In this document: positions 1 to 64,000 of the stretch, in pieces
How positions within the stretch are numbered: position 1 is the stretch's first letter
Layout of the letters: each line of letters begins with the position of its first letter
Origin: Cyanidioschyzon merolae
Taxonomy: Eukaryota
Strand: one strand, 5' to 3'
Length of the DNA stretch: 64,000 nucleotides
NCBI GenBank assembly: GCA_000091205.1
Contig: AP006502.2
Program-made: the position numbers and the translations under genes
The notes under the pieces: model-generated
Database searches by the model: none
What the model was told of the DNA's origin: nothing
The model's input: the letters and a program-made list of their open reading frames with translations, nothing else

Positions 1-1
1 G

Positions 2-265
2 GTCGCACCGCTCGCCGGAAACTCGGTTCACGTTGATCGCCGCTTCCTCGCACGCTACATGCCGAAACTGGACGCGTACCTCCACTATCGAATTATAGAT
101 GTTTCAACGGTAAAAGAGCTCTGCAGAAGGTGGTACCCGAACGTTTTTTCTCGAGCCCCAGCAAAGCAAGGCGCTCACCGTGCTCTGGACGATATTCGAG
201 AGAGTATATCTGAACTGGTGTTCTATCGTGAGAACGTCTTCCGGTTCCCGAATGACACCGCATAA
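2..265 (+). CDS. Oligoribonuclease (Orn/REX2-like 3'-5' exoribonuclease), C-terminal part; 5' end lies before the window
   Basis: Frame-2 translation from the window edge reads [46 protein letters not shown]...[22 protein letters not shown]. This is nearly collinear with the bacterial/eukaryotic Orn C-terminus (GNSIxxDRRFLxKYMP, HYRxxDVST, HxALxDIRESIxEL). Stop at 263-265. Confidence 0.8.
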
Positions 266-1198
266 CGAGCTTTGACTGAGCAGAGGCCATGTGCCTTGGT
301 ATGGGTACAGCGCATGCTCTCGAGACATGCCGGAGAGGTACGACCGTCGACAGATCGGGAATTCGTCGGGTGCACCAAAGGCCGCAGCATGCCCTGTAAC
401 GCTGCCTGTTTGGGTGCAATCCACTTCCTCAGCGTCCAGTGCTTTGAATGATGGACACGCTTCCTGGAATGTGCGAATAAGAGATTCCGGGACTGCAGGA
501 TCCTGGGGTATCGTCATGCTCTCAGAATAGAGCACTCAATGTTCGATTTGCGTATGCACCGAAAAAGGACCTGGCTCAGTTTGTCTGCTTGGCGAGCTGT
601 GATGCGGAATCATTGTGCTGATTCAATGTCGCTACTCTAACTGGAAGCGGCCACTAGTGTTAAATCTGAATGATAGTCTCGTCATCAAAGTAGTGTTTTC
701 CTGCACGGAACGCGATCTGATACCACCTTGAACTCTGCGACGTAGTGACCTCGGACTTGTCGGCGTGAACATTCTAGCCTCATCATGCACGCGCCGAACC
801 TCAAGATTTGCTTTCTACTCGGGCACGAAAGCTCATCTGGTAGCGAAATGAGCGATCATCGGCACACTGACGGGCATCTCCATTGCGTCACCAGCTGGGA
901 CAGGCGGCGCCGCGCAATGAGCCAGTGCGATAGGGTTGCCGCACTTGGGCGACAATAGGCATCGTTGGACTGCATATGATGTTTATTTGGTGAATCTGGC
1001 GATACTATGGTGCACCATGATTTCGATGATCGCCAAATGGTGTCAGATGCTTTCGCTTGGTTCTCCCGCATATTCCCCGGGCGCTTTCACGGAATCTGGT
1101 CTTTATGATTCCGGAATATGCCATGTAACATTCCACTGAAGACTCTTATGGACCCCTAGCCTTCACATGCTTCTCGTTTTCCTCTTCCATGTGAATTT

Positions 1199-2503
1199 TC
1201 ACTCGGCCGAGAGCTCCTGATAACCCGTCCAGCTTTCATTTGGTTTCAACTCTACACCCTTGTCATGAAATACTGCTGGTTCGATGCAAATGAATTTTTG
1301 CCAGTCAGGGTCGGATCCTTGTTGCCCGTAAGGATTCCATAAAGTGCAGTCTGTGAATCCGCGCTTGTCTATTTTCATCACTGTCAACGCTACCATATCG
1401 AAGAGCGCCATCTCATCGGGAGCGTTCTTGTAGACTCTATCGACAGCGGCCTCCACTGGAAGACCACTCAAAAGCACGGATTCCTCACGTTTCATGGTAT
1501 TTGCATCCATCTTGTCCAAATATTCCAGATTGTCGTATCCGAAGACTCGAATTTTGGACACGTCCCGGACGCGCAGATAATTGTGCAGCGCCGCTGTAAA
1601 GGGCATCGGCCGATCGGTTTCCAAGTTCGTGATGCGCAGCTCACAGCGCAGGCCCCGCAAATTTAGCGTCACAGCATACTCGGCAGAGAACTTGAAAGGA
1701 AACAAGTCGCGGTAGTGCGAGGGCACCTCTTCCGAAGAGAGCATCAGAACACAACGCGATGCAGTACCATTTTCTACCATATCGATACTCCGCAGCTTCC
1801 AGTCAACATTCCGTGCAAATCCGTGATTCGGGAGCGCTCCATCACTACCAAACTGGGGGAAACAAATTGGAATCCCTCCGCGAATTGGTTTCGATCGATC
1901 AAAAACGGCCTCTTCTGAGAGAAAAAGCATCTCCTCAGTGCCTTGGCGCGCTTTCCACGACGTGACGCAGGCTCCGAACAGGTACACATCGGCCACTTGT
2001 TTTGTCTGCTCGTTCTTTAGACGAACACAGGGTAAACCGTTCCGCCCGTCAACTAGGCAACCGGCCTCATCGCTTGGAACGCCAGACTCGGAGAGGCCGC
2101 TGGCCTTGCCTCCTGTGAGCTCTGCCGCCAGTTTGGCTGCCAAATCAGTGAACCGAGTGCCTGATGCGTCTCCTTGGCCAGGATTATTTAACTTCGCGCG
2201 GAGGCCAAGAGACAGCGGCACATAAGCGCCCTTCTTACGGTCCCATAGCCCAGGCGTCCACTGAGACCCCGATCGACCTGTTGCTCTGGCTTGCCGGAGA
2301 GACCCGCAGCAGCGCTGTCTACTAGTGCGCACCCCAAGCGGACAGCTAGAACTTAAACCACAGACCACAAACATGCTATAGTGATTGGTTGCAGGTACAA
2401 AGAAAAGGAGCTCTTTGGCCTGACCGGTCCGCAAGACGAGCACGGCTGTCCTAGAACTGCTTTCACGAAGTGCACGCTCCCGCATGATGAATGTGTGACG
2501 CAT
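1199..2503 (-). CDS. Glucose-6-phosphate 1-epimerase (aldose 1-epimerase-like, yeast YMR099C family). Conserved domain from about 2070 downward; N-terminal ~145 aa is a non-conserved S/R/G-rich extension, so the start codon is uncertain
   Basis: Motifs RGGIPICFPQFG, HGFARNVDWKL, LHNYLRVRDV and WNPYGQQ...ICIEPAV match the G6P 1-epimerase family signature. Single ORF of 434 aa. Confidence 0.7.
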   Translation of the reverse strand: MRHTFIMRERALRESSSRTAVLVLRTGQAKELLFFVPATNHYSMFVVCGLSSSCPLGVRTSRQRCCGSLRQARATGRSGSQWTPGLWDRKKGAYVPLSLGLRAKLNNPGQGDASGTRFTDLAAKLAAELTGGKASGLSESGVPSDEAGCLVDGRNGLPCVRLKNEQTKQVADVYLFGACVTSWKARQGTEEMLFLSEEAVFDRSKPIRGGIPICFPQFGSDGALPNHGFARNVDWKLRSIDMVENGTASRCVLMLSSEEVPSHYRDLFPFKFSAEYAVTLNLRGLRCELRITNLETDRPMPFTAALHNYLRVRDVSKIRVFGYDNLEYLDKMDANTMKREESVLLSGLPVEAAVDRVYKNAPDEMALFDMVALTVMKIDKRGFTDCTLWNPYGQQGSDPDWQKFICIEPAVFHDKGVELKPNESWTGYQELSAE

Positions 2504-2517
2504 TGCGCCGCCAACAG

Positions 2518-2706
2518 TGATACGGACGCCTCAACCCGACGCCCTCAGTGGCATGGCAAAACCGTTCTGTCTCCGTGCAGTACCTGCTTCAGCGGGATAA
2601 GCGCTACGGCGAGAGCTCAAAACAGCTACTCGGCACACGATAGAACATACGAAACGACCAGTATACCCGAGAGGAAGTATGGGTTATAGAACTTGAAGGT
2701 AGGCGC
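2518..2706 (+). repeat. Copy 1 of a ~190-bp dispersed repeat (second copy at 12443-12625), ~80 % identical, same orientation
   Basis: Manual alignment: the core gcacacgatagaac(a/g)(t/a)a(c/t)gaaacgaccagtat(ac/tt)ccgaga(g/a)gaagtatgggt(t/c)at(a/g)(g/t)aacttg(a/g)aag and flanking blocks are shared between the two loci. Confidence 0.6.
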
Positions 2707-3246
2707 TTCATCATTAACGCTTTCCCGAAATCCAGTATCCGTTCCGAATTCTGGAATCCAAGGTCAATCTAAACATTTTGTCATCTGAAAAACTTCAGTT
2801 ATGCGGAACGCTCCGCGTATTGGACGCCCTGCTCGCAAGCATCTCCAGTGGAGCTCTGGCCGCCTTGTCTGCCGCTAGCATCTTTTGTGCTACTGGGGGA
2901 TCACTGCTCCGACACAATGATAAGGTGGCATGGAAAATGGCCTAGTTCATTCAGTAACCCGCTTACGAGCGAGCAAGATTTGCGCTGATTGGCTAGTGCA
3001 CCCAGATGCACGCAACCGACGGCATGGAATTGGGTCAAGTCTGTTCAAGAATTCGTTCACGAACGAGTAACATTTTTGCTGTCGGGGTATCGTGCCTGAG
3101 TGCACGCATCCTGCACCATGAACGTGAGATCAGGTGAATGGAACAGCCCTGAACGTGTCGTATTCTTTAGTGTCATTTGCAGTGAAGGAAACGGCGCTGG
3201 AACAAAGCAAAAATGACGCCAAAGCGGGGCATCGCCGTCGGATCGG

Positions 3247-4794
3247 TTGCGCACACTAGACATCGCTGCGTCCGGGTTTGCTGGACTCGTAAGCGACCGA
3301 TTACTTCAGTTTATGGCGAAGAATCAAGAGGCACCCGGGGTTGATATCGCTCCTAAAGATGAAGACCTGGAAATTCTGGAGATGCGTGCATGTCTTGAAC
3401 TTCTCGGAATACACAGGGAGTCCGAGGGGGATCGGTACCAGGTGCTTCTGGATCCCGAAGGTGTAGTTCTTCAGCCGCAGTCCCCGGCGGGAATCAAAGG
3501 AGCAGAGGTCCTCTATGAGGCTTTATTAGAACGCTTACGAGCGTATGAACGGGGTAATTTTTACGTGACGGACTTGCTTAGCGGCGTGCGCTACATCTTC
3601 GCGTTGCTTCGCCGCTCCGGTTTCCTGAGCAGCGATCCTGTTCGGGTGGAAGTTCTGCTGCAGAACGTTCAGGCCTTTGCGGCTAGCGGCGGTCCAGATC
3701 GTGAAGCGCGCCAGAAACATGCGAGCGTTGCGCTCTCAGCCGCTGTGCTTCTATTCAATGCAATTGGCAACGCACCAGCGGCGCCACGCTGGAACCTGCT
3801 CCGCATCGAGACGCTGGCGGAGATCCTGCGGTGCGCAACTGCAGCGGACAAGGCGGACCGAGTCATCGCTTTCATGTTAAATCACGGCACCGACATGATC
3901 GAACGCTACTATTCCTCGCGCAGTTCGGAGTATCGTGCCGTTCTGGAGAACAATGATGCTGAAAATGGGATCCGCGAGGATGGCGACTTTACAACCGCGC
4001 GTTGTGGATACTACCGTGCTCTCTTCTACGCTTTGAAAGCCGCGGAGGAACATGTTCGATTCCGGACGGACATCATTGTCGACACCGATTTCGAGACCCT
4101 TCTGATTCAGACAGGATGCAGAGCCTTGGAAGTGGCGGAGACGAGCAAACTGGTCCAAGATTCTGATCGTGAAGTTGCTGTAGAAATTGTTTGTCGTGCA
4201 CTGGCTGCGCCGAGTTTCACCAAGTTCGCTGAACTACTACGCCTGGAAACGATTCAGGCCGACACGCATATGCGGTATGCATGTGAGGCACTAACGCTTT
4301 TGGACGAATCCCTCTATGAGAGCCTCTTGGCTGGCCACGGAAACGAGTCCGAGGTCACGGAAGCCGTACACAAACACAGGCAAATGATCGAAACCAAGCT
4401 TCGGGTGCTGCGGGTATCGCGGGCTTGTGCCCGTGGTGAATACGCTGCGGAAAAGCCTGAGAGGTCCAGCGAAGAACCAGCATGCGATTCGAAGAGTCAT
4501 CGCGGCGCGCGTATTCTGCCGTATGCAGCCTTAGCGAAACATGTGGGTATGACGGAGAGCGATATGAATCTTGATGAGGAGGTAGAGAAATGGATCATAT
4601 TAGCAATACAATTTGGTGTTCTGAGAGCAAAGATTGATCAAGCGAAGAAAATGATTCGCATCGATTATGCCTTTGATCCAGATTCGAGCACGAGCCGAGA
4701 AAGTTGGCAACTTGTAGCTGGTCGCCTAGAGCGACTCCGCCTCCAGATAGCGCAAATCGCAGACACCACGGAGTCGATTTTGCTAGCACCGTAG
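3247..4794 (+). CDS. PCI-domain protein (proteasome-lid / CSN / eIF3-subunit-like); function not resolved
   Basis: 515-aa uninterrupted ORF. The C-terminus (ILPYAALAKHVGMTESDMNLDEEVEKWIILAIQFGVLRAKIDQAKKMIRI) has the PCI winged-helix pattern; upstream is helical-repeat-like. Confidence 0.55.
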   Translation: MRTLDIAASGFAGLVSDRLLQFMAKNQEAPGVDIAPKDEDLEILEMRACLELLGIHRESEGDRYQVLLDPEGVVLQPQSPAGIKGAEVLYEALLERLRAYERGNFYVTDLLSGVRYIFALLRRSGFLSSDPVRVEVLLQNVQAFAASGGPDREARQKHASVALSAAVLLFNAIGNAPAAPRWNLLRIETLAEILRCATAADKADRVIAFMLNHGTDMIERYYSSRSSEYRAVLENNDAENGIREDGDFTTARCGYYRALFYALKAAEEHVRFRTDIIVDTDFETLLIQTGCRALEVAETSKLVQDSDREVAVEIVCRALAAPSFTKFAELLRLETIQADTHMRYACEALTLLDESLYESLLAGHGNESEVTEAVHKHRQMIETKLRVLRVSRACARGEYAAEKPERSSEEPACDSKSHRGARILPYAALAKHVGMTESDMNLDEEVEKWIILAIQFGVLRAKIDQAKKMIRIDYAFDPDSSTSRESWQLVAGRLERLRLQIAQIADTTESILLAP

Positions 4795-7069
4795 ACGGGG
4801 ACTTTGTATGGCTGCGTCCTGGTGGGCATCGGTAGAAAGCTGACGAGAGTTACCTATGATTCTTAACGTAGAAGGCGAACATGGTGACGGAATCCGCTAT
4901 GAAGGTAGCGGGCGTCTTGACTTTTGCAGCCGCAGTTGCGTGCATTCATTATTAGCGAATGAGGTTGGCATCCTATCGAGCGTGCAATATCGCTCTCATG
5001 CAGCATATTTGGTGAAACATTTCCAAACAAATGTTTTAGTTTGTTCGACAGTTCAGCTACCTGCAGCATCTCCCGGTCACAGGTATCACTCTTCTTCAGA
5101 TGGACCTGCGGGTTCAAGCTCTGAAATAATTCCTATATGCATTGGATGGATGCGCGCTTTGGAAAAAAATGCAACAAGCGATTGCCTGTCCCATGACGAT
5201 GCAGGAAAGACCACTCGTGGCTAATAGGGCACCGGTTCCGTCTCATACCAGGAACGAGCGAAGGCATAACGCTTCGGGAGAGGTTTCTCTGCGCTCGAGC
5301 CGCTTTTCCAAAGCGCACGCCTAACCGACAAATGAGGAAAACGTGCTTTTTTAGATCATTACGGCTTGCGATTTTCAGACGGGATTCTGTCAGGTCTCAA
5401 GCATGCAGTCTCCGAGCGTGCCAGCGTCTGCTGTATACAAGTTGCCCGATGAGAAGCCTATGAACCGAGGAAGACGAATCTCCCCGCCCTGCATTTTTTG
5501 ACCATCACCATCTCTCGTGATTGATCGTAAAGTCCGTCGAAAAAGCTTGAAAGCATGATGTCGCAGTCGACCGAAGCGTGCTGTTCCGTCAGACGGTATG
5601 GTCCCTGTCACGCAAACTGCTTCTCCACGTGAGCTCTGTTGCACTTCGTTTACCGTTGAATGCTCCACGACCGTCAACATTCATATTCGGCAGTGCGCAA
5701 GCTAAACAGCTCGCCAAACAGAGGGGCTATGAGTCCGCCACTCTTTCCTCGCCATGTTCTATAAGTGGGGAACAGCGAGCGGACGTGTGCCAGCGTGCGT
5801 GATATCTCGAGGGGTTCAACACTTAGAAGTGTATGCAGCAATAAGATTCCACGCGTTCGAAGTACAGCTGTACCGGGCGCTGAGGAAAATGTGCCCAGAC
5901 CCTAGCGCCTTCGTAAACGACCATCGCCAGAACTTTTTCAAAACATCGGATATCGGAACAAGTGGTTCGAGGGAAAGAGGTCGACAATGAAGTTTGCTTC
6001 ATGTAGACCGGATCATGGCTCCACCATAGTTCCGTCAGATGAAACACGAACACGGATCCTTTCAATATGTTCCTGCTTTTCGACTGTGCCCCTGTTTTTT
6101 GGTAGATGAAAGGCCTCAACATTCGAAGTCCAATCATCGCGGCTCACGGATTCATTCGTTGTTTTAGGATTCTCGATCTTCTTCTCGAATAGCTTCCTCT
6201 GTCTCCATGTTGTTGGGTTTGTAAAGTTACGAGTAGCAATATGACTCGCACCGCCATCGACCAAAGGGTTCGTGAAGCTACTGACGTCATTATCCGATGT
6301 ATGCGTACAATACTTTGTTCTTCCCTGTTCCTTACGTGTGGCATGCTCAAATCACGCATGCTTCAAGTTTTGGTCTTCCTGTTTCGAGGCAACTCGTGGG
6401 CGCAACAATTCGAGCAGAGAGATTGGTAATGAGCGAAATACGAAATCGGTTCTGAACGACTTGGTCACAATCCCACGCAAAAAGTTCACTGAACTCCCCA
6501 AGACAACCATTCGGTTCCATGCGAGAAGCAAACCCCCGGCTCTTTGCGGCAATAAACGGAACGGCATTGCGCAACACCATTGCCCATGCCCTGTGATAGA
6601 CTACCAGAAGCACCCGCCCATTCTGTTCAGACAAAAATGGGTTTCGTACTTGGAATGCAGTTATGGTTCACATGGCTTCCAGTGGAGCGTTTGTCAAAGA
6701 TTTCCACGACGGAAGTATAGGGCGCATCGCATTTCTCGACTTGATTTCCAGCCTTTCTTTTCCCCATGGTACTTGGATCATCATGGACGAGCTCGCTTCC
6801 CAGAAATCCTCCTTCGGGCCGCAAAGCTAACACTGGCGCGTCCAGCGGACAGCTTCCTCACCGAGAAGATCCCCCAGAGGAACACGGTGTGCGTAAGGCA
6901 TGGTACCGGGCGCGGAAACCGAGGAGGGCATGGCAACGTGCCTTCTGCACCCGATAGAAGCACGTACCGAGTTACGAAGCACGCGTTTGTCGTGAAACAG
7001 GACAGCTCTCGGAGAAGGGTGTGTGTTGGACATATAGGAACAAACGACTACAGCTAAACTTCACTTGTA

Positions 7070-7220
7070 AAAACCTCGCACCTCGGCTGTACACAAACGA
7101 GACGATGAAAACGACAAGGGATGCATGAATCGCTTCTTTAGCCTGTGGATGCATTGCGCAAGCAATAGCTGGAAACAGCGAAATCAATACTTGAACGCTG
7201 CGATCAATATCCTCCGATGA
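7070..7220 (+). pseudogene. Isolated relic of a TnpB/Fanzor-like C-terminus (zinc-finger remnant plus RuvC-III motif)
   Basis: Frame-0 peptide ...KGCMNRFFSLWMHCASNSWKQRNQYLNAAINILR* fits the TnpB pattern HC..(x)..DRDxNAAxNIL. It is short and surrounded by stops. Confidence 0.35.
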
Positions 7221-7638
7221 CCTACAAGAGAGCAGGACGAAAAGAGAGTCCAGCGTTTCCAAAGCCAGCGTTTATCTACAGCAAGCGGAAAGCGTCGAAG
7301 AGAACTTCCGCACAGTCTGGTGTTGGTGCCACGATGAAGAGACCCAAAGTTGGTGAGTACGCCAATTTCCCTTTCTGGACACTTTCAATTTTCTTCTGAA
7401 ATGGGTGTATCAGCGTATTCTTAACTGCAATATCTAGTTTGATTCTAACGCACGATCGATGCATCCCATCAGAGAGACGCTCATGCAGCGAATCCAGGAA
7501 GCGGAGAAGACGCTCTACGAAGCGCGTCGTCGCCCAGAATACGTCGCTGCGGCGGCATCGACCGGGGCGAAGCGCGCCTCTACGCTCAAAAAGCGACGTT
7601 TGTCTCCTGGTACGAACTAGACCTTTTCATCAGGTGCA

Positions 7639-9363
7639 ATGTTGGGTTTCGCCCGCCCAGGTGCAAGTGGACTTTTAAAGGAAGGTGGTCAACATTTCTA
7701 CGGAATTCAGGAAGCTGTTCTCAAGAACATCGAGGCCTGTAAAGTCTTGGCGAGCATCGTCCGGACGAGTTACGGCCCAAACGGGAGAAACAAACTCATC
7801 AGCAACCGTTTGAATAAGATTTTCATCACATCAGATGCAGCTACAATTGTTCGGGAACTTGAGGTTGTCCATCCTGCCGCAAAAATGGTTGTGGCAGCGT
7901 CGCAGGCACAGGAGCGAGACGTCGGTGACGGCACCGGCCTTGTGCTCGTGCTTGCCGGTGAGTTGCTGAACCAGGCAGCCGATCTTCTGCACCAGGGTCT
8001 ACATCCAAGTGAAATTGTGAAAGGATACAAAAGATCATGCGAAGAGGCTTTGAAGATCATGGAAGAAGGGACTCTCCAAGTGAGACGGGTTGACGACTTG
8101 AGAGACGCCGCTGCTGTCGCTGAGGCGCTGGAGGCGTGTCTTGCGAGCAAGCACTGGGGCGCGGAAGCTTTCCTGGCACGACTGGTAGCCGAAGCCTGCA
8201 TCCAGGTCCTGCCTGGCTACTTCGATGGGAGCGCAGTCAACGATGTGCCTCTGGCGGAATTCGCCGATGATGAGGAAACTCGTGAGCGGCTTCGTCGATT
8301 CAATATCGATAACGTCCGTGTCGTGAAGGTACTCGGCGGCTCGCTCTCTGAATCAAGCCTCGTTCGCGGAACTGTGCTGGTGCGAGACACCGAGGGTACA
8401 GTGAAACACATCAAAGACGCCAAGGTTGCTCTGTTTACGAACGATGTCGATACGTTACAGATGGAAACAAAAGGCACCGTTGTCTTACACTCTGGAAAAG
8501 AGCTGGAGTCGTACACAAAGACGGAAGAGCAGATTCTGGGCGAACGCATCCGCAAACTCTCCGAGGCAGGGGTGAATGTAGTGGTTACCGGAGGCAAATT
8601 CGGCGAGATTGCCTTACACTATTTGGAAATGCACGGTATCATGGCGATTCGGTGCCCGTCGAAGTATGACCTGCGTCGGGTGGTCCGCGCTACCAATGCC
8701 GTGGCGGTTTTGTCGCTAGGAGATACGCCACCATCGCTGGAAGAAATCGGCTCCTGTGATGAGGTAAGCGTGGAAGAACGCGGCTCAACGAAGATGATCG
8801 TTTTCGGTCAGCGCAGTGATGCCACGAGAATCTCCACCATTGTTTTACGAGGCGCGACACAAAACCTATTGGATGATGTAGAGAGAGCCATCGACGATGC
8901 AGTGCACATGTTCAAGGTTCTGGCGTGCCGGGACCCGCGCCTCGTTGCGGGGGCGGGCGCCCTTGAGATGGAACTTGCGAGCCGCCTTCACGATTTTGCA
9001 GACCGCGCGAAAGGCCTCGACCAGTTACCCATGCAGCATTTCGCGGAAGCTCTCAAGATTATCCCGCGGACGCTCGCCGAGAACGCCGGGCAGAATACGA
9101 CGGAAGTCATGACGCGGCTCTATGCGGCACATCGCCAGGGTCATAGCCATGCTGGTGTGGATATCCGCCTCGAGTCTGGGACGATGTCCACGGGATCTGA
9201 AGCTCGAGGCATCATCAATGCCAACGAGTACAAGATATGGGATTCGCTTGCAGTAAAAAACGCAGCGATCCGGAAAGCAGTGGACGTGGCATGTACGATT
9301 CTGATGGTGGATGCCTTGATCATGGCGAAGCAGGTCAGTGGTGCCGGCTCCGGTCACGGCTAG
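7639..9363 (+). CDS. CCT8: T-complex protein 1 subunit theta (CCT8)
   Basis: 574 aa. LLKEGGQHFYGIQEAVLKNIEACKVLASIVRTSYGPNGRNK...TSDAATIVRELEVVHPAAKM...GDGTGLVLVLAGELL is collinear with CCT theta. Group II chaperonin motifs are present throughout. Confidence 0.9.
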   Translation: MLGFARPGASGLLKEGGQHFYGIQEAVLKNIEACKVLASIVRTSYGPNGRNKLISNRLNKIFITSDAATIVRELEVVHPAAKMVVAASQAQERDVGDGTGLVLVLAGELLNQAADLLHQGLHPSEIVKGYKRSCEEALKIMEEGTLQVRRVDDLRDAAAVAEALEACLASKHWGAEAFLARLVAEACIQVLPGYFDGSAVNDVPLAEFADDEETRERLRRFNIDNVRVVKVLGGSLSESSLVRGTVLVRDTEGTVKHIKDAKVALFTNDVDTLQMETKGTVVLHSGKELESYTKTEEQILGERIRKLSEAGVNVVVTGGKFGEIALHYLEMHGIMAIRCPSKYDLRRVVRATNAVAVLSLGDTPPSLEEIGSCDEVSVEERGSTKMIVFGQRSDATRISTIVLRGATQNLLDDVERAIDDAVHMFKVLACRDPRLVAGAGALEMELASRLHDFADRAKGLDQLPMQHFAEALKIIPRTLAENAGQNTTEVMTRLYAAHRQGHSHAGVDIRLESGTMSTGSEARGIINANEYKIWDSLAVKNAAIRKAVDVACTILMVDALIMAKQVSGAGSGHG

Positions 9364-12300
9364 AGCCCGTGCGGCCCCAGACCGAATGTTGTTTTTGTAC
9401 TGAGTTTTGAAATGCCACGGTAGCTTTTTCCGATCTCAGTGACGAACATAGAATGATCGTGTAAGCTACAGCGCGTGAAGGGAGCACCAGATTCTGAAAT
9501 GCACCGCATGAATGCCGCGTCGGACACTAAGTACTTGACCTCGACATCAGTTGTCGAAGCTGTCGCTTTTCCGACCAACCGTTCTTTCCCAGAGGAGCAT
9601 TTCTCGTAATATGATGCGAGCCAGGTAAGAGAAATATATATAGCATATATGCGTGTGATTTCGATTCGAAAAGCATGCCGTAAAAACCAACTCTCCTTTA
9701 TGGGCATGATCACTGCATCAATGCACGAATTCCAAATCCGGATATCCTGGTGCCGGAGACATCCGTACCATCCAAAGCATTGGGATCTGAGCGTCTTTTC
9801 ATTCGTGGTCACAAAGATGGGTCCTCACTCGACTAGGTATGCGCCCAGAGCGCTTTTGTTTATGCGCTTCCAACGATTCCGGTGGTTCCATTCATGTACG
9901 GCAAGCCGGACGTCTTGAACGACTAGCCTAGACGACGAAGAACCCCGTCTGTCAACGCCGATCCGGAGACTGCTGGGTAGCTCCGCAAGCTTTTGCAGAA
10001 TTAGAACGCCGGAAAGCGCTGTTCGGTTGTTTCGGTCACCGAACCTGGATTGGCGGCTATCCAACCTATCAACTACAAATCACGTCCGAAGCTTTCTCTC
10101 TGCGACCTCGTCCAAAAGGTCCGCTAGGCGGGCTGCGACGGAAACCGTGACGGCCAACGAGTTGTGTTTCATGTGAGACCCAGTTCGTTCGATGTAGCTG
10201 GGTACCGTCAGCGTGCAGTCCTGTGCTTCACTAGAGAGCCTCGGTAAAAGCCCCGGCATCGAGACAATCTTGTGTTCTCTTCCGTTGCCGTGGCGCCGAC
10301 GTTTCGTCGAGACGTGCCCCTCGCCTGAACTCCCGTCTGTGAGCAAGTTGTGTAGTGAAGATTGCTGGAGGGAGGACGCCTAAGCGCCGCTACCGGCAGC
10401 GACTGGTGACGTGTGACCCAAAAGACGCGCAAACAGACATTCTCCGTAAACCTGCGAGAAAGGTGTACCACACTTCTTACATTGCTGCTAGTAAGCATGT
10501 AGCTGCTTACATCGTAGGGGTGCTCGCGTCCCTGTCTGCCCGTTGCGAATCAACGACAACTGGACGATGCCGCTGGTATCGTACGTTGACTATGTTGCTG
10601 AACGAGCGTCGTTCGAATTTCAGATCAGAGGGAGCTGCAATGTCGTTATGAAGCGCATTCCCCAAATCCAGTGTCTTCATGGTACCGGTACGTCTGCCGA
10701 TAGAGAGTGCAGCAGTGCTGAAAGAGCCTGATTGTATGTGCGTCCTTTCGGCGCTACGCGTTTGTCAAGGCGGACTCTGGTTCATCAGCAGAGAAGACTT
10801 GAAGATCCGAAGAGCGTCATCGTGCCCAGCATGCATTGTCTGCTCGCATTCCACATGGTCGCTGCTGAATATGTCCACCATCCCGATGCCGCTGAACGCA
10901 CTGAGCAAATCTTTTGGGTCGAGCATCATTCCCGCAGACCAGTCTGGACTGTGGGTAATGGAGCATAGGGTCAGAAACAGACCAGCGGTTGCTTGCCTGG
11001 ATGCCGGTATCCATCGCGCAACCCGGAACCGTGTCCCATGAAAATGGACCAAATATCCTCTCGCTCTGTTCCTGCCTTTCGAGTTTTCTGCTGAACATCT
11101 CTTGAGAAAGACATCCACGATATTCAAAGTGCAGCAATCGCGGCTTACGAATTTATATGCACTTTAAATATTCTCCGACGCCTTTTCTAAGTAACTGCTT
11201 CGACTCGTTGCTGCTGGAGTTCGTAATCTCACCGGAATCGCCACGATTCACATCGCCATCGGCCGAACGTTTCGTTCCATAACCCTTCTCATCGAAGAGT
11301 TCGTACGCACAAGTCTCCAATCCTCTCCTTTCCTCGCACACGGCATGCTTACGTTACACACTCTTCAGGTTTCCGATCAAGAATTTTCAAGGCAATTCAT
11401 GGGCAGAACAAATCGCGCTGCTGGGTTGGTGAATAAGGATACTCGATGTTGTAATTTGACGACTCGCTCACAAGCTCATGTCGAAAGCGCACAGAGCTTG
11501 TCGGGTCAAGTAATCTATTCCATTCGAAAAACGAATCTTCTCCTCTCCTTAAGCATCCATACAGCTGCATTCTACACCAGCGTGGTCTCCCGCACGAGAT
11601 ATGCTCCCTGAGGCTCTCGTTTCTTTGTGTTGGATGGAAAGCGGGGCCTTCAGCTCGGAATTGCGTCGTTGAACTTATCGCTTCCAGTAAGGTGTATAAC
11701 ACCTTTTCGCACGGAGGAACCGTAGACGAATCGACGTTTCTCGATCTGATCTGCAGCCTGGATTTTGCCTCCGGCACTCGTCTCATCATGGACAACACCG
11801 TGTCCCAGAAACCGTCTATCGAAAGGAAGACTGCTTGTCCGAGGGTGCAGCGGACAGCGCACTCGCCGAGCAAAACGCCCAGAACAATGCAGTGATCGTT
11901 GGGTACTTTATGGGCCGCGCGAACGGGGAAGGGCATTTAGGCTCGCCTTCCGTACTCCTTAGGCGCATGGAACGAGCGATGAGGCATGTGTTCACGTGAA
12001 ACAGGGCGGGCCTCGGAGCAGGTGGAGGTGTGGCGGACGCATGCGAATACCCGATGACAGCCAAATTCCACAGCTGCGATGTGCGCATCACGGCTGCACA
12101 CAAACGAGTTCGTAGATCACAATTTCCGCCCTTGCACCAAAAGCATCGACTGTAACCGCAAGTAACGAAAAAGGGAGTTTATCGCTACCATCAAAATCCT
12201 TCGTCAGGTGAATAGGGAGCTGAAGCGAAAGGGGAGACAGACGTATTTGAAACCTTCCATAAAAGCTAGAAAATAGAGTAGTCACAGAAAAAGCCTGCAG

Positions 12301-12442
12301 ATGCTGACTTGTGCGGAATCACGGGAAGCGTTCCAAACGTTTCAGTGTGTATGCCCGAGTTAGCTTTGCGCAGTCGTTCCACTGAATACGAATATGGGTA
12401 CATGCGTTCCCAACTCAATGCAGCAATCCTGTACAAAGAAAA

Positions 12443-12625
12443 GATCCCATCGAGCCGATGCCCTCTGTGGAATGGCAAAGCTGTTCTGTTTTTGTGCTGC
12501 ACCCGCTCCAGCTGTTTAGGCGCTGTTGCGGATGCTCTCGGCAGGCGCTAGGCACACGATAGAACGAATGAAACGACCAGTATTTCCGAGAAGAAGTATG
12601 GGTCATGTAACTTGGAAGCAGCATA
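12443..12625 (+). repeat. Copy 2 of the ~190-bp dispersed repeat, 318 bp upstream of the eIF1 ATG
   Basis: See copy 1 (2518-2706). Confidence 0.6.
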
Positions 12626-12942
12626 TGGATCGATGGATGCCTCGCCGCGCACCGAAACAAAAAACCAAAAAAAAGAAAGGAAAAGAAGAGTCGCTCATTC
12701 GGAGAACGCTGGAATATGGAAACGCCGTGTCAATTAAAAAAATAGAACAAAATTACCACACCGTGTCCAGGATCGCGAAGCGCAGGCCGACGTCCGTCGA
12801 ACGCGGCGCCTACGTGCCACGCGTATTTCGCATGGAAACTGTTGTTGTAGCGTCGCACCCCGAAGCTCACGAGAGCGTGCTTTCTTAACTTGGCCCTAGC
12901 ACGTGAGCTGAAGCATACTCCCCCAACGGCCAGACAAGTTTT

Positions 12943-13284
12943 ATGAGCGACCTTTCTGACCTTGGAGTTACGAAACCATTTGACCCATTCGCTGATGCTG
13001 ACACTGACTCCGGCGTCGTGACGAAAAACCTCGTGCACATTCGTCTGCAGATGCGCAGTGGTCGGAAGAGCCTGACGACCATCCAAGGCCTTTCAGGAAA
13101 AATTGATTTACACAAGCTGACAAAGGCTTTCAAGAAGGAGTTTTGCTGCAACGGTTCTATTGTAGAGGATAAAGAGCTTGGACGCGTGATCCAGCTCCAA
13201 GGCGACCAACGAGAAAACGTGCGCCGCTTCCTCATCGAGGAAGAGCTCGTTGACAAGGATAACATTAAAGTGCATGGAATGTGA
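12943..13284 (+). CDS. SUI1: Translation initiation factor eIF1 (SUI1)
   Basis: 113 aa. DPFADADTD...VHIRLQMRSGRKSLTTIQGL...LTKAFKKEFCCNGSIVEDKELGRVIQLQGDQRENVRRFL...IKVHG is the near-canonical SUI1 fold sequence. Confidence 0.9.
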   Translation: MSDLSDLGVTKPFDPFADADTDSGVVTKNLVHIRLQMRSGRKSLTTIQGLSGKIDLHKLTKAFKKEFCCNGSIVEDKELGRVIQLQGDQRENVRRFLIEEELVDKDNIKVHGM

Positions 13285-13749
13285 GGAAAATGTTTCACGA
13301 AGGTCTCCAAAACGACCATCAAGTGAAATACACGTGGCGGTGGGGTTACTCCACACAGCTTCCGTACCAGCGTGAGCAGCGGTGTCTGGGCTCTTGGCTG
13401 CTTGCATCAGTGCGCTCGCAGAATACTGATCTTCGGGGAGCGCGAAGCTCCAGGGCAGAACGCGACCTGTGCGCTTCACGGTGGAAGCGGTTTGCCTCTA
13501 TGGTTTGGAAGAAAATAGGTTCGATTGAACCCAATGGTCATGTCCTGCGGAGCGAGCAGGACCAATCGAGGACAGAGAATGTTGCGACGCAGGTAGTGCT
13601 GGATGCGTGGCAAAACATTCAGAGGCAACGGTGGCAATATACCGCCTGCGCTACTGATATGCGTGTAAAAGGTAAGATGAATGGACTGGACAAAAGAAAT
13701 CGCAGCCTCGCCCAGACCTTAGGATAATTGCCGTATTCAATGCTGTGAC

Positions 13750-15205
13750 ACCCCCGATGCGTGCCATCGAATGCTTTTTTGTCAGTGTAGAGCAGGAGAT
13801 GGAAATCAAGATGCAATACACCGTAGAGATCGTAGGCGATTTCCCTGCAGGATAGATATTCTTAACTGAACAGTGCAAGGAGGACTGCATTAATCCGTCA
13901 GGTCAGTCATACCGAAATACACAGATAATCGACGAACGCTGACAGAAACAAATATATGCGCTCCACGCTAATAACAGATATTCTCAAAGCGTGCTTGCGG
14001 TCCTTGGTAGTAAACGGACCATTGATCACCTCACGAAGAGCAATAGCGACGATAGCGGACACATCGGCGTCTCTGTTTCTCAGCAGTTGGATCGTCCGGT
14101 CCCGCAAACAATGGGGTACAGTCGCAAAATTCCTAGTTCAAGCACCGCTATCTTTCACTGAAATCGCAATGGCAGAATTCCTAGAAGCTTGCGATCGGTA
14201 TGAAGCACAGATAAGTCGGTTTGTTTTTTTTTCAGTCGATGAGACTTCCCTCTGACAAAACGGTCTCAGCGCATATGGGTACTCGCGGAGCAGGAAGCCC
14301 CCTGTATGCACGATGGAAATCGAGAAGAACGAGGACATCTTCCTCTGTTCTAACTGCAGGGAATTCATCTGGCGGCCTCCGTTTCGCTCGTAGAGAGGGC
14401 TCATCCAACAGCATCGTTTTCGTAGCATCATTCAAGACTTTTCCCCTTACGTCTAATGACTTCCATCTATCGGACAACGGAAAATTTCACCGTTCTCTGT
14501 GCGTTGGAACTTTTGCCGACGCTAACGGGGTAGAGCTGCTTTTCATTCCTGTGTAGGCCCCGTGGTTCAACTCCATCGAAGGAGCGTTTTCTATCGTGAA
14601 ACTTAACGATCGCGTCGCTGGACAAGTCCCTACGGCTTCCAGCACACTGGGGCACTTATTGACTTTCTAGCTCTGCGAATTTCCATACCTAAAGGCATAA
14701 AGAGCAGCTTTCATGCGAAGAATTACAAAATCCAAGGGAAGGGTATGGAGATGGAAATCGAGGATCCTGGAGGCCCGCCATCCTCGGCTGCCGGAAAAGA
14801 ACGAATAGAATCCTCTTCTCGCGAAAAGCCGAACGAAGAAGAGCCAGTGACGAAGAAGAAGATGGGAAATGGGTAAGGACAGTGGTTCGCCCGATGGTAC
14901 GATGACGAGACTGTTGTGACACAGGGAGCACGAGTACTAGTAATCCTTGCAATAATGTGTTCAACCAGCGGCGGGAAACGCATGGAGTTCTTGAACCGAG
15001 ACTTCAACGCCGCCATTCATATCAGAAGATGTGCGGTGCTCAAGACAAGATCCGCGGAGCTGACACGACCCAACTTCCTGGGGCAGTCTCTCAGGCTCGA
15101 AGTGCACGGTGAAAAACTGCAACCGATAGCAGGGGAACGGTCAGAAACGGCTGGGAGGCGCCTGTGAGTTGGTATATATATGCAGCCTATGGCAGCGAAA
15201 CGTTC
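13750..15205 (+). mobile_element. Long copy (A) of a TnpB/Fanzor-like DNA element, ORF degenerate (frameshifts and stops). Fills the spacer between the eIF1 and CCT2 3' ends
   Basis: C-terminal peptide CSTSGGKRMEFLNRDFNAAIHIRRCAVL gives the RuvC-III DRDxNAAxNI hallmark. About 1.4 kb is collinear at nucleotide level with copy C (49415-50800, minus). The 3' module ctctcaggctcgaag...ggctgggaggcgcctg...tatatatg is shared with copies B, C and D. Confidence 0.55.
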
Positions 15206-15287
15206 TCGCGCCATGAACCGCAGGCAGGATCTGGTGACTTGCATTTCGAGTTTCTTCTGCGCATGACTGGGACGTGCAAGGACCATT

Positions 15288-16901
15288 TTACATATGAGGG
15301 TGTGCAGGTTCCATTTTCCTAGGCGCTGATTTGATAACATCATCCACGCGGAGGATCATTTCAGCTGCTTCTGTTGCGGATGAAAGCACGTGTGCTTTCA
15401 GTCGGAAAGACTCCACGACACCTAAAGCTCGGGCATCGGCGATAGAACCCGAGAGGATATCCAAACCAGCCGAAGTGTTGCCCTGAGCGTGCGCAGCTCG
15501 AAGCTCCGCCACGAGACTCGTCGCATCGAGACCCGCGTTTTCCGCGATAAGGCCTGGAAGACTGCGGAGAGCGCGAGCAAATGCCTCCGCCGCCAGCGCG
15601 GCTTTGCCGCCCATACGTGCCGCACACGCATCCACTGCATTCGCCATGAGTGCCTCCGAGCAACCGGCTCCCAAAACTAGTCGGGAGTCTACGACGAGTT
15701 GGCTCAGTACACAGAGGGCATCGTGCAACGAACGCTCAGCTTCATCGAGAATCTGCTGGTTCGCACCCCGGATGACGATCGAGCAAGCTTCTGGCGCCCG
15801 ACATCCCTGAAAATGCAGTACAGCGTCGTCCCCGATCATGATCTCTTCGATAACGGCACATTCACCGAGCCGAATGGCCCCCGGACTATCGAAGGTACTG
15901 ACGATTTCACCGCCGGTCACAAGCGCTAGGCGCTCAATGCCATCGAAATCTGCGTGTTCAATACTGTTGATACCATTATCCGTGAAAAATTGCTCCGGAC
16001 GATTGTAAATGAGTTGACGATTGACAAAAACATTGCATCCGTAACCGAGAATACGACGACATTTCTCTATCATCTTTTCCTGCTCCGCTTGTTCTATTTC
16101 CGCAACACGTGCAATTGACTCTGTCCGAACACGAGCACCATAGATTTTGATCTTATCCGTATCCATCGGTGTGTTGGCAATCAAAATTTTTGCATTTTCG
16201 ACACGTTTCTTCTGGCCTACGCCGAAGCGCTTCTCCAGAATGAAGCCTTCCGCCAGGAATGACTCATGAAGGGCACCGCCGGGTTTTTTAATGATTTTAA
16301 TATGATCCAGGTTCGTGCTACCTTGCAAGCGGATCACAGCATCTACCGCGATCTTCGCAAAGAGCTCCCTGCACTGCGACAGAACTTTCGAGGACAGCGC
16401 CGTGCGCGCAACGTTCATAAGCGCCTCGTAGCCAGCCGGAGTGTCTTTCGCGGGTAGGGCCATGGCGGCTTCTTCGAGTGCTTTCAGCGCCTCTCGATGG
16501 GCAGCACGGTATCCGGCTATGATCAACTGAGGGTGCAAGCGCCTTTCGAGGAGCTGTTCCGCTTCACGCAACAGCTCACCCGCTAAACAGCAAACCGAGG
16601 TGGTGCCGTCCCCGATCTCATCGTCCTGCACCAGAGCAATATCAACGAGGATCTTCACCGCTGGGTTATCAACGTACACAGACTTTAGGATTGTTGCACC
16701 GTCATTCGTAACACTGACCTCCCCAGAAGGAGAGAGGAGAATCTTATCCATCCCACGGGGCCCTAGCGTCGTTTTCAGCAAGTCCGTAATAGCCAGAGCA
16801 CCAGTGAGCAACGATAGGCGCGCGTTCTCTCCCTTCTCTTCGGTAGAACTCGACTTGAGGACTTTCTGGAGTCCAGTCGGTGGTAGCCTCAACTGCGTCA
16901 T
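15288..16901 (-). CDS. CCT2: T-complex protein 1 subunit beta (CCT2)
   Basis: 537 aa. [31 protein letters not shown]...[11 protein letters not shown]...[11 protein letters not shown] is collinear with CCT beta through to the C-terminus. Confidence 0.92.
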
Positions 16902-19040
16902 ATGCGATAGTATGATGAAGCTGTTGCACGGTGCAAGTAAAAAAGCTTCTCTCCCAACTGCGTTTACCCAGGGACGTGGCGCGATCGAGCAGCGATGTCA
17001 CGAGCGTGCGAATGTGTCACGTCATGAAAGCGCGTGCCGCTTCCAGCTCGTTCCGCATCAAGTGGTGTTATCCAGATATGACCTGTTTTGGAACTCGTGC
17101 CCCTGTCGGACAATGGTCCAAATATGTGGTCCGCTCGTAAGAGGTTGTGTGGAAGAAATTCGACGCTTCCAGCGTTGCGTGCCCCATAACGCACGGGAGT
17201 TCAAAGCGAGTCGCGCGCAGACCAGCTAACTGATAAGAGTCTGTCCAAGTCGTCGTGAGCGCCACCGCAAGTACCTAGGTCACGCTTAACGGCCATGATT
17301 GTTCAACAGATCTAGTTGCTGTGCATTTGTCAGGCGCAAGCATGCTCATCGTTTCAGGCGTGGCGCACATGCGTATTGCGCAATGAACTACTGCGGGAAC
17401 GCTCATGGAGGCTCATGCGATAGCGCAGCAAACGACGGACTCTCAGGTTTACAATGAAGGCATCCTGTAAGGATTTACATTCGTGGTTTCGAAAACTGCT
17501 GCCACATCAGAGGCAGCTTAGCGGGCTTGTTCAGGGCACACACGATCAGTGCGCTCGCCATTCAGTTGCGCTTACAATGATCGTACAGCGCAGAACATTG
17601 GCCACGCTTTCCCGAGGTGCTGTATCCAGCTTGGAGAGCAGCGTCACCGAGCGGTGCTAGAAGCCGTCGGAGCCACCAGTCAACGAGCTGAAACTCGAAA
17701 GCCTTCCAGAATGAGACGAAACGCGTGCGTGTTCTCGAAGTCTGCGCTGCGTAAGCAGTTTCCTGAAAGAGCCATGGGCACGAACGCCACCCATGAAGCG
17801 CCCTACGCTCGACTGCAAGCCTTCCAGTATGAGACAAAAGTCGTGCCCCTTGCGAAGTTCGCATAGTGCGCACAGCCCGATGCGTGTCACACGGATCCCG
17901 AGGCTGCCTTCAGAGTGCCAGAGGCTCGATTTTCATCACCTGGCGCCGTGCGATGAGCGGGTACAGAGAACGCATCCAGAAACACGAGCAGAGGATGTAT
18001 CGGACGACAGAGTTTCGTTGATGCGCGACATGACGGTCAGGTCATATCTACCGAACTTTTCTCCGCGCATGGCAAGCTGGTCAGATCCTGCAAATGCATC
18101 GCCTTCGCAGAAGAATGGTACCACACACGATGCGCCGCATCCCGTGTGCTCTACTCCAGGTAAACAAGAGGCATCGCGATGACGTGTCCAGCGCCGGAGC
18201 GAGCGTCCGAGAAAAGCTCAGCAACCCAAAGATCTAATTTCCTGGATAGATAAAGCCTCAACTGCCGTCAGGGGTATTTGTCTGATGCCGTCTGAGCATG
18301 AAAATATACGAAAAAGGAACGGAGGTCTCCTGCGCTGTTGCGGAAAAAGCTCTTATGAGCTCCAATGTCCAATAACGAATTCTCAATCTTTATGGCAATC
18401 AACAGCACGTGTTCAGACCCGACAATTACATTAGTTTTTAAGATGTTGGTTCAGGGTATCTAACCAGGCATCCCCAGACGCACAGCGGGTATCGGCATGA
18501 ACAGAAGCAGCGATACCATGGGCGACGGCAACGAGGTGGACGCCCGCTGGCGGATCGACCGGCCGGCGATCCAGCACCGGTTTTTGAAACGCTGGACGGT
18601 GCAGCTGTTTGAGCAGGTGCACGTCGGTGCGTCGCCCGAAAGCCTCCTGTATCAGCAGCTTGAAAGAGAGGTTTTGGTTAAAGGATCTCGTCTCGAGTCC
18701 GGTAGACGATAGGTCCGACCCAGGAGACCGGCTCTACAAACCTGTGAACCGAAACGGACGTTCAAGTGCTGGGCAGCGGTTTGCAGGGCGTCGCGAGGGA
18801 AAGGTTTCCGTTTCGCTGCGCTCTTTGGAGAAAACACGACTGATTGAAGATCTAACTCTGGCATATTTGTACATCCAGCATAGTCGCAAACCACAGTGGG
18901 TAACGCGTAGACTCGAGACCACCCTTTTTTGGTTCTGGGTCAAGTTTCAGGTGCCCCGCCTTTAGACAGAGTTACGGGGATAGCGCCTTGAGCCCAGCAC
19001 GCTTACAGTATTCCTATACTTTGTTGATGCAATCTGGGCG

Positions 19041-20471
19041 ATGCCTCCAGTAATAGATGTTTGCGACTCGTTTGCCACAAGTGTACCATGGCTGAATATG
19101 CTGGACTCACTATCGCTTCCGCCGTTCCGCTCCCCGGAGGCGTGCACAGGTCTATTCCAGTATTCACTCGAATCGTTTTGCTGCGGCCAGTCTGCCTTTA
19201 GCGCGCAGAAGATAGGCGAAGTCGCTGTCATGATTGTGAGGATTGCTTGTGGCCCTGGTGTTCGAAAGACGCTGCATCAATCGCTGGCTTCTGCGAAGCA
19301 TGGCGTGCGATGTACGTCTCAACAGAAACGCGCAAACCCGGCAGATGCTGGGAGAGAGACATTTATAGAGAGCTCGTCAGCGACGCCTTCGGGGAAAGAC
19401 CTAAGACTTAGTCGATCGCGCAGCAAAGAGAACGCACCGGATCACGCATGGGCGCGAAGTGTTACGGGTGACGTACTGTTTACGGTAACAGATCCAACCG
19501 GTGTTCTGATGGATGGGACCATGCATGCCGGAGCGTACCATCGCATTCTCCAAGCGCGAGAACATCTCATCGGCAGTAGCATCGTGAATGAAAGCGGCAG
19601 CATCCAGACAACTGCTGCGTGCGCCTTGCTCGACGGCACCGAATGTGGAACCGTATTGTTGCTGCGGGACGCAACCTTGCTCCACTTTGCGAAGAGCGGA
19701 CCCCATCTGAGCGTCCATCCCGTTAATATCGCCGGAATATTCCTAGCTGGAGACCGTCCCTCGCTGCGCGTCCAACGATTCTTGGATGTCTCTCGAGCGC
19801 TAAGTCGTAGCCAGCTTTTCGACTCTTATGCCTTCGCTGGGCATTTCGCAGCGGGCGTCCTTCGAAAAGAGTCGGATGCTCTGGTACACGCCGCGGACAC
19901 CGACGAAGATCGCGAACTCTTGGACATCATCGAGCAAACGGCGGCCGCGGAAAGCCGCACACCGAGCGTCTCGAGAACGATCGCTGGTTCCAGTCATGAG
20001 GCAGAGAACAAACGCATAAGGGTTGATCTAATGTCCTCAGTGACGGGCGATTTCAGGCCGTGGGTGCTCGACGACGAATTCGGCTCCGTGGAGTCGTACG
20101 TTCCGGCATCGGCGCAACCCTTTCGTGAGATTACGAACATGCCGTGTAGTAGCGCTCCCTCTCTGACTCCATCGAAGAGGCCATCGGGCTATCTCTCGCT
20201 CTCAGGGAGCACAGCACCGAATGGTCTCGCGCCAGCCGAAACCCCCGTACATAGCTCCGAAGCTGATTCCTTTCTGCTAGAACTGGCTCGAGAAGCAGAA
20301 AAAAAGCCACTTGCGAGGAGCACGAACGCTGCGGATCCCGCACCTCAACCAAGTAACGTTTCTGGAGACACGGTGCTGGCCGCTCGGAAGTCTGTCCAAG
20401 AAACACCTAGTCCTGCTAGCAGTAAGGACGACCTCGACGTCGTTTTATGGCAACTGGTGCCGGAGACCTGA
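19041..20471 (+). CDS. Hypothetical protein (476 aa, Ser/Ala-rich C-terminal half)
   Basis: Uninterrupted 1.43-kb ORF, far longer than chance at this GC. No family recognised by eye. Confidence 0.45.
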   Translation: MPPVIDVCDSFATSVPWLNMLDSLSLPPFRSPEACTGLFQYSLESFCCGQSAFSAQKIGEVAVMIVRIACGPGVRKTLHQSLASAKHGVRCTSQQKRANPADAGRETFIESSSATPSGKDLRLSRSRSKENAPDHAWARSVTGDVLFTVTDPTGVLMDGTMHAGAYHRILQAREHLIGSSIVNESGSIQTTAACALLDGTECGTVLLLRDATLLHFAKSGPHLSVHPVNIAGIFLAGDRPSLRVQRFLDVSRALSRSQLFDSYAFAGHFAAGVLRKESDALVHAADTDEDRELLDIIEQTAAAESRTPSVSRTIAGSSHEAENKRIRVDLMSSVTGDFRPWVLDDEFGSVESYVPASAQPFREITNMPCSSAPSLTPSKRPSGYLSLSGSTAPNGLAPAETPVHSSEADSFLLELAREAEKKPLARSTNAADPAPQPSNVSGDTVLAARKSVQETPSPASSKDDLDVVLWQLVPET

Positions 20472-20508
20472 GTTTTCTGGCTTGTGGAATCCATTCAACA
20501 AAGACGTT

Positions 20509-22025
20509 TGGACTCAGAAACGTCCAATGGTGGAACTCCGTTGTCATCTACCGATTGCCGACGAAAACCCTTCCCAGTGTATAAATACGGTGCTCCCTCG
20601 TTTCTGGATTGCTGAAACCGACCTCACCAATGACTTCATCCAGGAAATCATCCAATATCCTGGCTCATGGCCACAGATGTTTCTCGACGAACGTCGATAG
20701 CGTTGCAGCACAACGCCAGTACCGCGTACGAAACGATTTGCCTGAAAGTTCGGTCGGCAGAAAGTCGCAGGACGCTCCGCAAGCACCAGATATTACCGAA
20801 TGCCGATCGAGTCGCTCAAGTCCTAGTACACCGTGTGCTTGTGTACATTGCGGGGTGTGGCGTATCACAGCAAAGCAGGCGCTCAGCTTGGATTGCCTCG
20901 CCATCTGGTGTTCGGTCTGCTTGCCATACGCCATGCTGCGCATCCGGCACGGAGTTGCGCTGCTCTTGTTCTCTACCAGTTTCAGCAAGCACCCGTGCTC
21001 GTGATGTGTGGATGTCGTCCTGAGCGCATCGATGGGAGTGTTCCAGGGTCCATTCTCGCACACGTTGGACGCCCTCGTTGAAGGGGCAGGAATGCAGGTG
21101 CTGTTCGCTACCGGACGTGTATCGCGCTGGACTCGCGCCAAACGACCCGACTTGTCAGCCGTTTCCATTGCCGCCCTGTAAACGAGGAACCTCCGGTGAG
21201 ACGCGTAAATGCACTTCGTAAAGTCGCTCGAGTGCTTCGCGCTTGCTCACAAACACCAGCTGCAGCTCGCCAAGGAGCCCGCGCACCACACTACACATGT
21301 GTCTCCGTGCATCTCGTGGATCTACGTGTAACGTACGCGCACGATACCCAGTAGACGCGGGACGAGCAAGAACGGTCGGCTTCGGCGGCGGACGCTGCGT
21401 CGCTCTGGAGGGATCAGCTCAGGGTCGCTCTCGCAGGTGTCTTGCCTGCGAGCGGCGGAGTCCCTCTTTAGTGAGTACCCGTGTATCGGCGTATCAGTTC
21501 TCTCCCGAGTGAGGTCTTGTCGAGTGCGAGAAACATCCGTTCGTGGTGTAGCACAGGCTGGCCATTCCGGCACGGAATCCTCAGCATATGGATCAATGCG
21601 GGACGGTCTCGAGTAGAGGCATGCGTTTCTCGTTGTCCAACCGCGTCTCTTCATCAGCGTTTGCATCAGCCATGCGAAAGCTGTGCTTTCTTTGGTCTCT
21701 TCTATGGTATTTCTCGGAAACGTGTGTTATGAAATGAATCGACGAGGAGGTAGTCGTTCAGCTAGAAATTCAAAAATTCTGTTTTCGGTGCTCGACATTC
21801 AACATAAGGCGTAGGCGGTGTGATGCCCATGGACCGTCTGCGTGCAGGACACTTGACTTGCAGAGGTAAACCCATTTTCGGAAGCGAAAGCGGCAGAATC
21901 AAGTCTTTCCGCGAACATTCTCTAGTCGGCAGCACATATTTCTTTTATTGCATACTTGCGAGAAAAACTAGCGAATAGGCGGGTTGGTACAAGTGCTCCA
22001 GAATTCACTGCTCCATGTGTAACCA
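20509..22025. repeat. Copy 1 of a 1,517-bp direct repeat (R), non-coding. Begins 38 bp after the stop of the 19041-20471 gene
   Basis: ORF-track ORFs at 20544-21732 recur identically, offset +4645, at 25189-26377. Boundaries were set by eye at tg(g/t)actcag...tgtgtaacca. About 6 mismatches in total. Confidence 0.85.
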
Positions 22026-23364
22026 ATTCTTTTCTGATGACAAAACGTTTACATCGACCATGGATCCGAGGATTCGGAAAGTATAATGGCTTTCGGGAAA
22101 GCGTCCATCATGAAGCATCTAGCTTCAAGTTCTATCACCCATACATGCTCTCTGATATACTGGTCGTTTCGTATGTTCTATAGTGCGCCGACTAGCTGTT
22201 TTGAGCACCCGCCGTAGCGCTTATATACCGCTGAAGCAGGTGCTGCACGGAGACAGAACGGCTTTGGCATACCGCTGAGGGCGTCGGCTCGAGGCGTGGT
22301 TCATCGGACACGGAGTCGGAGTACTTAATCATTCTAGGAGCCTGGAAGCTGCGCGGAGAGACGCACTGCCTGCGGCGGCACGGTGCGATATACTGGGCGT
22401 CCACTGCGACCAGGGCGACGCCCAGACGCAGCATACACGCTCCTAGTCCCAGATTGAATTGCATTGCGGACGAGTAGCTCAGGTTTCTTTAAAGAACCCG
22501 CCACTGAAGGAAGCATGAAGCACTAGCTAGCCCCGAAGACTCGTCCGGCTCGCGGGACCTTCCGCCTAGAAGGTAAACTTTCCAAGATACTGAAACTTTT
22601 CCCCATTTCAACGCTTACAATTAAGATCAAACGAAACTGTTATCGAGTTGCTAGTCAGTGCATAGTTTCTGTTTTTTTTTCGCATCGACGTCGATGCTCG
22701 GTGGATCAGGGCCTAGTTCCATTCAGCGGCAGCGACGGCGTGCCAGAATCCTGATGGAAGTGCTTTAAGAGGCTGCTTGTTTGAAGGTTAGCCTATTTGC
22801 GCTCGGGTCGCTGCTCTTTCTATATTGTCCGGGAAGAGTTCTTCGACAAGCATTGACCTTAGACGGCGAGAAGCAGCGCTTAGAGTCACAGCAAAGCTGC
22901 TTTCTGCGAAAACTGCGCGCAGGACAAGCGGTGACGCTTCCTTCGAGAGCGGCGCTCTTGGTTTTGGTGCGACAGGAACGGCTCGCAGTTCGGTAGACTT
23001 GGGTTTGGGTGGAGCTCGGAGATTTAAGGTGGTGCGCGAGATTGATAAGCGTAAACGAGTGGCGCGTTCCGCAACGTGCGATTCTTCGTGGCACCGAGGA
23101 GAACGCACGCATCCTCTAGCTTGAGCGTCACGCATTTTGTTTTGCTTACGTTGAGGCCTTCATAGATTGGTGGCGTCTTTGACAAGATCCGGGAATTTTT
23201 CGTTGCCCAGGGGCGAGATTTTTGAGACCAGGGGGTATCCCAGCCAAGTTACCGGAACTGCACCGCACTCGTGGCCGGTGTTCAACGAACGGCGATTTTG
23301 AGAGTCTTCTGAGCACGTATCCAGCGGATATAGTAGCGTTCACGAGACACGTACGTGCTTACCC

Positions 23365-25080
23365 GTGAACCCCTGTCGCCTCTCGAAGGGCATCATGGAG
23401 CATTCCGGCAGCCGGGCCCCGTTGGATCCTGAAGGCGCGGGTGCTCGAACACAGGACTCTTTTCGCGTCTTCTACAGCCAAGATGATGTGAATGGAGGCA
23501 AGCTGTACATAGGCGAAAAGCTCAAGTCCAAAGTTGTGCGTAAGCTTCACTCCCTGTCCATTGAGGAAGGAAACGCGCGAATAGCGGAGTCTTCAGACAG
23601 TGCATTGGAGGAAGGCACGTCCGATGCCTCTCGCGAGGGCTCTTTTGCGCCCTCTCCACGTGCGTCTTCTGCAAGAGCAGCTGAGACTGTAGAGTGCCCT
23701 AAGGTACTATCAGGAGAGAGCGCTCGGGATGTCGCCGCCCACAAGGACGAGCCAATGGTGTCGATAGCGGGGCCTCGTGACCACGCCTCTGCGGAAGCGA
23801 AATCGATCGATAACAGGACTTGGGGCGCAGCGCGGAGCTCAAAAGATCTCTCGTTAGATGATCCGATCAGACCCGTTGTATCTGCACATCCAGTGGAAGC
23901 GCATTCGGATCGACATACGTTTGCGTTCGAGAACTTGAGCAGTCGCCCGCACATCAGAGAGTCTCGTCCAAAGTTCATCTCGAAGTACGTACTTGGGGCT
24001 CGCCTTGGCGAGGGCGCCTACGCCAAAGTCAAGGAGGCCATGGATACGACCACGCTTAGAATCGTTGCTTGCAAAATTGTTGACAAACGCTTCCTACGCA
24101 AAGTGCGCGGTGGCCTCGAAAACGTCCGACGTGAGATCGCCATTATGCGGTCGCTGGATCATCCAAACATTGTGCGCTTGCTAGATGTTATTGATGGTGA
24201 GGATTCGATGAAACTCTACATATTCATGGAGCTCAGCAACGGATGCACTGTTCAGGAGCTCATGGAGCGTGCACCTCAAAAGCGGCTACCACCTGGACAA
24301 GCCCAGTCTTTTTTCGCGCAACTGATCGAAGGACTTGCATATATTCATTCTCGGAATATCGTGCACCGAGACATCAAACCCTCGAATCTTATGCTTGCCA
24401 CGGATGGTGTTCTGAAAATCGCGGACTTTGGTGTAGCCGAATTTCTCGACAAATTCGATGCCGAGGGGCGTATCACGAGGACCGTTGGCTCGCCTGCATT
24501 CCAGGCACCAGAGATTGCGCGGGGTAATGGCATGTTTCTGGGGCGAAAAGTCGACGCCTGGGCTGCCGGCGTCACGCTCTACATGATGCTTACTGGCGAG
24601 GCGCCTTTCAAAGGATCCAATCAGTTTGAACTCTTCCGCAATATAGGCCGGGGCGAGTTTCATATGCCATCTGATTTGATCGACGAGGAATGTCAGGATC
24701 TCTTGCGGAGACTCATGGAAGTGAATCCCGAAGTCCGGAGCACCGTCGACGACCTTCGTGATCACAACTGGTTGCGAAAACGCTACGACGATGAGCATGC
24801 ATGGATTCCGATTCCGCGACGTCATCCCAAAATCCTCGACATGGTCTCTCGCCTGTACGAAGACGATCCCGAGATGTCGACTCAGAGCACGAGTCCCATC
24901 GAGTCAGACGCCGAGAAGAGCAGCGTGCAACGAGCGCAAAGACCCACATCCATCGTCACCACCCAACTTGGTGATCGTCGGAGCATTACGAATGAGGGAG
25001 CAGCAGAACCTACTCTGGAACAGGGCGAATCCGGATCTCCTGGAGAGAGCTCATGGCGCAAACGATGTACTTTAATGTAG
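23365..25080 (+). CDS. STK11: Serine/threonine kinase LKB1/STK11 orthologue
   Basis: Kinase domain: YVLGARLGEGAYAKVKE..., HRDIKPSNLML, LKIADFGVAE, GSPAFQAPEIA, KVDAWAAGVTLY, LFRNIGRGEFHMP. The activation-segment and G-helix motifs are LKB1-specific and are not those of the fungal Sak1/Elm1/Tos3 kinases. Confidence 0.85.
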   Translation: MNPCRLSKGIMEHSGSRAPLDPEGAGARTQDSFRVFYSQDDVNGGKLYIGEKLKSKVVRKLHSLSIEEGNARIAESSDSALEEGTSDASREGSFAPSPRASSARAAETVECPKVLSGESARDVAAHKDEPMVSIAGPRDHASAEAKSIDNRTWGAARSSKDLSLDDPIRPVVSAHPVEAHSDRHTFAFENLSSRPHIRESRPKFISKYVLGARLGEGAYAKVKEAMDTTTLRIVACKIVDKRFLRKVRGGLENVRREIAIMRSLDHPNIVRLLDVIDGEDSMKLYIFMELSNGCTVQELMERAPQKRLPPGQAQSFFAQLIEGLAYIHSRNIVHRDIKPSNLMLATDGVLKIADFGVAEFLDKFDAEGRITRTVGSPAFQAPEIARGNGMFLGRKVDAWAAGVTLYMMLTGEAPFKGSNQFELFRNIGRGEFHMPSDLIDEECQDLLRRLMEVNPEVRSTVDDLRDHNWLRKRYDDEHAWIPIPRRHPKILDMVSRLYEDDPEMSTQSTSPIESDAEKSSVQRAQRPTSIVTTQLGDRRSITNEGAAEPTLEQGESGSPGESSWRKRCTLM

Positions 25081-25153
25081 GATGGGCGCGGTGTTCAGGA
25101 CGGGAAACGAATACTGCGCCAAAAGCGCCATGCTGCAAACCGACGGGGGTCGG

Positions 25154-26670
25154 TGTACTCAGTAACGTCCAATGGTGGAACTCCGTTGTCATCTACCGAT
25201 TGCCGACGAAAACCCTTCCCAGTGTATAAATACGGTGCTCCCTCGTTTCTGGATTGCTGAAACCGACCTCACCAATGACTTCATCCAGGAAATCATCCAA
25301 TATCCTGGCTCATGGCCACAGATGTTTCTCGACGAACGTCGATAGCGTTGCAGCACAACGCCAGTACCGCGTACGAAACGATTTGCCTGAAAGTTCGGTC
25401 GGCAGAAAGTCGCAGGACGCTCCGCAAGCACCAGATATTACCGAATGCCGATCGAGTCGCTCAAGTCTTAGTACACCGTGTGCTTGTGTACATTGCGGGG
25501 TGTGGCGTATCACAGCAAAGCAGGCGCTCAGCTTGGATTGCCTCGCCATCTGGTGTTCGGTCTGCTTGCCATACGCCATGCTGCGCATCCGGCACGGAGT
25601 TGCGCTGCTCTTGTTCTCTACCAGTTTCAGCAAGCACCCGTGCTCGTGATGTGTGGATGTCGTCCTGAGCGCATCGATGGGAGTGTTCCAGGGTCCATTC
25701 TCGCACACGTTGGACGCCCTCGTTGAAGGGGCAGGAATGCAGGTGCTGTTCGCTACCGGACGTGTATCGCGCTGGACTCGCGCCAAACGACCCGACTTGT
25801 CAGCCGTTTCCATTGCCGCCCTGTAAACGAGGAACCTCCGGTGAGACGCGTAAATGCACTTCGTAAAGTCGCTCGAGTGCTTCGCGCTTGCTCACAAACA
25901 CCAGCTGCAGCTCGCCAAGGAGCCCGCGCACCACACTACACATGTGTCTCCGTGCATCTCGTGGATCTACGTGTAACATACGCGCACGATACCCAGTAGA
26001 CGCGGGACGAGCAAGAACGGTCGGCTTCGGCGGCGGGCGCTGCGTCGCTCTGGAGGGATCAGCTCAGGGTCGCTCTCGCAGGTGTCTTGCCTGCGAGCGG
26101 CGGAGTCCCTCTTTAGTGAGTACCCGTGTATCGGCGTATCAGTTCTCTCCCGAGTGAGGTCTTGTCGAGTGCGAGAAACATCCGTTCGTGGTGTAGCACA
26201 GGCTGGCCATTCCGGCACGGAATCCTCAGCATATGGATCAATGCGGGACGGTCTCGAGTAGAGGCATGCGTTTCTCGTTGTCCAACCGCGTCTCTTCATC
26301 AGCGTTTGCATCAGCCATGCGAAAGCTGTGCTTTCTTTGGTCTCTTCTATGGTATTTCTCGGAAACGTGTGTTATGAAATGAATCGACGAGGAGGTAGTC
26401 GTTCAGCTAGAAATTCAAAAATTCTGTTTTCGGTGCTCGACATTCAACATAAGGCGTAGGCGGTGTGATGCCCATGGACCGTCTGCGTGCAGGACACTTG
26501 ACTTGCAGAGGTAAACCCATTTTCGAAAGCGAAAGCGGCAGAATCAAGTCTTTCCGCGAACATTCTCTAGTCGGCAGCACATATTTCTTTTATTGCATAC
26601 TTGCGAGAAAAACTAGCGAATAGGCGGGTTGGTACAAGTGCTCCAGAATTCACTGCTCCATGTGTAACCA
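25154..26670. repeat. Copy 2 of the 1,517-bp direct repeat (R). Begins 74 bp after the LKB1 stop codon
   Basis: See copy 1. Identity about 99.6 %. Confidence 0.85.
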
Positions 26671-27619
26671 TTGCACTCAGTGCACTAGCTCAGCGACGGT
26701 GCCAGTGCAGCGAGTCGGCTCGGGACGCGACGCTGAACGGTAGACACTTGAGCAGCAGCGGCTGGTGGTGGTAAGCGCCTGTTCAAACCTTTTACGTGGT
26801 CCCTGCTCAATGAGAAGTGCTAGGCAGGCTCAATTGTCATCTTGAAGGACGCAGCAGCGGTGAAAGACACCGCATTTGATTTTGAGGATTGATGCTTTGT
26901 CACGGCGGCACATGGAACGTGCCCACAATCCTGGTGCTTTCAACGACCGCTGACGTGTGATGCAGCGAAGTTGCAAGGTCTGTGGAAAGCAGCCAGGGCG
27001 ACGTGCCCAGCGCTGTAGCGTGTACCGGGCGTGATGACGGCTTCTGCTGGGTCATTGCTTCTAATAGACCTCCATTCCTCGGGTAAGCGCGACATCGTAA
27101 CCTCCAGCACCTGGAAACGTCCGCGGAATCTGTTTTACTCCATGGTGCAGCTTCAGGGAAACTACCCTGGAACTCCGACAAGTCGTTTGTTTTCGGCAAC
27201 TGGAAGAGTAGCCACTACTCCACTCTTAACCCGTGGCGTTGCCCGAACCTCGTGCCAGACTCGTCTCTGGGGTTCCCGGTTCGTTCCCACGAGCAGCCGC
27301 GTGCCGACTCCACTGAGGGCGCCAGCTAAGACACCTACAGGGCCACGACAGGTATCGTACGGAGACAGAACGACTCTACCGTCTACTTTTGGGCGTCTTC
27401 GCGGGGTGCGCAAGCGGAGGTACCCTTTGCAACGATGCAGCGGGCTGTATCCTTACACTCGCGAGAGTCCGAGTCACAGGCCCGCCGAACGTTCCCGGTG
27501 GCTTAAACTCGCTCTTCTGACTCGGCTGCGTTCAAGTGAGACAAATCCTATCAAGGCGCATACAGCAGGAATGCATGGCTTTAGGATGAAGCGCGTGGCT
27601 ACTTTTTGGAAATCGCTAG

Positions 27620-29128
27620 CTAAACTTCAGGCTCTGACTTGGTGCTCAGAACACGGGTCTCCTCATCCTGTGCAGCGGTTGCTGGTCGATCTGCGGTGGA
27701 AAGCGCCGCGGAGCTGCTGCCCCGCTCCAACTTTCTGGATGCAAAATTCTTGAAGGGGTTCGCTGGCGAGTTCTCATCAAATGGTTCCACGTCATCCTGG
27801 AGATCTTTGTCTTTCAGAGGCGGATATTGGGAAAAGTCAAGCGGGTCTCGCAGCTTCGGTATGATCGGTGGCGTCTCATTGCGAATAAGATTGAAATCGA
27901 TTTTCCGAAACCACGGATGGCGCTTAATGTCGCTGGCCCCGTTCTCATGTCCGAGTCTTTTGGATGCATCTCGCTTCAGCAGACGTTTGATGAGATTTTT
28001 GCACTCCGGTGAAAGGTGTAGAGATTCATCGAAGCGAATGTTTCCGTGTACAATATTATTGAAAGTTTCATCCTGGTAGGAGCCTTTGAATGGTGTCGTT
28101 CCCGTCAACATCTCGTAGAGAAGAATACCAAACGTCCACCAGTCGACATCGCTCGTATGCCCAACGCCCTGAATAACTTCCGGCGCAATGTACTCCTCGG
28201 TGCCCACGAAGGAATTTGTTGCGTACGGGAGGACAGGCTCAGAATCGACGATCTCAAGATCCTTGAGGTTGCTCCGAGACCCGCGGTTTCCCGAGATCGC
28301 GCCTTTCATGCGATCCAAGAACGAAATCTGATGTTTGATGACACGAGGTGAAACAGGATGCGCCTGCTTGCTCAGATCAAAGTCCGTGAGGGCGATATGT
28401 CCATCAGCGCGCATGAGGATGTTTTCCGGTTTCAGATCTCGGTATATGAAGCCCATGTGATGTAAGTATTCCAGCGCGAGCAGGACCTCAGCCGCGTAGA
28501 AGCGCACGGCATCCTCAGGCAAGCGTTTGTTCGGTTGTCGTTGTAGCACTCGAAAGAATTCTCCCCCTGCGCAGTATTCCATGATGAAATACAGTCGATC
28601 CTTTGTTTGGAAAGATGCATACATCGTAACGATGAATGGATGGTGGGCTGTCGCGAGAATCTCGCGTTCAGTCAAAACGCGCTTCACTTTGTTACGCGCG
28701 ATCATCTCCTCTTTCGTCAGAACCTTCATCGCGTAGAGCTTGGTGGTGCCTTTCAACAGGACAAGATATACTCGGCCAACATCACCCTTCCCAAGTAACT
28801 TCAATTTCTGAAACAAGTGCGGGCCTATCGGTCCGCTAACCGGAAATTCTGGGGTCGGCTGCGCCGCTGACGCAGCCAGCACGTTCTGGTTCTTCCCCGT
28901 TGAGACAACAGCCCCATTCTCTTCAACACTATGCGATGGAGGTGCAGCTGGTGACGGCGAACGTTTTGTTTGAGCGTCAACCTCGGTCAGCGACAAATTC
29001 CGCGCCTCAGTCGTCAAACTCGAAACGTTTTCACCTAGGCCCCCGGGCATTTGTTCTGATAGCTTGAGTGTTCTCGAACGAACGCGTCGCACAACGACCA
29101 GAGCGTAGACTGGAACGGAGCTGCTCAC
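27620..29128 (-). CDS. AGC-family protein kinase, AGC-VIII / Fpk1-Kin82 / phototropin-kinase-like (activation-loop insertion)
   Basis: GFIYRDLKPENILM, LTDFDLSKQ followed by a ~45-aa insert before SFVGTEEYIAPEV, and a C-terminal AGC tail (FD...F). Confidence 0.85.
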   Translation of the reverse strand: MSSSVPVYALVVVRRVRSRTLKLSEQMPGGLGENVSSLTTEARNLSLTEVDAQTKRSPSPAAPPSHSVEENGAVVSTGKNQNVLAASAAQPTPEFPVSGPIGPHLFQKLKLLGKGDVGRVYLVLLKGTTKLYAMKVLTKEEMIARNKVKRVLTEREILATAHHPFIVTMYASFQTKDRLYFIMEYCAGGEFFRVLQRQPNKRLPEDAVRFYAAEVLLALEYLHHMGFIYRDLKPENILMRADGHIALTDFDLSKQAHPVSPRVIKHQISFLDRMKGAISGNRGSRSNLKDLEIVDSEPVLPYATNSFVGTEEYIAPEVIQGVGHTSDVDWWTFGILLYEMLTGTTPFKGSYQDETFNNIVHGNIRFDESLHLSPECKNLIKRLLKRDASKRLGHENGASDIKRHPWFRKIDFNLIRNETPPIIPKLRDPLDFSQYPPLKDKDLQDDVEPFDENSPANPFKNFASRKLERGSSSAALSTADRPATAAQDEETRVLSTKSEPEV

Positions 29129-32100
29129 GCAGACACACCCTTCTCCGGGTTTGCGCTGTGCGTAAGTCTCCTATCGACAAGGTAAGCGCGTTTGAAAAAC
29201 CCGCTGTACGCCCTTCTGAAGTCAACTTTTCGAATGAAGACCCAAGGGGCTTGTAAAAAAACTGGCAGTACGGCTCGTGGTGCGATTGCTGTGCTGCCCC
29301 AAAGCTCTGGCAAGCAGCTCTGCCGCGAGTGCTCGCTGCCTACAGTCTGCCTTTTAAGTGACACCACACTCGACGACTGCTGATGCCAGTCTGCTTCCTC
29401 TGAAGACCTTCAAAGGCTTACCACAAGTGTTATCGTCTAAACGCTCCCAGTGTGTGGACGCTGAGGTGCCTCAGAGTATGCGGCGAAAACTCGCCCACAA
29501 CACGTCAAACATTCGAAGCGCATACCGCGGGATACTCGATGGTGCGTTCATGAGGCCGATTCGCTGCGCAGCGCGCGGCTGCCGCGGGCCTCAGACGCCA
29601 ACGATCTCAAATTGCGACGGTGATGGCGTGCGCGTCTGCCCGAGGTGCGCGCAACAGTCGCTGGCAATGATGCGGAGTTCTTCGGGATTGGGCTGGTGCG
29701 GAGGCCGCAGCTGGAGGCGGCCAGCGTAAGGATCAGATCCTCTGCACAACGGACTATGAAACGTATTGGGGCCGCGCCCCAGGTCAGATACCTCTGTGAT
29801 AGACATCGAGGTAACGCGCTCCACTGCATGAGTATTGGAACAGAGATTCCACGCATGAACCAGGGTAGCATCTGTACGTAGGGGGCATAGCTGAATCGAA
29901 CAAGCTCATGATCTTCGATGGAGCACTACTCCAGAACGGATAGAGCCTGCAACAGCCAGCAGTGAAACAGAGACCTTCTACCTGGTTCCTGGAGGCTTCC
30001 GCTGCTCGAAACAATCCTGACTTGATATAGGGTCCTGGAATGTGAAAATTTCCTGCTTCAGCGATAGCAGGGATATGAGGCGGTTGCATGCGCCGCCCCT
30101 GACGTTGAGAATCTTGTAACACGGGGCGCGTCGCTTCCTGCGAATCATGGCAGTGGCTCCACGGATGAGGCTATCTCGGCCAGCTTGGCTGCGATCTCGT
30201 GCTGATTTCGCTGCAATTGTCTCGCGTTCCCGGCTCGAATGCTTCCTCAGGCAATGGCGGGGGTCTCTCACCGCCCCAAGGGCCGTCCATGGAATCCCAC
30301 TCGTGCGATCTGGTTGAAAACGTTCCATATATAAATACAATGGAGCTTTCGAATTTCTGGTACACACTGTTTGTCGGAAATAAGCTCGTGATGCGGGCTT
30401 CCTCTCGTTCGCATTGTCGTCCACGTGACCGAGTAAACATCTAAAGCGATCAACTCGAACTGAGTCTCATGGAGCGATCCACGGTGCGCTGCATTATGCG
30501 TCCTGCGACCAACGCAGACCGCAGTATCCGCGAGGCAGCAATTGCAGATCCTAGTGACCGTGGAGCGCCTCGGCCAGACGCAAACACTGCGTCTCTGACA
30601 TTAGCGTCGTGCCGGGTGTTCTGTCAAGCAAAATTGTCCAGTGAGTTTACTACCATAGCATTCGGGGTAACAGTCTAGACTTCGTGTTGAAGGACGTTCA
30701 ATTGCCACGGCCGACTGTGAGTACTCCAACGAACAGGCTATTCGTCGCGAGGATGAGGTGCCCAGCGATTGCTGTACGATCTGTTCGTTCTATTCGCTTG
30801 GCTCGAGCCAATAGACCTATTGCGGGCAAAAAGGGCTCAAACCCATCGAAGCCAGGATCCTTTATGGAAACTCTAAACGCTACCTATTAGAACGGTATCT
30901 CTGTATTCAGCAGGGAAGCTGAAAATGAACAGGCTCAAGCGGCTGCACGAGAGCTGCCGCTGATCAGCGCTCATACACCACCTGCTTGGCGACCGAGGCC
31001 ACTTGTTACAGCCTGTCCAGTATCCCTGTAAGGAACAGAGGCCCAGTCCGGTAGACCTGCGAATTCGTACGGATATCCGCCGGTTGCGACGCATCCCAAC
31101 GGACATCTGGTCGAAGATCCCACAGACAGGGATCCCCTGGCTCGTATAAACGATCCTAAACCCAAAACATTCATGTTCAAACCCGAATTCGATGCTTTCG
31201 CAAAAAAACGCTTTTCTCAGAAAAGAACATTATCGACAAGTACCTGCCAGATTGATTTGATGGACAGAGCAGTTGCACTCACCATAGACACCTGATTGCT
31301 TGATTGATATCGGCATCTTGGAGAGCGTTTATCATGTTTCATCCTACCTCCGGGTTTTACCAGCTACCACAGGTACCTCCCTTGCGAGACAGCGGCCATT
31401 TCGTACGATCCACTCAGCGCGAAGCCTGCTACGGGCGTCCACAGTGGCGCCCACAGCGCCGGCGCGGATGCAGGACGGAGTCAGAACGCCTTTACCACAC
31501 CACTGGAGAAATCAGCTCGAAATGTGATTCACTCGTCACAGGGTCGGGACGCGTGGATATTCTGGGATATAGTAGACCGCTCAGACAGACCTACTGCTGG
31601 CACTGGCGCGAAACGAATCTCCAGGAGACCGTATCGACCAGGGCGGGGCCGAGACGCAGGCCGCCCTCTCCGGCTACAGAAGAGACTCTATTGCGGAGAG
31701 GTTGCTCCGGATTTGCCACAGCTTTCGGTACTGGAGGCGCACGGTGCTCCATTCTGCATACTCCTCCAACTGGCAGGATCTTTGTCCTAGACAGTAACCC
31801 TCCGAATGTACATAAATCATTCCTCGGTTCATCTCTTGCCTGGGACGCGGGGAACATCGATGAACTACTTGCCAGCTAGCACACAGTTTCTTTTGCCATT
31901 TTCTTTCTAGCTGCTGTCCAGTGGTTAGGTTCTCTCCCTAAAACGAGCCCATAGCGGACGACGCGGCACCGAGTACAGCTGCATCGGACGCGTCTCGCTA
32001 CACTCCTGTCAGGCAAAATTTGCACGATTCCTCTCACGTATCTGGGATATGCACACTAAAGCTTGGACCTCGCTCGTGTCGTCAAAACCAGCCTACGCAA

Positions 32101-33535
32101 ACTTTTCTGCGACTGCCTCCTTTTCCTCTCTTATCTATACATTTAAATAGGCTGCGCTCTCCGTTCCAGGCAGCTTCGTTGCCTGCAGTCGAAGGATATC
32201 AGTGGCAGGGATGAAGTCTCGATCAAGTTTTAACGGACTGTTGCGAATGCATTTCAACCACGGACGGATGTTGCGATCCATGCCTCTCTTGTCATTTCCA
32301 TCTTACTTGCGGACAACTTCGGTGCGCCCTTCGCTGATCCGACACTGGGCTGAGGTCAAGTGTGCCCACATGTCTATCGCAACGCCCCCTCCGAGGTGGC
32401 ACTGTGGTGCAAAAGCCCTTGCCTCATGGCACGGTGCATGCCCTTGATGGCTACAGAACGCACTCCTCGATGCCCGTCTACGTCTCCGTCTGTTGTGCCG
32501 TGCCCGATGACCACGGGCTTGTTCTGAGCGATCCCATATGCGAGTAGGCTGTCCGCTGCGTGGGCAAATACACTCTGTTCCATTCGATTGAGGACTTAGG
32601 AAAAGCGGTTTTGTTCATGGCGGAACAATTTCAGGAAGCAGTATCAAGACTGTAAAACGAGTCGAAAAAATTTCCTTCCGCGGACGATCCCTGCGTGCAA
32701 AGCGGTAACACACGCACCACGGGAAGGGATCTATGTAAAAACTCAGGCCCTAGTCAAAGAAATGTAACATGCTAATAGAAGAGAAGAAAGGATCGACGAG
32801 TGTATCCCGAATGAGATATCGTGCTGGTAGCGATCGCTATTTCGTTGATATCCAAACAAGAAAGCCAGACAAGTCTTTCGAAAGGAATCGATTATTTGAA
32901 CGGAGAATTTCGGTGAAGTTCCGGCACCGACTTGTGAACAATTCGCCAAGAGACGACGTCAATTTTTTTCCCCATAAATCCGTTTCCAAGAATAGGCACG
33001 CTCGTGAGTTACCCAGAAACAGAAAGATCGACAATTTGACGCATGCGTTCTTGGAGTATGCAACACTTCAGGAAAGGATACGAGTCGTGGCTTGTACGTA
33101 CGAATTGCATAGAGATACCGTTCGGTTTCCGAGCTCTTGCTCGAGAGTGTCGCGAATCATCTCGATTTCGATATCGTTATGAACTCTAGCGGTAAAGAGT
33201 CGAGGGGGGCAACGCTGAGAAGACCTCCACCGAGCACATCCTCGATGGACGTATGCGTCCATGCACCCTTTATTGCTGTACATATACGGAAAAATATGAA
33301 AAAATCACACAGCAGCAAGATCGAACACTTCAGCGCTCCACATTCATCGGAGACGCTCCGATGGCGCCACGTGTCTGATACGCAACACGCGGCGCCCTAG
33401 GCTCCGCACGAGTCGGGCGCCCACAACCGTTCGTCCAGCGTTCGATTTGAGCGCTTTGTCGCCGCTGCATTCTGCTATTAGGACGCTACTTGTTCGACTT
33501 TTCGTTTTTGAGACTGCAACGAGCCGGGTTGTTCC

Positions 33536-34696
33536 ATGTTTGCGACGTTCGGGTGCAAAGTGTTGAAATCCGGCTGCTTTCTTCACCTTCGCCTCATAGT
33601 GAGGCCAAGGAGGACCCGGCCTACAACCCGCTTTCGGACTGCAGTGCCAGCCGCTTGCGACGCCCGTTCGGTCCGAACCGTAAGTGTTGCTGGGAAATCA
33701 GACGAAGCACAGCGCTCGAATAAAATCGTACTTGATTATGTTCACGTTCCACCGAAGATCGATCGGGTAAACGAAGCCAACTTGCCGCCGATCATATTTT
33801 TGCATGGATTGCTCGCTAGCTGGAGAACGTACCGTTCTGTCTTGCAACGGCCTGATCTCGCACCTGATCGCAGCATCTATGCACTTGACCTCCGAAATCA
33901 TGGATCGAGTCCGCACAGCGAGGAAATGAGCTACGATTCAATGATCGGCGATTTGTTAGCTTTTATGACGACCCAGAACATTTCGCGCGCCTGTCTGATG
34001 GGACACAGTATGGGCGGCAAGCTGGCGATGGCCGCTGCGCTTGCGCATCCTCATGTCGTGTCAGAGCTCATTGTTATGGATGCAGCACCTGTTGTCTATA
34101 AGGACCACTCTTGGCAAATGGCGGAAGTCTCCGAGGACTCGCCCCAGGCTGTCGTTCAGGCTATTGCGAAACTAAATCCGATCCCAGCCCATATGCGAAC
34201 GCGACGGGATCTGGAGGAGGCACTTCGCAACCTGGGAATTCGCAGCCACGACGTACGACAGTTTGCGCTGACCAACCTGGTTCGAAGAGGCAACGTGGAC
34301 CAAGAAATGGCTTGGCGAGTGAATATTTCCGCAATTGCGCGGAACATGGCAGAGATCATGGGTCTTCCCAAGTGGATGCAGGAGGCGAGCAGGCAACCCA
34401 CAGACACTGCGGGCCATTCCTTCACCCAAAAGGATGCAGAAACTAAGCATGCAGTTGTATACCGCGGCCCAACGTTATTTATTCGCGGTTCGCGTAGCGC
34501 TTATGTCCAAGATGCACACTGGCCTGTCATTCGCCGTCTCTTTCCCAACGCATCGCTCGTAACAATCGATGGCGCGGGCCACTGGTTACAGAGCGAGAAA
34601 CCAGACGAATTCACCCGAATTGTGAACGCGTTTCTGAATCGCAGCACGACCTCTGTACGTGCTTCGGAGTCTCCTGCACATGAGCCAGTCTACTGA
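33536..34696 (+). CDS. Alpha/beta-hydrolase, ABHD11/IMO32-like, with an Arg-rich presequence (probably mitochondrial)
   Basis: PIIFLHGLLASWRTY...GHSMGGKLAMAAALAHP nucleophile-elbow motif, and a C-terminal His motif GAGHWLQSEKPDEF. The N-terminus is rich in R/T/S. Confidence 0.75.
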   Translation: MFATFGCKVLKSGCFLHLRLIVRPRRTRPTTRFRTAVPAACDARSVRTVSVAGKSDEAQRSNKIVLDYVHVPPKIDRVNEANLPPIIFLHGLLASWRTYRSVLQRPDLAPDRSIYALDLRNHGSSPHSEEMSYDSMIGDLLAFMTTQNISRACLMGHSMGGKLAMAAALAHPHVVSELIVMDAAPVVYKDHSWQMAEVSEDSPQAVVQAIAKLNPIPAHMRTRRDLEEALRNLGIRSHDVRQFALTNLVRRGNVDQEMAWRVNISAIARNMAEIMGLPKWMQEASRQPTDTAGHSFTQKDAETKHAVVYRGPTLFIRGSRSAYVQDAHWPVIRRLFPNASLVTIDGAGHWLQSEKPDEFTRIVNAFLNRSTTSVRASESPAHEPVY

Positions 34697-35009
34697 TGTT
34701 CCGGCGTCTGCGTAGCCAGCGACGCTTGAAAGGCGCTTCGCGGTAATTTCATTATCTATGGATGTGCCAGCGCCCATCTCATATAAATAGCACCAATATT
34801 TCGCACTGGATACCGAAAATACCTTTCTCGATACCTTAGCTGAGCGGCATGCGAATCATTGGCACTGACGTTCTCCACGCAGCGATACCGCTTCGTCGAG
34901 CTCGGTGCCACCGGATGCACCAAAGCACCAGTATCGCAACTCTGCTCCCGACTCGCGCCCGGTTCCATTGCAGCCCAGGTGCTGATAGTCGCTTTACACA
35001 TGCTCATGC

Positions 35010-35684
35010 TTATTCGTGAAGTTTCACGTCGTTTTGCAATACTCCAGCATCGTGATCCCGGGCGGGTCGATCGGCAGACACGGTTGCGTCTGCATCCGGC
35101 ACTTTGCCGATGCGTTCCCGCAACCCGTCTAGTGTCGCCTGGACAGCCAAAGCACAGTACAGATCAATAGCTCGTGCGGATTCATCGTTCCCCGGTACTA
35201 TATAGGTGGCCCAGTCCGGGTCGCAATCCGTGTCGATCACAGCGATAGACGGAATATCCACGATTCGTGCTTCCCGCAGCGCAGTTCGGTGCCGATGCGC
35301 GTCGACACAGAATATGAGATCGGGCAAATGGCCCCCAAGCCTCAGTATCTGTCGACTCGCTACGGGATTCGTCAGTGTGCCGCCGACCCAGCGACCCGAC
35401 AGTGTGAAGGCCCCGGCCTGACGAGCGCGCGTTCGTACGATGCTTTCCAGGAAAGGATCCTTGGGGCCCAACCAAAGCTGACGAAGTCCTGCACGACCCG
35501 CGGCTCGGAAAACTTCCAGGGCACGCTTTAAACAAACTGCGCTCTGCTGAAGATCAACGATGTGCATTCCATTTCGCTCGCCATAGATATAGGGGCGCAT
35601 CTTCGGGTTCCACGCTGAAGTCTTATGACCAATATGGACGCCAGCACTGAGAAGCTGACGCAGAGTTGCCTGCGAAGCAGACAT
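35010..35684 (-). CDS. Mitochondrial ribosomal protein S2 (uS2m, bacterial-type)
   Basis: LLSAGVHIGHKTSAWNPKMRPYIYGERNGMHIVDLQQS...GGTLTN...AVIDTDCDPDWATYIVPGNDESARAIDLY is collinear with bacterial RpsB. Confidence 0.8.
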   Translation of the reverse strand: MSASQATLRQLLSAGVHIGHKTSAWNPKMRPYIYGERNGMHIVDLQQSAVCLKRALEVFRAAGRAGLRQLWLGPKDPFLESIVRTRARQAGAFTLSGRWVGGTLTNPVASRQILRLGGHLPDLIFCVDAHRHRTALREARIVDIPSIAVIDTDCDPDWATYIVPGNDESARAIDLYCALAVQATLDGLRERIGKVPDADATVSADRPARDHDAGVLQNDVKLHE

Positions 35685-36123
35685 GTCTGACTTTAGAAAA
35701 GCACCTCTTCACCAGAAGAAAAGCGTTTGAGAGGTACTTTGGTACCAGCGAGCGCTGCAGCCAACGCGATGCGGCTACTTTGTGGAATCAGCTGCAATGC
35801 TATAGCGCAAAGCCAGCAGTTATCCCAGAGAAAAGGCCAACTGAAGCACCCTGTTCTCCAATATTACTCTTGCAGCATAGTACAACTTTTTTCTTGAAAC
35901 GAGTTGGAGCAGGAACAGCGAGTTTGTTCACAGTTGCCAAGCACGCCGCCTTTTGAAGAAGGATCGGCGGCACGACACCAACGCCGCGCGTTGCGGCCGA
36001 AGCGCTCGAAGGACAACATGTGCATTTTCGGGGGATTTCTCCTGGAGCGTGTCGTTGTCTGGTGGTGGAACCCTCGTTACACCTTCCGATGCAAAGCGGT
36101 AGGACTTCATTGTCGCAGCAGCA

Positions 36124-37467
36124 ATGCTGCTAACTCGTGCAACACCAGAGATAGCACTGGCGCCTACAGAAAAGGCATCAAGTCTGAGGCTTCCCCCTGA
36201 ACTCAGCGCTGGCTCTTTCGCGTCGCGTCTATGCTGGCTCGGTGCGAAGTGCTTCGTAGCGGCGTCTGGCTCCGAGACGTACGCCCTGCAAGTATCGAGT
36301 AAATTGCAGGGCGTTTCGCAAGTCGCCGACCGTGACTATGAGGCTTTCTCGGAGAGCGCTCAGCGAACCGAGGTTGTGCTCCTTCCAAATAGACAGACGA
36401 GCGCTGTGTGGAGCGTGCTGGCGCAGCCCCGTTTCCGAACGGAGGCCCAGTGCTTGGCTAGCTCACTCGTTGATGGTGATTTGGACGGTGACCGCCAGTG
36501 CTTAGTCGCCTGTGTGGATTCTCTTGGGGCGCTGGCCGTGAGCCGGTTGCACCTGACGGAGTGCTCTAGTGGGACGCAGATTCAGAACCGTTCCAGTTTC
36601 ACTGGGGCGACTGTGGAGCATCCTCGGGTACACCCCGGTCCTTCCTGTTGTGCGCTGGCACGGCCAGGACGCTCCAAGTCTGTTCGGAGCCCGTACATCG
36701 CGGTTGCTGGATACCTGGGCTGTACGGTCTCGGTCTACGAAGGAGAGCTACTTGTACGGCATATGCGCACACTAGAGCACCCAAGCAGCCTCACTTTTGG
36801 GAGCGGGTCGGGGGCATTTGGTGCCCAGTTCCATTCCACGCCTTGTGAACATGAAGAACTGCTTTACTTCACGGAGGGCCCGGCCATTTCGCTATGTGAT
36901 CTACGAGCACCGGGGATGTCATTCCGAAGGAAAATCATTGGCGGGCATGCGTCCATGTCGAGCGGTGCGACCGTATCCTGGTACAGTTGCGACCTAGTTG
37001 GCTACGAAATGGCACTCGTTGGACCGCAACGCTGCGTTCTGGTTGTAGATGTTCGGCGATGGGGTGTCCTTGGCCGCTGGTGGTCATGCCTCAAATACGA
37101 TGCGACGACTGTTATGTGGGCAAGTGCAACATCGCCCTCGCTTGATCGCAGACGTACTCAAGGCATGCTCCTCTATGTCAGTGGGCGTGATAATGAAATG
37201 GCCTGTGGAACGCTTTCCGCAACGGCACCTGAAACGCAGCCGCAGCAAGCAACGCATGAACAAGGGCGACGGCCAAACGCGTTGTCAAGCAGCAGGGAGC
37301 CTGTCTCTGCACCATGTGGATGGCAACAAAAAGGTGAGCGTTTGTTCGGTTTTCGAGCAGAAAACGGTTGGATCGGTGCCGCCCGATATGGCGAATGCGG
37401 CTGGGCTGGCCTCACCGAACGCGGAATACTCTACACGTTACGGACGTGGTCGGGCAAGGAACTCTGA
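36124..37467 (+). CDS. Hypothetical protein (447 aa), possibly beta-propeller-like
   Basis: Long uninterrupted ORF divergent from the uS2m gene. No motif recognised. Confidence 0.45.
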   Translation: MLLTRATPEIALAPTEKASSLRLPPELSAGSFASRLCWLGAKCFVAASGSETYALQVSSKLQGVSQVADRDYEAFSESAQRTEVVLLPNRQTSAVWSVLAQPRFRTEAQCLASSLVDGDLDGDRQCLVACVDSLGALAVSRLHLTECSSGTQIQNRSSFTGATVEHPRVHPGPSCCALARPGRSKSVRSPYIAVAGYLGCTVSVYEGELLVRHMRTLEHPSSLTFGSGSGAFGAQFHSTPCEHEELLYFTEGPAISLCDLRAPGMSFRRKIIGGHASMSSGATVSWYSCDLVGYEMALVGPQRCVLVVDVRRWGVLGRWWSCLKYDATTVMWASATSPSLDRRRTQGMLLYVSGRDNEMACGTLSATAPETQPQQATHEQGRRPNALSSSREPVSAPCGWQQKGERLFGFRAENGWIGAARYGECGWAGLTERGILYTLRTWSGKEL

Positions 37468-38495
37468 TACAGTGCCGATGTCGCAGGCGATTAGCGGTCC
37501 ATTTCCAGGCGCTCGCTTCGACGTCCCGGTGATCGGGCACTGCCGCCTATCTTCCTCATGATTGAAACTGGTTAACTGAAGCAAAGTCATGCGCGGGACG
37601 TATCGACCTGTCGTTGAGTAGCGCTCTATTGACGGCGGCGACGCAATCGATGACGCTCAGGATTGCACTGGAAAAGCAGCGACGTGCATTTTCACATGCA
37701 TGCACTTGTATGCTCGTCTCGACGCTCTCGCCTGCGGTTCAAACTAGAAACGTTTTCGAGACAGAGTTCGATTTAGAATACGTTGTCGTCCAAGTGCAAG
37801 CATACCAGCGCACTGGGCCGGCAATGTGTCCAAGAACATCAAGAAGAGCTGGTAGTCAGGGCGCCTTCTCATGGGCGAGCGCGTCACCGTCGACGCTGGG
37901 GGATAATCTCCACGGGTACTCTGTGGAGGCAGAACGCTGCTCTGTTCTGGCGCCTCGCTTCGAACTTGAACTCGCTTTCTGGTTCCACAAAGACTTTGTG
38001 AGCCTCGTCCTGACAAAGTCTGTACCGAAACTATACTAGAATGTATCGTTTGCTCGGCTACTCAGATTCTCGACATGTTCGGTCGTTGCTCCGGAAGCAA
38101 ACGTCTTCGAACAAGCTCGACGACAGCGCTCAGGTGCTGTTGCTCCGCGCACGCTCCATGTGTGCGCCCTGGATGACGTGTTGCGACACGGTCAGGGTCA
38201 TAGTCGGGGCATTTGTTTGAACATATGTCGGCTTTTCGAGTCGCATGCCGGGCTGGACGCGGCGGCGGGGCCCTGCATGCTACCTGGAATGCACACACGT
38301 AGGTAAACGATGATATTGAGGCGTCTACTGCGTACCGCGAAGAGAATGGTAACGAGGATATCGGGAATAGGGTTGTCTTAAGTTCAGAGTGCACGGCTGC
38401 GCCGGCTTCTTGGTAAAATGGAACACCTCTGTCCTGTACAAAACGTGTATCGGTTGCTCCAACTCTAACGCAGGCAGGCGGGCCCTCGCAGCGCC

Positions 38496-38712
38496 TTATC
38501 CTTTAGCTTGATTGCCGCTCCAGGCTCGCAGTGTGTAGTGCAGGGATCCGACTAGCCCCAGGAGTAGCAGGAGCATCACGAGCGAGTGCGGCGTGTTGAG
38601 CCCCAGAGCAACGTCGGTGGCCAGCACGACTGTAAGTAGCAGCAACGCGGCGAGCAGTGCGACCCGCTGGACACGCGTAACGAGCGGTGCTTGTGGTGGA
38701 GCTACGTGTTGG

Positions 38713-38746
<34 letters not shown>

Positions 38747-38948
38747 CTCCTGAACCCGGAACGCGCTCTGGCTGATCCTCACTGGACTTATCCAGCTGGG
38801 CAGGAGAAATGGGGCCTGCAATCACCTCACTAGACAAGCGCAAGCGCATGATTATCAGCGTCTCGTCGTGAATAGCTGTGGCTAGTGCATAGAGCTCTGC
38901 GCCCGTCCAGGTGTGTGCGCAAGCGCTCCTGAGCAACGCTCGTGCCAA
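38496..38948 (-). CDS. Small hypothetical protein with a polyQ tract and two C-terminal hydrophobic helices
   Basis: 150-aa ORF: ...GDEQQQQQQQQQHQH... then LLAALLLLTVVLATDVALGL and LVMLLLLLGLVGSL. The polyQ is encoded by the (CTG)9 repeat at 38714-38740 on the + strand. Confidence 0.3.
38714..38740. repeat. (CTG)9 / (CAG)9 microsatellite
   Basis: Seen directly in the sequence. Confidence 0.95.
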
Positions 38949-39019
38949 TAGACTGCTTCGCTCACTTGTGGTTGTCTAGAGCGTATGTATGCTCAGTGAA
39001 ACTAAAAAAGTCCCACGAC

Positions 39020-39515
39020 CGTGTAGTGTATATATGCATCCCATTGCAGATGCCTCCCGGACTTTTTCGACCGGCCGCCCACTACTGGTTGTAACGTCAT
39101 CCCGTACAATTCGACCCTGAGCGGTTCTCCCACAAAGTCGGCTCGTATCAGCTCCGGGGGTCTCTTGTCCAGCACTGCACATCTCCCGATGTTGATAGCA
39201 GCGTTAAAGTCTCGGTTCGCGAACGCTATGCGTACCCTGCCTCTGGTTGAACTCACCATTGCAAGGATTCCTCGAACTTGTGTCCTCTGTTCTACTACAG
39301 TCTCGACCTCGTCCCGTCAGGCGAGCACCTTTTCTCGTCTACCTGTCCTCTTTTTCTTCGCCGCCGCGCGCTTTCCCTTGCTCGATGAAGGGCGAGAAGA
39401 GGATTTTTTCCTTGTTTTCGGACAGCCGGCAATGAGGCCCTCTAGGATCCGCGACTTCCATCTCTATACCTTAGCCTTTTTACATTTGTAAATGAACGCA
39501 CTTCGAGAGCATTTG
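39020..39515 (-). mobile_element. Short, internally deleted copy (B) of the TnpB/Fanzor-like element: 5' terminus joined to the 3' ~470 bp
   Basis: Peptide RIAFANRDFNAAINIGRCAVL, the 3' module and the ...gcatatatac terminus. The 5' junction aaatgct(c/t)t(c/t)cg matches the 5' end of copies A and C. Confidence 0.5.
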
Positions 39516-40678
39516 CTCTAAACCACGAAAAAAGCATTAAATGATACGCACTTGGCGCCAGAGCACAGTTGAGGTGAAGTGCTATGACAAGAATCCTGCA
39601 CGTGCCAGGTCCGCAGCACGTCTAACATGCTCGTTGCTTTGCTCAGGGCAGAAGGTTGAGGCGCGAGCCTGATTAGCGTTGACGCGATCTGTGTTCCCAT
39701 GAGCGAAGCTACATTCTGGTGCATCAGGCGCAGTTGAGCGGATATCGGTGAGCTCACAAGTCGCCACAGGGTATGGTGCTGTGTGCTAGCCAGTCACCGC
39801 CCGCCACGTAGAACCCCGATAGCAGGACACGCAGGATACGATTCGGAACGACGAGCAACCGGGGATCGGTGCTGACCTTCTTCAGCGCGTCCAGAGCGGA
39901 GGCGAACCCTGTGCTCTATGTTTTTTCGTTCTCGATAATAGTTCCAAGACGCTCAATAGCTTGCGCACCCGCTTCGTGTCCAGGATCCGTGAGCGTGCTT
40001 CCACCAAGCGCCAGGTGCGGCTGTCGTTCTGGAACGCTACCAGCTGTTGCGAAGCAATCGTCAGCGTCAAGGGTGCAGGCATTTCTCGAATACGGCAGCG
40101 TGGAGTAGCTCTGAAACGCACGTTCGTACTTCAGGGTGCAAATCGCGACCTGGTAGCCGTCGATGTCCGCGATGGTGCGCAGAGAAGATACCAAACGCAC
40201 CTATCCATCCATCTTCCCAACTATGCATGTGTGCATGTGTGCGTAAAAGCAAGCAGGCGGCTATCCATGCGTCTATGTGCACAGGCAACCAGCAAGCAAG
40301 CAATCAAGCAAGTTGCTTTCTCAGGTAGAAGACGATATTGTGACCTGTGCGCCACGGTCTTGTGGCCATTCAGCAGCTACTGGTATAGGCAACGCAGCAG
40401 GTGCAGGAAATGACTGCGGACTCCAGCGAGCGCTGTATCGATATTGGGACACATGTTGTGAGAGCTGAACTGCAGTTTATTGGTGTGCGTGTCCTTCCCT
40501 GCGGGGTTTCCGTCCGTCTGGTATGGGTCTCCCCATGAGCGCGTACGCAATCAGGAAACATCGCTTCGTAACGCTCGCCGGTTCCTTTCGATGACGTTTC
40601 TGCGCTCCATGCGGAGCCTCTACATAGCCGTATCTCGTTCATGATGCTAATGCATGACTTTCCATGATCATGCATACC

Positions 40679-42637
40679 TCAAAAGGTCATGCTGTTGTCT
40701 GTGGTGGTATCCGTTCCTTCCTTCGATACTTTTTCATCGCTCGAACCACCATCCGCAGACAGCACGATCTTCGCCTGCTGCTCGCCAAAGGCTGGATTCT
40801 CCATGGACTCCTCGCCCATCAGCTCCGACAGGCGATTGTACTCCCTGGCACCCTCTGCTCCGAGGCGGATGCGCCGGATGAGATTCGAGAACAGCGTCCG
40901 GTCGTTGTAGTAGACGGGCGCAGCAGCGTACTGCTCGAGCTGCTCCACCTTGGTGATGTAGGAGCGCGCAAGCAGCATCTGAGCGTACTGCTCCAGAGCT
41001 GCAGCGTACTCCTCACGACTGCGGAAGAGGCGAAGGTAGAGCAGGGACCACCAGGAGTAGTGCCCAATCTGAATGCTCTCGAAGGAGGCGGCTGGTGCGG
41101 GCTGTGCACCGAGGCTCTTCGCGAAGCGCGCAGCGTACCGCGCACGCATGGCCAGGAATCGATTCTCCTCGCCTCTGAGACTGACGTTACTATACTCCGG
41201 GACAAATAGGAGAGCAAGGATCAAACCGAAGTATTCGATTCCTGCGTAGATCCACTGGATCTTACGCAGTCCAAGGAGGCCGCTATGGCCGGACTCGTTG
41301 CCATCGGGCGAGAGCGCGCTCCACATGTAAGGAAACACGGTCGTTCCGACAATGCCCCCGACCTTGCCGAGCGCCGATGACCATCCGTAGAGCGTTGCAC
41401 GCACGCGAGTGGGGTACACTTCAGCCGGGACCAGATAGACAGGGATGAACACAAAGTACTGGAAAATGAAAACGAAAGTAGTCCAAATAACGTAGCCTAC
41501 CGCATGCTTTGCAAGCATGAGGTACACGCCAGCCGTAATCAGCTGCGTGGAGGCGAGCCACGCCCATCCGAGGACCTCCGTTTTCCGCCGTCCGAGACGA
41601 TCCACGACCAGAGCAGCCGCAACTGGCCCGAGAGTGAGCACCACGCCCTGGGCGAGACCGATCCAAGCCGTCTTGAAGAGAGATGCCCCGATCACACTCG
41701 ACAGGATCACGCCACCAAACGTGCCTTGGCTGTAATTGATCCAGTCGATGAGAAACCACATGAAGATTGTGCCGATCATCCGTGGGATAAAGTGTCGGAA
41801 AATAACAAACAGGTCCAGTAGATCATAGGACTTGCGTCTTAGATTCTCATCCTTGCGGTACATTTTAGAATCGCGCATGCGAACCCGCAAGAAAAGCACG
41901 ATGATACACGGAATGAGGCCCAGCCCGTAGGAGATTCTCCACACCACCTGAGGCCGGCAATTCGGGAGGCTTACCCCTGTAGACGACGATGAAGTGATGT
42001 AGACGTGGCGGCAAGCTGCCGCAATGAGAATCAACTGGATCAACGTCGGTGTGTTGTTCCCGATGACCTCCATGAACATCACAAGCAACGAAACCCTTCG
42101 TCCGCGCGTTTTCGTGCTGACTTCCTCACTATCCTCAACGATATTCGGAACGTTACAAGTGTACTCGCCGCCCATTCCGAGGCCAACGACAGCGCGTCCG
42201 ACGATAATCATCCAGAACATACCGTCAGTTGTTTTTCCGTTCGCTGCCGTGGACAGGATCGAGCCGAGTATAACGATGCAGGAGCAAGCGATGAGACCGG
42301 CCTTGCGTCCGATGAAATCAGCGATGAATCCAAAGCCGATGAGTCCGAAAAGAACGCCATATAAAACAGAAGTTGAAAGAGCTGACTGCAGAAATGAACT
42401 AGAATACACGGTGTAATACACATCTATGTAGAGTGTAAGGAGCAGCGTACCCACTTGGTACATATAGCCATTTACGAGGAAGCCCAGTGCAGTACCGATT
42501 GCATTGTAGCGAATATAGGATGTATCAGGGGTTTCTGTTACCGCGTAGATTGCTTCCTCATCTTGGCCAGACTTTATCGGCTCCTCGGCATGGAGGAAAA
42601 TTTGGTCAGGCGCAATATCAACGATGTTTTCCGCCAT
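40679..42637 (-). CDS. MFS inorganic phosphate:H+ symporter of the PHO84/Pht1 family (substrate inferred), with a ~170-aa C-terminal extension
   Basis: 12-TM layout. GRAVVGLGMGGEY compares with GIGGDYPLS. FRHFIPRMIGTIFMWFLIDWINYS compares with FxRHFxxLxGTxxxWFxLDxAFY. QYFVFIPVYLVPAEVYPTRVRATLYGWSSALGKVGGI compares with QFFQNFGPNTTTFIVPGExFPTRYRSTAHGISAASGKVGAI. Confidence 0.8.
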   Translation of the reverse strand: MAENIVDIAPDQIFLHAEEPIKSGQDEEAIYAVTETPDTSYIRYNAIGTALGFLVNGYMYQVGTLLLTLYIDVYYTVYSSSFLQSALSTSVLYGVLFGLIGFGFIADFIGRKAGLIACSCIVILGSILSTAANGKTTDGMFWMIIVGRAVVGLGMGGEYTCNVPNIVEDSEEVSTKTRGRRVSLLVMFMEVIGNNTPTLIQLILIAAACRHVYITSSSSTGVSLPNCRPQVVWRISYGLGLIPCIIVLFLRVRMRDSKMYRKDENLRRKSYDLLDLFVIFRHFIPRMIGTIFMWFLIDWINYSQGTFGGVILSSVIGASLFKTAWIGLAQGVVLTLGPVAAALVVDRLGRRKTEVLGWAWLASTQLITAGVYLMLAKHAVGYVIWTTFVFIFQYFVFIPVYLVPAEVYPTRVRATLYGWSSALGKVGGIVGTTVFPYMWSALSPDGNESGHSGLLGLRKIQWIYAGIEYFGLILALLFVPEYSNVSLRGEENRFLAMRARYAARFAKSLGAQPAPAASFESIQIGHYSWWSLLYLRLFRSREEYAAALEQYAQMLLARSYITKVEQLEQYAAAPVYYNDRTLFSNLIRRIRLGAEGAREYNRLSELMGEESMENPAFGEQQAKIVLSADGGSSDEKVSKEGTDTTTDNSMTF

Positions 42638-43524
42638 CGTTCTGACCTTTCTTCAACAGCGCACAGTAACGCTTCCAATTATGAGTTGTAGTAAAGAACG
42701 CAAAATCATTTCGAATGAATTGTGCCGTCTATCGCCTGGACGAATCACAGTACTCGAGCAGCCGAGATACAACGGTCGAGATGGAGCACCTTGATCGTCA
42801 TCGGAGATTGATCCAGGAATCACGTTCGGTCGTTCGCCTTTAACTTCAACCAGCGGGTTTCGAATTCCGTTGGACACGCTCATTCCCGTGATTCTGGAGC
42901 CATGGATTCACGAGCGGAATTTCGACGCTGGAGATCAGTGTCGCGACGCGCGCAACACTTTCATAAATTGTCCCTAAATATCCTAAATTCATTCTTATTA
43001 TTTCTACAAATTGCGGTTCTTTTGGTGTTGCTTACCGTGCAAGTGAAAACTTTCACTGCGAGTAGGAGTCTATATTTCGGAGCTTAGACCACAGAGCACC
43101 ACGATAGTTCATTTGAACAGTGAACAAAAAGCAGCTTCAATGCATATAATGGGGAACGAGTTCGGGCAGTACCTGTCAAGGCCCGTACAGCGTCGGCACG
43201 GAAAAGTGAACGACTGAGAACCTGTAGCACATACAAATAAAGCCCACTCTGGCAATGAGAATTTTAAGCTGCCCACTGCAATACGGTACTATACTTCACC
43301 CATCTGTCTCGTATTTTGAATTACTGCAAAGCTTGCAGCCTTGTCTCTGGTATAGCCCGCCGCGCACCTGGCCAGGATTCGCTGGTTATCGCAGCGCCTT
43401 TGTTGTAAAACCGCTTTTCTGGTGCCGCCCCAGGACTCATCGTCTGCAGCATGTCTTGCAGCGGCAGAAGATGCCGCACTAGCTCGTATCGCCGATTCGG
43501 AAGCGCCAACAGCATGGTCCATAT

Positions 43525-43644
43525 TTCTTTCTGGACGAGTTCGCTGCAGGAGGTCCCTAAAAGGCTGCCACGCTTCGTGTAGGATTCTTTCTGGACGAGT
43601 TCGCTGCAGGAGGTCCCTAAAAGGCTGCCACGCTTCGTGTAGGA
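43525..43644. repeat. Perfect tandem duplication of a 60-bp unit (2 copies)
   Basis: ttctttctggacgagttcgctgcaggaggtccctaaaaggctgccacgcttcgtgtagga occurs twice, back to back. Confidence 0.95.
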
Positions 43645-44340
43645 GCCGCGGTCCATCACCCCTTGCCCGAGCGCTCGCGACTTGGATCTTATACAACTGG
43701 ATATTGTGAGCGGTATCCCCATGCTGAGGCTGTTTCTGCTGTGTTTCGTCGTCGCTGGGACATGGACTGGATCCTGATGCGGTGCCGATCTTGGTGGAAG
43801 CCTTCGCGCGCATCGCGCTCCACTCCTGTCGAGCACTAGAAACGGTCTGCATCGTTACGCCTCAGGCCGCGCACCAGCCCGCAGGCACGGTGCTGATGCA
43901 TGACGGAGCAAGGATGCATCCGTGCACCCATGTACTTATGCATTTACGCGTCTGTGCAGGCTGTCGCGCTTATGGCACGCAAACAGCCAGCGGCTCGAGT
44001 CTGAGCGCCCGCAGGCGCCCGGATTCTCGACACGTGTCCTGCGTGCGCGGTCCCGACGCACCGCATATGCGCAACTCTCCGAGGATAAGAATCGACAGTG
44101 GAATTCAGGGGTAGGTAGAAAGGTGGACGCTTTCCCAAAACGTTCGTACGAATCGCACCATAGGGCATCCCTGGTGAAAACGTTCTGCGAAACCAAAAAC
44201 TTGCGGGCATCTCCAGTTCCCCGTTTAAATCGTGAAGCAGTTAGTCCATCGAAATGAGATTCCTACACGAATATCCACTTATCTTTCCGTCGTCGTGTTA
44301 TTTTGTTAGATATGTTAAAAATCAGTTTCGCTATGCACAC

Positions 44341-45555
44341 CTACTGGTCCCGCAGACGACGAACGTGGAACGGCCACTCACACCGCAGCGTGCCTAGCGT
44401 TGCGAGCGCCGCTTGTGAGACGCTGCGGAGCACACCGTCGCCCGAGAGGCGCTTCCACGCTGCTGGCGAGGCGTCTCTAACAGGGCCGCTCGTGACTTGT
44501 CTGGCCTCTCGTTGCGATTCGTACGCTGCCGCTCCGTCTAAGCAGCGTAGACGAGCGCCCAGCGCTAGGCGCAGCGGCGCACTCTGCATGAGCGTGCGCA
44601 CACCCTCCCGTACAAGGCGGTGCATCTGCAGGCGTGCGACGCGCAAACGCCTTTGAAGCAAACGGCCCTGAGGGGTGTTCGTGGTGAATAGCAGCGGAAC
44701 GTTCCCCAGATAGTCCAGCGGCGAGCGCTCTGGTTCATAGCGAGTGCTATCATCTTCGGCGTCGCCCAGCTCGGGTGCGCTCCAGCAGCGCGCCAGCGCC
44801 GGGCCCGCGCACCGTTCTAGAGTAGCATCTTCTTCGGTATCCTCGTGCAGTGTGCCGGGACCTGATTCAAGCTTAACGACTGCGTATTGTTCCGTCGGGC
44901 TTTCGACTGGTGGCGGGCCCGCTGGAGCGCCCACCAGCGCAACGTTGTCCGTCTGCGGTCCCGCGCCGTCTGCCGCTTCGCGCTCGCTGGATGCTGCCGA
45001 AAGCTCCCGCAGGCGCCGCCACTTGTTCCGCAGGCGCTCCGTTCTCGGTATGGCGGAGCAGCGCGGGTCCACCACCGGTACCCCGTCTGCTGTCTGACGG
45101 GCGCAAACGAGTCGCCGTTGGTCGTAGTCTACCCACTCGTACACAATTCGCCCGAGCAGCTGCGTACGGCTAACGCCCTGTCCTCCACGAGCTGCGTTCC
45201 GCGAAGGACTGGGTGCCGCTGCCGCTTCCATTGCCGTGCTCACTGCGGCGGGTGCCGCCGTCCCGTCACGTCGCTTGCGCGGTACTTGCTCGAACGCCCT
45301 CGAAAACTTTGCAAGCACGTGCGCTCGCGCAAGCTCTACCCATAGTGGAGGGAAGAGCACTCGCCGCGCAACCTGCACCAGCGACCACTGCGGCTGTGTA
45401 GCGGTCGCCTGGAGGCTGCGGCTCGCGCCACGAACCCGCCTGTGCAGTCGTCGTCGTTGCCAGAGGCGAGCGAGAAACAACCCGACGCTGCTGCTGCCCT
45501 CCTTGGGCCCTATAAACACTGTGCTCTGTGCTGTTAAACAACTGTTCCGATTCAT
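44341..45555 (-). CDS. Hypothetical protein (404 aa, Ala/Arg-rich) in a very GC-rich stretch. Strand assignment uncertain
   Basis: Longest ORF in a region where both strands are open. Contains a plausible globular segment (RIVYEWVDYDQRRLVCARQTADGVPVVDPRCSAIP). Confidence 0.3.
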   Translation of the reverse strand: MNRNSCLTAQSTVFIGPKEGSSSVGLFLARLWQRRRLHRRVRGASRSLQATATQPQWSLVQVARRVLFPPLWVELARAHVLAKFSRAFEQVPRKRRDGTAAPAAVSTAMEAAAAPSPSRNAARGGQGVSRTQLLGRIVYEWVDYDQRRLVCARQTADGVPVVDPRCSAIPRTERLRNKWRRLRELSAASSEREAADGAGPQTDNVALVGAPAGPPPVESPTEQYAVVKLESGPGTLHEDTEEDATLERCAGPALARCWSAPELGDAEDDSTRYEPERSPLDYLGNVPLLFTTNTPQGRLLQRRLRVARLQMHRLVREGVRTLMQSAPLRLALGARLRCLDGAAAYESQREARQVTSGPVRDASPAAWKRLSGDGVLRSVSQAALATLGTLRCEWPFHVRRLRDQ

Positions 45556-46563
45556 AACACTCGTTCGTCGTCTCCAGCGCGGCTACTTCCCATAACCGTG
45601 TCCAGTTAAAACCGTATCAGTGCAGCACTGTTCGGACTCGTGCAAGTCAAAGCGCCTCACGGTTCAGTCTTCCAGCAACTCGGTACCAGTGCATACCGTA
45701 TGCATCAGCATCTCGCGCACGGCGTTGCCACTCTAGAAGGTGACCGTTTTTCAGGCGCGCCCTGTGCATTCCGCCGCCATGCGCTGGGATCCGGGAATCG
45801 CAGCGGCCGCCGCCGTTGCCTCAGCACACCGTGCAGCGATGATGGGTGCTCTGGAGGCGCACAACTCCGCAGCTGCTCAAGTTGGTATCTCTTATGATTC
45901 TCCGAGGGCAACGGGCGATATTTAGGTGAACATGAGCTCGAGGCCGTGTTCAGGGGCTTGCAGGGACCTGGATCGAGTAATTGATGGCAATGTGCTGAAC
46001 TTGCACCGGCTTGAACGCCGCGTGCACCTGCAGAGGCTCGTTGCGGAACGTCAGCGTTGGAGCTGGGCAACGCTATCGGATGAGGGCGCGTAGAGTTCCG
46101 TCGCAGAGCGGGCTGTGCAGGTGTTGGGTGTCAGACGCGAGTTCGAAGCGATGTAAGGTAGTATGCTGCTCGTTGTTTGACGCTGGACGGAATCCAACTA
46201 TCATCGTAGTCAGCTGGGAACGCGCGTCGGACACACCAACAGGGAACGCTGCCGCATATGGAAGCACAACTACCGTCGACACCTGCTGCGTATGAAGACT
46301 GGACAAGAGCGCTCCTAGCGTTCGTACGACATTACTTCAAAGTATATTCCTATCGGAGAGCACGCTTGTCGCACAGCGTTCTGTACACGGCACAGCGCTT
46401 CAGAACCTTTCGTACCGTGAGTAAACTGTTTTCGACAATCCTATTTACGACCTAGTGGCTTGGATCGCGATACGAGCGCACTGCATGCTGTTACCTCAAC
46501 AGCTTCGCTAGTCGATATAGACGTCCATTCCGGTCCTCATGGACGATTCGTGCTCGGCTCAAT

Positions 46564-49302
46564 TTATTCAGGGGGCGGTATACTGAAAGGCACGGTCTGC
46601 ATAACATTTTGCTCATTCCGAACGATGTTAGCTACGACCATATTCGCCAACATGGCCAGCTCTGGCGGAACTGCGGCGGATAATGCCAAGCCGCTCAGAA
46701 GCCGATGGACACCAAGGCTCTGCAGGGTTGCCCGGCCAGTTGGCGTAGCGCTCAAATTACACAATGCAGCTAATGCATACTGTTGTGATTCAATATCGAC
46801 GCTCTGGGTCGCATATTGAGCAAAGTAGGTACCAGCACCCAGCTTGAGCAAGTGTGGATGCAAGTCGACGTTGTTGGTCAGTTCAGCGAGAGCCAGCAGC
46901 GCCGCTCGAGCCGTCTCTGGATCCGTTCTTCGCTGCGCAACAGCGGAAGCAAGCACAGGCAGACCGTTGGCCTGAGCGATTCGAATACTGTTCTCGATCT
47001 GTTCTGCGAAAAGAGACAGGGCACGCACGCCATATCGACGCACGCTGGGGTCCGGGTCGGTTGCCAGACGGACGGCTGCTTCGACACCGCCAGCTTGCGC
47101 TGCCATCACCCGGGACAGCCCCCCGGTAGAGACATTAAAGAGTGCTCGTGCCAACTCTCGACGCAACGAGTCGTTGTTTCCAATCACCTCTGCTTGTACC
47201 TGATTACCAGACGCCTGCGCCCAGAGTGTTGGCAGCTTCATCAAGATGCGCAAAGCACCGCGAGATCCCAGCAGATCCAACTTGGCGTTGTCTATGCGCG
47301 AGAGATTGGCTATTGTGTGTACAAGTATCTGTGCTTCATTCGTTGACAGGCTTAAGCGTCCCTGCAAAATGCCATACAACGCTTGACAAAGCCCCTGGTT
47401 TGCTAACAAGTACAACGTATCGCTGTCCTCACTGAGTTGCCCAATGAGGCGCAGGAGCGAGCGGCATGTCGGCGAAGGCACACGAGAGGTCACGCCCTCT
47501 GCATCTGGGACGCAATCCGCTAAGCGCCGCACAAGGAACGATGCATCGCGCGCTATTAGCTGAACTCGTATTCGGGCGGATTGCATCATGACGGCAAAAG
47601 CGTCCAATGCTGCTGCTCCAACCGTGGCATGCGGCGGCCGGAAGCGATCAATCCCCTCGAAGGTTTCAGCTATGCGAAGCAATTCCCGATCAGCGCCATG
47701 GAGGAGGAATGCACGGCTCAGGTGTTCGCCCGGAGCTCCCGGGACTGAACACAGCGCCGCAATTGTTTTGCATGCGGCACGCTGGGGAAGCTCCATCTGG
47801 GCTGCGTCTCGCTCTGGACCTGTGTCGTTGCGACCGCTGAGATTCTCACGGAGCACGTCGAGCAGTGTCTCTGGGATGTGACATTTCTCGAAACGATTCG
47901 CTGCTCGCATATCAATAGCGGACGTCGTGCCAGGGCTCTTCGCGAATGCTGCATCCTGCAGTATGCGGAGCGCCATGGTGCGCAGTCCCGGCTCGTCCGA
48001 TCGTGCGATGACTCGACCAAGTCGCTCCAGTGCCTCCTCGCTGGTCAGGGCGGCCAGCATGGGAGCTTGGTTCGCAAGCGAACGAAGACCAGAAAGCGCG
48101 TACTGTGCAACGCTGGAATCATCTGACTCTAGCGCAGACAAAAGTTCCCGAAGAAAGTTCCGCTTCGGGGTGGCAAAAGCTGCGAGCCTTGAGACGTTCG
48201 CTATGCACAGTATGAGCGCTCTTTCGGTCTCTCGAATTTGCGCTTGTGTTGAAATCAGCATGGTTGTGTTCTTTTGTGCCTCATGAACGCTGGCCAAAGC
48301 ACAAGCGAGCGTCTTCATGAGGCGTGTTTCATCGGCTGAGGTCGCTGTGCTCCAAATGCTTTCACTTAGTGCGAGATTGGCAAGAATCCGTGCAACCTGC
48401 TGAATCAGCGGTGCGTTCAGTTGAGACCAATCTACTGGCTTCCGCTGGCGCCCGAAAAGGAACAAAAAGCCGCTAGTCATTCCGCCACACTGCGCAGCGA
48501 CACCTGCATCCCGGTTGAGGCAATGCAGGAGACTCCGCAACAGCGGTGTATCTCTGAGCTGCGAGTGGGTTTGTTTGTTCCGCACTATTTCCCCCAGAAT
48601 CTCCAGCAACGTCGTGCGCAAGTCAACGTCTATGTCCGGACGTTCCAACGTCTGGGCAAGGACTCCCCCGACTCCACAAGAGGCGAGTTCCACGGCAGTG
48701 CCCTGCTGCACAGCATACTGGAGGATTTCGTTCGCAGCCTCTTTAGCCGCCGCAAGTTCGGAACTTTTCACCACATCCATGAGCTCCCTGATACGTTTCG
48801 TGCAAGTTTCATCTGTTCGTGGGGAGCTCGTACCTGTGGACGCTGCACCACCGGGCCCGGTGTTCACGCCCGCGATCGTGATCGACTCTGAACTCGCGAC
48901 GCCGAGGTTCGCGCTCAGACCTGTCGGAAAGCCATAGAGTGCCACAAACGTGCAAGTTCCTACACTCAGCGCAAACTGCAACAAGCGCTTCGCGGTACCG
49001 TGCAAGCCACCAACAGCTGGACTCTGCGTGAGCGGGCGTGACTGCCACGGGAAAGCAGCACCTTGCCTAGGCCCTAGTCGCGCCGTCGTTTCCGTCCTAA
49101 ACCCTAGCGCTTGCTGCGAACTCTTTCCCAGCAACTTCTGCAGCGGACGCGCGATAGGCAACCGCTGCACAGACTGAAGCCTCCATAAAGTGAGCATGAT
49201 CGCGGGACCATGCAAGCGCAGCCCCAGTTCGCAGCAGAAGCTGCAGCGATGAATAGCGTATGGGAATTGGCTCCGCTTCCGCGCGGAGCAGGGCGTGTGC
49301 AT
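46564..49302 (-). CDS. Armadillo/HEAT-repeat protein (912 aa)
   Basis: 2.7-kb uninterrupted ORF with recurring ~40-aa helical repeats rich in L/A (e.g. ...ALSGLRSLANQAPMLAAL..., ...ALLALAELTNNVDLHPHLLKLGA...). Confidence 0.55.
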   Translation of the reverse strand: MHTPCSARKRSQFPYAIHRCSFCCELGLRLHGPAIMLTLWRLQSVQRLPIARPLQKLLGKSSQQALGFRTETTARLGPRQGAAFPWQSRPLTQSPAVGGLHGTAKRLLQFALSVGTCTFVALYGFPTGLSANLGVASSESITIAGVNTGPGGAASTGTSSPRTDETCTKRIRELMDVVKSSELAAAKEAANEILQYAVQQGTAVELASCGVGGVLAQTLERPDIDVDLRTTLLEILGEIVRNKQTHSQLRDTPLLRSLLHCLNRDAGVAAQCGGMTSGFLFLFGRQRKPVDWSQLNAPLIQQVARILANLALSESIWSTATSADETRLMKTLACALASVHEAQKNTTMLISTQAQIRETERALILCIANVSRLAAFATPKRNFLRELLSALESDDSSVAQYALSGLRSLANQAPMLAALTSEEALERLGRVIARSDEPGLRTMALRILQDAAFAKSPGTTSAIDMRAANRFEKCHIPETLLDVLRENLSGRNDTGPERDAAQMELPQRAACKTIAALCSVPGAPGEHLSRAFLLHGADRELLRIAETFEGIDRFRPPHATVGAAALDAFAVMMQSARIRVQLIARDASFLVRRLADCVPDAEGVTSRVPSPTCRSLLRLIGQLSEDSDTLYLLANQGLCQALYGILQGRLSLSTNEAQILVHTIANLSRIDNAKLDLLGSRGALRILMKLPTLWAQASGNQVQAEVIGNNDSLRRELARALFNVSTGGLSRVMAAQAGGVEAAVRLATDPDPSVRRYGVRALSLFAEQIENSIRIAQANGLPVLASAVAQRRTDPETARAALLALAELTNNVDLHPHLLKLGAGTYFAQYATQSVDIESQQYALAALCNLSATPTGRATLQSLGVHRLLSGLALSAAVPPELAMLANMVVANIVRNEQNVMQTVPFSIPPPE

Positions 49303-49414
49303 CCCTCGATCCGCCCCGGGCGAGCGTGCTGCATGTCTTTTACGTACAGAACTGTTCTACCTAGAGCGCATCCCCGGATGATTATCCAGATACCTGTCAA
49401 ATAAACAAAAAATG

Positions 49415-50800
49415 TCCTGGGACCATATAGGATAAATTAATACTCATATGTAGACACCTCTCCGCCCTTTTCGACTCGCAGACTGTTACGCATTCAGTTT
49501 TGTCCAGACAACCTTCGAGCCTGAGAGGATACCCCGCGAAGTTGGATCGCGTCAGCTCCGCGGGTCCCGTCCTCAGCACCAATGATCGCCTGATGTTTAT
49601 GGCAGCATTAAAGTACCGGTTCATGAACTTCGTGTGGGCTCTGGCGCTGGTTGCGCTCATCAATGCAAGAATTGCGGGAACTCTCGTACTCTCTGTACCA
49701 TTTGATACTCGGTCAGCTCTCTGTGCGTTTCGATCGCAAAAGCGCTTCGCGGGCACTTCTCCAGGTCGACCTTCTGAAGTGGAGACCCCAGCTCACCCTT
49801 TTGTTTATTTTAAAACGAGCGAACTTGTTTGTTCGTTTTGGTGAGGACGTTCCCGGAAGCGGGAAAGACTTGCGGATGCAAGACCGGATGTATTCTGGTA
49901 TCACTGTGCGCTGAACGCTTAAGCGATTCTACCAATGGAGCGCTCAATAGGCTTAATTAAAGAAAAGCGTCCTTCGATGCGGTTGAACCACGGAACATAC
50001 GGAGGAATGCAAAGCAGTTCTACTCCGATAGAATCGGCAACAGCTCCAACGCAAGGGGAATAGAGAAATGCAACGTTGTCCAATAGAAAAGCGTCGCCAG
50101 ACGTCAGGGGAAAGTCTTCAATGGCTCGACGTAATGGGCGCTGTTGTATGAGTCTTCTCTACGAGCGAAACTGAGGCCGTAAAATGAATTCACCCCAGCT
50201 AGAACAGAAGATGGTGTCGTCATTCTCCGCGAGTTCAACCGTACATTCAGCAGGCGCCCAGATCTGCGAGTACCCATATACGCTCCGACCGTTTCATCCA
50301 AGGCAAGTCTCATCGAATGAAAGAACAGACCGACTTCACTCTGCCTCAGATCGATAGCGACGTTCCTGGAAACTGTCGTTGCGATTTCGATGGAGGACGG
50401 TCGTTCATGGCATTGGACATTTTCGCGACTGTATCCCAGTGTTTTTAGGACCATACGAACTAGCTATTGAGAAACAGATACGCCGTTGGCGGCTACCACT
50501 GTCGCTTTTGCTTTCCGTAAGGTGATCAACTGGTCGTTTGCTGCCATTTAACGCAGTCAGTCTTTAAGAATATCGGACATTGTCGCAGAGCGCATATTCA
50601 GGGTTCTTTCAGTGTTCCTTAGGTATCTGAGTTCTTTTACGTGGATGACCTGATGGAGGAATGCAGTCCTCCTTACACACGTCAGTAAAGAATATATATA
50701 TCCTGCAGGAAATTTTTCTACGATCTATAGAGTACATTGCATATTGACACTGATCTCCTGGTCGTCACCGCGAAAAAACATTCAATGACAAGCAGCAGTG
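49415..50800 (-). mobile_element. Long copy (C) of the TnpB/Fanzor-like element, degenerate. Its 3' terminus lies ~110 bp upstream of the ARM-repeat gene ATG
   Basis: Peptide FMNRYFNAAINIRRSLVL on the minus strand. About 1.4 kb is collinear with copy A, including upstream blocks (FFHSMRLALDETVGAYMGTR matches A's FFQSMRLPSDKTVSAHMGTR). Confidence 0.55.
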
Positions 50801-50885
50801 CTGGAACACAGTGAGTTGAGGACGATCAACGGAATGCTTGCTCGTATAATCTTTCATCTCAAGTGTTTTGCCCCTCTGCTGCGCG

Positions 50886-51430
50886 TCATCAAATGCTTTT
50901 TCGTGCTTTCTAGCAGACGCGTATGAACTGCGTTTGTTCTCAAAAACAAAACATATAAGGAAAAAATTATGGACATAGAATTCGGGGATCCTGGAGGATC
51001 GCCATCCCCGAGTTCCAGAGAGAAACTGAAAAATTTCCCTCTCGCCAACCATCGAGCGAAGAAGAGCTAGTGATCGAGAAGAAAAAGAAAATGAAATGCG
51101 GAGATAGGCGAAAAATCGTGTTTAGCTCACGGGACGGTGACGGGATTGTAGTGGCGCGGAGGGCACAAGTTCGCAGAAGCCTTGTAATGTTGAGTTCGAC
51201 TAAAGCGAATAATCGTGTAGAGTTCATGAACCGAGGACTTAACGCTTCCATCAATATCAGACGATGTGTAGCGCTGAAGGAATTAGCCTACGTACTTCGT
51301 GGGGGAGCCTCTCAGGCTCGAAGTGAACAAGAGAAACTGAAATCGATAGCGGGGAGTTCGTCAAAAAAGGCCGGAAGCGCCTGCTAGTTGATGTGTATAT
51401 GCACTCTGTGGTCGCGAAACCGATTTCGTA
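50886..51430 (+). mobile_element. Short, internally deleted copy (D), head-to-head with copy C (~90 bp between their 5' ends)
   Basis: ORF MIEKKKKMKCGDRRKIVFSS...NRGLNASINIRRCVAL plus the 3' module ctctcaggctcgaagtgaacaag...gcgcctgctagttgatgtgtatatgcac. The 5' junction is aaatgctttttcgtgctttctagc. Confidence 0.5.
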
Positions 51431-51444
51431 TCATCGTCCATACA

Positions 51445-51690
51445 CGTAACTCGAATGTACTACAAAGTTTAGGTCTTTCCCGTTTTAGCCAGGGCAAGCA
51501 TTTGCGGATATTTTTTCCGCGACTACTTCCTTTCCCTCTCTCTGATCTCCGACTTTAAAATGCGTAGGTCTCTCTTTCCCCTCAGCTCTGCTGTTGCGAA
51601 TCGAAGGAGGTTGATGGCATCGTTCAAGTTCGGACGACACAACACTATGCTGTATCCAATGCATTTAATTTACAGGTAAAATTTGCACTC
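51445..51690 (+). repeat. Copy 1 of a ~260-bp dispersed repeat (X); second copy at 56558-56815
   Basis: Shared blocks: actaaagtt(t/c)aggtct(t/c)t(t/c)cc, ccgac(t/c)t(t/c)aaa(a)t(g/a)cg(t/c)(a/g)g(g/c)tctct..., aatc(g/a)aagga(g/t)gttga(t/c)ggca(t/g)cg(t/c)tcaagt(t/c)c, cagg(t)a...atttg. Confidence 0.5.
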
Positions 51691-53626
51691 AACGCACCGC
51701 TTCCCGGTTCCATCTTCTCGATTGGATGCAGCATCGGTGCGCCCATTGCGGTGGTGATACTAGGCTTTGGTCTGGTCTTCCCGTATGTCCATCCGAATGC
51801 TTCCACTTCCTCATGCTGTGCTGTAGCTCGTAGAAAATTGCTCGACCGCTCGGGACATGTCCTTGAGCGGTAGAGAGGCTCGCCTCAATGCCCTCCTCCG
51901 TTCTCGTATCCGGTGCTGTACTCTGTGATCACGCCCTTATGCTAAGCGATCCCCGCGTCGAGCGCCCTCTCCGCTGCACATGCAAGGACACGCGGTTTCA
52001 TTCGAAAAAGAACTTGTGGAACATGGAATTCCCCATGACGTCAAAAGTAGTCGAACGACAATTCCTACTGGAGACCGACACAAAAAATAAGATATTTCGA
52101 CGCTGTATTTGTGAAAAGCGGCAGCGCTCTCTCCAATGGAAGCCATCCCTGCGATAACGAAAGCCCGAGTTCAAGACCGTTTCCTAAGCGAACGTAATAA
52201 ACTGGAGCATCTCGGAGCAAATAGCGTGAGAGGTAATGCTGCCGTTGAGTTGCATTTATTTTTCGGCCACAAAGGGTGAAGGATTGGCTCATCGAACGGC
52301 ATCGATTATTAGACGTGAGAATTTTTGTGAAATCTACGCACGAGCATGTGAGCAAGTCATCAGGAGGCAACGTCGAGTTTCTTTCCTCGCCCAACGAGAG
52401 GCGCGAATGGCGCACCCTCGAATCGCCTTCAACCAGCATGATTGAAAACCTGAACCATAAGTGATTTGAGTATGTGACTCGTATGGAAAGAAGAAGGGAG
52501 GAGGCTTTTACGAGTGTACTGGACAATTATATCTCTTGTTTACGAAGCATGTTCGATGGCATCGCGTCTCCTATTGAAATCGATGACGTAACGAAGTCCA
52601 GTGGCACAGCGTCAAATGCGCCACTCCAAAGAGCGCGACCTAGAATCCTGAAATTCGTTATGAATCCATGCGCCTTTACTTCAGAACTTTGGATCTCGAG
52701 GCTGTACTTGTAAGAAAGTTCAAGAAAATATTCAAGGCAGGAACAGAACGAAGAGTTCAATGTTGCAGGTTCATCTGACATAGGGTAGATGCCGTGGGGC
52801 CCACTCAGTCTCACTGAATAACTTGCAGGCTCGGTTTCGCCACAGCAGATCCTGCACGAAACATTCATATTGGTGAGCTTGCACAAATGGCATTTGGATG
52901 CATTCGGAAAACACGGACCGCTAGCATTGATCCAATGCACACAGTTCCCGTTCCTGGACGCTGGACGGCCGTTCATGTCGGCGGTCGACCAGCTCCACAG
53001 CGTGCAGCTTGCGCATCTGCCTGCGCATCAAGGATGAATGGCGAATCCGAAACAGTGTCGATGCGTTTCCGGATGCCGTTGACGTGCCCCATGAAGCATG
53101 CCGGGCAATCGCATTCGAAGTATAGCCATCGCGAACGCGCTTCTATGGGGTCATCAGGCATCGGGCCGCATTTGTGATCCAACACTTGGTCGTCGTCGAT
53201 CATTCTTGGACCTCTCTGCCCCAAATCCGGTATCCCTATGTGCCTTGTACCCTTCTTCGTTGCATCTAGAGAAGATCACCAGCAAAGACACCTCTGGAGT
53301 GCTTGCGCTCAACAGCGGCATTGATGCCGCCAACGGGGCTTCCCGCGTTTAATGATTCCGCGACACCTGCGCTGCGGCAGGACCAAGGTCAGTAGCAGTT
53401 TTGGGTTTCGTGCGCCGCCCACAGAGGGTACTTCCACGCACGCGCTCTGTGGGTGACTTTTCCAGCCAGTGCAGCTGCTCAGGCTTTCGCGCCAAGCGCG
53501 TATCTGCCTGTAGTGGAGCGTACTCTCGGGGGTGAAACCTGGTCCGGCGCAGGCGCTTTTGCGTCCTGGAAAGAACGCCCACGTGCGTAGCAGCACGCCC
53601 TCTGCCGGGCTGCTTCCAAAGCTCCA

Positions 53627-56104
53627 ATGGACCGGAACGTTCAGGCTAGTTTCCAGTTGGATGATCTTTGGCTCACACTCCAGCCTGGAGGTGCCTCGGA
53701 ATCAGTCTTTCGACGTGTTGAGTTCGTTTTTCAGGCCGTTCTAGAGGGGCGGGAGAGTTTTCGCGGTGTTGGACTCCGCCTCCCTGAGCTTATAGACTGC
53801 ATATTCGGATTCCAGGACAGATCGCGGGGGTCTTGGAGTGAAACTGTGTCTGGTTGGCTCCCAGATTGTGAACGTCGCGCAGCACGTCCCGGGGACGCAG
53901 ACGCGCTTGTTTCGCTATTAGAGCCTCGCGGACCGCTCTTCCAGACACTGCTTTGTCACGACGAACGATACACCTATGATTTTCCGCTACAAAACTTGCC
54001 TCAGCCGCTTTTAGACGAAATCGCTGCGGTGCTCAGTGGCGAAGACGCGAATGTACGCGCTGCTGTGGCAGCGTCGCCACACCCAGATCGGAAACCCGAG
54101 AACCTCCCTACTGGAGAATACTCCCCGTTAGCCTACTATTTGTCAGCACACGTGACCGACCCCACTCACGATACCGTTCGAATTGGCGCTGCCCGATACT
54201 ACCTGCTCTGCTTCCTGGCCTATCCGGTGTATGCTCGCCATCCAACGGTCAATGAGCGCTTCACCTCGGCCTGGGACACCTCCGCTCGTCAGCACATATA
54301 CGAGCGCGTGCTGTTGGCCTTCCTCCAGGAATTCGCGTCACTGCAGCAGCTGCTTCATCAGCATGTATCATTTGAGCGTTCTGCCGCAACTACACTGTCT
54401 GTCGCTGACCTTTTCGTCCACGCATGGGTTGCGTTCTGGTTTCACTGGAATGGAGAGCTTTGGCCCTGGAATGGATGGCACGACGCAGTAGCCAATGACT
54501 GGGGCCAAATGCAGCTCGCTCGCTATCGCGAGCGACACAGCGTTCCATCGCTGCTGACCATGAAATGTCAACGCTTGGCGATGATGCACGTCATGGGGGT
54601 TTTCGAGACCCACGCTGATCAGGTCGAGCGATGGAGTGGATGCCAGCACATCATCAATCAAGATCGCGTGCCCGTGAGACATTCCGAACCATTTGCTGGA
54701 GAGTCTTCGGCATCGCGCGATACGGGCGTCCCGCGGAAAATCCCCTCCGCGGGAACACCATCGCTGCAAGTCTACTTGAATATTCCTCTCGGTTTGCAGC
54801 ATGTTGATGCGAGTTGGCGAGCGTGGCATCCAAACCAACTCGGCTCATCGGGGGCGGCGCAACGGACGAATCCACTCCTCCGTTTCCTTCTGATCGTGTT
54901 TTGCCGCTACTTTTGTCGCACAATACCTCGTATGCAGCAAATGTGCATTGATCTGGATGCGTCGACGAATGTGGCCTTTCTAAAGACCATTTCTGCGTGG
55001 CTTTTCCCCTGGGATCAGGCCACGGAGCTTTCAGCGCTTTTGGAAAAGGCACGGGATCAACGGGGACGTCGCGTTGCCCTGCTCCATGGTCTCGCACTAT
55101 TGCATACGCCTTTTGTGGAAGAACCGCGGAAATCGTCCCAATACAAAACGTCTTGCTGGCGACGTGTACTTGCCCTGCATTTTCCGCTCTACGTGCGGTT
55201 GCTTGTGGACATGCTCAACATTCTCGTCCGCTCGCGCTGTCTGCTGCAGAGCCCTGGTGCCCTTGAATTCTACCTGGATTTGCATCGCAGTGCGCAGTGT
55301 CGTGATTGGCTGGCTGATCTTCAGAAGATTGCGCATTCAACGCGAGCAGTCGAGTCTCGACAACAACCATGCATCGAAGCATGGTCGGAATTCCAACACT
55401 CCAGGTGTTCACCGAATCTGTCGGAACTGGCAGGTCTCGATTGTGATGCGTTTCGACAAACGCTGCGTGAGCTTCGGCTGCAGCTAGAGCGACGCTTGCA
55501 TTCCAGCTGGAACACCTCGGCGGTGTTCTTGAGTCGGTTAGCACGAGACCGAGCGGCGCATCTCGTTGAGCCGTGGATTCAACTCGTTGAACCTGCGGAA
55601 TTCCCTGGATCACCGAAGGCACGCGATCCATTGAGCAACGCATCCGTTCAGGCACTCGATGATACCGATTCTCTGGGTGTGATTCATCGGCGACTTCCAG
55701 CGTTATCGCCAGACCGTAGCGTAACGTCGCCAGGAGGTGCTCCACAACACTCAGCAGCGGCGGCGGGCGCGAGGGAGCCGACCACGCCCCCTTCCATGTC
55801 AACTTCGGCGTCAAGTCGGACAGACTCGGAAATGTTACCTCTTGGAGCTCAGATTGCGCTGGGTCGGAAAAAATGCTCTAACCTGGATATCGTGCCTCGT
55901 GGAGATGCATGGAGATGGCCAAAACAGAGCAATGAGTTCGGTCCAGCGCTTGTTCTGGCCCGGCGTCTCGCTCTAAAACTGGAGCAACTTACTGGAGTGT
56001 CGTGGAATCTGCGCTTTTTGGCATCGTATGTGGTGATCGGCTATCTTGCCGTGGGTTTGACACTCTCGCTACTCTGGTTGATGGTCGTTTCCGGAATTTT
56101 CTAG
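53627..56104 (+). CDS. SMPD4-like (neutral sphingomyelinase-3 family) tail-anchored membrane protein, 825 aa
   Basis: YTYDFPLQNLPQP compares with SMPD4 YKFDFPVSYLPGP. The C-terminal NLRFLASYVVIGYLAVGLTLSLLWLMVVSGIF compares with SMPD4 SLRFLGSY followed by a TM. Overall length and the single C-terminal TM match. Confidence 0.6.
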   Translation: MDRNVQASFQLDDLWLTLQPGGASESVFRRVEFVFQAVLEGRESFRGVGLRLPELIDCIFGFQDRSRGSWSETVSGWLPDCERRAARPGDADALVSLLEPRGPLFQTLLCHDERYTYDFPLQNLPQPLLDEIAAVLSGEDANVRAAVAASPHPDRKPENLPTGEYSPLAYYLSAHVTDPTHDTVRIGAARYYLLCFLAYPVYARHPTVNERFTSAWDTSARQHIYERVLLAFLQEFASLQQLLHQHVSFERSAATTLSVADLFVHAWVAFWFHWNGELWPWNGWHDAVANDWGQMQLARYRERHSVPSLLTMKCQRLAMMHVMGVFETHADQVERWSGCQHIINQDRVPVRHSEPFAGESSASRDTGVPRKIPSAGTPSLQVYLNIPLGLQHVDASWRAWHPNQLGSSGAAQRTNPLLRFLLIVFCRYFCRTIPRMQQMCIDLDASTNVAFLKTISAWLFPWDQATELSALLEKARDQRGRRVALLHGLALLHTPFVEEPRKSSQYKTSCWRRVLALHFPLYVRLLVDMLNILVRSRCLLQSPGALEFYLDLHRSAQCRDWLADLQKIAHSTRAVESRQQPCIEAWSEFQHSRCSPNLSELAGLDCDAFRQTLRELRLQLERRLHSSWNTSAVFLSRLARDRAAHLVEPWIQLVEPAEFPGSPKARDPLSNASVQALDDTDSLGVIHRRLPALSPDRSVTSPGGAPQHSAAAAGAREPTTPPSMSTSASSRTDSEMLPLGAQIALGRKKCSNLDIVPRGDAWRWPKQSNEFGPALVLARRLALKLEQLTGVSWNLRFLASYVVIGYLAVGLTLSLLWLMVVSGIF

Positions 56105-56557
56105 TTGCGGCAATGTTTCTTGAGCGTGGCGGGCTTTTGGCAATTTCCGGAATCAGGGATTCGCTTGTAAAAATAGAATGCCACATCTATTCGGGATATG
56201 TGTACATGTTCAGAGCATGCGCCTCACCCGTATTGAGATTGTCCATCGAGAACCTGGTGGGCGGTTTTGGAATCAGAAACCGCCCAGGTGTTTCCATAGC
56301 CCAGGATGACTGGATCGTCTCGCAGCGCTCCGGGATGAAAAGGATCGATGACCGTGAACAACTGCGTACCTTACTGGACTGTACCTGGCGCATGGCGCTC
56401 CTGGGAAGGCCCCTGCTTGCCCAAAGGCGACTGCTGATCAACCAGAGCATGCGGAAGCGCCGAATTCTTTTAAGGCGACGCTTCAACGATCCAACGATAC
56501 GGTTTTGCGCCCCCTACATCCATCGCAACATGAATTGGAACAGTTCCTACAACACGG

Positions 56558-56815
56558 GCGTATGAACTAAAGTTCAGGTCTCTTCCAAGTGTGATTGACA
56601 GCAGCCTTTTTGAGCTCTCTCTACGACGGCTTCCTCATCCCTTCGCCGTCTCCTTTCCGACCTCAAATACGCGGCTCTCTTCTCTCCCTGCACCTCTGCC
56701 CTTAGTAATCAAAGGATGTTGACGGCAGCGCTCAAGTCCCGATTTCGCCGCTTCCGGCTGTTGCCTGCGCATTGCAGGAATAGGTACAATTTGGAATCTA
56801 CGCATGACTTGCTAT
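56558..56815 (+). repeat. Copy 2 of repeat X
   Basis: See 51445-51690. Confidence 0.5.
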
Positions 56816-58656
56816 TTTCATCGTTCTTGTATGTATTGTCGGTGCTCCTTTGGTAGCAGCGCTATTTTTGGTCGTAGACAGGTCATCCAGCATATCCATC
56901 ACACTTACTACTGCGAAAGTCGCCTTGTGGATCGTGAACACAATCCTCATCGCTCGGTTCATGCCCTTGACCGGTACAGAGAGCTCACTTTGATGGCCTC
57001 ATTCGTTTTTACATCCAGTGTGGTACTCTATGGTGACGGGCGTGTTGTGAGCCATTCCTTCGGCAAGTACTCAGTTGGCTGCACGTGCAAAGCACATGTT
57101 ATTCCATCCGATTGAGGATTCGTGGAATGCAATGCTGTCCACAATGAAACAAGTGCGGAAAGGAAAATATACCCTTGAGAAGAAGTCGAGAAATCTCGAT
57201 CCATCTCTGCAGCCTTCATACAAAGAGGTGATGCACGCTCCACTGGAAGCGATCACCGCGGGGATTGCATTGCGAATCAAAACCACTACTTTCGTACCAA
57301 GGAAAGAGACGAGAGCATCTGTGATCATATCTCGTGAGAGATACAATTCTGCTATCGAATGGCTTTTCGTGAATTACCGCAACGAGAGGAGTGCTTGTCT
57401 TTAGACCTGCGTTGAGTTTGTTGACCGGAGAAGATCCATGATCTCTAGGCATGGGCTTGTGAAGAACTCATCAAGAGACGACACTGAGGTTCGCTCCTCG
57501 TCAACCAATGGCGCGAATCGCTGCGCCCAGATGTGACAGTGAAACGGAAAGATCGAAAAATGGACGAGTTCGGGATTGGAGCACCCCACACACGTACGGA
57601 AAGGACGTGCGTTGGGTCTTGCACGCACGAATTGGATAATCATATCGGTTATTTTACGTACCCTGGTTTGATTGCGTCGCGAATCATCCCGTTGCCAGTG
57701 GAGTAACGAATTCCAGCGGCACAGCGACGCAGGAACCACTAAGAAACGCCGGCCGAGAATCCTAAAATTACGTATGGATCCGAATTCTCGAATTGCTACG
57801 TTTCGAAGATCTTGGCTGTATACTTAAAATCTCTGGAACAATCGAAAAGCATGAACAGAGCGAAGAGTCGAGTGTTTCATATCAATCTGACCGGGATATA
57901 GTTTTTAGCGCTAGTTTTAGGCCATTGTGGTTTCTTCAGCTTGCCGTGCATCGGCAGACATCACCTCTGCTCATTATCTCATTGATTGCTTACGCTTTAG
58001 CTCATAAGAATTACAAGCCCAAGCACATACCTACCCCGTCGAGTCGATGTTTGATGAAAGTGTTTCGCATACACGAGAGATGCTGCGAGATAAATGCGCA
58101 GGCGGGCGCTCTTTCGAAAGCCCTCGGGAAACGAGTGTTCCCTCACAGCCCACAAGTATCTCCTTGAATCCTCGTCTGACAGCATTATGCTTCCGAAATC
58201 GTCGACGCCTTCCAATATCTCCGGGTATTTGAGTCGATTTTCAGCACAGAGGTGTACCGCGAAATTGCTTCTCGCAACGTGACGTCTCGTATGCAATTCG
58301 TGGAAAAGCAGGGACGGTCTTCACCCCTGGCCTTGACGATCATCTACTCACGCTGTCAATCCAGCTCTGTTTCAAACTCGAGTTATGTCCCAAAATATGC
58401 AAACCCTACTCTGTTCGGTCGTCGCCTCCGTGCCCACATAGTTAGCGACGCTTCCGCATCGCTTGGGCATGCGGCTCCGCGGGAACGCGATCGATTTGAT
58501 TGGATCGCGCGCTGGCCCCATGGCCTGGGGTGCTCCCTGGGAATAAAACGATGCTGTATGCAGACTCGGAACCTCGATCGCAGACGGATAAAGTGACAAA
58601 TGCCCGCGTAGGATCAACACGTTAGTACGTTCTTTAACATCCCGTAGCGCGTTTCG

Positions 58657-59394
58657 TTGCTCGGTTTTTTATTCTTGACTCGCGTGAGCATGGCGACGAC
58701 CGAGGACGAAGCGCGAACGCTTTTGGAACGTTTTCGCACGCACCTTGAAACGTTAAAGAGGGCTTCGCTTCGGGATGCCGTAGAACAGGCACCGGAAAAC
58801 TGTCAAGATAGTTCTCGGAAGGACGTTTCGCGTGATGGCGTCGAGTCGATACCAGCGGTTGCACAGTGGCCTGACGGTGTAAAGTGCGCGCACGAGCTGC
58901 ACATGCTTGCCGTATTGCACCAGCAGCTTGCGGAACACTTCTACTCGAGCCTGAGTCGTCTTAGGGATACTCTAGGCAGAGTTGAGCTGCTCCAGCTTGA
59001 GCGATCCGCACTTGAGTACCAAATAGAGCGCTTCAGGGAGCGGCGGCTGTATGTGGAGAGCCAACGCGCGGCCGCGAAAACCATCCAGATCTTAGGCGGC
59101 AGCGGGGCGAAGCCGGAAAACGCAGCTGTTCTGAAAGAGGAGTTGCAAGCGGAGCTAGCGTCTCGTGAAAAACTGGCGGCCGAGCTCGCGGAGCTTGGTC
59201 TACAGATCGAAGAAGCGAGGAGGCGCCAGATAACTGACGAGCAGCGGATCCAGGCCTGTGTCCCTGCCCATGCGGAACTCGAACGTCTCGTGCAAGCTCT
59301 TTGCAGAAGCCTAACTGCTGAGCATTCCGATGAGGTGGCTGAAATTTCCACTGGAATGGAGCTTGGTTGTGCGAACGAGAAGTCTCAAGGCTAG
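58657..59394 (+). CDS. Hypothetical coiled-coil protein (245 aa)
   Basis: ORF rich in heptad-like E/R/L/A repeats (LQLERSALEYQIERFRERRLYVESQRAAAK...ELASREKLAAELAELGLQIEEARRRQ). Confidence 0.4.
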   Translation: MLGFLFLTRVSMATTEDEARTLLERFRTHLETLKRASLRDAVEQAPENCQDSSRKDVSRDGVESIPAVAQWPDGVKCAHELHMLAVLHQQLAEHFYSSLSRLRDTLGRVELLQLERSALEYQIERFRERRLYVESQRAAAKTIQILGGSGAKPENAAVLKEELQAELASREKLAAELAELGLQIEEARRRQITDEQRIQACVPAHAELERLVQALCRSLTAEHSDEVAEISTGMELGCANEKSQG

Positions 59395-60899
59395 ATTCCG
59401 GAACCTGCCGGGGATAGACGGCTTACCCTACTGGACATGCGCTGTCAGTGTGGGTCGGGATTTGCGGCTGCGATGACCTGCAACTGCTGGAGGGTGCATT
59501 TCGACCATGCACGGTCCAAACACAATCGTATTCAGCGGGGCTCTGGATAGCAAACAGTGCCTCGCAAGCAACAGACGTTGTTGGTTCGGGGACGACTCTA
59601 AAGGACCGCTGGCATCTAGACATTGCTGGAATGGACAGGCCCAGCAGTTTTGCTCCGCGTGGCACCAAGCTAATCCTAGCAGCACGTAAGCTTGTGCTCG
59701 AGTCATTTTGGGAGCTTTGACGTGGCAGGACTTGGGAACTCGGCGACGCAGCGTGTTTCGGACTGGGCTCCTGGGCGTCGCCACCGGGAAGCACACAGGC
59801 ACTGCAATCAGAACTTGTGCCGCTTAGCACTGAAGCGATTATTTGTGCGATCAGGGTAGACGCGGTCGCGGGCCCCATACTGCATACGCCAAAGATACAA
59901 GGCCAATCATCGATGTTGAACTCGATGATGAAGCATGCATCTATGCGTATCGAGACACGATGTGCATGCGCCTTTAGCAGCTGCAGACAGCACGCGCTCG
60001 CGATGCGTGCGACGAACATGCGTGCACGCCTCGGAGACACGTGTCCTTCATCTGGAGGTGCCGACGCCGTGCAGCATCACCAGAGCACGTGCCTATGTTG
60101 CGCACCGTTGTCGATGCAAGTGTCGATTGGCGAACAGTACTAGTTGGCCGCGGCTTTGGGAGCAAGCCATTAGGGCGAATGGCACACCCTGAGCGCTCGC
60201 GGCCAAAGCTTTTGGCGGGCTTTAGAACGGAACAAAATGACTGGGACAGAAGCGAAAACCCCGGTGACGGTTTGCATGTCATAGTATACGTGCAGGTGCG
60301 TTGAAACTTAAAAGCTTGCGATAACTCCTTTAACTTGGAGTAACCGCCGAATTCTCTTGCATATAGCGTTCGATTTCCATATCGAGTTCCGCTGTTGATT
60401 TGGTGGTTTTCGCTTCTTTCTGTTGACGTTTTCGACCTTTGCGCTCGGAGCGCGGAGTCCCATCCTTGCCGCGCCGTGGTTTCTTTTCTTTCTGAACTTT
60501 TCGTGGCTTTTCGATGACATGGCTTTGGACACCAGCCTTCGACTTGGTCGGACGACGCTTTTTCTTTGCCTTTCTCTTGGAGTCAGCGCTCTGAGAAAAG
60601 CGCTCGTTCAAGCTTGGCGTTACTTTTGCGGGCTGCCTCGGGGATACCGCCCCACTCTTGTTACCCTCCAAAGCGAATTCTGTTCCACGTAAAGGCATGA
60701 CACTCGACCTGAATCCAGCTTCTGCGTTTCCTCCACAGTCGCTCGACTGCTGCCTGTTGAACGCGTCCACAGAGACCTGTCGTTGCAAGTCGCGCGCAGC
60801 ACTCGTAGGCAGTGCAAGCATCTTGCGCGTATCGACGACGACGTGCTTGCGAGCGCTTCCTCGTGTCCAGGTGCGGTCGTTGTGTTGAACGTTGCCGTC

Positions 60900-61946
60900 A
60901 TGCAGAACGATGACGTTATCTGGTCGCTCATTGGTAATAAGAGGTTTTGTCGCTACAAGGTGAAAACGAGGAGACAACAAGAGAACTTCTGCCTGAACGA
61001 GTATAACGTCACCGGCATGTGCAGCCGGCAGTCCTGCCCTTTGGCGAACTCGCGGTACGCCACTATTCGGGAAGCCGCCGACGGCAGACTCTATCTTTTC
61101 ATCAAGACGATCGAGCGGGCGCACATGCCTCGTAAGCTTTGGCAGAAGATTCGTCTATCTGGATCGTATACGAAAGCACTTTCCCAGATAGACGAGCACC
61201 TAGCGATGTGGCCCAAGTTTCTTGTTCATCGTGCGAAACAGCGACTCACGAAGCTCACACAGTATCTCATCCGAAAACAGCGTCTAGAATCCGTAGAGAA
61301 AACACAACTGTTGCCCGTGAAAAAGAAGGTTGAGCGGAGAGAGCGGAAACAAGAGCAGCGCGCTCTTGACGCCGCCAAGCTGAGCCTCACGATAGAGAAC
61401 GAGCTGTTGGCGCGGCTCAAACAGGGCAAGTACGGAGAGATCTTTAACTTTGCACAAAAGGAATTTGAGCACGTCATGGAACAAGAGGCGGAGCCGCTGG
61501 AGCTTGAGCGAGATCTCGACCGTAGCTACTTTGAGCCGCTGTACGAGTCCAGCGATGAGGAGGCGGTGTTCGGTGCAGGCGACGACAGCGACGTGCCGGG
61601 CACCTACGCAAACGCAGCCCCGCCAGACGATGAAGAAGCTTCATGGTCTGATGGTTCCGCAATGGATGACGTTCCCTCTGATTCAGCTGACGAAGACTGG
61701 AGCCCAGCTCCCGATCTGGAAGACCTGCCTCATCCAGCAGATCGAAACGCCTCGACCTTCTACTTCGATGAGGCCTCTGACTCCACAGAAGCTGATGAGC
61801 GATTACCGACAAGACCAACGCCGGTTCAGCGTGCTCGTGTCGCTCAGGAAGCGAGCCGACGAAGAAAGACGAAAGCATCATCGTCTAGGCACCGGAAGCA
61901 ATTCGAGACCGAATTCGAATTTGAGCGAGAACTCGAGCCTCTCTGA
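60900..61946 (+). CDS. MAK16: Ribosome-biogenesis protein MAK16
   Basis: MQNDDVIWSLIGNKRFCRYKV...NFCLNEYNVTGMCSRQSCPLANSRYATIREAADGRLYLFIKTIERAHMPRKLW...YTKALSQIDEHLAMWPKF...KQRLTKLTQ, followed by an acidic tail, is collinear with yeast and human MAK16. The listed ORF starts 39 codons earlier at 60783, but that extension is not conserved. Confidence 0.88.
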   Translation: MQNDDVIWSLIGNKRFCRYKVKTRRQQENFCLNEYNVTGMCSRQSCPLANSRYATIREAADGRLYLFIKTIERAHMPRKLWQKIRLSGSYTKALSQIDEHLAMWPKFLVHRAKQRLTKLTQYLIRKQRLESVEKTQLLPVKKKVERRERKQEQRALDAAKLSLTIENELLARLKQGKYGEIFNFAQKEFEHVMEQEAEPLELERDLDRSYFEPLYESSDEEAVFGAGDDSDVPGTYANAAPPDDEEASWSDGSAMDDVPSDSADEDWSPAPDLEDLPHPADRNASTFYFDEASDSTEADERLPTRPTPVQRARVAQEASRRRKTKASSSRHRKQFETEFEFERELEPL

Positions 61947-62863
61947 AGAACGCACGCTAAAACATGCAGTGCTATCAAAAGTATACAGCGCTCGTCTATT
62001 CCAAAGCTATGGAAAAGCAAGCGTTGGTTTTGAATCGCGTGCTGCACAGATCCACCGCAGTCAGAAGGTTCCCGCTAAAAGGAAGCAAAATAACGCGATC
62101 GACAAGGCGATGGACTCAAATCTATCCACGACAACATATGCTTTGGGGGATACTTTGGGAAACTGCCCGACTTGCACCACAGCAACAATGCGTCTGCAAG
62201 GTTCTGCGTCACTCGAACTGCAGACGTCCATTGGTGCTTTGAACGAAGGCGCCGCATCGACGCTAACGCGCCCTCATACAATCCGCAAGAACACGTGCCG
62301 AACGTCTTGGAAAGCACGTGAGACACCAGAACGCGACCATGGTGGCGCTGCACAGGTCGCTATCCGGCGCTAGACGTGAAACCACACCGCATGCAGCGCG
62401 TGGACGAGGCGGGGCCGCACAACGCTCGTCCCTAAAACCGGCTACAGACTTTCCACGTATGACTTGCAGCACATCAAGACTCAAGGAATCAAGTTTTTCA
62501 CATTTTAGAGGGCGCTGAAAACACAGCGGATGTCCCTATGAACTTGCACGAGCTGGCGTGCAGGCACGCAACGAACGTCGTGCATGCACCAAAGCACCCT
62601 CTACTCCAAAAGCGCTCACCGTCTACACGCTCTCATAACTGACCCGACACGCTTCTCCTTCCCGGTGTGGTCAACAGCATCACTCGAGGATGAATGGAAA
62701 GAAAGCGTTCGATCCCAGGAAAAAGGCGCCGTTTTGCCACGAAGCTGCCGCAGCGACCCAGCATGCCATCATTTGACCGATTTTTCCCTCAACGACGGCG
62801 TTGTGGCGCTATTCGCGCGCGAAAACTTTCTGACCCATAGGCTTTGTCATGCGTGCCTCGGTC

Positions 62864-64000
62864 TGAATGAGTACTTTGGAAAAGTTTCTCGCTGAGCTTG
62901 ATAAAATTTCAGGAACTGCACAGAATTCAATCGTTCCAGATTTTCTCGCTGGTCCAGGACAAGTCGCGCTTGAGAGCGCGCCGGCGCCGCCAGACTCGTC
63001 GTCGTTTGGAGCTGCGCCAGCGCCTGCACCCGAGGCGCCTCTTGGCAGGAACGCGACCTCCGTACGAACAGGTGCTCGAGAACTGGAGCGGTCACTGCTT
63101 CAGTCCGCAGAAAAAACGGAAACTGGTGTGTCTCTCTCGTCGTCCAGCGCTTGCGGTGAGCCGAGTTCGCGCGACGAGGTAGCGCAGGCGTTGCGCGCCC
63201 TTGTGGAACGCCTTCGCCTGAGCGGTACGCTTTCAGAACCGCCGGACAACGGCATCCTGAAGACCCGCACAGCCTCAATAGCACCTACGCAACGAGAGCA
63301 GGTATCCCCTGGAGACAGCGCAGGTGCTGCATCAAGCGCACCGGCGTATATCGCTAGCAACGAGGCTGGGACTTGTCCAAACGATGCGACAACGACGGAG
63401 CAGGACGCGCTGGCTCTTCAGCTTGCAGCTGTACAGCACCAGGCAACGCTTCTGCACAGGGAGTGCGCTTGGGTTCAGCGTTTATGTGACGACCTGAGTC
63501 GGGAGCTATCGGAAGAGCGGCAGCGCCGACTTGTTGCCGAAGAGCGAGCACGTCAGCTTGCCGAACAGCTTGAGGAGCTCTACGACGAAAGCGTTCGACA
63601 AGCCCGTTCACTACGGCTGCAATTCGAGGACGCCCTTGAACAAGAGCGGGAAACCATCCGCACACTCGAGGCTGAACTCGCGGATCACCGGCGACTCGCG
63701 GAGAACGTTGGCGACACCGGGGAGCGCCTCGACCATACGCGGACACAGCCCAGTTCCCGGACCAGCACAGGTGTTGATGCAAGCTCCGTGGCGGCACCAG
63801 AGAAGACAACGGTGATCGTCGCAGAAAAACTCTGCCAAACAGAGCCTGTATGGAAGATGGATGCTGCATGTATGACGGATGAAGCGCAGGCCGAGCTCGC
63901 CGGTAAAGCGATGGCCGTCGACCGACCGCCGTTGAAAGAAGCTTACTATCGGACACAATTGTCGGAACGCTCGGAAGCTGAAAATCCCGCGCAAGAAGAC
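62864..64000 (+). CDS. Hypothetical coiled-coil protein, 3' end beyond the window (not in the ORF track because no stop is reached)
   Basis: Frame-2 is open from ATG 62864 to the window end (379 codons). Heptad-rich segment LSEERQRRLVAEERARQLAEQLEELYDESVRQARSLRLQFEDALEQERETIRTLEAELADHRRL. Confidence 0.45.

Follow-up and report, generated by a model that had tools for sequence, protein, structure and literature searches.

Segments upstream of the PCI-protein and eIF1 genes of Cyanidioschyzon merolae as probable fragments of the Fanzor1-bearing CMe-1A transposon family

Bao and Jurka (2013; Mob DNA 4:12, PMC3627910) described from Cyanidioschyzon merolae the element CMe-1A, which has a consensus of 3169 bp, encodes a TnpB-like protein, Fanzor1, and is present in about 150 copies, while its first 635 bp occur also alone, in about 70 copies, as TE-N2_CMe. 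The copies of the family are about 80% identical to the consensus; terminal inverted repeats are absent from CMe-1A and TE-N2_CMe, whose target-site duplications could not be established in that work, and neither was assigned to any class (PMC3627910). Earlier, Nozaki et al. (2007, PMC1955436) had reported a novel interspersed repetitive element of 3.2 kb, with 253 copies on all chromosomes, said to be transcribed, whose truncated ORF is weakly related to a protein of the shrimp white spot syndrome virus; one Fanzor1 is listed in this virus (PMC3627910). Both elements come from C. merolae, belong to the same size class (3.2 kb and 3169 bp) and are dispersed, and the element of Nozaki et al. 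is very probably the CMe-1A family, as judged from size, host and viral relative rather than from a comparison of sequences. Nothing further on Fanzor in Cyanidioschyzon was found in the literature after Bao and Jurka.

A comparable system is known from Chlamydomonas reinhardtii, where CRe-1, CRe-2 and CRe-3 are Fanzor1-bearing non-autonomous Helitron2 elements with one end intact and the other truncated, a behavior called 'one-ended transposition'; variable duplications of 7-19 bp were observed mainly at the truncated copies, and short extra sequences at some of the junctions (PMC3627910). CMe-1A resembles these elements in carrying Fanzor1 without a transposase, in the truncation of one end, in the T-rich junction and, by the candidates seen at a few copies, in variable duplications. 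The geometry is different, however: the CRe elements keep the 3' end and have the T-rich target on the 5' side, where truncation occurs, whereas CMe-1A bears its T-rich tract on the end that is kept, upstream of Fanzor.

The segments considered here lie in a 64-kb stretch of DNA (the window), whose eIF1 and CCT-theta proteins match exactly the Cyanidioschyzon merolae 10D entries BAM83285 and BAM83283. The two segments (copies A and B) are like TE-N2_CMe, i.e., the 5' 635 bp of CMe-1A, in host, level of identity and the absence of terminal inverted repeats, but unlike it in extent, since, instead of the full 635 bp, copy A contains only positions ~1-258 and copy B positions ~58-257 with a variant end. 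Judging by the alignments, we are highly confident that both represent incomplete, non-functional remains of the CMe-1A / TE-N2_CMe terminal region, namely the first ~260 bp of the element, and nothing real was found to count against this identity. As fragments of an already published transposon family they are nothing new in identity; a minor new point is that one T-rich terminus is common to the copies, the internal stops differ, and direct repeats flank a few of them, a hint of one-ended copying.

Family copies and other repeats in the window

Positions 2536-2695 and 12455-12614 were paired by blastn (75.6% identity over 160 bp, E 2e-27 in the 64-kb search space), nhmmer extended the pairing to 2514-2702 and 12433-12621 (E 2e-26), and a global alignment of 2518-2706 with 12443-12625, the limits originally predicted, gave 70.4% identity (133/189). 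The places, the similarity and the common orientation of the two copies were thus recognized correctly, but the identity, put at ~80%, was too high (70.4% overall, 75.6% in the core), and the true limits are wider, reaching ~2800 in copy A and ~12748 in copy B. The number of copies had also been set too low, as not two but four of them (A, B, C and D) were found in the window by blastn/nhmmer self-comparison and by the core pattern; a degenerate 38-nt core occurs there exactly 4 times and not once in 100 shuffles. Furthermore, the ~190 bp, described as a stand-alone element, are a portion of units that measure ~650 bp and 3.17 kb. The published CMe-1A consensus (supplementary file 2 of Bao and Jurka, 2013), aligned to the window by blastn and nhmmer, matches all four copies with 66-83% identity, which is the level of the family.

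Copy A (2530..2800, minus strand) is a short form, corresponding to consensus positions ~1-258 and bearing a T-rich tract (2786-2800) at its terminus; in the blastn alignment 2785-2529 correspond to consensus positions 2-256, with 83.3% identity over 257 bp. On either side of it lie, as a candidate target-site duplication, direct repeats of 10 and 11 nt, ATACGGACGC (2520-2529) and ATGCGGAACGC (2801-2811), for which the Yellowstone allele reads ATGCGGACGC. Copy B (12447..12748, minus strand), the second short form, corresponds to consensus positions ~58-257, followed by a variant T/A-rich terminal segment of ~100 bp that stands in place of consensus 1-57. For this copy blastn aligned 12616-12450 with consensus positions 90-254 (82.6% over 167 bp) and nhmmer extended the match to 58-257. 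The variant end is common to copy B and the copies in loci L034 and L035 (71-72% over ~145 bp, E 1e-15 and 1e-13), and copy B directly adjoins a copy of another repeat, R1 (10957-12406). Past the breakpoint no significant match between the short copies and consensus 259-720 was obtained, and on this ground their interpretation as internally deleted elements with both ends was rejected.

What copies A and B retain, ~260 bp, is the end of the element that precedes the Fanzor1 gene. When the published orientation is applied, the two are minus-strand copies, antisense to the PCI and eIF1 genes and pointing away from both. Their resemblance is attributed to descent from one mobile element and not to a control element common to the two genes, and no host function is expected for either copy.

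Copy C (22026..22700, plus strand), missed in the original prediction, is a full unit of the TE-N2_CMe type corresponding to consensus 1-662; by blastn, 22036-22681 match consensus positions 2-640 with 82.3% identity over 648 bp. Over 268 bp (~22030-22297) it shares 86% identity with copy A, on the opposite strand, and not a single base separates its T-rich terminus from the end of a 1517-bp repeat (22025|22026). With a paralogue at an unrelated locus (L044/L039/L021) copy C shares 96-97% identity over exactly ~653 bp, and the flanks are unrelated. The Yellowstone population also has copy C, at the end of L060. Copy D (31253..31911, plus strand) is a diverged unit of the same type (consensus 5-648), after which comes the R1 copy 31997-33371. 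It also matches the family core pattern, and blastn aligned 31273-31823 with consensus positions 15-561 (66% over 557 bp; nhmmer E 3e-64); its blastn self-match, ~31256-31581, is more diverged.

Four further pieces of CMe-1A were found by nhmmer. The one at 14723..15173 (plus strand), internally deleted, joins consensus 881-1071 to 2842-3092 and lies within the composite repeat R3, downstream of eIF1. Another internally deleted piece, 39045..39586 (minus strand), consists of consensus 786-1069 plus 2831-3085 and gives a tblastn match to residues 522-582 of the Fanzor1 protein P0017 (56%). The piece at 49441..49796 (minus strand), also detected by tblastn, is derived from the 3' region (consensus 2737-3093), and inverted with respect to it is the internally deleted piece 50843..51389 (plus strand), made of consensus 784-1002 plus 2809-3089.

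As seen from self-comparison, the window is crowded with interspersed repeats, including R1 (~1.4 kb), R3 (a composite of ~1.6 kb) and a near-identical pair of 1517 bp. The R1 copies, 65-72% alike, are located at 5952-7415(+), 10957-12406(+), 31997-33371(-), 51436-52785(-) and 56515-57901(-), two of them directly beside copies B and D; no Pfam match was obtained for the ORFs of R1, nor does the CMe-1A consensus match this repeat. R3 (13743-15389, 38938-39587 and 49433-51609) is a composite of internally deleted CMe-1A (~785-1070 joined to ~2810-3090) and ~950 bp of other sequence; in 49433-51609 the ~950-bp part is flanked on both sides by the CMe-1A-derived part, in opposite orientations.

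The members of the 1517-bp pair, 20509-22025 and 25154-26670, have 6 differences, TG...CA ends and no visible target duplication, and they are probably two copies of a young, different transposon rather than a segmental duplication. On the minus strand of each there is a distant Fanzor-like C-terminal remnant (amino acids 443-580 of P0017, 30-32%). In the metagenomic contig L001 (Ga0080006_1142962) the first 1517-bp copy runs into the sequence that follows the second, skipping copy C and the kinase gene 23395-25080; in L060, from another sample, copy C, the protein kinase and the second 1517-bp repeat are contiguous. L001 either owes its structure to a collapse in assembly or represents a haplotype from which a repeat-mediated deletion removed the kinase gene. 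Apart from these repeats, an exact tandem duplication with a 60-bp unit (100% identity) occupies 43525-43644.

Dispersal and coding content of the family

A core pattern common to the four copies was used for a scan of metagenomes that carry C. merolae (Yellowstone hot springs), whose contigs are 99.3-99.5% identical to the window. The pattern matched 54 metagenome stretches, representing 17 distinct loci, or at least 18 when copy C is added, and a profile built from the copies raises the count to ~22; these counts refer to a restrictive pattern in the Yellowstone contigs and the 64-kb window. Most of the copies carry ~380 bp more beside the element originally described, which brings the unit to ~650 bp. 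In locus L052 such a unit, of 653 bp, is cleanly inserted inside an R1 repeat, as compared with five other R1 copies, and no target duplication is visible at this insertion. From the clean insertion into R1, and from the identity of copy C and L044 over the unit only, we infer that the unit moves as a block. The original prediction had named many copies at unrelated positions as the mark of a plain transposon, and this is what was observed: at least 18 loci beside unrelated genes, in both orientations.

A complete element is present in locus L016, where 4744-7914 correspond to consensus 2-3168 and the ~635-bp unit forms the 5' end. Between the copies in L016 and L007 an identity of ~73% continues for more than 2.2 kb beyond the unit, and in this extension there are ORFs with TnpB-like motifs. 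The metagenomes supplied an intact family protein, P0017, which over 517 aa shares 78% identity with the published Fanzor1 of CMe-1; 175 related proteins were found in hot-spring metagenomes. A Fanzor/TnpB protein is defined by a RuvC-like fold with the motif D...[TS][TS]..C4 zinc finger...RD; the family protein contains stretches resembling the Fanzor/TnpB motifs, DEFRTSYTHHELGC... and NRDFNAAI, as seen in its sequence. Pfam (with fragmentary and intact proteins), NCBIfam, and phmmer and profile searches against PDB returned no match for the protein. An AlphaFold2 model, calculated from an alignment of 11 sequences of close paralogues, had a pLDDT of 34 and was rejected as a basis for fold search. 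Many protein matches among P0017-P0136 are labelled PF26935; the Pfam search of these proteins returned no family at E<=0.1. The 649-bp family consensus contains no convincing ORF in any frame. Within the Fanzor1 coding part, 3-5 tandem units of ~77-79 bp, which correspond to consensus 2117-2195, were noticed in copies of L035 (623-774 and 10323-10627) and L025 (7663-7967).

Gene neighborhood and the possibility of an RNA gene

The leading idea of the original prediction was that the segments are a shared cis-regulatory module or a 5' leader of translation-related genes, and in its favor copies A and B do lie upstream of plus-strand genes, in the same orientation relative to them. The distances to the start codons differ, though, being 513 bp from the end of copy A to the PCI gene and 195 bp from the end of copy B to eIF1. 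Copies C, D and more than 14 further loci are situated beside unrelated genes, at either gene end (5' or 3') and in both orientations, with neighbors such as malate dehydrogenase, catalase, aldolase, a solute symporter, methyltransferases and fibrillin; moreover, one copy sits inside another repeat, R1. Neither is there any trace of the element at the syntenic eIF1/PCI locus of Cyanidiococcus yangmingshanensis (no match at E<=10), where the coding DNA is 72-83% identical. With unrelated neighbors, mixed orientation, insertion in a repeat and absence from the Cyanidiococcus locus, a regulatory module or leader exon retains next to no probability. Hardly more probable are genes for a family of small, structured non-coding RNAs, for which one could cite the well conserved core of ~50 nt with the A-box-like CTCAGTGGTATGG and the reported transcription of interspersed elements (Nozaki et al., PMC1955436). 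The D-arm-like motif pointed out in the original prediction is indeed there, as the best conserved part of the family, and, as was said there, it does not belong to a tRNA: ARAGORN detected no tRNA in the window, and the Rfam tRNA model gave no match even at E<=10. The conservation of the core is, besides, partly an artefact of the search pattern. The Rfam scan that had been suggested as a check yielded nothing meaningful: in the whole window no family reached its gathering threshold, and the sole match of copy A at E<=10 was a chance-level snoRNA (E 8.3). Folding energies are ordinary (z-scores from -0.7 to -1.6 against shuffles, on both strands), and RNAalifold with 18 copies returned -4.9 and -9.6 kcal/mol for the two strands, with covariation terms of practically zero (-0.21 and +0.22).

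As to the positions of the copies relative to genes, the predicted distance of 318 bp to the eIF1 start codon is borne out, the ATG being at 12943. The 547 bp given for the PCI gene lead to ~3254, which is not an ATG; the likely start is the ATG at 3313, according to the gene call in L001. On its other side (1199-2529) copy A is separated by 26 bp from the first ATG (2503) of a minus-strand aldose-1-epimerase ORF and points toward this ORF as the element would toward its Fanzor gene. The aldose-1-epimerase Pfam domain does not begin before residue 159 of 434, which makes the start codon uncertain, and likewise any promoter input from the transposon end.

In the block of PCI, CCT-theta, eIF1 and CCT-beta genes the intergenic regions 4795-7638, 9364-12942 and 13285-15287 measure 2845, 3580 and 2004 bp, the corresponding ones of Cyanidiococcus yangmingshanensis (L061/L062) being 1136, 1486 and 385 bp; what C. 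merolae has in addition consists largely of R1, R3 and CMe-1A-derived repeats. The apparent link between the PCI and eIF1 genes comes from remains of transposons, in a region of the chromosome crowded with repeats, and has little meaning for gene regulation. For annotation, the segments, together with the pieces of CMe-1A, R1 and R3, should be masked as repeats rather than recorded as conserved non-coding elements.

Ends of the element and origin of the short copies

Nearly all copies reach consensus position 1 (in the published orientation), outside which there is a T-rich tract that varies among the copies in length and composition; since the loci were fetched by a pattern in the first 260 bp, the sample is biased to copies keeping that end, and copies that have the other end without the position-1 end do exist (14723-15173, 39045-39586 and others). 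The copies that begin at position 1 end at ~258 (copy A and L048/L009), 351, 408, 640-662 (TE-N2 type), 791 and 3169. The subfamily with the variant terminus (copy B, L034 and L035) starts near 60 and ends at ~257 and 535-539. The breakpoint 257-258 recurs in at least three independent loci (A, B and L048/L009).

Flanking repeats, of varying length, were detected in 2-3 of 14 copies; in addition to copy A, the short copy in L048 has a junction-proximal direct repeat of 9 bp, TACATGGCG. Exact junction repeats of at least 8 bp are present in 2 of 14 copies against 1.6% of mismatched control pairs, a difference that is only suggestive, and an earlier statistic, in which the windows included element sequence, gave no excess of duplications over the controls. 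An 8-bp repeat at L044 was downgraded as a target-site duplication, its 3' copy lying in sequence that is homologous among the copies and probably belongs to the element.

Comparison of the first 60 nt with the reverse complement of the last 60 placed copy C, L044, the consensus and L016 within the shuffle null, i.e., no terminal inverted repeats were found, and a terminal direct repeat, ATTCTTT(T)CAG, was rejected as not significant against shuffles. Helitrons are recognized by a 5'-TC and a CTRR-3' terminus, a 3' subterminal hairpin and insertion, at A|T or after TTTT, that produces no duplication. Neither these termini nor asymmetric terminal inverted repeats were found in CMe-1A, the 3' end of which is ...GAAAGGCG and not CTRR; a GC-rich hairpin, GCCGCCA...TGGCGGC, is located ~25 nt from this end and is not specific.

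The original prediction also offered a two-copy MITE or SINE, of which the transposon stands, while the two copies, the MITE and the tRNA-derived SINE do not. Like MITEs, the short copies are short, non-coding, multi-copy, intergenic and derived from a larger element; unlike MITEs, they have no terminal inverted repeats, keep one parental end and show few and variable flanking repeats. The tRNA-derived SINE was rejected because the B-box-like GTTCTGTCTCC follows the A-box-like motif after only ~18 nt and no tRNA was found (ARAGORN; Rfam tRNA at E<=10).

How the short copies arose can be read in several ways. They may be products of decay, complete TE-N2_CMe or CMe-1A elements having lost what lies beyond ~258 through deletion or insertion of repeats, with no mechanism of copying implied. 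The age of the family (~80% identity to the consensus), the nested repeats that crowd the window, the absence of a flanking duplication from most copies, and copy B abutting an R1 copy, while copy D has the full unit beside its own, are all in keeping with it; the same break at 257-258 in at least three independent loci is not, nor are the direct repeats at both junctions in two of these three loci, which later deletions would not produce, and we regard decay as plausible without holding it to be probable. Another reading reverses the orientation, making the unit a retroposon, SINE-like or the 3' end of an RNA mobilized by a LINE, and inserted by target-primed reverse transcription. On the opposite strand all copies do have an A-rich end, variable in length and composition, as SINEs and 5'-truncated LINEs have, and, again as in those elements, truncation always affects the far end and the flanking repeats are variable (candidate duplications of 9-11 bp); C. 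merolae, besides, possesses 26 non-LTR retrotransposons, three of them with an intact reverse-transcriptase ORF (PMC1955436). This reading is nevertheless unlikely, since the intact Fanzor1 gene of the full-length element would be antisense to the supposed RNA intermediate, Fanzor1 genes have been reported in DNA transposons (PMC3627910), the tails contain non-A extensions, and the unit has no pol III head, no tRNA, 7SL or 5S-like one having been found by ARAGORN and Rfam. The remaining reading, which we put forward tentatively as a possible though doubtful one, is one-ended replicative copying from the T-rich terminus upstream of Fanzor1 with variable stops, the 635-bp and ~260-bp forms being products of premature termination with variable duplications of 8-11 bp. 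The recurrent end at 257-258 may fit a short subfamily or a deletion hot spot just as well as premature termination.

Under one-ended copying, the family would have spread by a process anchored at the T-rich terminus, in which early stops would give the ~260-bp form and longer products the ~650-bp TE-N2_CMe form and the complete, Fanzor1-bearing form of 3.17 kb. The element itself encodes only Fanzor1. If true, the process would be that of the one-ended CRe elements of Chlamydomonas in mirror image, and the cis-signals of mobilization would be located at the end opposite to the usual place of the Fanzor guide RNA. The wider interest of the segments is limited to the movement of Fanzor-carrying transposons, for which the truncation series and the few duplications provide a hypothesis testable on the complete genome.

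One more feature of the T-rich terminus was observed in the young pair, copy C and L044, which have in common ATTCTTTTC (22026-22034 in the window, 1460-1468 in L044), nine T-rich bases lying outside the published position 1; the published consensus may, consequently, be ~9 nt short at its 5' end.

Follow-up and report, generated by a model that had tools for sequence, protein, structure and literature searches.

A decayed composite element with a DDE transposase pseudogene and a gutted Fanzor1 gene between eIF1 and CCT2 of Cyanidioschyzon merolae

In Cyanidioschyzon merolae the convergent genes eIF1 and CCT2 are separated by a spacer that encodes a peptide resembling the RuvC-III hallmark of TnpB-type nucleases. 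This raises the question of what kind of element lies there and what else it carries. We examined the locus within a 64,000-nucleotide stretch of DNA (the window), in which an initial annotation, made from the sequence alone, had placed a degenerate TnpB/Fanzor-like (IS605 OrfB-like) element. We conclude, with a probability of about 0.9, that the spacer holds a fixed, dead insertion (copy 1) from a family of DNA transposons that is specific to the Cyanidioschyzon lineage, carrying a DDE transposase pseudogene together with a gutted Fanzor1 gene.

Results

The eIF1 and CCT2 proteins encoded in the window are identical to the C. merolae 10D proteins BAM83285 and BAM83286 (1.62-Mb contig), matches that identify the window, as judged from its genes, as nuclear DNA of C. 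merolae 10D. The spacer that the element occupies measures 2003 bp in C. merolae against 384 bp in Cyanidiococcus. The insertion is absent from this sister genus, the comparison being one of spacer size only, with non-coding DNA that is unalignable and so provides no base-level empty site.

Copy 1 extends from about 13725 to about 15218 on the + strand, limits that are set by the extent of conservation in an alignment of 18 loci and that lie near the initially proposed bounds of 13750-15205. The loci derive from a scan with an IUPAC DNA pattern, which returned 66 metagenome loci with 18 distinct units among them; being mostly metagenomic, these may include more than one Cyanidioschyzon-like genome. 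At nearly all of these loci a C-terminal Fanzor fragment comes after the DDE gene on the same strand, and at none does a full Fanzor gene follow it. The 1,531-bp consensus of the 18 loci matches 13737-15204 at 79.9% identity in a single alignment of 1,508 columns, and copy 1 shares 1,428 bp of collinear sequence (70.4%), spanning both junctions, with a paralogue from a metagenome contig (L011). The family is thus multi-copy, with at least 18 distinct loci, and the earlier inference of a genuine mobile-element family is borne out.

Three further copies are present in the window. Collinearity over 1.4 kb had been reported with the copy at 49.4-50.8 kb; the two are indeed collinear, but in two blocks of 835 and 184 bp (13758-14592 against 50794-49961 on the - strand, 72.7% over 843 columns, E 1e-126; 14921-15102 against 49696-49513 on the - strand, 72.8%), separated by about 330 bp of unalignable sequence. 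The shorter 3' recurrences were correctly recognized, with 14734-15109 aligning to 39478-39102 (-) at 71.8% identity and 14744-15201 to 50968-51420 (+) at 67.2%.

The TnpB/Fanzor assignment in the initial annotation is right for the C-terminal peptide and wrong for 13811-14649 (+), about 60% of the 1.4 kb, which is a DDE_3 transposase pseudogene of Tc1/mariner/IS630 type. The gene was identified with Pfam PF13358 (E 1.4e-9 on copy 1 and 1e-19 on the family consensus, taken as the reconstructed ancestor) and by tblastn with the 282-aa ancestor, which finds matches in three frames of copy 1. Relative to the family consensus, the DDE gene of copy 1 has 4 stops and 2 frameshifts. The ancestor gives a weak match to HTH_Tnp_Tc3_2, contains the motifs VDETSF, LLDNVAFH and NPIEG, and can be aligned along its length with the Mariner transposase of PUl-1 (27% identity, E 7e-14), features from which we place the gene, by transposase type, in the Tc1/mariner/IS630 superfamily. 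Even the majority consensus requires a frameshift, and hence the copy that was amplified was probably non-autonomous.

The downstream part of the element (14745-15167, +) derives from the CMe-1 Fanzor1 gene by an in-frame deletion; it was identified by tblastn with the CMe-1 protein, and its junction was located from the translations. Residues ~1-56 are joined to residues ~644-729, about 590 central codons (~57-643) having been deleted in frame. CMe-1 residues 1-36 match at 14745-14861 and residues 647-729 at 14928-15173, the latter with 58% identity over 83 residues (E 1e-22). At the DNA level CMe-1A positions 895-966 match 14734-14805 (82%) and positions 2849-3083 match 14933-15164 (72%). 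The + strand peptide of the initial annotation, CSTSGGKRMEFLNRDFNAAIHIRRCAVL, is present inside the ORF at 14916-15167; the sequence and its ORF translation place the RuvC-III motif relic NRDFNAAIHI at 14994-15023 (+), in a column block conserved across the family (D725, N727 and A729 in the numbering of P0018, an intact relative). The peptide is genuinely what is left of the RuvC-III region in a Fanzor1 protein, within the TnpB superfamily.

Of the nuclease, copy 1 has kept nothing but the strand and helix of RuvC-III, together with the tail. From the catalytic triad, copy 1 keeps the RuvC-III Asp alone (NRD, 14994-15002), the RuvC-I Asp and the Glu lying in the deleted part. The cysteine-containing segment previously read as a zinc finger is not one: the Cys of CSTSGG is specific to copy 1, the family consensus at this point being VSTTSDG without Cys, and the true Cys/His cluster of the family (THHELGC...EKCQ, residues ~620-637) falls within the deletion. 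The deletion took RuvC-I together with the zinc-finger region and the catalytic Glu, so nuclease function is impossible for copy 1. The copy is dead, as had been proposed, but not through frameshifts in the Fanzor frame; these are confined to the upstream 840 bp, in the DDE gene, and none breaks the Fanzor frame, which was inactivated mainly by the in-frame deletion together with a single stop (TAA, 14875-14877).

The ends of the element are shared with those of CMe-1A. Alignment of 5' regions defines a terminal module of about 70 bp (13725-13793, +) that is common to CMe-1A (positions ~790-870) and to the short DDE-less copies. Next to it, at 13795-13810 (+), is the 16-nt direct repeat GGAGATGGAAATCAAG, whose partner at 14747-14762 is identical at 15 of 16 positions, lies at a spacing of 952 bp and overlaps the Fanzor start codon, such that the pair brackets the DDE segment. 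The 3' tail (15168-15218, +), delimited from the 3' ends of the 18 loci and from the other window copies and CMe-1A, contains the subterminal palindrome GCGAAACGTTCTCGC at 15195-15209 and finishes at the element end ...CATGAAC. Over the 18 loci the element ends are TAGTCTTTCAACTCA (5') and GTTTCACTGAC (3'). No terminal inverted repeats (TIRs) are found in 13600-15350, and there is no shared flanking dinucleotide or consistent TA target-site duplication across the 18 loci, which is at odds with ordinary Tc1/mariner transposition. In a search for a structured omega-RNA at the 3' end of the gene, RNAalifold returned -7.8 kcal/mol with an unfavourable covariation term for the 3' regions of seven, decayed, copies, and Rfam gave no match.

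Non-inverted ends common to full, short and DDE-bearing elements could be explained by the action of one Tc1/mariner-like, or co-opted, enzyme. On this basis it is conceivable, though we regard it as doubtful, that the DDE_3 protein was the missing partner transposase of the CMe-1 Fanzor1, that it moved all of these elements, and that the amplifying master copy retained the in-frame mini-Fanzor because of some cis-acting or regulatory function. The CMe-1 Fanzor1 family was left unclassified by Bao & Jurka (PMC3627910).

The other window copies add detail to the history of the family. Copy 2 (49396-50826, -), identified by tblastn and alignment to the family consensus, belongs to the same DDE-bearing family, with a DDE pseudogene at 50742-49907 and a Fanzor part (49794-49442) that retains CMe-1 residues ~612-729 and has a different internal deletion. 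Since it keeps residues ~612-646, which the common deletion removed, its history must have included a recombination event or a second deletion at the least. Copy 3 (38993-39578, -) is a solitary short deleted-Fanzor element, located with the consensus (positions 1010-1530 against 39503-38993, 74.7%) and with its 5' extent taken from the alignment to metagenome locus L012; it matches CMe-1 residues 639-734 with E 3e-30. Copy 4 (50847-51438, +) is a short DDE-less deleted-Fanzor element defined by alignment to the family consensus (positions 1-55 at 50847-50901 and 1010-1527 at 50926-51434) and to CMe-1A (positions 785-969 and 2839-2963). Copies 3 and 4 share the deletion breakpoints of copy 1 (CMe-1A ~969/2840).

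Copies 4 and 2 are arranged head-to-head, about 20 bp apart, and a similar pairing is seen in metagenome loci L012 and L024. The pair at 49.4-51.4 kb suggested that Fanzor 3' regions might act as long TIRs around a DDE gene, an idea that we rejected because the pair is more readily read as two adjacent elements, each with a normal 5' module and with their 5' ends facing.

The window also contains a relic of a second, divergent Fanzor1 lineage (20700-21159, -), found by tblastn and comprising the last ~150 residues with a decayed RuvC-III. It matches residues 525-676 of P0056 at 43-45% identity and CMe-1 at 31%. An identical twin at 25345-25804 (-) lies inside a 1.5-kb duplication (20509-22025 and 25154-26670, 99.6% identical).

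Neither the CMe-1A consensus as published nor locus L005 with its intact Fanzor contains the DDE segment, and short copies 3 and 4 lack it as well. Together with the direct repeat that brackets the segment, this pattern favours the view that an unrelated Tc1/mariner transposon inserted into or beside a Fanzor relic here, leaving two independent elements. We consider such a coincidence very improbable, since the order, spacing and junctions of the two parts recur at 18 distinct loci and L011 is collinear through both junctions. Likewise, each DDE copy whose 5' end was examined starts with the CMe-1A-type module, neither TIRs nor a TA duplication delimit the DDE segment itself, and only ~15 bp separate the shared module from the DDE ATG. 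One ancient nesting event, after which the composite was amplified, is conceivable and would be a variant of the composite-element explanation that we prefer. An intact DDE gene joined to a full-length Fanzor was found neither in the 66 metagenome loci nor beside the intact Fanzor of L005.

With the reading frame preserved across the deletion, the mini-ORF runs uninterrupted for 143 codons in the consensus of the 18 loci, as would suit a functional ~143-aa mini-protein made up of the basic N-terminus, the RuvC-III helix and the C-terminal tail, for example a regulator of intact Fanzor or of transposition. All four window copies have an open frame over the C-terminal ~85 codons, copy 1 has one stop within 141 codons, and pairwise dN/dS among the dead copies is 0.4-0.85, below 1. 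These signs of selection are suggestive, but over the 18 loci stops and frameshifts are more frequent in the mini-ORF (13.5 per kb) than in the DDE pseudogene (8.5 per kb) and divergence is higher (0.27 against 0.19), a pattern of no preservation on which we rejected selection on the mini-ORF. Moreover, dS is near saturation, a dN/dS below 1 is expected if divergence came partly from functional ancestors or gene conversion, and the catalytic and RNA-binding core is gone. We therefore think it very unlikely that the deleted Fanzor encodes such a protein, slightly more so than the independent insertion discussed above, and retain the reading of a dead composite element.

Assignment of the family to Fanzor1 could not be made with profiles. 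The proposed check with Pfam OrfB/TnpB profiles gave no match for any copy: fragments of the four window copies hit DDE_3 only, with no TnpB-like match at E<=1. The intact CMe-1 consensus reached E 0.52 against PF07282, short of the cut-off, as did P0018 (E 0.23). Pfam and PDB sequence searches with the intact CMe-1 consensus and a 12-sequence family profile likewise gave no TnpB/Fanzor match. With the profiles silent, homology was established through the published CMe-1 protein and through structure comparison. P0018 is 71% identical to CMe-1, and its structure model is of moderate confidence (pLDDT 63.5). In a Foldseek search of the PDB with this model the top seven matches were all Fanzor1 (SpuFz, GtFz and PpFz; E 7e-13 to 1e-9, probability 1.00), with low TM-scores of 0.25-0.37; the next match was CasPhi, at E 0.18. 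The family alignment conserves D484 (DPG), E656 (DEFRT) and D725 (NRDxNAA), and its canonical RuvC-II position is occupied by a Gly, within VVAYGAG. This arrangement is the rearranged active site that PMC10530073 reports for Fanzor. By predicted fold, the nuclease lineage is Fanzor1, an assignment of the CMe-1 family that draws on CMe-1 homology and on a moderate-confidence model with low TM-scores.

The similarity is almost certainly not a chance short-motif resemblance in intergenic or host-gene sequence, as the ~10-residue motif and the lack of a Pfam TnpB-family match in any fragment might suggest: CMe-1, a Fanzor1 protein of the same genome, matches the four window copies by tblastn at E 1e-8 to 3e-30, excluding the host-gene-family similarity that the initial annotation had named as a refutation, matches to consensus DNA flank the deletion, and the significant PDB matches of the modelled intact relative are Fanzor1 structures only.

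Discussion

The family identity of the element, the identities of both its genes, the deletion and the decay are shown by the alignments above. From these we read copy 1, in 5'-to-3' order, as a ~70-bp CMe-1A end, a DDE_3 pseudogene, a Fanzor 5' leader, a gutted CMe-1 Fanzor1 gene and a 3' end of CMe-1A type that bears a small subterminal palindrome. The Fanzor1 gene has lost ~590 central codons in frame, leaving its basic N-terminus and the last ~90 residues with RuvC-III. The intact ancestor was probably an omega-RNA-guided RuvC endonuclease resembling the solved Fanzor1 proteins, and the copies may have been mobilised in trans by the DDE enzyme, or by whatever moves CMe-1A. Today the element presumably has no effect other than a longer intergenic spacer.

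There are practical consequences. In genome annotation three further sites of the window, like the eIF1-CCT2 spacer, should be treated as transposon relics rather than genes. In addition, Pfam TnpB profiles miss the present Fanzor1 lineage altogether, so that a negative profile search would wrongly have refuted real homology.

The link to IS605 drawn in the initial annotation finds no support. The three + strand frames of copies 1 and 2 have no Pfam match to a Y1 (HUH) or serine TnpA, DDE_3 being the only match. The family shares with IS200/IS605 TnpB (OrfB) a distant RuvC nuclease ancestry and a RuvC-III motif of the DRDxNAAxNI type. It differs in the lack of a Pfam OrfB_IS605 or OrfB_Zn_ribbon match, in its eukaryotic nuclear context, and in a protein family that models as Fanzor1 with a long N-terminal extension.

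The solved Fanzor1 nucleases SpuFz1, GtFz1 and PpFz1 (PDB 8GKH, 9CEU, 9CER and 9CF1; Saito et al. 2023, PMC10432273) have the same rearranged RuvC site, with DPG, a Gly at the canonical RuvC-II position, DEFRTS and NRDxNAA. Sequence identity to them is only 12-15%, and the CMe-1 family is without the second zinc-finger CxxC pair.

Associations of Fanzor1 with transposases of this type have been described before, in the Fanzor1-Mariner chimera PUl-1 of Pythium ultimum (Bao & Jurka 2013, PMC3627910) and for Fanzor1c, with Mariner/Tc1 (Jiang et al. 2023, PMC10530073). PUl-1 has the same gene order and strand, with a Tc1/mariner-type DDE gene upstream and Fanzor1 downstream. PUl-1 possesses a full Fanzor and is flanked by TA duplications, with TIRs of 24 bp; the window family shows neither TIRs nor TA duplications, its Fanzor is gutted, and both of its genes are dead.

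The closest relative is CMe-1A of the same genome, listed with ~150 copies in the study in which Fanzor was defined (Bao & Jurka 2013, Mob DNA 4:12, PMC3627910), so the novelty implied by the initial annotation does not hold. CMe-1A is 3,169 bp long, encodes a 734-aa Fanzor1 protein, carries a 5' TE-N2_CMe segment and has no TIRs; its target-site duplications are not determinable and no transposase is listed (PMC3627910). Fanzor fragments of the window are 40-60% identical to it in protein and 70-79% in DNA; the two share ~70 bp in the 5' leader and ~270 bp at the 3' end, and TIRs are absent from both. In contrast to CMe-1A, copy 1 is only 1.5 kb long, lacks Fanzor residues ~57-643 and the TE-N2_CMe part, and has a DDE_3 pseudogene that the paper does not list. 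On these sequence likenesses copy 1 belongs to the CMe-1A Fanzor1 element family of C. merolae. The finding is thus real but ordinary, Fanzor-Mariner/Tc1 chimeras and rhodophyte Fanzors both being in the literature. The Fanzor family of C. merolae has been known since 2013, and the DDE-carrying deletion subfamily is a minor addition to it. It is of modest value in that its 1,531-bp elements, which join a DDE gene to a deleted Fanzor at 18 or more loci, tie the CMe-1A ends, which are unclassified, to a gene for a DDE_3 transposase.

A gutted Fanzor1 gene in a repeat between eIF1 and CCT2

The repeat under study lies between genes for eIF1 and CCT2, whose proteins have exactly the sequences of BAM83285.1 and BAM83286.1, respectively, from Cyanidioschyzon merolae 10D. 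Hot-spring metagenome contigs carry loci identical or near-identical to this one. The repeats described in the initial annotation are borne out when the window is compared with itself, except that the 1.4 kb of continuous identity to the copy at 49-51 kb is instead two collinear blocks, with 13758-14592 matching 50794-49961 (minus strand, 72.7%, E 1e-126) and 14921-15102 pairing with 49696-49513 (minus strand). The 3' ~450 bp of the element is found again at 39478-39102 (minus strand) and 50968-51420 (plus strand). The peptide first noticed is indeed on the plus strand, inside an ORF at 14916-15167, with NRDFNAAIHI at 14994-15023.

The paper that defined Fanzors reported one Fanzor1 family in C. 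merolae, CMe-1A, with a 3,169-bp consensus, about 150 copies each roughly 80% identical to it, and a 734-aa protein, CMe-1 (Bao & Jurka 2013, PMC3627910). CMe-1A was described as having no terminal inverted repeats (TIRs), no determinable target-site duplications and no associated transposase, and its class was given as unknown (PMC3627910). We compared the DNA and protein consensus sequences from the supplements of that paper with the window. CMe-1A 895-966, comprising the leader and first codons (MEKEVEDPGGP), aligns to 14734-14805, and CMe-1A 2849-3083 aligns to 14933-15164, where CMe-1 residues 647-729 match at 58% identity (E 1e-22). Both blocks, with breakpoints near 969 and 2840 unchanged, are also present at 39.0-39.6 kb and 50.8-51.4 kb. 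According to the translations, the reading frame is kept across the deletion, which fuses the N-terminal ~56 residues (...YDEMVV) to ...RRAKVRGLLALVS (from about residue 644). One stop, at 14875-14877, interrupts the resulting 141-codon frame (14745-15167). Lost with the deleted portion are the RuvC-I Asp, the catalytic Glu and the Cys/His cluster. The cysteine that had suggested a zinc finger is specific to this copy, because the family consensus at that segment is VSTTSDG.

The Pfam profile check proposed in the initial annotation gave no TnpB-family match for any fragment, and even the intact CMe-1 consensus and P0018, an intact database relative, reach only E 0.52 and 0.23 against PF07282. 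Searching PDB sequences with a single sequence or the family profile also gave no match. A large protein search recovered intact relatives such as P0018 (752 aa, 71% identical to CMe-1) and more distant lineages at 31-43% identity. Conserved in the alignment of relatives are D484 (DPG), E656 (DEFRT) and D725 (NRDxNAA), and the canonical RuvC-II position is occupied by Gly, in VVAYGAG; together these make up the rearranged active site described for Fanzors (PMC10530073). Of the PDB matches to the AlphaFold model of P0018 (pLDDT 63.5), the best seven are all cryo-EM structures of Fanzor1 proteins (SpuFz, GtFz and PpFz; E 7e-13 to 1e-9, probability 1.00), with CasPhi following at E 0.18. Despite low TM-scores to the Fanzor1 structures (0.25-0.37), this exclusivity identifies the CMe-1 family as Fanzor1. 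The copy between eIF1 and CCT2 is a gutted relic of that family, and the core of the initial annotation, a dead TnpB/Fanzor-like mobile element, was right.

An upstream DDE transposase within one composite element

The 5' 840 bp (13811-14649), previously assigned to TnpB, instead matches Pfam DDE_3 (PF13358; E 1.4e-9, and 9.5e-5 for the 49-51 kb copy). Database relatives are nearly all decayed fragments from Cyanidiales metagenomes; one that is intact, a transposase of 307 aa, is from an AT-rich organism. Five copies were used to reconstruct a 282-aa ancestor, which matches DDE_3 at E 1e-19, with a weak Tc3-type HTH match, and carries the D, D and E motifs VDETSF, LLDNVAFH and NPIEG. It aligns along its length to the Mariner-type transposase of PUl-1 (27% identity, E 7e-14), a Fanzor1-Mariner element of Pythium (Bao & Jurka 2013, PMC3627910). 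The DDE segment starts about 15 bp past the shared 5' module. A 16-nt sequence, GGAGATGGAAATC[A/G]AG, is repeated in direct orientation on either side of the segment, the downstream copy overlapping the Fanzor start codon.

Collinearity with the copy under study extends across 1,428 bp, both junctions included, at a paralogous locus (L011) adjacent to a NUDIX gene. A conserved 22-nt pattern, scanned against metagenome contigs, gave 66 loci, nearly all with a C-terminal Fanzor fragment 100-350 bp downstream of the DDE segment on the same strand; none of the 66 has a full Fanzor there. Once near-identical contigs were removed, 18 distinct units were kept, and in their alignment conservation climbs from background (about 0.48) to 0.65-0.9 across a sharply bounded 1,531 bp. 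The consensus aligns to 13737-15204 as a single block (79.9%), and the copy is therefore one full-length member, spanning about 13725-15218. The short copies at 38993-39578 (minus strand) and 50847-51438 (plus strand) represent the same element with the DDE segment (positions 56-1009 of the consensus) missing. The copy at 50826-49396 (minus strand) has the DDE segment and a different Fanzor deletion, retaining residues ~612-646, and so its history includes more than one deletion, or recombination.

Within 49396-51438 a DDE-bearing and a short DDE-less element lie head to head, with about 20 bp between their 5' ends. Metagenome loci (L012, with 5' ends about 80 bp apart, L024, L027, L038 and L062) show the same pairing at about 70% identity. 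Two explanations suggest themselves: copying of the pair as a unit, or a site favoured for insertion at the 5' end.

Ends, insertion and decay

The copy under study has no TIRs, and no flanking duplication is consistent between the 18 loci. These share the ends 5' TAGTCTTTCAACTCA and 3' ...GCGAAACGTTTTCGC..TTCACTGAC, the latter including a small palindrome. This palindrome, GCGAAACGTT(C/T)TCGC, is subterminal, about 10 nt short of the 3' terminus (15195-15209 in the window; also L040, L056, L059 and L044).

In Cyanidiococcus yangmingshanensis the convergent eIF1/CCT2 pair is kept, with another Cpn60_TCP1 gene upstream. The spacer there is 384 bp without an element (5343-5726 in L013 and L014), as against 2003 bp in the window, which places the insertion in the Cyanidioschyzon lineage alone. 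The difference is one of size, without a base-level empty site, because the non-coding spacers align only ~37 bp past the CCT2 stop codon.

At least one frameshift is still required to read the DDE gene in the majority consensus, and the mini-Fanzor consensus frame is open (143 aa). From the DDE frameshift we infer that the amplifying copy was probably already non-autonomous, allowing for possible indel errors in the consensus. Frameshifts in the Fanzor ORF, the proposed cause of death, are replaced by the in-frame deletion and single stop; the copy's two frameshifts sit in the DDE gene, together with four stops. A functional mini-ORF looked plausible from the C-terminal Fanzor frame, open in all four window copies, and from dN/dS of 0.4-0.85 among dead copies (0.10 between intact genes), but across the 18 loci the mini-ORF is both more disrupted than the DDE gene (13.5 versus 8.5 disruptions per kb) and more divergent. 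The retained 3' region gave no conserved RNA structure and no Rfam match. Taken together, these results lead us to regard the element as inert.

Other repeats in the window

TE-N2_CMe, the repeat that makes up the first 635 bp of the published CMe-1A consensus, occurs apart from Fanzor parts in four copies or fragments, 66-83% identical, at 2529-2785 and 12450-12616 (minus strand) and 22036-22681 and 31273-31823 (plus strand). An intact Fanzor locus (L005) begins at CMe-1A position 648. TE-N2_CMe thus seems to be an element in its own right, often adjoining CMe-1 and not part of it. In a metagenome DDE copy (L006, about 1025-1300), homology stops just past the transposase ORF and TE-N2_CMe-like sequence follows (cf. 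CMe-1A 22-105), a further junction joining the DDE-bearing and TE-N2_CMe families.

On either side of a protein-kinase gene (23365-25080) lies one copy of a 1,517-bp direct duplication (20509-22025 and 25154-26670, 99.6% identical). Both contain, on the minus strand, a relic from a second Fanzor1 lineage (20700-21159 and 25345-25804), 43-45% identical to the protein P0056 and only 31% to CMe-1; Bao & Jurka named only one Fanzor family for this genome (PMC3627910). The window also contains a 60-bp unit in perfect tandem duplication (43525-43584 and 43585-43644, 100%) and a weak dispersed repeat (6723-7101 versus 11727-12108, 64% over 390 columns, E 1e-11).

Comparison with known systems

The nearest known entity is CMe-1A itself, from the same genome, so that the Fanzor family is not new (PMC3627910); the DDE-bearing deletion subfamily is unreported as far as that 2013 paper goes. 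The proposed link to IS605 was not borne out. The 3' palindrome recalls, by analogy, end structures of TIR-less elements (Helitron, IS200/605), and differs from the hairpin at the published CMe-1A 3' end (GCCGCCA...TGGCGGC). The order of a DDE gene upstream of Fanzor1 is like that of known Fanzor1-Mariner chimeras such as PUl-1 and of Mariner/Tc1 associations (PMC10530073), but unlike those chimeras the window family is without TIRs and TA duplications, and its Fanzor is truncated.

Follow-up and report, generated by a model that had tools for sequence, protein, structure and literature searches.

Apparent relics of the Fanzor1 transposon family CMe-1A in Cyanidioschyzon merolae, with a candidate omegaRNA region at the right end of their intact relatives

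The window analysed here, a stretch of 64,000 nucleotides from the red alga Cyanidioschyzon merolae, contains four homologous copies of a repeat, named A to D, at the positions where an original prediction had located them from the sequence (Table 1). Self-blastn and a four-way alignment confirmed their relationship. The copies are linked at 65-73% identity with E-values of 1e-22 to 1e-48. A, B and D match the 15-mer CTCTCAGGCTCGAAG perfectly and C differs from it at 3 positions, so that chance similarity is ruled out by the E-values and the 15-mer matches. From 5' to 3', copy A comprises a terminal motif, a DDE_3 transposase pseudogene, a Fanzor1 leader with an N-terminal remnant, a C-terminal remnant and the right end. 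Copy C starts with the same 5' terminal motif, followed by the N-terminal remnant, the C-terminal remnant and the terminal hairpin, and copy D lies head to head with copy B. On either side of copy A lie ORF 12943-13284 (+), identical to eIF1 of C. merolae 10D (BAM83285.1), and ORF 15288-16901 (-), identical to CCT-beta of the same strain (BAM83286.1). A scan of the whole 64-kb window with Rfam 15 gave 0 matches at the gathering score, and a tRNA/tmRNA scan of the same sequence found none.

Table 1. Position of the copies and of their parts in the window
Feature	Position	Strand	Basis and content
Copy A, long composite form	13756..15215	+	Colinearity; six-copy alignment for the 5' boundary
DDE_3 (IS630/Tc1/mariner-type) transposase pseudogene, copy A	13797..14640 (degenerate frames 13758-14592)	+	Pfam
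Degenerate remnant of the first ~57 Fanzor1 codons, copy A	14745..14925, ATG at 14745	+	blastn to CMe-1A consensus 895-966, 82%; tblastn to CMe-1 aa 1-36
Last ~83 Fanzor1 codons, copy A	14916..15167, stop TGA at 15165-15167	+	ORF list (83 aa); RDFNAAIHI = RuvC-III motif; tblastn to CMe-1 aa 647-729, 58% identity, E 1e-22; blastn to consensus 2849-3083
Flagged interval, copy A	15080..15205	+	28 C-terminal codons, stop, TA-rich box and first 18 nt of the terminal hairpin
TA-rich box, copy A	15171..15185	+	Nine subfamily copies aligned with two full-length copies
Terminal hairpin, copy A	15188..15215	+	Fold; UAUGGC-A-GCGA / UCGC-GCCAUG, 10 bp, one bulge
Flagged 3' module, copy A	15080-15215	+	
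Flagged 3' module, copy B	49540-49405	-	
Flagged 3' module, copy C	39120-38985	-	
Flagged 3' module, copy D	51300-51435	+	
Copy B, long form	49396..50798	-	DDE_3 pseudogene 50794-49961 and Fanzor1 C-terminal remnant; consensus 2738-3020 (blastn) at 49795-49514
Copy C, short form without the DDE part	38992..39553	-	Terminal hairpin 39021-38992; blastn to consensus 840-969 and 2840-3085
Copy D, short form	50879..51435	+	Terminal hairpin 51408-51435; blastn to consensus 785-969 and 2839-2963

CMe-1A was described from C. merolae as a Fanzor1 element with a consensus of 3169 bp, encoding the 734-aa protein CMe-1, and present in ~150 genomic copies that are each ~80% identical to the consensus, some of them still with intact protein-coding capacity (Bao & Jurka 2013, PMC3627910). 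The same authors reported that the element has no terminal inverted repeats (TIRs), that its target site duplications (TSDs) were undetermined, and that its 5' 635 bp correspond to a second repeat, TE-N2_CMe. The original proposal of a TnpB/Fanzor-type family was well founded, given that all four copies map on this element from the same genome. In blastn they match the CMe-1A consensus at 70-82% identity (E 1e-8 to 3e-55), overall within ranges 785-969 and 2738-3085, and in tblastn with CMe-1 only aa 1-36 and ~612-734 are represented, at 39-60% identity. The C-terminus of CMe-1 aligns with a Fanzor1 of Volvox, DEF and RD motifs included (E 9e-10). No Pfam family was matched by the full CMe-1 protein or by the single-copy 3' ORF translations, and a PDB sequence search with CMe-1 gave no match. 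A profile of the four translated 3' ends retrieved 126 unnamed short proteins from hot-spring-type metagenomes, the longer of which carry ...VDEFRTSYTHHELGC...NRDFNAAINIRRC...GRSKKTGRRLH. The complete Fanzor1 set, RuvC D...E...RD with a zinc-finger region, was not found in the copies, in which RuvC-I (DPG) and RuvC-II (DEF) are deleted and RD only is left. The string VEMEIEDPGG, considered as a zinc-finger region, was rejected because it is the N-terminus of CMe-1. On the basis of these alignments, we assign A-D to the CMe-1A family as decayed members, and the copies in the window can be regarded as relics of that family rather than as coding members.

The original prediction had seen, upstream of the 3' module, an ORF riddled with frameshifts. 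In A and B this long degenerate frame belongs to a DDE_3 transposase pseudogene and not to a TnpB/Fanzor gene. The Fanzor ORF of A, C and D has an internal deletion, with consensus ~1075-2835 absent. What looks like a linker joining the two remaining blocks continues the N-terminus in diverged form (QYDEMVVKA vs WYDDETVVTQ), YDEMVV of copy A aligning, as read by eye, with YDDETVV of CMe-1. Their common structure identifies A, C and D, as judged from alignment, as one internal-deletion derivative in which ~57 N-terminal codons are joined to ~92 C-terminal codons and the right end. Compared with CMe-1A, the window copies lack consensus ~1-785 as well as ~1075-2835 and have PLRLE for PLKVE, and the long form holds the DDE_3 pseudogene, which is unmentioned in Bao & Jurka 2013.

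The consensus translation of A, B and two loci from other samples (L028 and L061) scores 49.8 bits against Pfam DDE_3, over a cut-off of 28.6 (E 4.2e-13), single copies scoring 12-23 bits, and in blastn the DDE_3 region of A and B has no counterpart in the CMe-1A consensus. In copy A the segment is located between TAGAGCAG and AAGAGCAG. The long unit, consisting of the 5' motif, the DDE_3 gene, the Fanzor leader, a mini-ORF and the 3' end, is colinear at 66-69% in four loci from other samples (L028:5453-6710, L061:5266-3910 in reverse complement, L089:891-2346 and L099:1015-2472). The 5' terminal motif TGCGTnnATCnAATGCTTTTT is common to all four window copies, and C and D combine it with the 3' end found in A, B, L089 and L099, with no DDE segment in between; L101 has the motif and that 3' end and likewise lacks the segment. 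By this comparison, C and D are short, MITE-like non-autonomous forms that share both termini with the long form. Since copies with and without the DDE segment have common ends, the element family of the original prediction is a chimeric transposon that exists in a long form and in a short, MITE-like one. Element copies are ~60-70% identical to each other and all are old; the deletion derivative and its DDE_3-carrying chimera have, to judge from these loci, spread in Cyanidioschyzon-like genomes. Chimeric Mariner-Fanzor1 elements, PUl-1 and PGv-1, have been described in which a Tc1/mariner-type DDE gene and a Fanzor1 gene are likewise found in one element (PMC3627910). PUl-1 and PGv-1 have TIRs, TA duplications and a full Fanzor1, whereas the element in the window has a Fanzor remnant of 150 codons, and neither TIRs nor a TA duplication was found for it.

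Noncoding conservation at the 3' end of Fanzor loci is a clue that was used by Jiang et al., and the original prediction rested on a similar argument: the 3' module was said to be shared near base-for-base and to be better conserved than the protein-coding part, as would be expected of an omegaRNA-like guide scaffold. This argument fails both in the window and with more copies. Overall identity between the copies is just 65-73%, and the gradient of conservation is the reverse of that proposed. Among A, C and D, mean pairwise identity in three 40-nt blocks of the flagged interval is 0.67, 0.68 and 0.58, compared with 0.64-0.76 in the coding remnant with the RuvC-III motif just 5' of it and 0.71 in the 5' module. 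Moreover, 15080-15167 is itself coding, being the 28 final codons of the 83-aa ORF, and the conserved blocks quoted in the original prediction are codons of the nuclease C-terminal tail. In nine copies of the subfamily, nucleotide diversity (pi) climbs from 5' to 3', from 0.22 (14993-15040) through 0.28, 0.32 (15080-15120) and 0.33 to 0.46 in the non-coding part (15165-15205) and 0.61 beyond. Copy A and its ortholog in a metagenome strain differ by 0.65%, with 0 differences in the flagged 126 nt, which are too few to inform.

The same trend was found in a wider sample. One scan yielded 80 metagenomic loci with CMe-1-like C-termini, which mapping and the removal of shared flanks reduced to 45 independent insertions. 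Calculated per 60 nt, diversity amounts to 0.2-0.27 for the N-terminal ORF part and to 0.13-0.19 in consensus 2160-3060, where codon position 3 has 0.2-0.34 and positions 1 and 2 have 0.05-0.17; this third-position excess indicates protein constraint. Diversity then rises to 0.25 in consensus 3061-3120, where the codon effect is weak, and to 0.32 in consensus 3121-3169. Equal conservation along the element, once more copies were aligned, had been named in advance as one half of a refuting outcome, and with more copies the 3' end is the least conserved part. A conservation equal to or above that of the adjoining coding sequence, which the original prediction expected of an omegaRNA, was found neither in the window copies nor in the subfamily nor in the 45 insertions. 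As a separate observation, consensus 2945-3075 includes blocks with unusually quiet third positions, which protein constraint alone does not explain, and no consensus structure was predicted for these blocks.

The codon pattern raises the question of whether the conserved 3' blocks are a selected mini-protein of ~150 aa, composed of an N-terminal basic region, the RuvC-III motif and the tail. In the reconstructed ancestor the deletion preserves the reading frame, some relatives (P0002, P0003) keep ORFs of 121-143 aa over the junction, and the nine subfamily copies show a third-codon-position excess of variation in the coding part. However, all four window copies have stops or frameshifts 5' of the last 83-96 codons, RuvC-I and RuvC-II are missing, no Pfam family was matched, and the codon signature is accounted for by constraint in full-length ancestors. 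We consider a mini-protein very improbable.

Intact relatives have three hairpins in the last ~95 nt of the element, a stretch that starts at the stop codon, and a fold z-score of -2.6 was obtained for it from two full-length relatives with complete right ends (L036 and L086). The first of them, H0, is a small hairpin across the stop codon (AGAC-N5-GUCU), and H1 follows the stop codon (GGCGRG-UUU-CUCGCC). The long terminal hairpin, H3, extends to the element boundary, which lies 10-18 nt past the published consensus end and ~70-75 nt from the stop in full-length relatives. Anchored views of the right ends also display a nearly invariant box, CCACTACTGTACAC, after the stop codon. H3 occurs as two sequence types in different registers, CGUUUUUC-UUUU-GAAAGGCG and CGUUCGA-CUU-UCGAACG, and a compensated variant, CGUUCUA/UAGAACG, was seen. 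H0 and H1 are 90% paired, against 29-63% when slid, a level that 0/500 shuffles reached, and one of their pairs switches between GC and CG (18:12). Pairing in H3 of type 2 amounts to 75.7%, compared with 38-47% for the slid arrangement, and three of its G-U positions are conserved; covariation beyond shuffles was not found in this type. Co-evolution of the outer hairpin arms was rejected, given that arms pair equally well with their own partners and with those of other loci (p 0.33). With no covariation beyond shuffles and with arms that pair equally, RNA structure is unproven even in intact elements.

Folding of the 50 nt after the box gave a minimum free energy of -16.1 kcal/mol in sense and -10.4 in antisense orientation (p 8e-8), with a mean z of -1.4 and z < -2 in 15/45 loci. 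RNAalifold recovered H1 alone from the mixed right-end alignment, because the two H3 types are in different registers; in the coding 3' region (consensus 2930-3125) it gave -2.5 kcal/mol or less stable, weaker than in control coding windows. The three hairpins have the place and the size of Fanzor1 guide-RNA scaffolds, which suggests that the family probably has an omegaRNA, and in intact elements the ~95 nt of the right end would probably be this RNA. The original prediction had put a guide scaffold in the 3'-terminal part of the nuclease gene and the element's right end, a position that agrees with bioRxiv 10.1101/2023.08.09.552727 and with PMC10432273. Copy A has a region in that position, from the stop at 15165-15167 to the end of homology at ~15215. 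A literature search for Fanzor RNA in Cyanidiophyceae found nothing.

Guide RNAs of known systems provide a frame for this candidate. The Fanzor1 reRNAs of SfAV and other insect viruses have three stems, and their guide-flanking stem-loop contains the transposon end (Yoon et al. 2023, bioRxiv 10.1101/2023.08.09.552727). Intact CMe-1A relatives likewise have three hairpins, the last of which ends at the element boundary. The SfAV-type reRNA has a ~120-nt scaffold, a TIR and a TTAN target duplication, and its expression has been demonstrated, whereas the CMe-1A right end is known by its sequence. In prokaryotes, the reRNA (omegaRNA) of ISDra2 TnpB, of the IS200/IS605 family, includes the 3'-terminal part of the nuclease gene and extends through the right end, and the candidate guide region described here has the same placement. 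ISDra2 differs in having a TnpA Y1 partner, a TTGAT target motif and a much longer overlap with the ORF.

The window copies themselves have kept little of this structure. The four flagged modules gave fold z-scores of -0.74, +1.11, -1.70 and -0.35, no better than shuffled sequence, and a shared fold was looked for among them and not found. In the subfamily, a TA box stands in for the stop-codon region and for the two proximal hairpins (H0 and H1) of full-length elements, and the terminal hairpin is shorter than theirs; the window copies differ from CMe-1A in both respects. Two of the three hairpins are lost in this subfamily, and the flagged modules have no excess stability. The TATATA-rich terminus of the original prediction is this TA box, and it is not the end of the element, since homology and the hairpin reach ~15215. 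A lack of conserved structure had been named as the other half of the refuting outcome; it holds for the flagged interval and does not hold for the terminal hairpin, which copies A, C and D keep and which was not retained in B, as judged by folding of its right end. In the subfamily, 79% of cells of the terminal hairpin pair, compared with 43-48% when slid, which is non-significant against shuffles, and the hairpin includes G-U pairs and a few two-sided changes. Among the five metagenomic subfamily copies aligned in a shared register, four retain 6 or all of the 7 pairs and L099 has 5 of them. This retention suggests that the end could still be under selection.

Retention of the hairpin also bears on the proposal that the short copies are working "ghost" guide-RNA genes that lost the nuclease and provide omegaRNAs in trans, with guides derived from their flanks, to intact Fanzor1 proteins encoded at other places in the genome. 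According to Saito et al. (2023, PMC10432273), ORF-less "ghost" loci of Spizellomyces punctatus with an omegaRNA-like region outnumber full Fanzor loci, 134 vs 42, and many of these Spu-1 derivatives keep both ends, as do the short forms in the window. Moreover, the terminal hairpin is present in A, C, D and most subfamily copies, some genomic CMe-1A copies encode an intact protein (PMC3627910), and near-intact ORFs are present among metagenomic relatives. The evidence on the other side appears stronger to us. The 3' end has the highest diversity of the element (0.46-0.61), H0 and H1 are deleted in the subfamily, the modules have neither a common fold nor excess stability, copy B has lost the hairpin, and the copies are 60-70% identical, as for old neutral relics. 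Spu-1 is also reported to have inverted repeats of 30 nt and a CA motif and to be confirmed by RNA-seq, whereas neither inverted repeats nor a defined target motif was found in the window family, whose short form keeps a mini-ORF. We therefore regard working guide genes among the short copies as improbable.

The right-end hairpin might instead be a DNA-level signal for transposition, as in IS200/IS605, IS91 and Helitron elements, rather than an RNA scaffold, in which case the 3' module would be shared simply because ends must persist for movement. A search for terminal inverted repeats in the region of copy A (13285-15300) found none at the ends, as for CMe-1A in Bao & Jurka, and no TA target duplication was found for the composite element. 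Its left and right ends resemble each other in direct, not inverted, orientation and share T-run motifs. TE-N2_CMe, which has no Fanzor, ends in a comparable 9-bp hairpin with a GT-rich tail (consensus ~558-640), and both H3 types keep a long stem in spite of their different registers. These observations favour a DNA signal. The three conserved G-U positions and the asymmetry between sense and antisense folding, on the contrary, fit RNA better, and a HUH transposase was not seen in the family, in which DDE_3 is the sole transposase. As regards the asymmetry, a DNA hairpin of the top strand is also strand-specific. DDE_3 transposases normally need inverted repeats. A purely DNA-level role for the hairpin seems to us possible and rather unlikely; in known Fanzor1 systems one sequence serves as both transposon end and guide-flanking stem-loop, so that DNA and RNA roles need not exclude each other. 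Among 12 left-end flanks inspected for a target motif or duplication, a T/C-rich extension and a loose GCTGT/TGAT tendency were noticed. A 1517-bp duplication was considered as an empty-site control for TE-N2 and rejected, given that the sequence fails to resume past the element.

Taken together, our results favour, with a probability of roughly three in four, the interpretation that the flagged interval belongs to the 3' part of CMe-1A Fanzor1 copies that are decayed and non-autonomous. The copies would resemble each other at the 3' part because they descend from one deletion derivative in which both transposon ends, presumably needed in cis for mobilisation, were kept, and because protein constraint acted on the C-terminal tail in ancestors that were active. 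In intact members, it is most likely that the last ~95 nt, which start just before the stop codon and reach the right end, are transcribed as an omegaRNA scaffold, which would load Fanzor1 and, with a flank of ~15-20 nt as guide, direct cleavage of the empty site, by analogy with SpuFz1 and the Fanzor1 of SfAV. The window copies have lost the nuclease gene together with two of the three hairpins, and they would be relics and not working guide genes. A more far-reaching combination is also conceivable, in which the G-U-rich H3 and the two stop-proximal hairpins form an undescribed red-algal Fanzor1 omegaRNA scaffold, ORF-less copies carry guides in trans, and the DDE_3 long form is the missing autonomous partner of a Fanzor1 family without TIRs; we hold this to be a long shot.

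Both the CMe-1A family, reported in 2013 from this genome, and the principle of a guide encoded at the 3' end are already published. What is added here to a known kind of element is small, namely the deletion derivative, the extended ends and the DDE_3 chimera, and the finding is an ordinary one because the family has been described, the copies are worn out and deleted, and their 3' part is not specially conserved. Our analysis nevertheless locates where the guide RNA of the C. merolae Fanzor1 family probably lies, a region ~95 nt long with a right end 10-18 nt beyond the published consensus, and it points to a genetically tractable alga as a system for studying such RNAs.

The published consensus of the C. 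merolae Fanzor1 transposon CMe-1A seems to be too short at both its left and right ends. Inspection of the element ends in metagenomic relatives (loci L009-L088) showed that, in 11 loci, a T/C-rich stretch of about 10-12 nt (GATTTTTCTC) lies 5' of consensus position 1, and that the last consensus base is followed on its 3' side by about 10-18 nt resembling GTTGNTGGTG. In the terminal hairpin, the structure that reaches the element boundary at the right end, these bases make up the 3' arm. The left and right ends have the direct motifs TTTTTCT and AACGTTT in common. Some copies stop within or shortly before the terminal hairpin (L080/L084, L019, L028, L042 and L073); in one example, the homology extends up to ...CGTTCGACT, which is the loop of the hairpin. 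These early-ending copies either have been truncated on the 3' side or terminate at an alternative end point.

The right end of CMe-1A has a layout identical to that of the 3' end of TE-N2_CMe (TE-N2), a second C. merolae repeat that corresponds to the 5' 635 bp of CMe-1A and in which a 9-bp hairpin (TTTCCCCCT...AGGGGGAAA) is followed by a GT-rich tail (consensus ~558-640). Four copies or fragments of TE-N2 in the window show 66-83% identity to the consensus.

TE-N2 copies and divergent Fanzor1-like relics in the window
Feature	Position	Strand	Basis
TE-N2_CMe copy/fragment	2529-2785	-	similarity to consensus
TE-N2_CMe copy/fragment	12450-12616	-	similarity to consensus
TE-N2_CMe copy/fragment	22036-22681	+	similarity to consensus
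TE-N2_CMe copy/fragment	31273-31823	+	similarity to consensus
Divergent Fanzor1-like relic, first duplicate	21156-20731	-	match to CMe-1
Divergent Fanzor1-like relic, second duplicate	25801-25376	-	match to CMe-1

Within the Fanzor1 ORF (consensus 2117-2196), a unit of 75-80 bp is present in tandem 1-6 times, depending on the metagenomic copy (L009, L017, L020, L040-L045, L051 and others), and is a variable repeat of in-frame length inside the nuclease gene. Other repeats occur in the window: a 60-bp unit in perfect tandem duplication (43525-43644; two copies, 100% identity), a (TGC)10 microsatellite (38713-38743) about 250 bp past the right end of copy C (itself a decayed short form of CMe-1A), and two dispersed pairs of low identity (64-68%), namely 32422-33164 with 56945-57691, and 6723-7101 with 11727-12108.

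The relics in the table, which match amino acids 560-697 of the CMe-1A protein CMe-1 (31% identity, E about 1e-11), are a second Fanzor1-like kind in the window, far more diverged. They reside in two copies of a 1517-bp segment (20509-22025 and 25154-26670) that are 99.6% identical and have different flanking sequences; 1-2 nt separate the end of the first segment copy from a TE-N2 copy, counted with the latter's left end extended. This pair possibly reflects a recent duplication or mobilisation.

Follow-up and report, generated by a model that had tools for sequence, protein, structure and literature searches.

Direct 1.5-kb repeats around STK11 in Cyanidioschyzon merolae are a local duplication of spacer DNA, with junctions that suggest a single templated insertion

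Two nearly identical non-coding sequences enclose the STK11/LKB1 kinase gene of C. merolae 10D. We document that this arrangement is a real local duplication of spacer DNA in the 10D lineage, with two copies in the window (the whole 64,000-nucleotide stretch of chromosome 20 that was analysed) and in wild contigs. The first copy, R1 (20509-22025, + strand), lies in the spacer between CMT323C and STK11, and the second, R2 (25154-26670, + strand), lies in the spacer between STK11 and a convergent gene for an AGC kinase. The junctions lead us to think that, on balance, R2 was formed by a single microhomology-primed templated insertion of the R1 core downstream of STK11.

R1 and R2 have the same orientation and lie 4645 bp apart, one on each side of STK11. 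Compared at this fixed offset, they match over 1517 bp with six mismatches (20511, 20518, 20823, 21333, 21392 and 21881 in R1 coordinates) and no indels, giving the 99.6% identity and the roughly six differences of the original prediction. Chance cannot account for a repeat so long and so similar. Searches of the window with R returned the two copies by blastn, and neither blastn nor tblastx found further ones. R1 starts 38 bp past the stop codon of CMT323C and R2 starts 74 bp past that of the STK11 ORF, which ends at 25080, both distances being as predicted. No notable hairpins or inverted repeats were found at the R boundaries. A TATA-like or AT-rich motif, TGTATAAATACG, occupies R positions 70-81, and its only exact matches in the window are at 20578-20589 (+ strand) and 25223-25234; one wild contig (L051) departs from R2 directly after this motif. 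A small dispersed repeat unrelated to R, which we call S (22030-22297, - strand), begins 4 bp past the 3´ end of R1. It is 86% identical to 2526-2791 and 74% identical to 12450-12619, and many wild contigs end within it.

The gene upstream of R1, CMT323C (19041-20471, + strand; flank A), encodes a hypothetical protein that exactly matches BAM83287.1/XP_005539323.1 and has a weak HROB-like Pfam match under the curated cutoff. The unique segment between the repeats, U (22026-25153), holds the STK11 coding sequence (23395-25080, + strand). Its product has a Pfam Pkinase match at 5.9e-63 and the same sequence as the C. merolae 10D protein XP_005539324.1, 'serine/threonine kinase 11'. Among its named matches, which come from red algae and animals, the majority carry the STK11 annotation. 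The bracketed kinase is thus a genuine STK11/LKB1 ortholog, as had been proposed from the sequence. Downstream of R2, flank B is an AGC-family (NDR/S6K-like) protein kinase (27620-29128, - strand; Pfam Pkinase 7.9e-71) whose best PDB sequence matches are RSK, PKA and CBK1. The order CCT, HROB-like, STK11, AGC kinase (- strand), abhydrolase and RPS2 is also found in Cyanidiococcus (L035), and the identical six-gene order occurs in another relative (L032), whose STK11 is 69% identical. The position of STK11 between CMT323C and the AGC kinase is ancestral. No homology to R is detectable in either relative. The spacer upstream of STK11 measures 1842 and ~1763 bp in the two relatives versus 2923 bp in 10D, and the spacer downstream measures 719 and 362 bp versus 2539 bp; with R subtracted, the 10D spacers come to ~1406 and 1021 bp, near those of the relatives.

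R encodes no protein. Its three longest ORFs hold no Pfam domain, and a search with the longest, which we call ORF167, among 5.8 billion proteins found only itself, as its own copies in wild contigs. Only 1/9 of the population SNPs in ORF167 falls at a third codon position, showing no third-position bias. These results bear out the earlier description of R as non-coding, with no domain in its ORFs and no gag/pol. R differs from wild contigs by 0.46-0.86%, a divergence within the range seen for most spacers nearby and higher than in most coding segments. Rfam gave no match at a permissive E-value (18-30 kb) or at gathering score (whole window), there are no tRNA genes in the searched window, and CMT323C and ORF167 in their 10D forms gave no match when looked up as exact sequences.

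The same arrangement recurs in wild DNA. Our wild sample comprised about 50 hot-spring metagenome contigs that are ~99.3-99.9% identical to the 10D locus; across regions, 10D-like wild populations are roughly 0.1-1.2% divergent from 10D. The fetched wild loci contain the junctions A|R (n=22), U|R (n=27), R|U (n=4) and R|B (n=10), and no sequence other than A, U or B adjoins the ends of R in them. At R position 3, all wild contigs have G where CMT323C precedes the repeat and T where STK11 does. The bases that distinguish the copies at positions 3 and 315 are found again in wild contigs whose anchor is A or U. An unbiased scan of JGI metagenome contigs with 28-mers yielded six contigs, in each of which R has A or U on its left, and none of the contigs fetched via three members of the ORF167 cluster (P0180, P0176 and P0185) showed R contexts beyond those known. 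By its contexts in wild contigs, R is therefore low-copy and not dispersed. High copy number, which the original prediction had named as grounds for giving it up, was not seen, as no third context of R occurs in the wild contigs. The duplication had also been called recent, and this holds only in a relative sense, the structure being common to 10D and 10D-like wild populations.

The origin of R2 is best approached through three 10-mers at the junctions. The first, m1 (TGGACTCAGA, 20509-20518, + strand), lies directly before the R1 core (20519-22025) and is the proposed donor microhomology. The second, m2 (TGTACTCAGT, 25154-25163, + strand), is the left copy of a duplicated target 10-mer, and its right copy, m3 (TGCACTCAGT, 26672-26681), follows an extra T at 26671 (together 26671-26681, + strand). 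The 1507-bp R2 core (25164-26670) is hence bracketed by a direct 10-mer, m2 on the left and T plus m3 on the right; no matching 10-mer lies to the right of R1. m1 is identical to m2 at 8/10 positions, and at 9/10 to the m2 variant TGTACTCAGA, position 10 of m2 being polymorphic in wild contigs (A in L003 and L004, T elsewhere). m3 matches m2 at 9/10 positions in 10D and at 10/10 (TGTACTCAGT) in one wild contig (L041), and m1 and m3 are 8/10 alike. Two of the six R1/R2 mismatches fall in the first 10 bp (P ~3e-4 at the core mismatch rate), a mismatch density ~75x that of the R core. Across the window, 10-mers with at most one mismatch to m2 occur at about 6-8e-5 per position per strand, and the chance of an m2-like 10-mer within a few bp of the R2 boundary is ~3-5e-4, in an argument that was framed after inspection of the junctions.

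These features suggest that a single copying event placed the R1 core (1507 bp) in the spacer that follows STK11, by a replication template switch of the FoSTeS/MMBIR type or by synthesis-dependent break repair. The pre-insertion site would have read ...GGGGGTCGG-TGTACTCAGT-GCACTAGC..., with R1 already present. A nascent 3´ end terminating in the native TGTACTCAGT, 74 bp past the STK11 stop codon, would have annealed to TGGACTCAGA, 38 bp past the CMT323C stop codon, and 1507 nt would have been copied from R1. The strand would then have returned just upstream of the 10-mer, added one T and copied the 10-mer again, leaving target 10-mer, R core, T and target 10-mer; the return exactly 10 nt behind the point of departure, plus one T, is assumed so as to fit the data. 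After such an insertion, CMT323C and STK11, both on the + strand, would share their downstream sequence, which may be why the insertion was tolerated. Microhomology-mediated templated insertions and insertional duplications, by FoSTeS/MMBIR or synthesis-dependent repair, have reportedly been described in human copy-number variants and in yeast. The proposed event resembles them in that R would have been copied once from a nearby template, 4645 bp upstream and in the same orientation, with microhomology between donor and target (m1 versus m2, 8-9/10) and a 1-nt insertion and short duplication at the return junction. It differs in that its microhomology is 10 nt and imperfect, compared with the usual 2-5 nt, and the mechanism is here read from junctions alone. 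The direction from R1 to R2 rests on parsimony, since the empty target site was not recovered and the spacers of the relatives cannot be aligned. Their STK11-AGC kinase spacers (362-719 bp) are too short for R but unalignable with 10D, and no m-like 10-mer site was found in the spacers of L032 and L035.

The reverse direction is the most credible of the alternatives, and we consider it rather unlikely. Here the R core plus T, of unknown or foreign origin, would first have inserted downstream of STK11 with a 10-bp target-site duplication (m2/m3), and R would then have been copied into the CMT323C-STK11 spacer via a template switch at m1 with a clean return. Such a history would account for the 10-bp direct repeat that brackets R2 alone and requires no re-copying at the R1 junctions. 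The resemblance between the 10D spacers minus R and those of the relatives also means that R could be new at both sites. Nevertheless, it requires two events, and no donor or other copy of R appears in the wild contigs. R has no match in plasmid and phage collections (blastn) and no exact match among IMG/VR viral contigs, and it lacks terminal inverted repeats, a transposase and poly(A).

Less probable still is a tandem duplication of the 4645-bp [R+STK11] unit by unequal exchange at m-like 10-mers, followed by deletion of the second STK11. It draws some support from m1 and m3, which sit at both ends of the [R+U] unit, and from one contig (L009) that reads U-R-U, as an array would; U-R-U is, however, also the loop path of a collapsed R-U-R assembly graph. 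The deletion that this scheme needs would have had its breakpoints exactly where R ends and m3 starts, without microhomology, and comparison within the window revealed no trace of a second U downstream of R2. A tandem duplication would present the whole unit twice, head to tail, and the duplicated part is R only. The original prediction had offered duplication of an [R + LKB1] unit and its later partial loss as one possibility, but what the junctions fit is one insertion, of R only.

We give very little credence to an error in the 10D reference assembly, in which a single R would have been written twice. Five wild contigs (L018, L019, L037, L041 and L047) do read A-R-B without STK11, as such an error would predict; the metagenomes that yielded A-R-B contigs are 3300005861/ERZ27249350, JGI24721J44947, Ga0123519 and 3300052694. 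However, R1 and R2 differ at six sites, two of which carry the copy-specific bases found again in wild contigs, A-R1-U is spanned by L026 and L042, and U-R2-B is spanned by L008 and L050. Ns stand at variable sites of one A-R-B contig, L037, diagnostic position 10 among them, a pattern that suggests collapse during assembly. A-R-B and U-R-U contigs fit rearranged alleles and a collapsed R-U-R assembly graph equally well. Allele patterns across R show the wild contigs, which come from different samples, to be in part mosaics that run through a collapsed repeat. In addition, the 10D reference was finished to completion (PMC1955436). The assembly collapse or expansion raised in the original prediction is contradicted by the recurrence of all four junctions, with copy-specific bases, in independent hot-spring assemblies.

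Similarly far-fetched is the reading of R1 and R2 as two solo LTRs or as the LTR pair of a non-autonomous element that captured STK11. The R-U-R layout and the TG...CA ends (R starts TGG/TGT and ends ACCA) are those of an LTR retrotransposon or a LARD/TRIM-type pair, but none of the other defining features is present. The composite (ACGTT|...|TTGCA) is not flanked by a target-site duplication of 4-6 bp, and neither is R1 (ACGTT|ATTCT) or R2 (GTCGG|TTGCA). By inspection, ATTCTTTTCTGATG follows R1, with no tRNA-complementary TGG, and the sequence before R2, AACCGACGGGGGTCGG, is just ~60% purine and no clean polypurine tract. There is no gag/pol, the interior is STK11 in ancestral gene order, R has two copies only and two contexts in wild contigs, and the initial TG of R belongs to the 10-mer microhomology, behaving as target or microhomology sequence rather than element sequence. 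The completed C. merolae genome contains 0.7% transposons and no LTR elements (PMC1955436). Together, these points effectively refute an LTR pair, and the earlier observation that retroelement genes are missing holds: R is not a retroelement. A cut-and-paste DNA transposon or MITE was rejected because the R ends share only TGG/CCA and the 10-bp direct repeat is present at R2, not R1, and a non-LTR retrocopy was rejected because runs of A or T are missing from both ends of R on both strands and the TSD-like 10-mer occurs at R2 alone.

Whatever their origin, R1 and R2 are still about 99.7% alike, probably in part through gene conversion. The one clean site is R position 443, which is G in both 10D copies and T in every wild copy of either type; site 789 gives partial support. 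The pair resembles the low-copy repeats (segmental duplications) whose non-allelic homologous recombination (NAHR) deletes or duplicates the gene between them in being >1 kb, >99% identical, direct, placed around a single-copy gene and marked by signs of gene conversion, and the repeats themselves have the sequence properties of a potential NAHR substrate (at least 1 kb, >95% identity, direct orientation, not a transposable element). It differs in that R is only 1.5 kb long and lies in a 16.5-Mb genome poor in repeats. With direct repeats on both sides, STK11 could be lost or amplified through homologous recombination, as originally suggested. Deletion or amplification by unequal exchange is possible, and metagenome contigs cannot prove it. 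We consider it improbable that R-U-R is recombinationally active in hot-spring C. merolae, with A-R-B deletions of STK11 and circular or tandem [R+STK11] forms segregating. If it were, LKB1, a master energy-sensing kinase, would vary in copy number, and the shared, apparently transcribed 1.5-kb sequence might couple the 3´-end processing or regulation of CMT323C and STK11.

In general, R1 and R2 are an ordinary kind of local duplication and an ordinary structural feature. They do have practical consequences, as the repeats fragment and mis-join this locus in short-read assemblies of wild Cyanidioschyzon, giving A-R-B contigs without STK11, and knock-ins at STK11 by homologous recombination could mis-target through them. 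Spontaneous deletion or duplication of the STK11/LKB1 locus could also occur via the repeats. The C. merolae genome is among the simplest and most repeat-poor of eukaryotes (PMC1955436), so any young 1.5-kb duplication is a rare, clean record of DNA gain, and the R2 junctions preserve the apparent signature of a single microhomology-primed copying event.

The STK11/LKB1 gene is bracketed by two direct copies of a 1517-bp sequence, R, whose homology is unbroken over exactly 20509-22025 (R1) and 25154-26670 (R2), with 0 indels and 6 mismatches in a fixed-offset comparison (4645 bp), at 20511, 20518, 20823, 21333, 21392 and 21881 in R1 coordinates. The ORF at 19041-20471 ends 38 bp before R1, and the kinase ORF (stop at 25080) ends 74 bp before R2. 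Re-deriving the coordinates, mismatches and distances to stops, we found that the original prediction had described the pair correctly in all particulars. It had also named the gene correctly: the protein encoded at 23395-25080 is identical to XP_005539324.1, annotated 'serine/threonine kinase 11' in Cyanidioschyzon merolae 10D, and most of its named homologs, which range from red algae to vertebrates, carry the STK11 annotation, so the LKB1 label is correct. The upstream ORF is CMT323C, which, like the kinase gene, lies on chromosome 20 (1,621,617-bp record). Downstream of R2 is an AGC-family kinase ORF on the minus strand (27620-29128). The 3´ end of the AGC kinase gene is overlapped, on the plus strand, by a 240-aa ORF (27031-27753) that metagenome annotation calls as a gene (239 aa); lacking any Pfam domain, this ORF is probably spurious. 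Neither blastn of R against the whole window nor tblastx found any further copy.

R-U-R, where U is the unique segment 22026-25153 with STK11, is a genuine, fixed duplication that places two copies of non-coding spacer around STK11/LKB1. By exact-protein look-ups and one 28-mer scan, we gathered 55 contigs that match the window at ~99.3-99.9% identity; they come from acidic hot-spring samples, with assemblies from JGI, ENA and Logan. Sites of this kind at Yellowstone are dominated by a C. merolae 10D-like alga (PMC11662350), and we infer that the IDs of the sampled contigs belong to that study. With A denoting the CMT323C side and B the AGC-kinase side, the fetched loci contain A|R in 22 cases, U|R in 27, R|U in 4 and R|B in 10, counts that include a few loci representing the same contig fetched twice, and no fetched locus has sequence other than A, U or B next to either end of R. 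Two contigs (L026 and L042) span A-R1-U and two others (L008 and L050) span U-R2-B. R position 3 is G in all A-anchored contigs and T in all U-anchored ones, and position 315, as in 10D, is C in A-anchored contigs (the A-R-B type set aside) and T in U-anchored contigs. The spanning contigs and copy-specific bases indicate that wild genomes hold two distinct copies, as does the 10D reference, which was finished to completion (PMC1955436). Together with the recurring junctions, they rule out an assembly error, so the collapse or expansion raised in the original prediction is contradicted. R is not the high-copy repeat that had also been contemplated, at least in wild contigs: an unbiased 28-mer scan across JGI metagenomes yielded 6 contigs, 6/6 with A or U to the left of R, and a single protein cluster (14 members) shows homology to the longest ORF of R; all contigs fetched via three of its members (P0180, P0176 and P0185) have A, U or B context.

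R was said to be non-coding, and this is upheld. Its three longest ORFs lack Pfam domains; the longest (167 aa, minus strand) has no homologs among 5.8 billion proteins except the same ORF in wild R copies, and only 1/9 population SNPs within it fall at a third codon position. R is 0.46-0.86% divergent from wild contigs, which exceeds the divergence of most coding segments and compares with 0.4-1.2% for most adjacent spacers. R contains no Rfam family or tRNA and has no match in plasmid, phage or viral-contig collections.

The gene order SUI1, CCT (minus), HROB-like gene, STK11, AGC kinase (minus), abhydrolase, RPS2 is common to 10D, Cyanidiococcus yangmingshanensis (L035) and an uncultured relative (L032-L034) whose STK11 is 69% identical. 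Nothing in L032/L035-type relatives aligns to R, although coding regions align at 70-81%. The spacer upstream of STK11 measures 1842 bp in L032, ~1763 bp in L035 and 2923 bp in 10D (~1406 bp minus R); the downstream spacer measures 719 bp, 362 bp and 2539 bp (~1021 bp minus R), respectively. In the relatives, the convergent STK11-AGC kinase spacer is not long enough to have contained R, and their spacers are too diverged to align, with no recognizable empty site. Judged from these sequence comparisons, STK11 occupies its ancestral place and R has been added.

How the second copy arose is suggested by the junctions. The first 10 bp of R hold 2/6 mismatches and the remaining 1507 bp (the core) hold 4; at the core rate, a 10-bp stretch would carry at least two mismatches with a chance of ~3e-4. 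These 10 bp read TGGACTCAGA in R1 (m1) and TGTACTCAGT in R2 (m2), and a related 10-mer, TGCACTCAGT (m3), lies at 26672-26681, one base past the end of R2. In 10D, m3 is 9/10 identical to m2, and in L041, a wild contig, its sequence is TGTACTCAGT, a 10/10 match to m2. A direct 10-mer thus lies on both sides of the R2 core; the R1 core has a similar 10-mer before it and unrelated sequence after it. The motif is not enriched, 10-mers with at most one mismatch from m2 occurring at ~6-8e-5 per position per strand in the window, and the probability of meeting an m2-like 10-mer no more than a few bases from the boundary, computed after the fact, is ~3-5e-4. L003/L004 carry a donor-like A at position 10 of m2 and all others a target-like T, a variation that fits a hybrid junction.

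From these observed junctions, we infer that R-U-R most likely arose by a single microhomology-primed templated insertion, copied from R1 to R2. In this model, a growing 3´ end would finish copying the native 10-mer downstream of STK11, switch onto the similar 10-mer downstream of CMT323C, copy 1507 nt of the CMT323C-STK11 spacer, and rejoin its first template immediately before the 10-mer, which would be copied again after the addition of one T. This is the simplest single event giving all three 10-mers. The reverse order, in which R was first inserted downstream of STK11 with a 10-bp target duplication and then copied upstream, is a possible but less parsimonious route. So is the tandem [R + LKB1] duplication with partial loss that the original prediction put forward as a possibility, since the deletion would have to take out exactly the second U. 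A transposon is rejected, as each copy would have its own target duplication and the likeness of m1 to m2 would be left unexplained. R begins with TG and finishes with CA, but an LTR pair is rejected as well: neither the composite nor either single copy is flanked by a 4-6 bp target-site duplication, and there is no tRNA primer-binding site in the sequence 3´ of R1 (ATTCTTTTC...), no polypurine tract 5´ of R2 and, as originally noted, no gag/pol and no domain in the ORFs of R; a host gene in conserved order makes up the 'internal region', and the completed genome was reported without any LTR retrotransposons (PMC1955436). R-U-R is not a mobile element.

The window also contains other repeats. 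A small dispersed element (~170-268 bp, copies 74-86% identical) occurs at 22030-22297 (minus), 2526-2791 (plus) and 12450-12619 (plus), in spacers upstream of genes, with one copy beginning 4 bp past the end of R1. Many wild contigs end inside this element, so it probably has multiple copies across the genome; relative L032 retains a 37-nt piece at 84% conservation, and we found no Rfam match and no convincing covariation. Diverged interspersed repeats in both orientations (13758-15201, 39102-39550 and 49513-51420; 65-73% identical) may be copies of the ~3.2-kb C. merolae element reported in 253 copies (PMC1955436). A perfect 60-bp tandem duplication lies at 43525-43644 (43525-43584 and 43585-43644, 100% identity).

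Identical junctions in 10D, which was isolated in Italy, and in wild populations imply that the R duplication is older than their split. The two 10D copies have 4 core differences, and ~8 positions separate each of them from its wild counterpart. R position 443 is G in both 10D copies and T in all wild copies of both types, and position 789 has a similar pattern, two contigs excepted. This pattern tentatively suggests at least one gene-conversion event between R1 and R2, on one clean site and small counts, with the evidence limited by several wild contigs being mosaic paths through the collapsed repeat (for example, L043 has R1-type alleles yet is joined to B).

Some contigs hint at transcription. 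Those of the JGI series Ga0506xxx, in which R1 is contiguous with CMT323C and R2 with STK11 and the AGC kinase, are all ≤6.7 kb with recurring starts at ~18600, ~22760-22800 and ~29525, and resemble transcript assemblies. In one sample of this type (JGI 3300050365), two contigs join the locus to the 5´ UTR and coding sequence of highly expressed genes. L042 follows A-R1-U to 22586 and continues with TTTTTTTTATTAAGC-ATG and the coding sequence of a ribosomal protein S9/uS4 gene absent from the window; it is probably a chimeric assembly, perhaps of transcripts, a structural variant being less likely. L051 runs through STK11, m2 and R2 positions 1-81, then continues from 25234 with the 5´ UTR and coding sequence of a Sec61-beta-like protein. 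This junction (R2 position 81) directly follows the motif TGTATAAATACG, found within the window in R only. Either L051 is a chimera that marks where an STK11 mRNA ends, or R and the Sec61-beta promoter have the TATA-containing TGTATAAATACG in common. If L042 and L051 are RNA chimeras, an STK11 mRNA would end ~154 nt past its stop codon, inside R2.

Five contigs (L018, L019, L037, L041 and L047) read A-R-B without STK11, and one (L009) reads U-R-U. These are the products expected of unequal R1/R2 recombination, and equally of assembler paths through a collapsed R-U-R graph. Collapse is favored over true deletion for the A-R-B contigs because L037 shows Ns at variable sites, diagnostic position 10 among them; two samples with an A-R-B contig also gave separate STK11 contigs (L003 with L018, L004 with L019); and L018 and L019 combine T at position 315 with G at 1373, which by 10D copy-specific alleles is impossible through a single R1/R2 crossover, although 1373 is not cleanly copy-specific in wild contigs. 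L018 and L019 also lack ~38 bp present in 10D at 31079-31116 (the alignment skips from 31078 to 31117), indicating that 10D and wild populations differ by a small indel polymorphism. R-U-R is not evidence of STK11 copy-number change; the R duplication adds a further case to a well-known type of event, in an unusually repeat-poor genome.

Follow-up and report, generated by a model that had tools for sequence, protein, structure and literature searches.

Fanzor1 relics in the window

The DNA analysed is a stretch of 64,000 nucleotides (the window) of the nuclear genome of the intron-poor red alga Cyanidioschyzon merolae 10D, with a G+C content of 53.8%. Transposon relics are found in it at ~10 per 64 kb, roughly 8 times the genome average. 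Repeats were confirmed by blastn of positions 49201-51700 against the whole window, with matches well above chance expectation, and the nhmmer profile of the common module detected exactly four places, corresponding to copies A, B, C, and D. MAFFT alignment of the four copies revealed a module of ~470 bp common to all and an additional ~900 bp in A and C only. Copies C and D are arranged head to head (5'-to-5'). The copies and their neighbours are as follows (the deletion types are defined in the next section; 'long' and 'short' refer to the presence and absence of a transposase segment).

13736..15255, plus strand: copy A, 'A-type long' relic, with the transposase segment at ~13795-14712, Fanzor codons 1-57 at 14745-14919, codons ~645-729 at 14925-15173, and the 3' tail
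38988..39586, minus strand: copy B, 'A-type short' relic, with both junctions as in D
49397..50826, minus strand: copy C, 'C-type long' relic, with ends good to about +/-10 bp
50827..50843, unstranded: spacer separating the two copies C and D at their 5' ends, about 17-24 bp according to where C is taken to end
50844..51440, plus strand: copy D, 'A-type short' relic without the transposase segment
15288-16901, minus strand: CCT-beta gene, with a 537-aa ORF identical to C. merolae 10D BAM83286.1
2529-2785, 12450-12616, 22036-22681, and 31273-31823: four solo TE-N2 copies, located by mapping the CMe-1A consensus on the window

The translation of the common module contains FxNRDFNAAINIRRC, the last motif of TnpB/Fanzor proteins. 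All four copies were matched by both the published CMe-1A consensus (blastn) and the CMe-1 protein (tblastn): C aligned with consensus nt 2738-3092 (E 1.6e-45) and with aa 612-648 and 625-729, and D with nt 785-969 and 2809-3084 and with aa 645-723. Single Fanzor proteins gave no match in Pfam and PDB, and a profile was needed; that of seven intact or near-intact metagenomic relatives had SpuFz1 (8GKH) as its sole significant PDB match (E 8.4e-6). Judging from these matches, A, B, C, and D are decayed members of CMe-1, a known Fanzor1 (eukaryotic TnpB) family of C. merolae, and the term 'TnpB-like', applied to them in an earlier reading made from the letters of the DNA (the sequence-only reading), was appropriate.

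CMe-1A has been described as a 3169-bp consensus encoding a 734-aa protein, with about 150 copies, each sharing ~80% identity with that consensus (Bao & Jurka 2013, Mob DNA 4:12, PMC3627910). According to the same study (PMC3627910), it is without TIRs, its TSD is undetermined and its class unknown, its 5' 635 bp represent a separate repeat named TE-N2_CMe, and the Fanzor core motif, D...[TS][TS]xx-zinc finger...RD, is that of a RuvC-like nuclease. In the 10D genome, 253 copies of a 3.2-kb interspersed repeat with a WSV486-like ORF had been reported earlier, described as randomly distributed and as transcribed (Nozaki et al. 2007, PMC1955436); this repeat is the CMe-1 family. At both the DNA and the protein level, the copies in the window are clearly homologous to CMe-1A in the 5'UTR and the N- and C-terminal parts of Fanzor and in a portion of the 3' tail, and, like CMe-1A, they show neither TIRs nor a readable TSD. 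They differ from it in starting at consensus nt ~785-799, without the TE-N2_CMe part and nt 640-785, in their last ~60 bp, which are unlike the CMe-1A tail, and in their large Fanzor deletions. They also represent an older subfamily, sharing 59-72% identity among themselves in the common module, whereas CMe-1A copies share 79-86%.

The family sample comprises ~12 units. L006 and L014-L017 represent copies at two unrelated hot-spring metagenome loci. A scan of viral contigs for further copies of the family found none.

Structure of copies C and D and two classes of Fanzor deletion

Copy C consists, in order, of a 5' leader, a DDE_3 transposase pseudogene, the Fanzor 5'UTR, Fanzor codons ~612-729, and a 3' tail. 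Copy D consists of a 5' leader, Fanzor codons ~1-57, a deletion junction, codons ~645-723, and a 3' tail. Their components are as follows.

50758..50826, minus strand: 5' leader of C, common to A, B, and D (CMe-1A consensus nt ~795-866)
49824..50757, minus strand: transposase segment of C, ~930 bp, a frameshifted DDE_3 pseudogene (Pfam PF13358)
50297-50320, 50066-50086, and 49961-49993, minus strand: transposase motifs of C, namely D1 in SFDETCLG, D2 in LLDNVAF, and E in PWFNRIEGRFS, respectively
49795..49835, minus strand: C-type deletion junction, Fanzor 5'UTR (AAAATAAACAAAAGGG) fused at the start codon to consensus nt ~2738 (ELGSPLQKV...), with 'ATG' microhomology; also present in L018
49442..49808, minus strand: Fanzor1 C-terminus remnant of C, frameshifted (consensus nt 2728/2738-3092, aa 612-729)
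49586..49621, minus strand: RuvC-III motif remnant of C, NRYFNAAINIRR, with the catalytic Asp of 'RD' changed to Tyr (reads RY)
50969..51128, plus strand: Fanzor N-terminus remnant of D (MDIEFGDPGGSPS...) to the A-type junction, where consensus ~1075 is joined to ~2836
51229..51264, plus strand: RuvC-III motif remnant of D, NRGLNASINIRR, with the catalytic Asp changed to Gly (reads RG)

The 734-aa Fanzor gene has been gutted in all four copies, none of which is a full element. In the A-type deletion, consensus ~785/895 to ~1075 (the leader and codons 1-57, MEMEIEDPGG.../...YDDETVV) is joined to ~2836-3090 (codons ~645-734), and codons ~58-644 are missing. In the C-type deletion, the gene is missing from the ATG to codon 611, the 5'UTR being retained up to the start codon and followed by nt ~2738 (ELGSPLQKVDLEKC, codon 612). 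Copies A, B, and D and L006 align straight through a single A-type junction, and L014-L017 carry the same junction. L018/L019, which represents another locus, begins at consensus 2737, as in the C-type. The transposase segment is present in three A-type members (A, L006, and L014) and in both C-type members (C and L018), and is missing from the A-type members B and D. Because the same junction is found at several unrelated loci, each deletion occurred once and was followed by the spread of the deleted element. Only the last region of the Fanzor core motif is left in C and D, in mutated form, and all upstream motifs have been deleted.

The similarity between A and C had been described as collinearity over ~1.4 kb. 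This holds for the transposase segment (C 49961-50794 vs A 14592-13758, 72.7% over 843 bp, E 4e-128 in blastn) and for the last ~290 bp (C 49513-49696 vs A 15102-14921, 72.8%), but not for the middle part, where A keeps Fanzor codons 1-57, absent from C, and C keeps codons 612-645, absent from A. D aligned by blastn with both A-type relics, i.e. 50968-51420 with A 14744-15201 (67%) and 50880-51276 with B 39550-39170 (66%). B and D had been proposed to share one deletion architecture, and indeed both junctions are common to the two copies, which places them in one deletion class: a 5' leader and a short piece of the 5' end of the gene are followed by the 3' ~350 bp. The idea that C is the plain parent form of D was ruled out by the difference between their deletion classes. 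It was also suggested that the four copies comprise long forms and short internal-deletion derivatives of a cut-and-paste family. The presence of a DDE_3 remnant and the common deletion class of B and D agree with this suggestion; however, all four copies are deletion derivatives, A, B, and D of one deletion and C of another.

A DDE_3 transposase pseudogene in the long copies

The long copies are not full TnpB-like elements; their extra ~920 bp proved to be the remnant of a different gene, a frameshifted pseudogene for a DDE_3 (PF13358, IS630/Tc1/mariner-type) transposase. The pseudo-proteins of A and C, whose frames were rebuilt across the frameshifts, scored 43.1 bits (4.8e-11) and 26.9 bits (E 5e-6), respectively, against Pfam DDE_3; the former is above the cut-off of 28.6 and the latter just under it. 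The DE, DN, and NxIE motifs occur in the remnant in the expected D, D, E order, and the remnant of A could be aligned with the PUl-1 Mariner transposase (26% identity over 112 aa, E 6e-6). The segment follows the 5' leader, precedes the Fanzor 5'UTR, and has the same orientation as the Fanzor gene; it was found in A, C, L006, L014, and L018, i.e. in five of the seven old-subfamily copies examined, whereas it is missing from the published CMe-1A consensus. The full-length CMe-1A copies L005, L010, L011, and L013 do not contain it; L005 includes an intact 752-aa copy at 6001-8259. When the rebuilt transposase was used as the query in a word-based protein search, three decayed relatives were the only matches, with no intact gene among them, and none of the units recovered combines an intact transposase with a full Fanzor.

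Since the segment occurs together with both deletion types, the simplest ancestor would have contained the leader, the transposase gene, a full Fanzor1 gene, and the tail. Either the segment was lost from the short form, or it was gained by the long form. On both sides it is flanked by an ~8-bp direct repeat (TAGAGCAG-like), which could be the footprint of an insertion or could have served as a substrate for its repeated loss. Rather than being ancestral, the segment may thus represent a nested insertion that was spread by recombination.

Element ends and the 3' module

The copies start at consensus nt 785-799, corresponding to positions 13736 (A), 39585 (B), about 50819-50826 (C), and 50844 (D). 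On the 3' side, conservation extends to position ~49397 (C) and ~51440 (D). Thus about 17-24 bp separate C and D at their 5' ends, rather than the ~90 bp estimated in the sequence-only reading. That reading also placed the 5' terminus of D at aaatgctttttcg. D does keep the 5' end together with a 3' part, but aaatgctttttcg lies ~45 bp inside the boundary; it was ruled out as an element terminus because homology to B and to the family consensus reaches ~45 bp further out.

Comparison of the 5' ends with the reverse-complemented 3' ends of A, B, C, D, L014, and L018 revealed no TIRs, with no score above those of shuffled controls and no consistent register. A TA dinucleotide occurs near the 5' ends of A, B, D, and L006 and not of the others, the ends being placed only to about +/-10 bp. 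As neither TIRs nor a TA duplication could be read, the DDE_3 domain is the one feature that points to a Tc1/mariner mechanism. Short TIRs may have been lost through decay, as only ~60-70% identity is left.

The guide (omega) RNAs of TnpB and Fanzor are encoded at the 3' end. For this reason, and because the last ~350 bp are spared by both deletion types, a conserved fold was looked for in the 3' module. The values obtained with RNAalifold were -11.8 and -5.5 kcal/mol for alignments of 10 and 12 copies, respectively, with covariation of about zero. A conserved fold gains no support from this, although decayed copies in a coding alignment are poorly suited to such an analysis. No match was found in Rfam.

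Sequence decay and strain comparison

No ORF longer than 119 aa is present in C or D. In a metagenome scan with the neighbouring gene, three related strains (L007, L008, and L009; 98.7-99.4% identical) were recovered, and both C and D are present in all three without any indel; the search for empty sites that had been recommended therefore yielded none in these strains. Among 10D, L007, and L009, differences occur at 21.7/kb in C and 18.5/kb in D, compared with 16.9/kb in other intergenic DNA and 6.5-7.3/kb in the two flanking genes, of 912 and 825 aa. By the density of strain differences, C and D evolve like unconstrained DNA. The inverted pair had been thought capable of mobilizing the intervening DNA. 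This finds no support: only ~20 bp lie between the copies, all reading frames are broken, the catalytic Asp of the surviving motif is mutated in both copies, and strain differences accumulate as in neighbouring intergenic DNA.

An interval of 392 bp without strain differences (50642-51034; P about 0.04) is centred on the C/D junction. Its length is twice that of the second-longest difference-free interval in the intergenic region of 4.3 kb, and the repeat family has been reported to be transcribed (Nozaki et al. 2007, PMC1955436), so that one might consider the junction region to have been co-opted and to be under constraint today, e.g. as a bidirectional promoter or another cis element. We regard this as improbable, because the significance is marginal, only three sequences, all closely related, were compared, and the interval was chosen with the data already in view; moreover, the region shows no ORF, no Rfam match, and no conserved fold.

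Origin of the head-to-head pair

In the shared module, C and D share 59% identity, less than any other pair among A-D (64-72%), and the identity of D with A, B, and L006 is higher (66-69%). This lowest similarity among the four copies, together with the difference in deletion class, indicates that C and D arrived separately. We consider it likely that they are two separate, long-inactive insertions of an old CMe-1 Fanzor1 subfamily.

The following course of events may be proposed. The ancestral unit, of ~3.3 kb, would have carried a DDE_3 transposase gene followed by the 734-aa Fanzor1 gene in the same direction, in the layout of PUl-1. By analogy, the transposase would have performed cut-and-paste transposition and Fanzor1 would have served as an accessory RNA-guided nuclease. 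Two internal deletions would then have removed most of Fanzor1, the C-type joint forming with 'ATG' microhomology. The A-type deletion would have given rise to A, L006, and L014, with the transposase segment, and to B and D, without it, and the C-type deletion to C and L018. Because each class is found at several unrelated loci, the deleted forms would have kept transposing, and the short form represented by B and D, which has neither gene, would have moved in trans. One copy would have landed within about 20 bp of the 5' end of the other, and all copies would have decayed after the spread. TnpB and Fanzor proteins are currently viewed as accessory nucleases, not as transposases. Copies without nearly all of Fanzor1 still reached new loci, which fits this view.

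Two explanations that treat C and D as parts of a single structure were weighed against separate insertion. The 3' modules of the two copies form distant inverted repeats (49513-49629 vs 51221-51323) with the transposase remnant between them, as would be expected if C and D were one composite or foldback-type unit that moved as a block, with its 3' modules as long inverted terminal repeats and the transposase gene inside. However, these arms are the most divergent pair among A-D, the halves belong to different deletion classes, and each half occurs solo elsewhere (A, B, L006, L014, and L018). Furthermore, the combination of a C-type and a short copy was found at no other locus among those sampled, and the pair at L011 is built from different members. 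A composite unit is therefore very improbable. Alternatively, the 5'-to-5' geometry and the very short spacer might reflect an ancient inverted duplication (palindrome) of one long copy, one arm of which later lost the transposase segment, a loss that the ~8-bp direct repeat would ease, and gained the other Fanzor deletion. This explanation is largely refuted and hardly deserves more credence. Both junctions of D are shared with B, its Fanzor junction also with A, L006, and L014, and the junction of C with L018; a duplicate of C would be without Fanzor codons 1-57, which are present in D; and D is nearer to A, B, and L006 than to C. A recent inverted duplication was ruled out by the low identity between C and D.

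Separate insertion leaves two ways of accounting for the closeness of C and D, chance and site preference. The window is dense in transposon relics, as described above, and the repeat was called randomly distributed (Nozaki et al. 2007, PMC1955436); two independent insertions may thus have come to lie close together by pure chance, with no site preference. On the other hand, 253 copies in 16.5 Mb would give ~0.1 pair with ends within 25 bp per genome, and a second 5'-to-5' pair was found in L011/L012. This pair consists of two full CMe-1A copies, 78% identical to each other, whose Fanzor units are separated only by the TE-N2 part of one copy and about 8-24 bp. Given this second head-to-head pair, the closeness of C and D is probably not due to chance, and we consider the chance explanation possible but rather unlikely. 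Two pairs in this small sample of ~12 units, a rough estimate, hint that the 5' boundary attracts insertions, and the nested insertion hotspot envisaged in the sequence-only reading is possible in view of the second pair. In a more far-reaching and doubtful form of this idea, which we hold to be unlikely, the 5' boundary of CMe-1/Fanzor units would be a preferred landing site for both copies of the family and TE-N2_CMe, 5'-to-5' pairs ~10-25 bp apart would be a regular product of insertion, and such targeting would also have produced the published CMe-1A consensus, which has TE-N2 at its 5' end. If this were true, targeting by the element's own nuclease, guide RNA, or transposase would represent natural self-directed insertion by a Fanzor-bearing transposon. 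In any case, the recurring 5'-to-5' arrangement provides a testable lead on target choice in a finished 16.5-Mb genome.

Comparison with known elements

The CMe-1 family itself has been known since 2007 and 2013, and C and D are ordinary pseudogene relics. In the searchable literature we found no earlier account of three points, namely that an old CMe-1 layer is linked to a DDE_3 transposase, that two classes of deletion were amplified, and that the head-to-head geometry recurs. The occurrence of a DDE_3 gene beside Fanzor1 in the older CMe-1 copies, as in the Mariner-Fanzor elements of oomycetes, suggests a likely class for a family that was published as 'classification unknown'.

PUl-1 and related Fanzor1-carrying Mariner elements of Pythium, as well as PGv-1, have been described, PUl-1 having 24-bp TIRs and TA duplications (Bao & Jurka 2013). 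The old CMe-1 copies resemble PUl-1 in compactness and in gene order, i.e. a short leader, a DDE transposase gene of ~300 aa, a short gap, and Fanzor1 in the same direction. In contrast to PUl-1, neither TIRs nor a TA duplication could be discerned in the C. merolae copies, and no intact two-gene unit was recovered. Eight class II elements with bacterial-like transposases have also been reported in the 10D genome (Nozaki et al. 2007, PMC1955436). These are similar to the transposase relics described here in their low copy number and weak similarity to bacterial (IS630-type) transposases, but were not linked to the Fanzor repeat in that study; they are probably the same DDE_3 relics as those in A and C.

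SpuFz1, a Fanzor1 of Spizellomyces punctatus (8GKH), is matched in its RuvC/zinc-ribbon half by the profile of the intact C. merolae relatives. It is an RNA-guided DNA endonuclease, whereas in C and D no more than the ~90-120 3'-terminal codons are left and the catalytic Asp is mutated. Finally, the deletion classes resemble the Ac/Ds-type and MITE-like internal-deletion derivatives of class II elements in their shared ends, their lost interior, and the recurrence of the same junctions at unrelated loci. No MITEs were reported from C. merolae in a de novo survey (PMC3964958). The CMe-1 relics differ from such derivatives in that they have no TIRs and in that the passenger nuclease gene was hit first, the transposase gene being kept in the long forms.

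Structure of the CMe-1A family

Four TE-N2_CMe sequences in the window, the repeat that forms the 5' 635 bp of the published CMe-1A consensus, are solo copies without an attached Fanzor unit:

2529-2785, minus strand, solo TE-N2_CMe
12450-12616, minus strand, solo TE-N2_CMe
22036-22681, plus strand, solo TE-N2_CMe
31273-31823, plus strand, solo TE-N2_CMe

Conversely, TE-N2 was present in none of the four decayed old-subfamily copies in the window (A-D). This distribution suggests that the published consensus combines two parts, each mobile on its own.

The ~920-bp transposase segment of the long copies is flanked on both sides by a ~8-bp direct repeat (TAGAGCAG-like), which bounds it in copies A and C and in L006, an old-subfamily copy at another locus:

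A, 13795/14712
C, 50757/49824
L006, ~7600/8530

This repeat could be a target duplication generated by nested insertion, or a repeat favouring precise loss of the segment.

The Fanzor ORFs of intact or near-intact CMe-1A copies contain a ~77-bp unit (consensus nt 2117-2195) repeated two to four times in tandem, at three loci:

L005, 7221-7376
L010, 10540-10621
L013, 1399-1478

These units account for the difference between the 752-aa and 734-aa proteins and for the repeated 'KHEDEKEA...QEVQDND' blocks in metagenomic proteins. In the younger CMe-1A subfamily, the 3' tail contains a hairpin with an 8-bp stem (GCCGCCA...TGGCGGC) followed by a T-run:

CMe-1A consensus, nt ~3125-3155
L011, copy 2, ~11385-11410, with a single compensatory change (GTCGCCAC...GTGGCGAC)

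This hairpin is not present in the old-subfamily tails of copies A-D.

Transposon context and the C/D junction

The 64-kb window contains ~10 transposon relics, a density ~8-fold that calculated for the whole genome from published copy numbers, and the 50-52 kb bin containing the C/D interval has the lowest G+C content (48%) among the 2-kb bins of the window. A 1517-bp direct repeat is also present, its copies being 99.6% identical and 4.6 kb apart:

20509-22025, first copy, ending 10 bp from a TE-N2 copy
25154-26670, second copy

Both copies contain a 167-aa ORF with ~31% identity to aa 560-697 of the CMe-1 Fanzor protein. The repeat appears to be either a second Fanzor-like repeat of much younger age or a duplication that arose recently.

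When strain 10D and two related-strain sequences (L007 and L009) were compared, the 392-bp interval 50642-51034, centred on the C/D junction, contained no differences, representing the longest such run in the 4.3-kb intergenic region (P ~0.04; the next longest was 189 bp). Outside this interval, C and D exhibited 18-22 differences per kb.

A second 5'-to-5' pair, composed of full-length CMe-1A copies with 78% mutual identity, was found in L011 (5767-11410), and the same pair in L012. The gap between its Fanzor units consists solely of the TE-N2_CMe part of one copy and ~8-24 bp. This pair shares the geometry of the C/D pair in the window.
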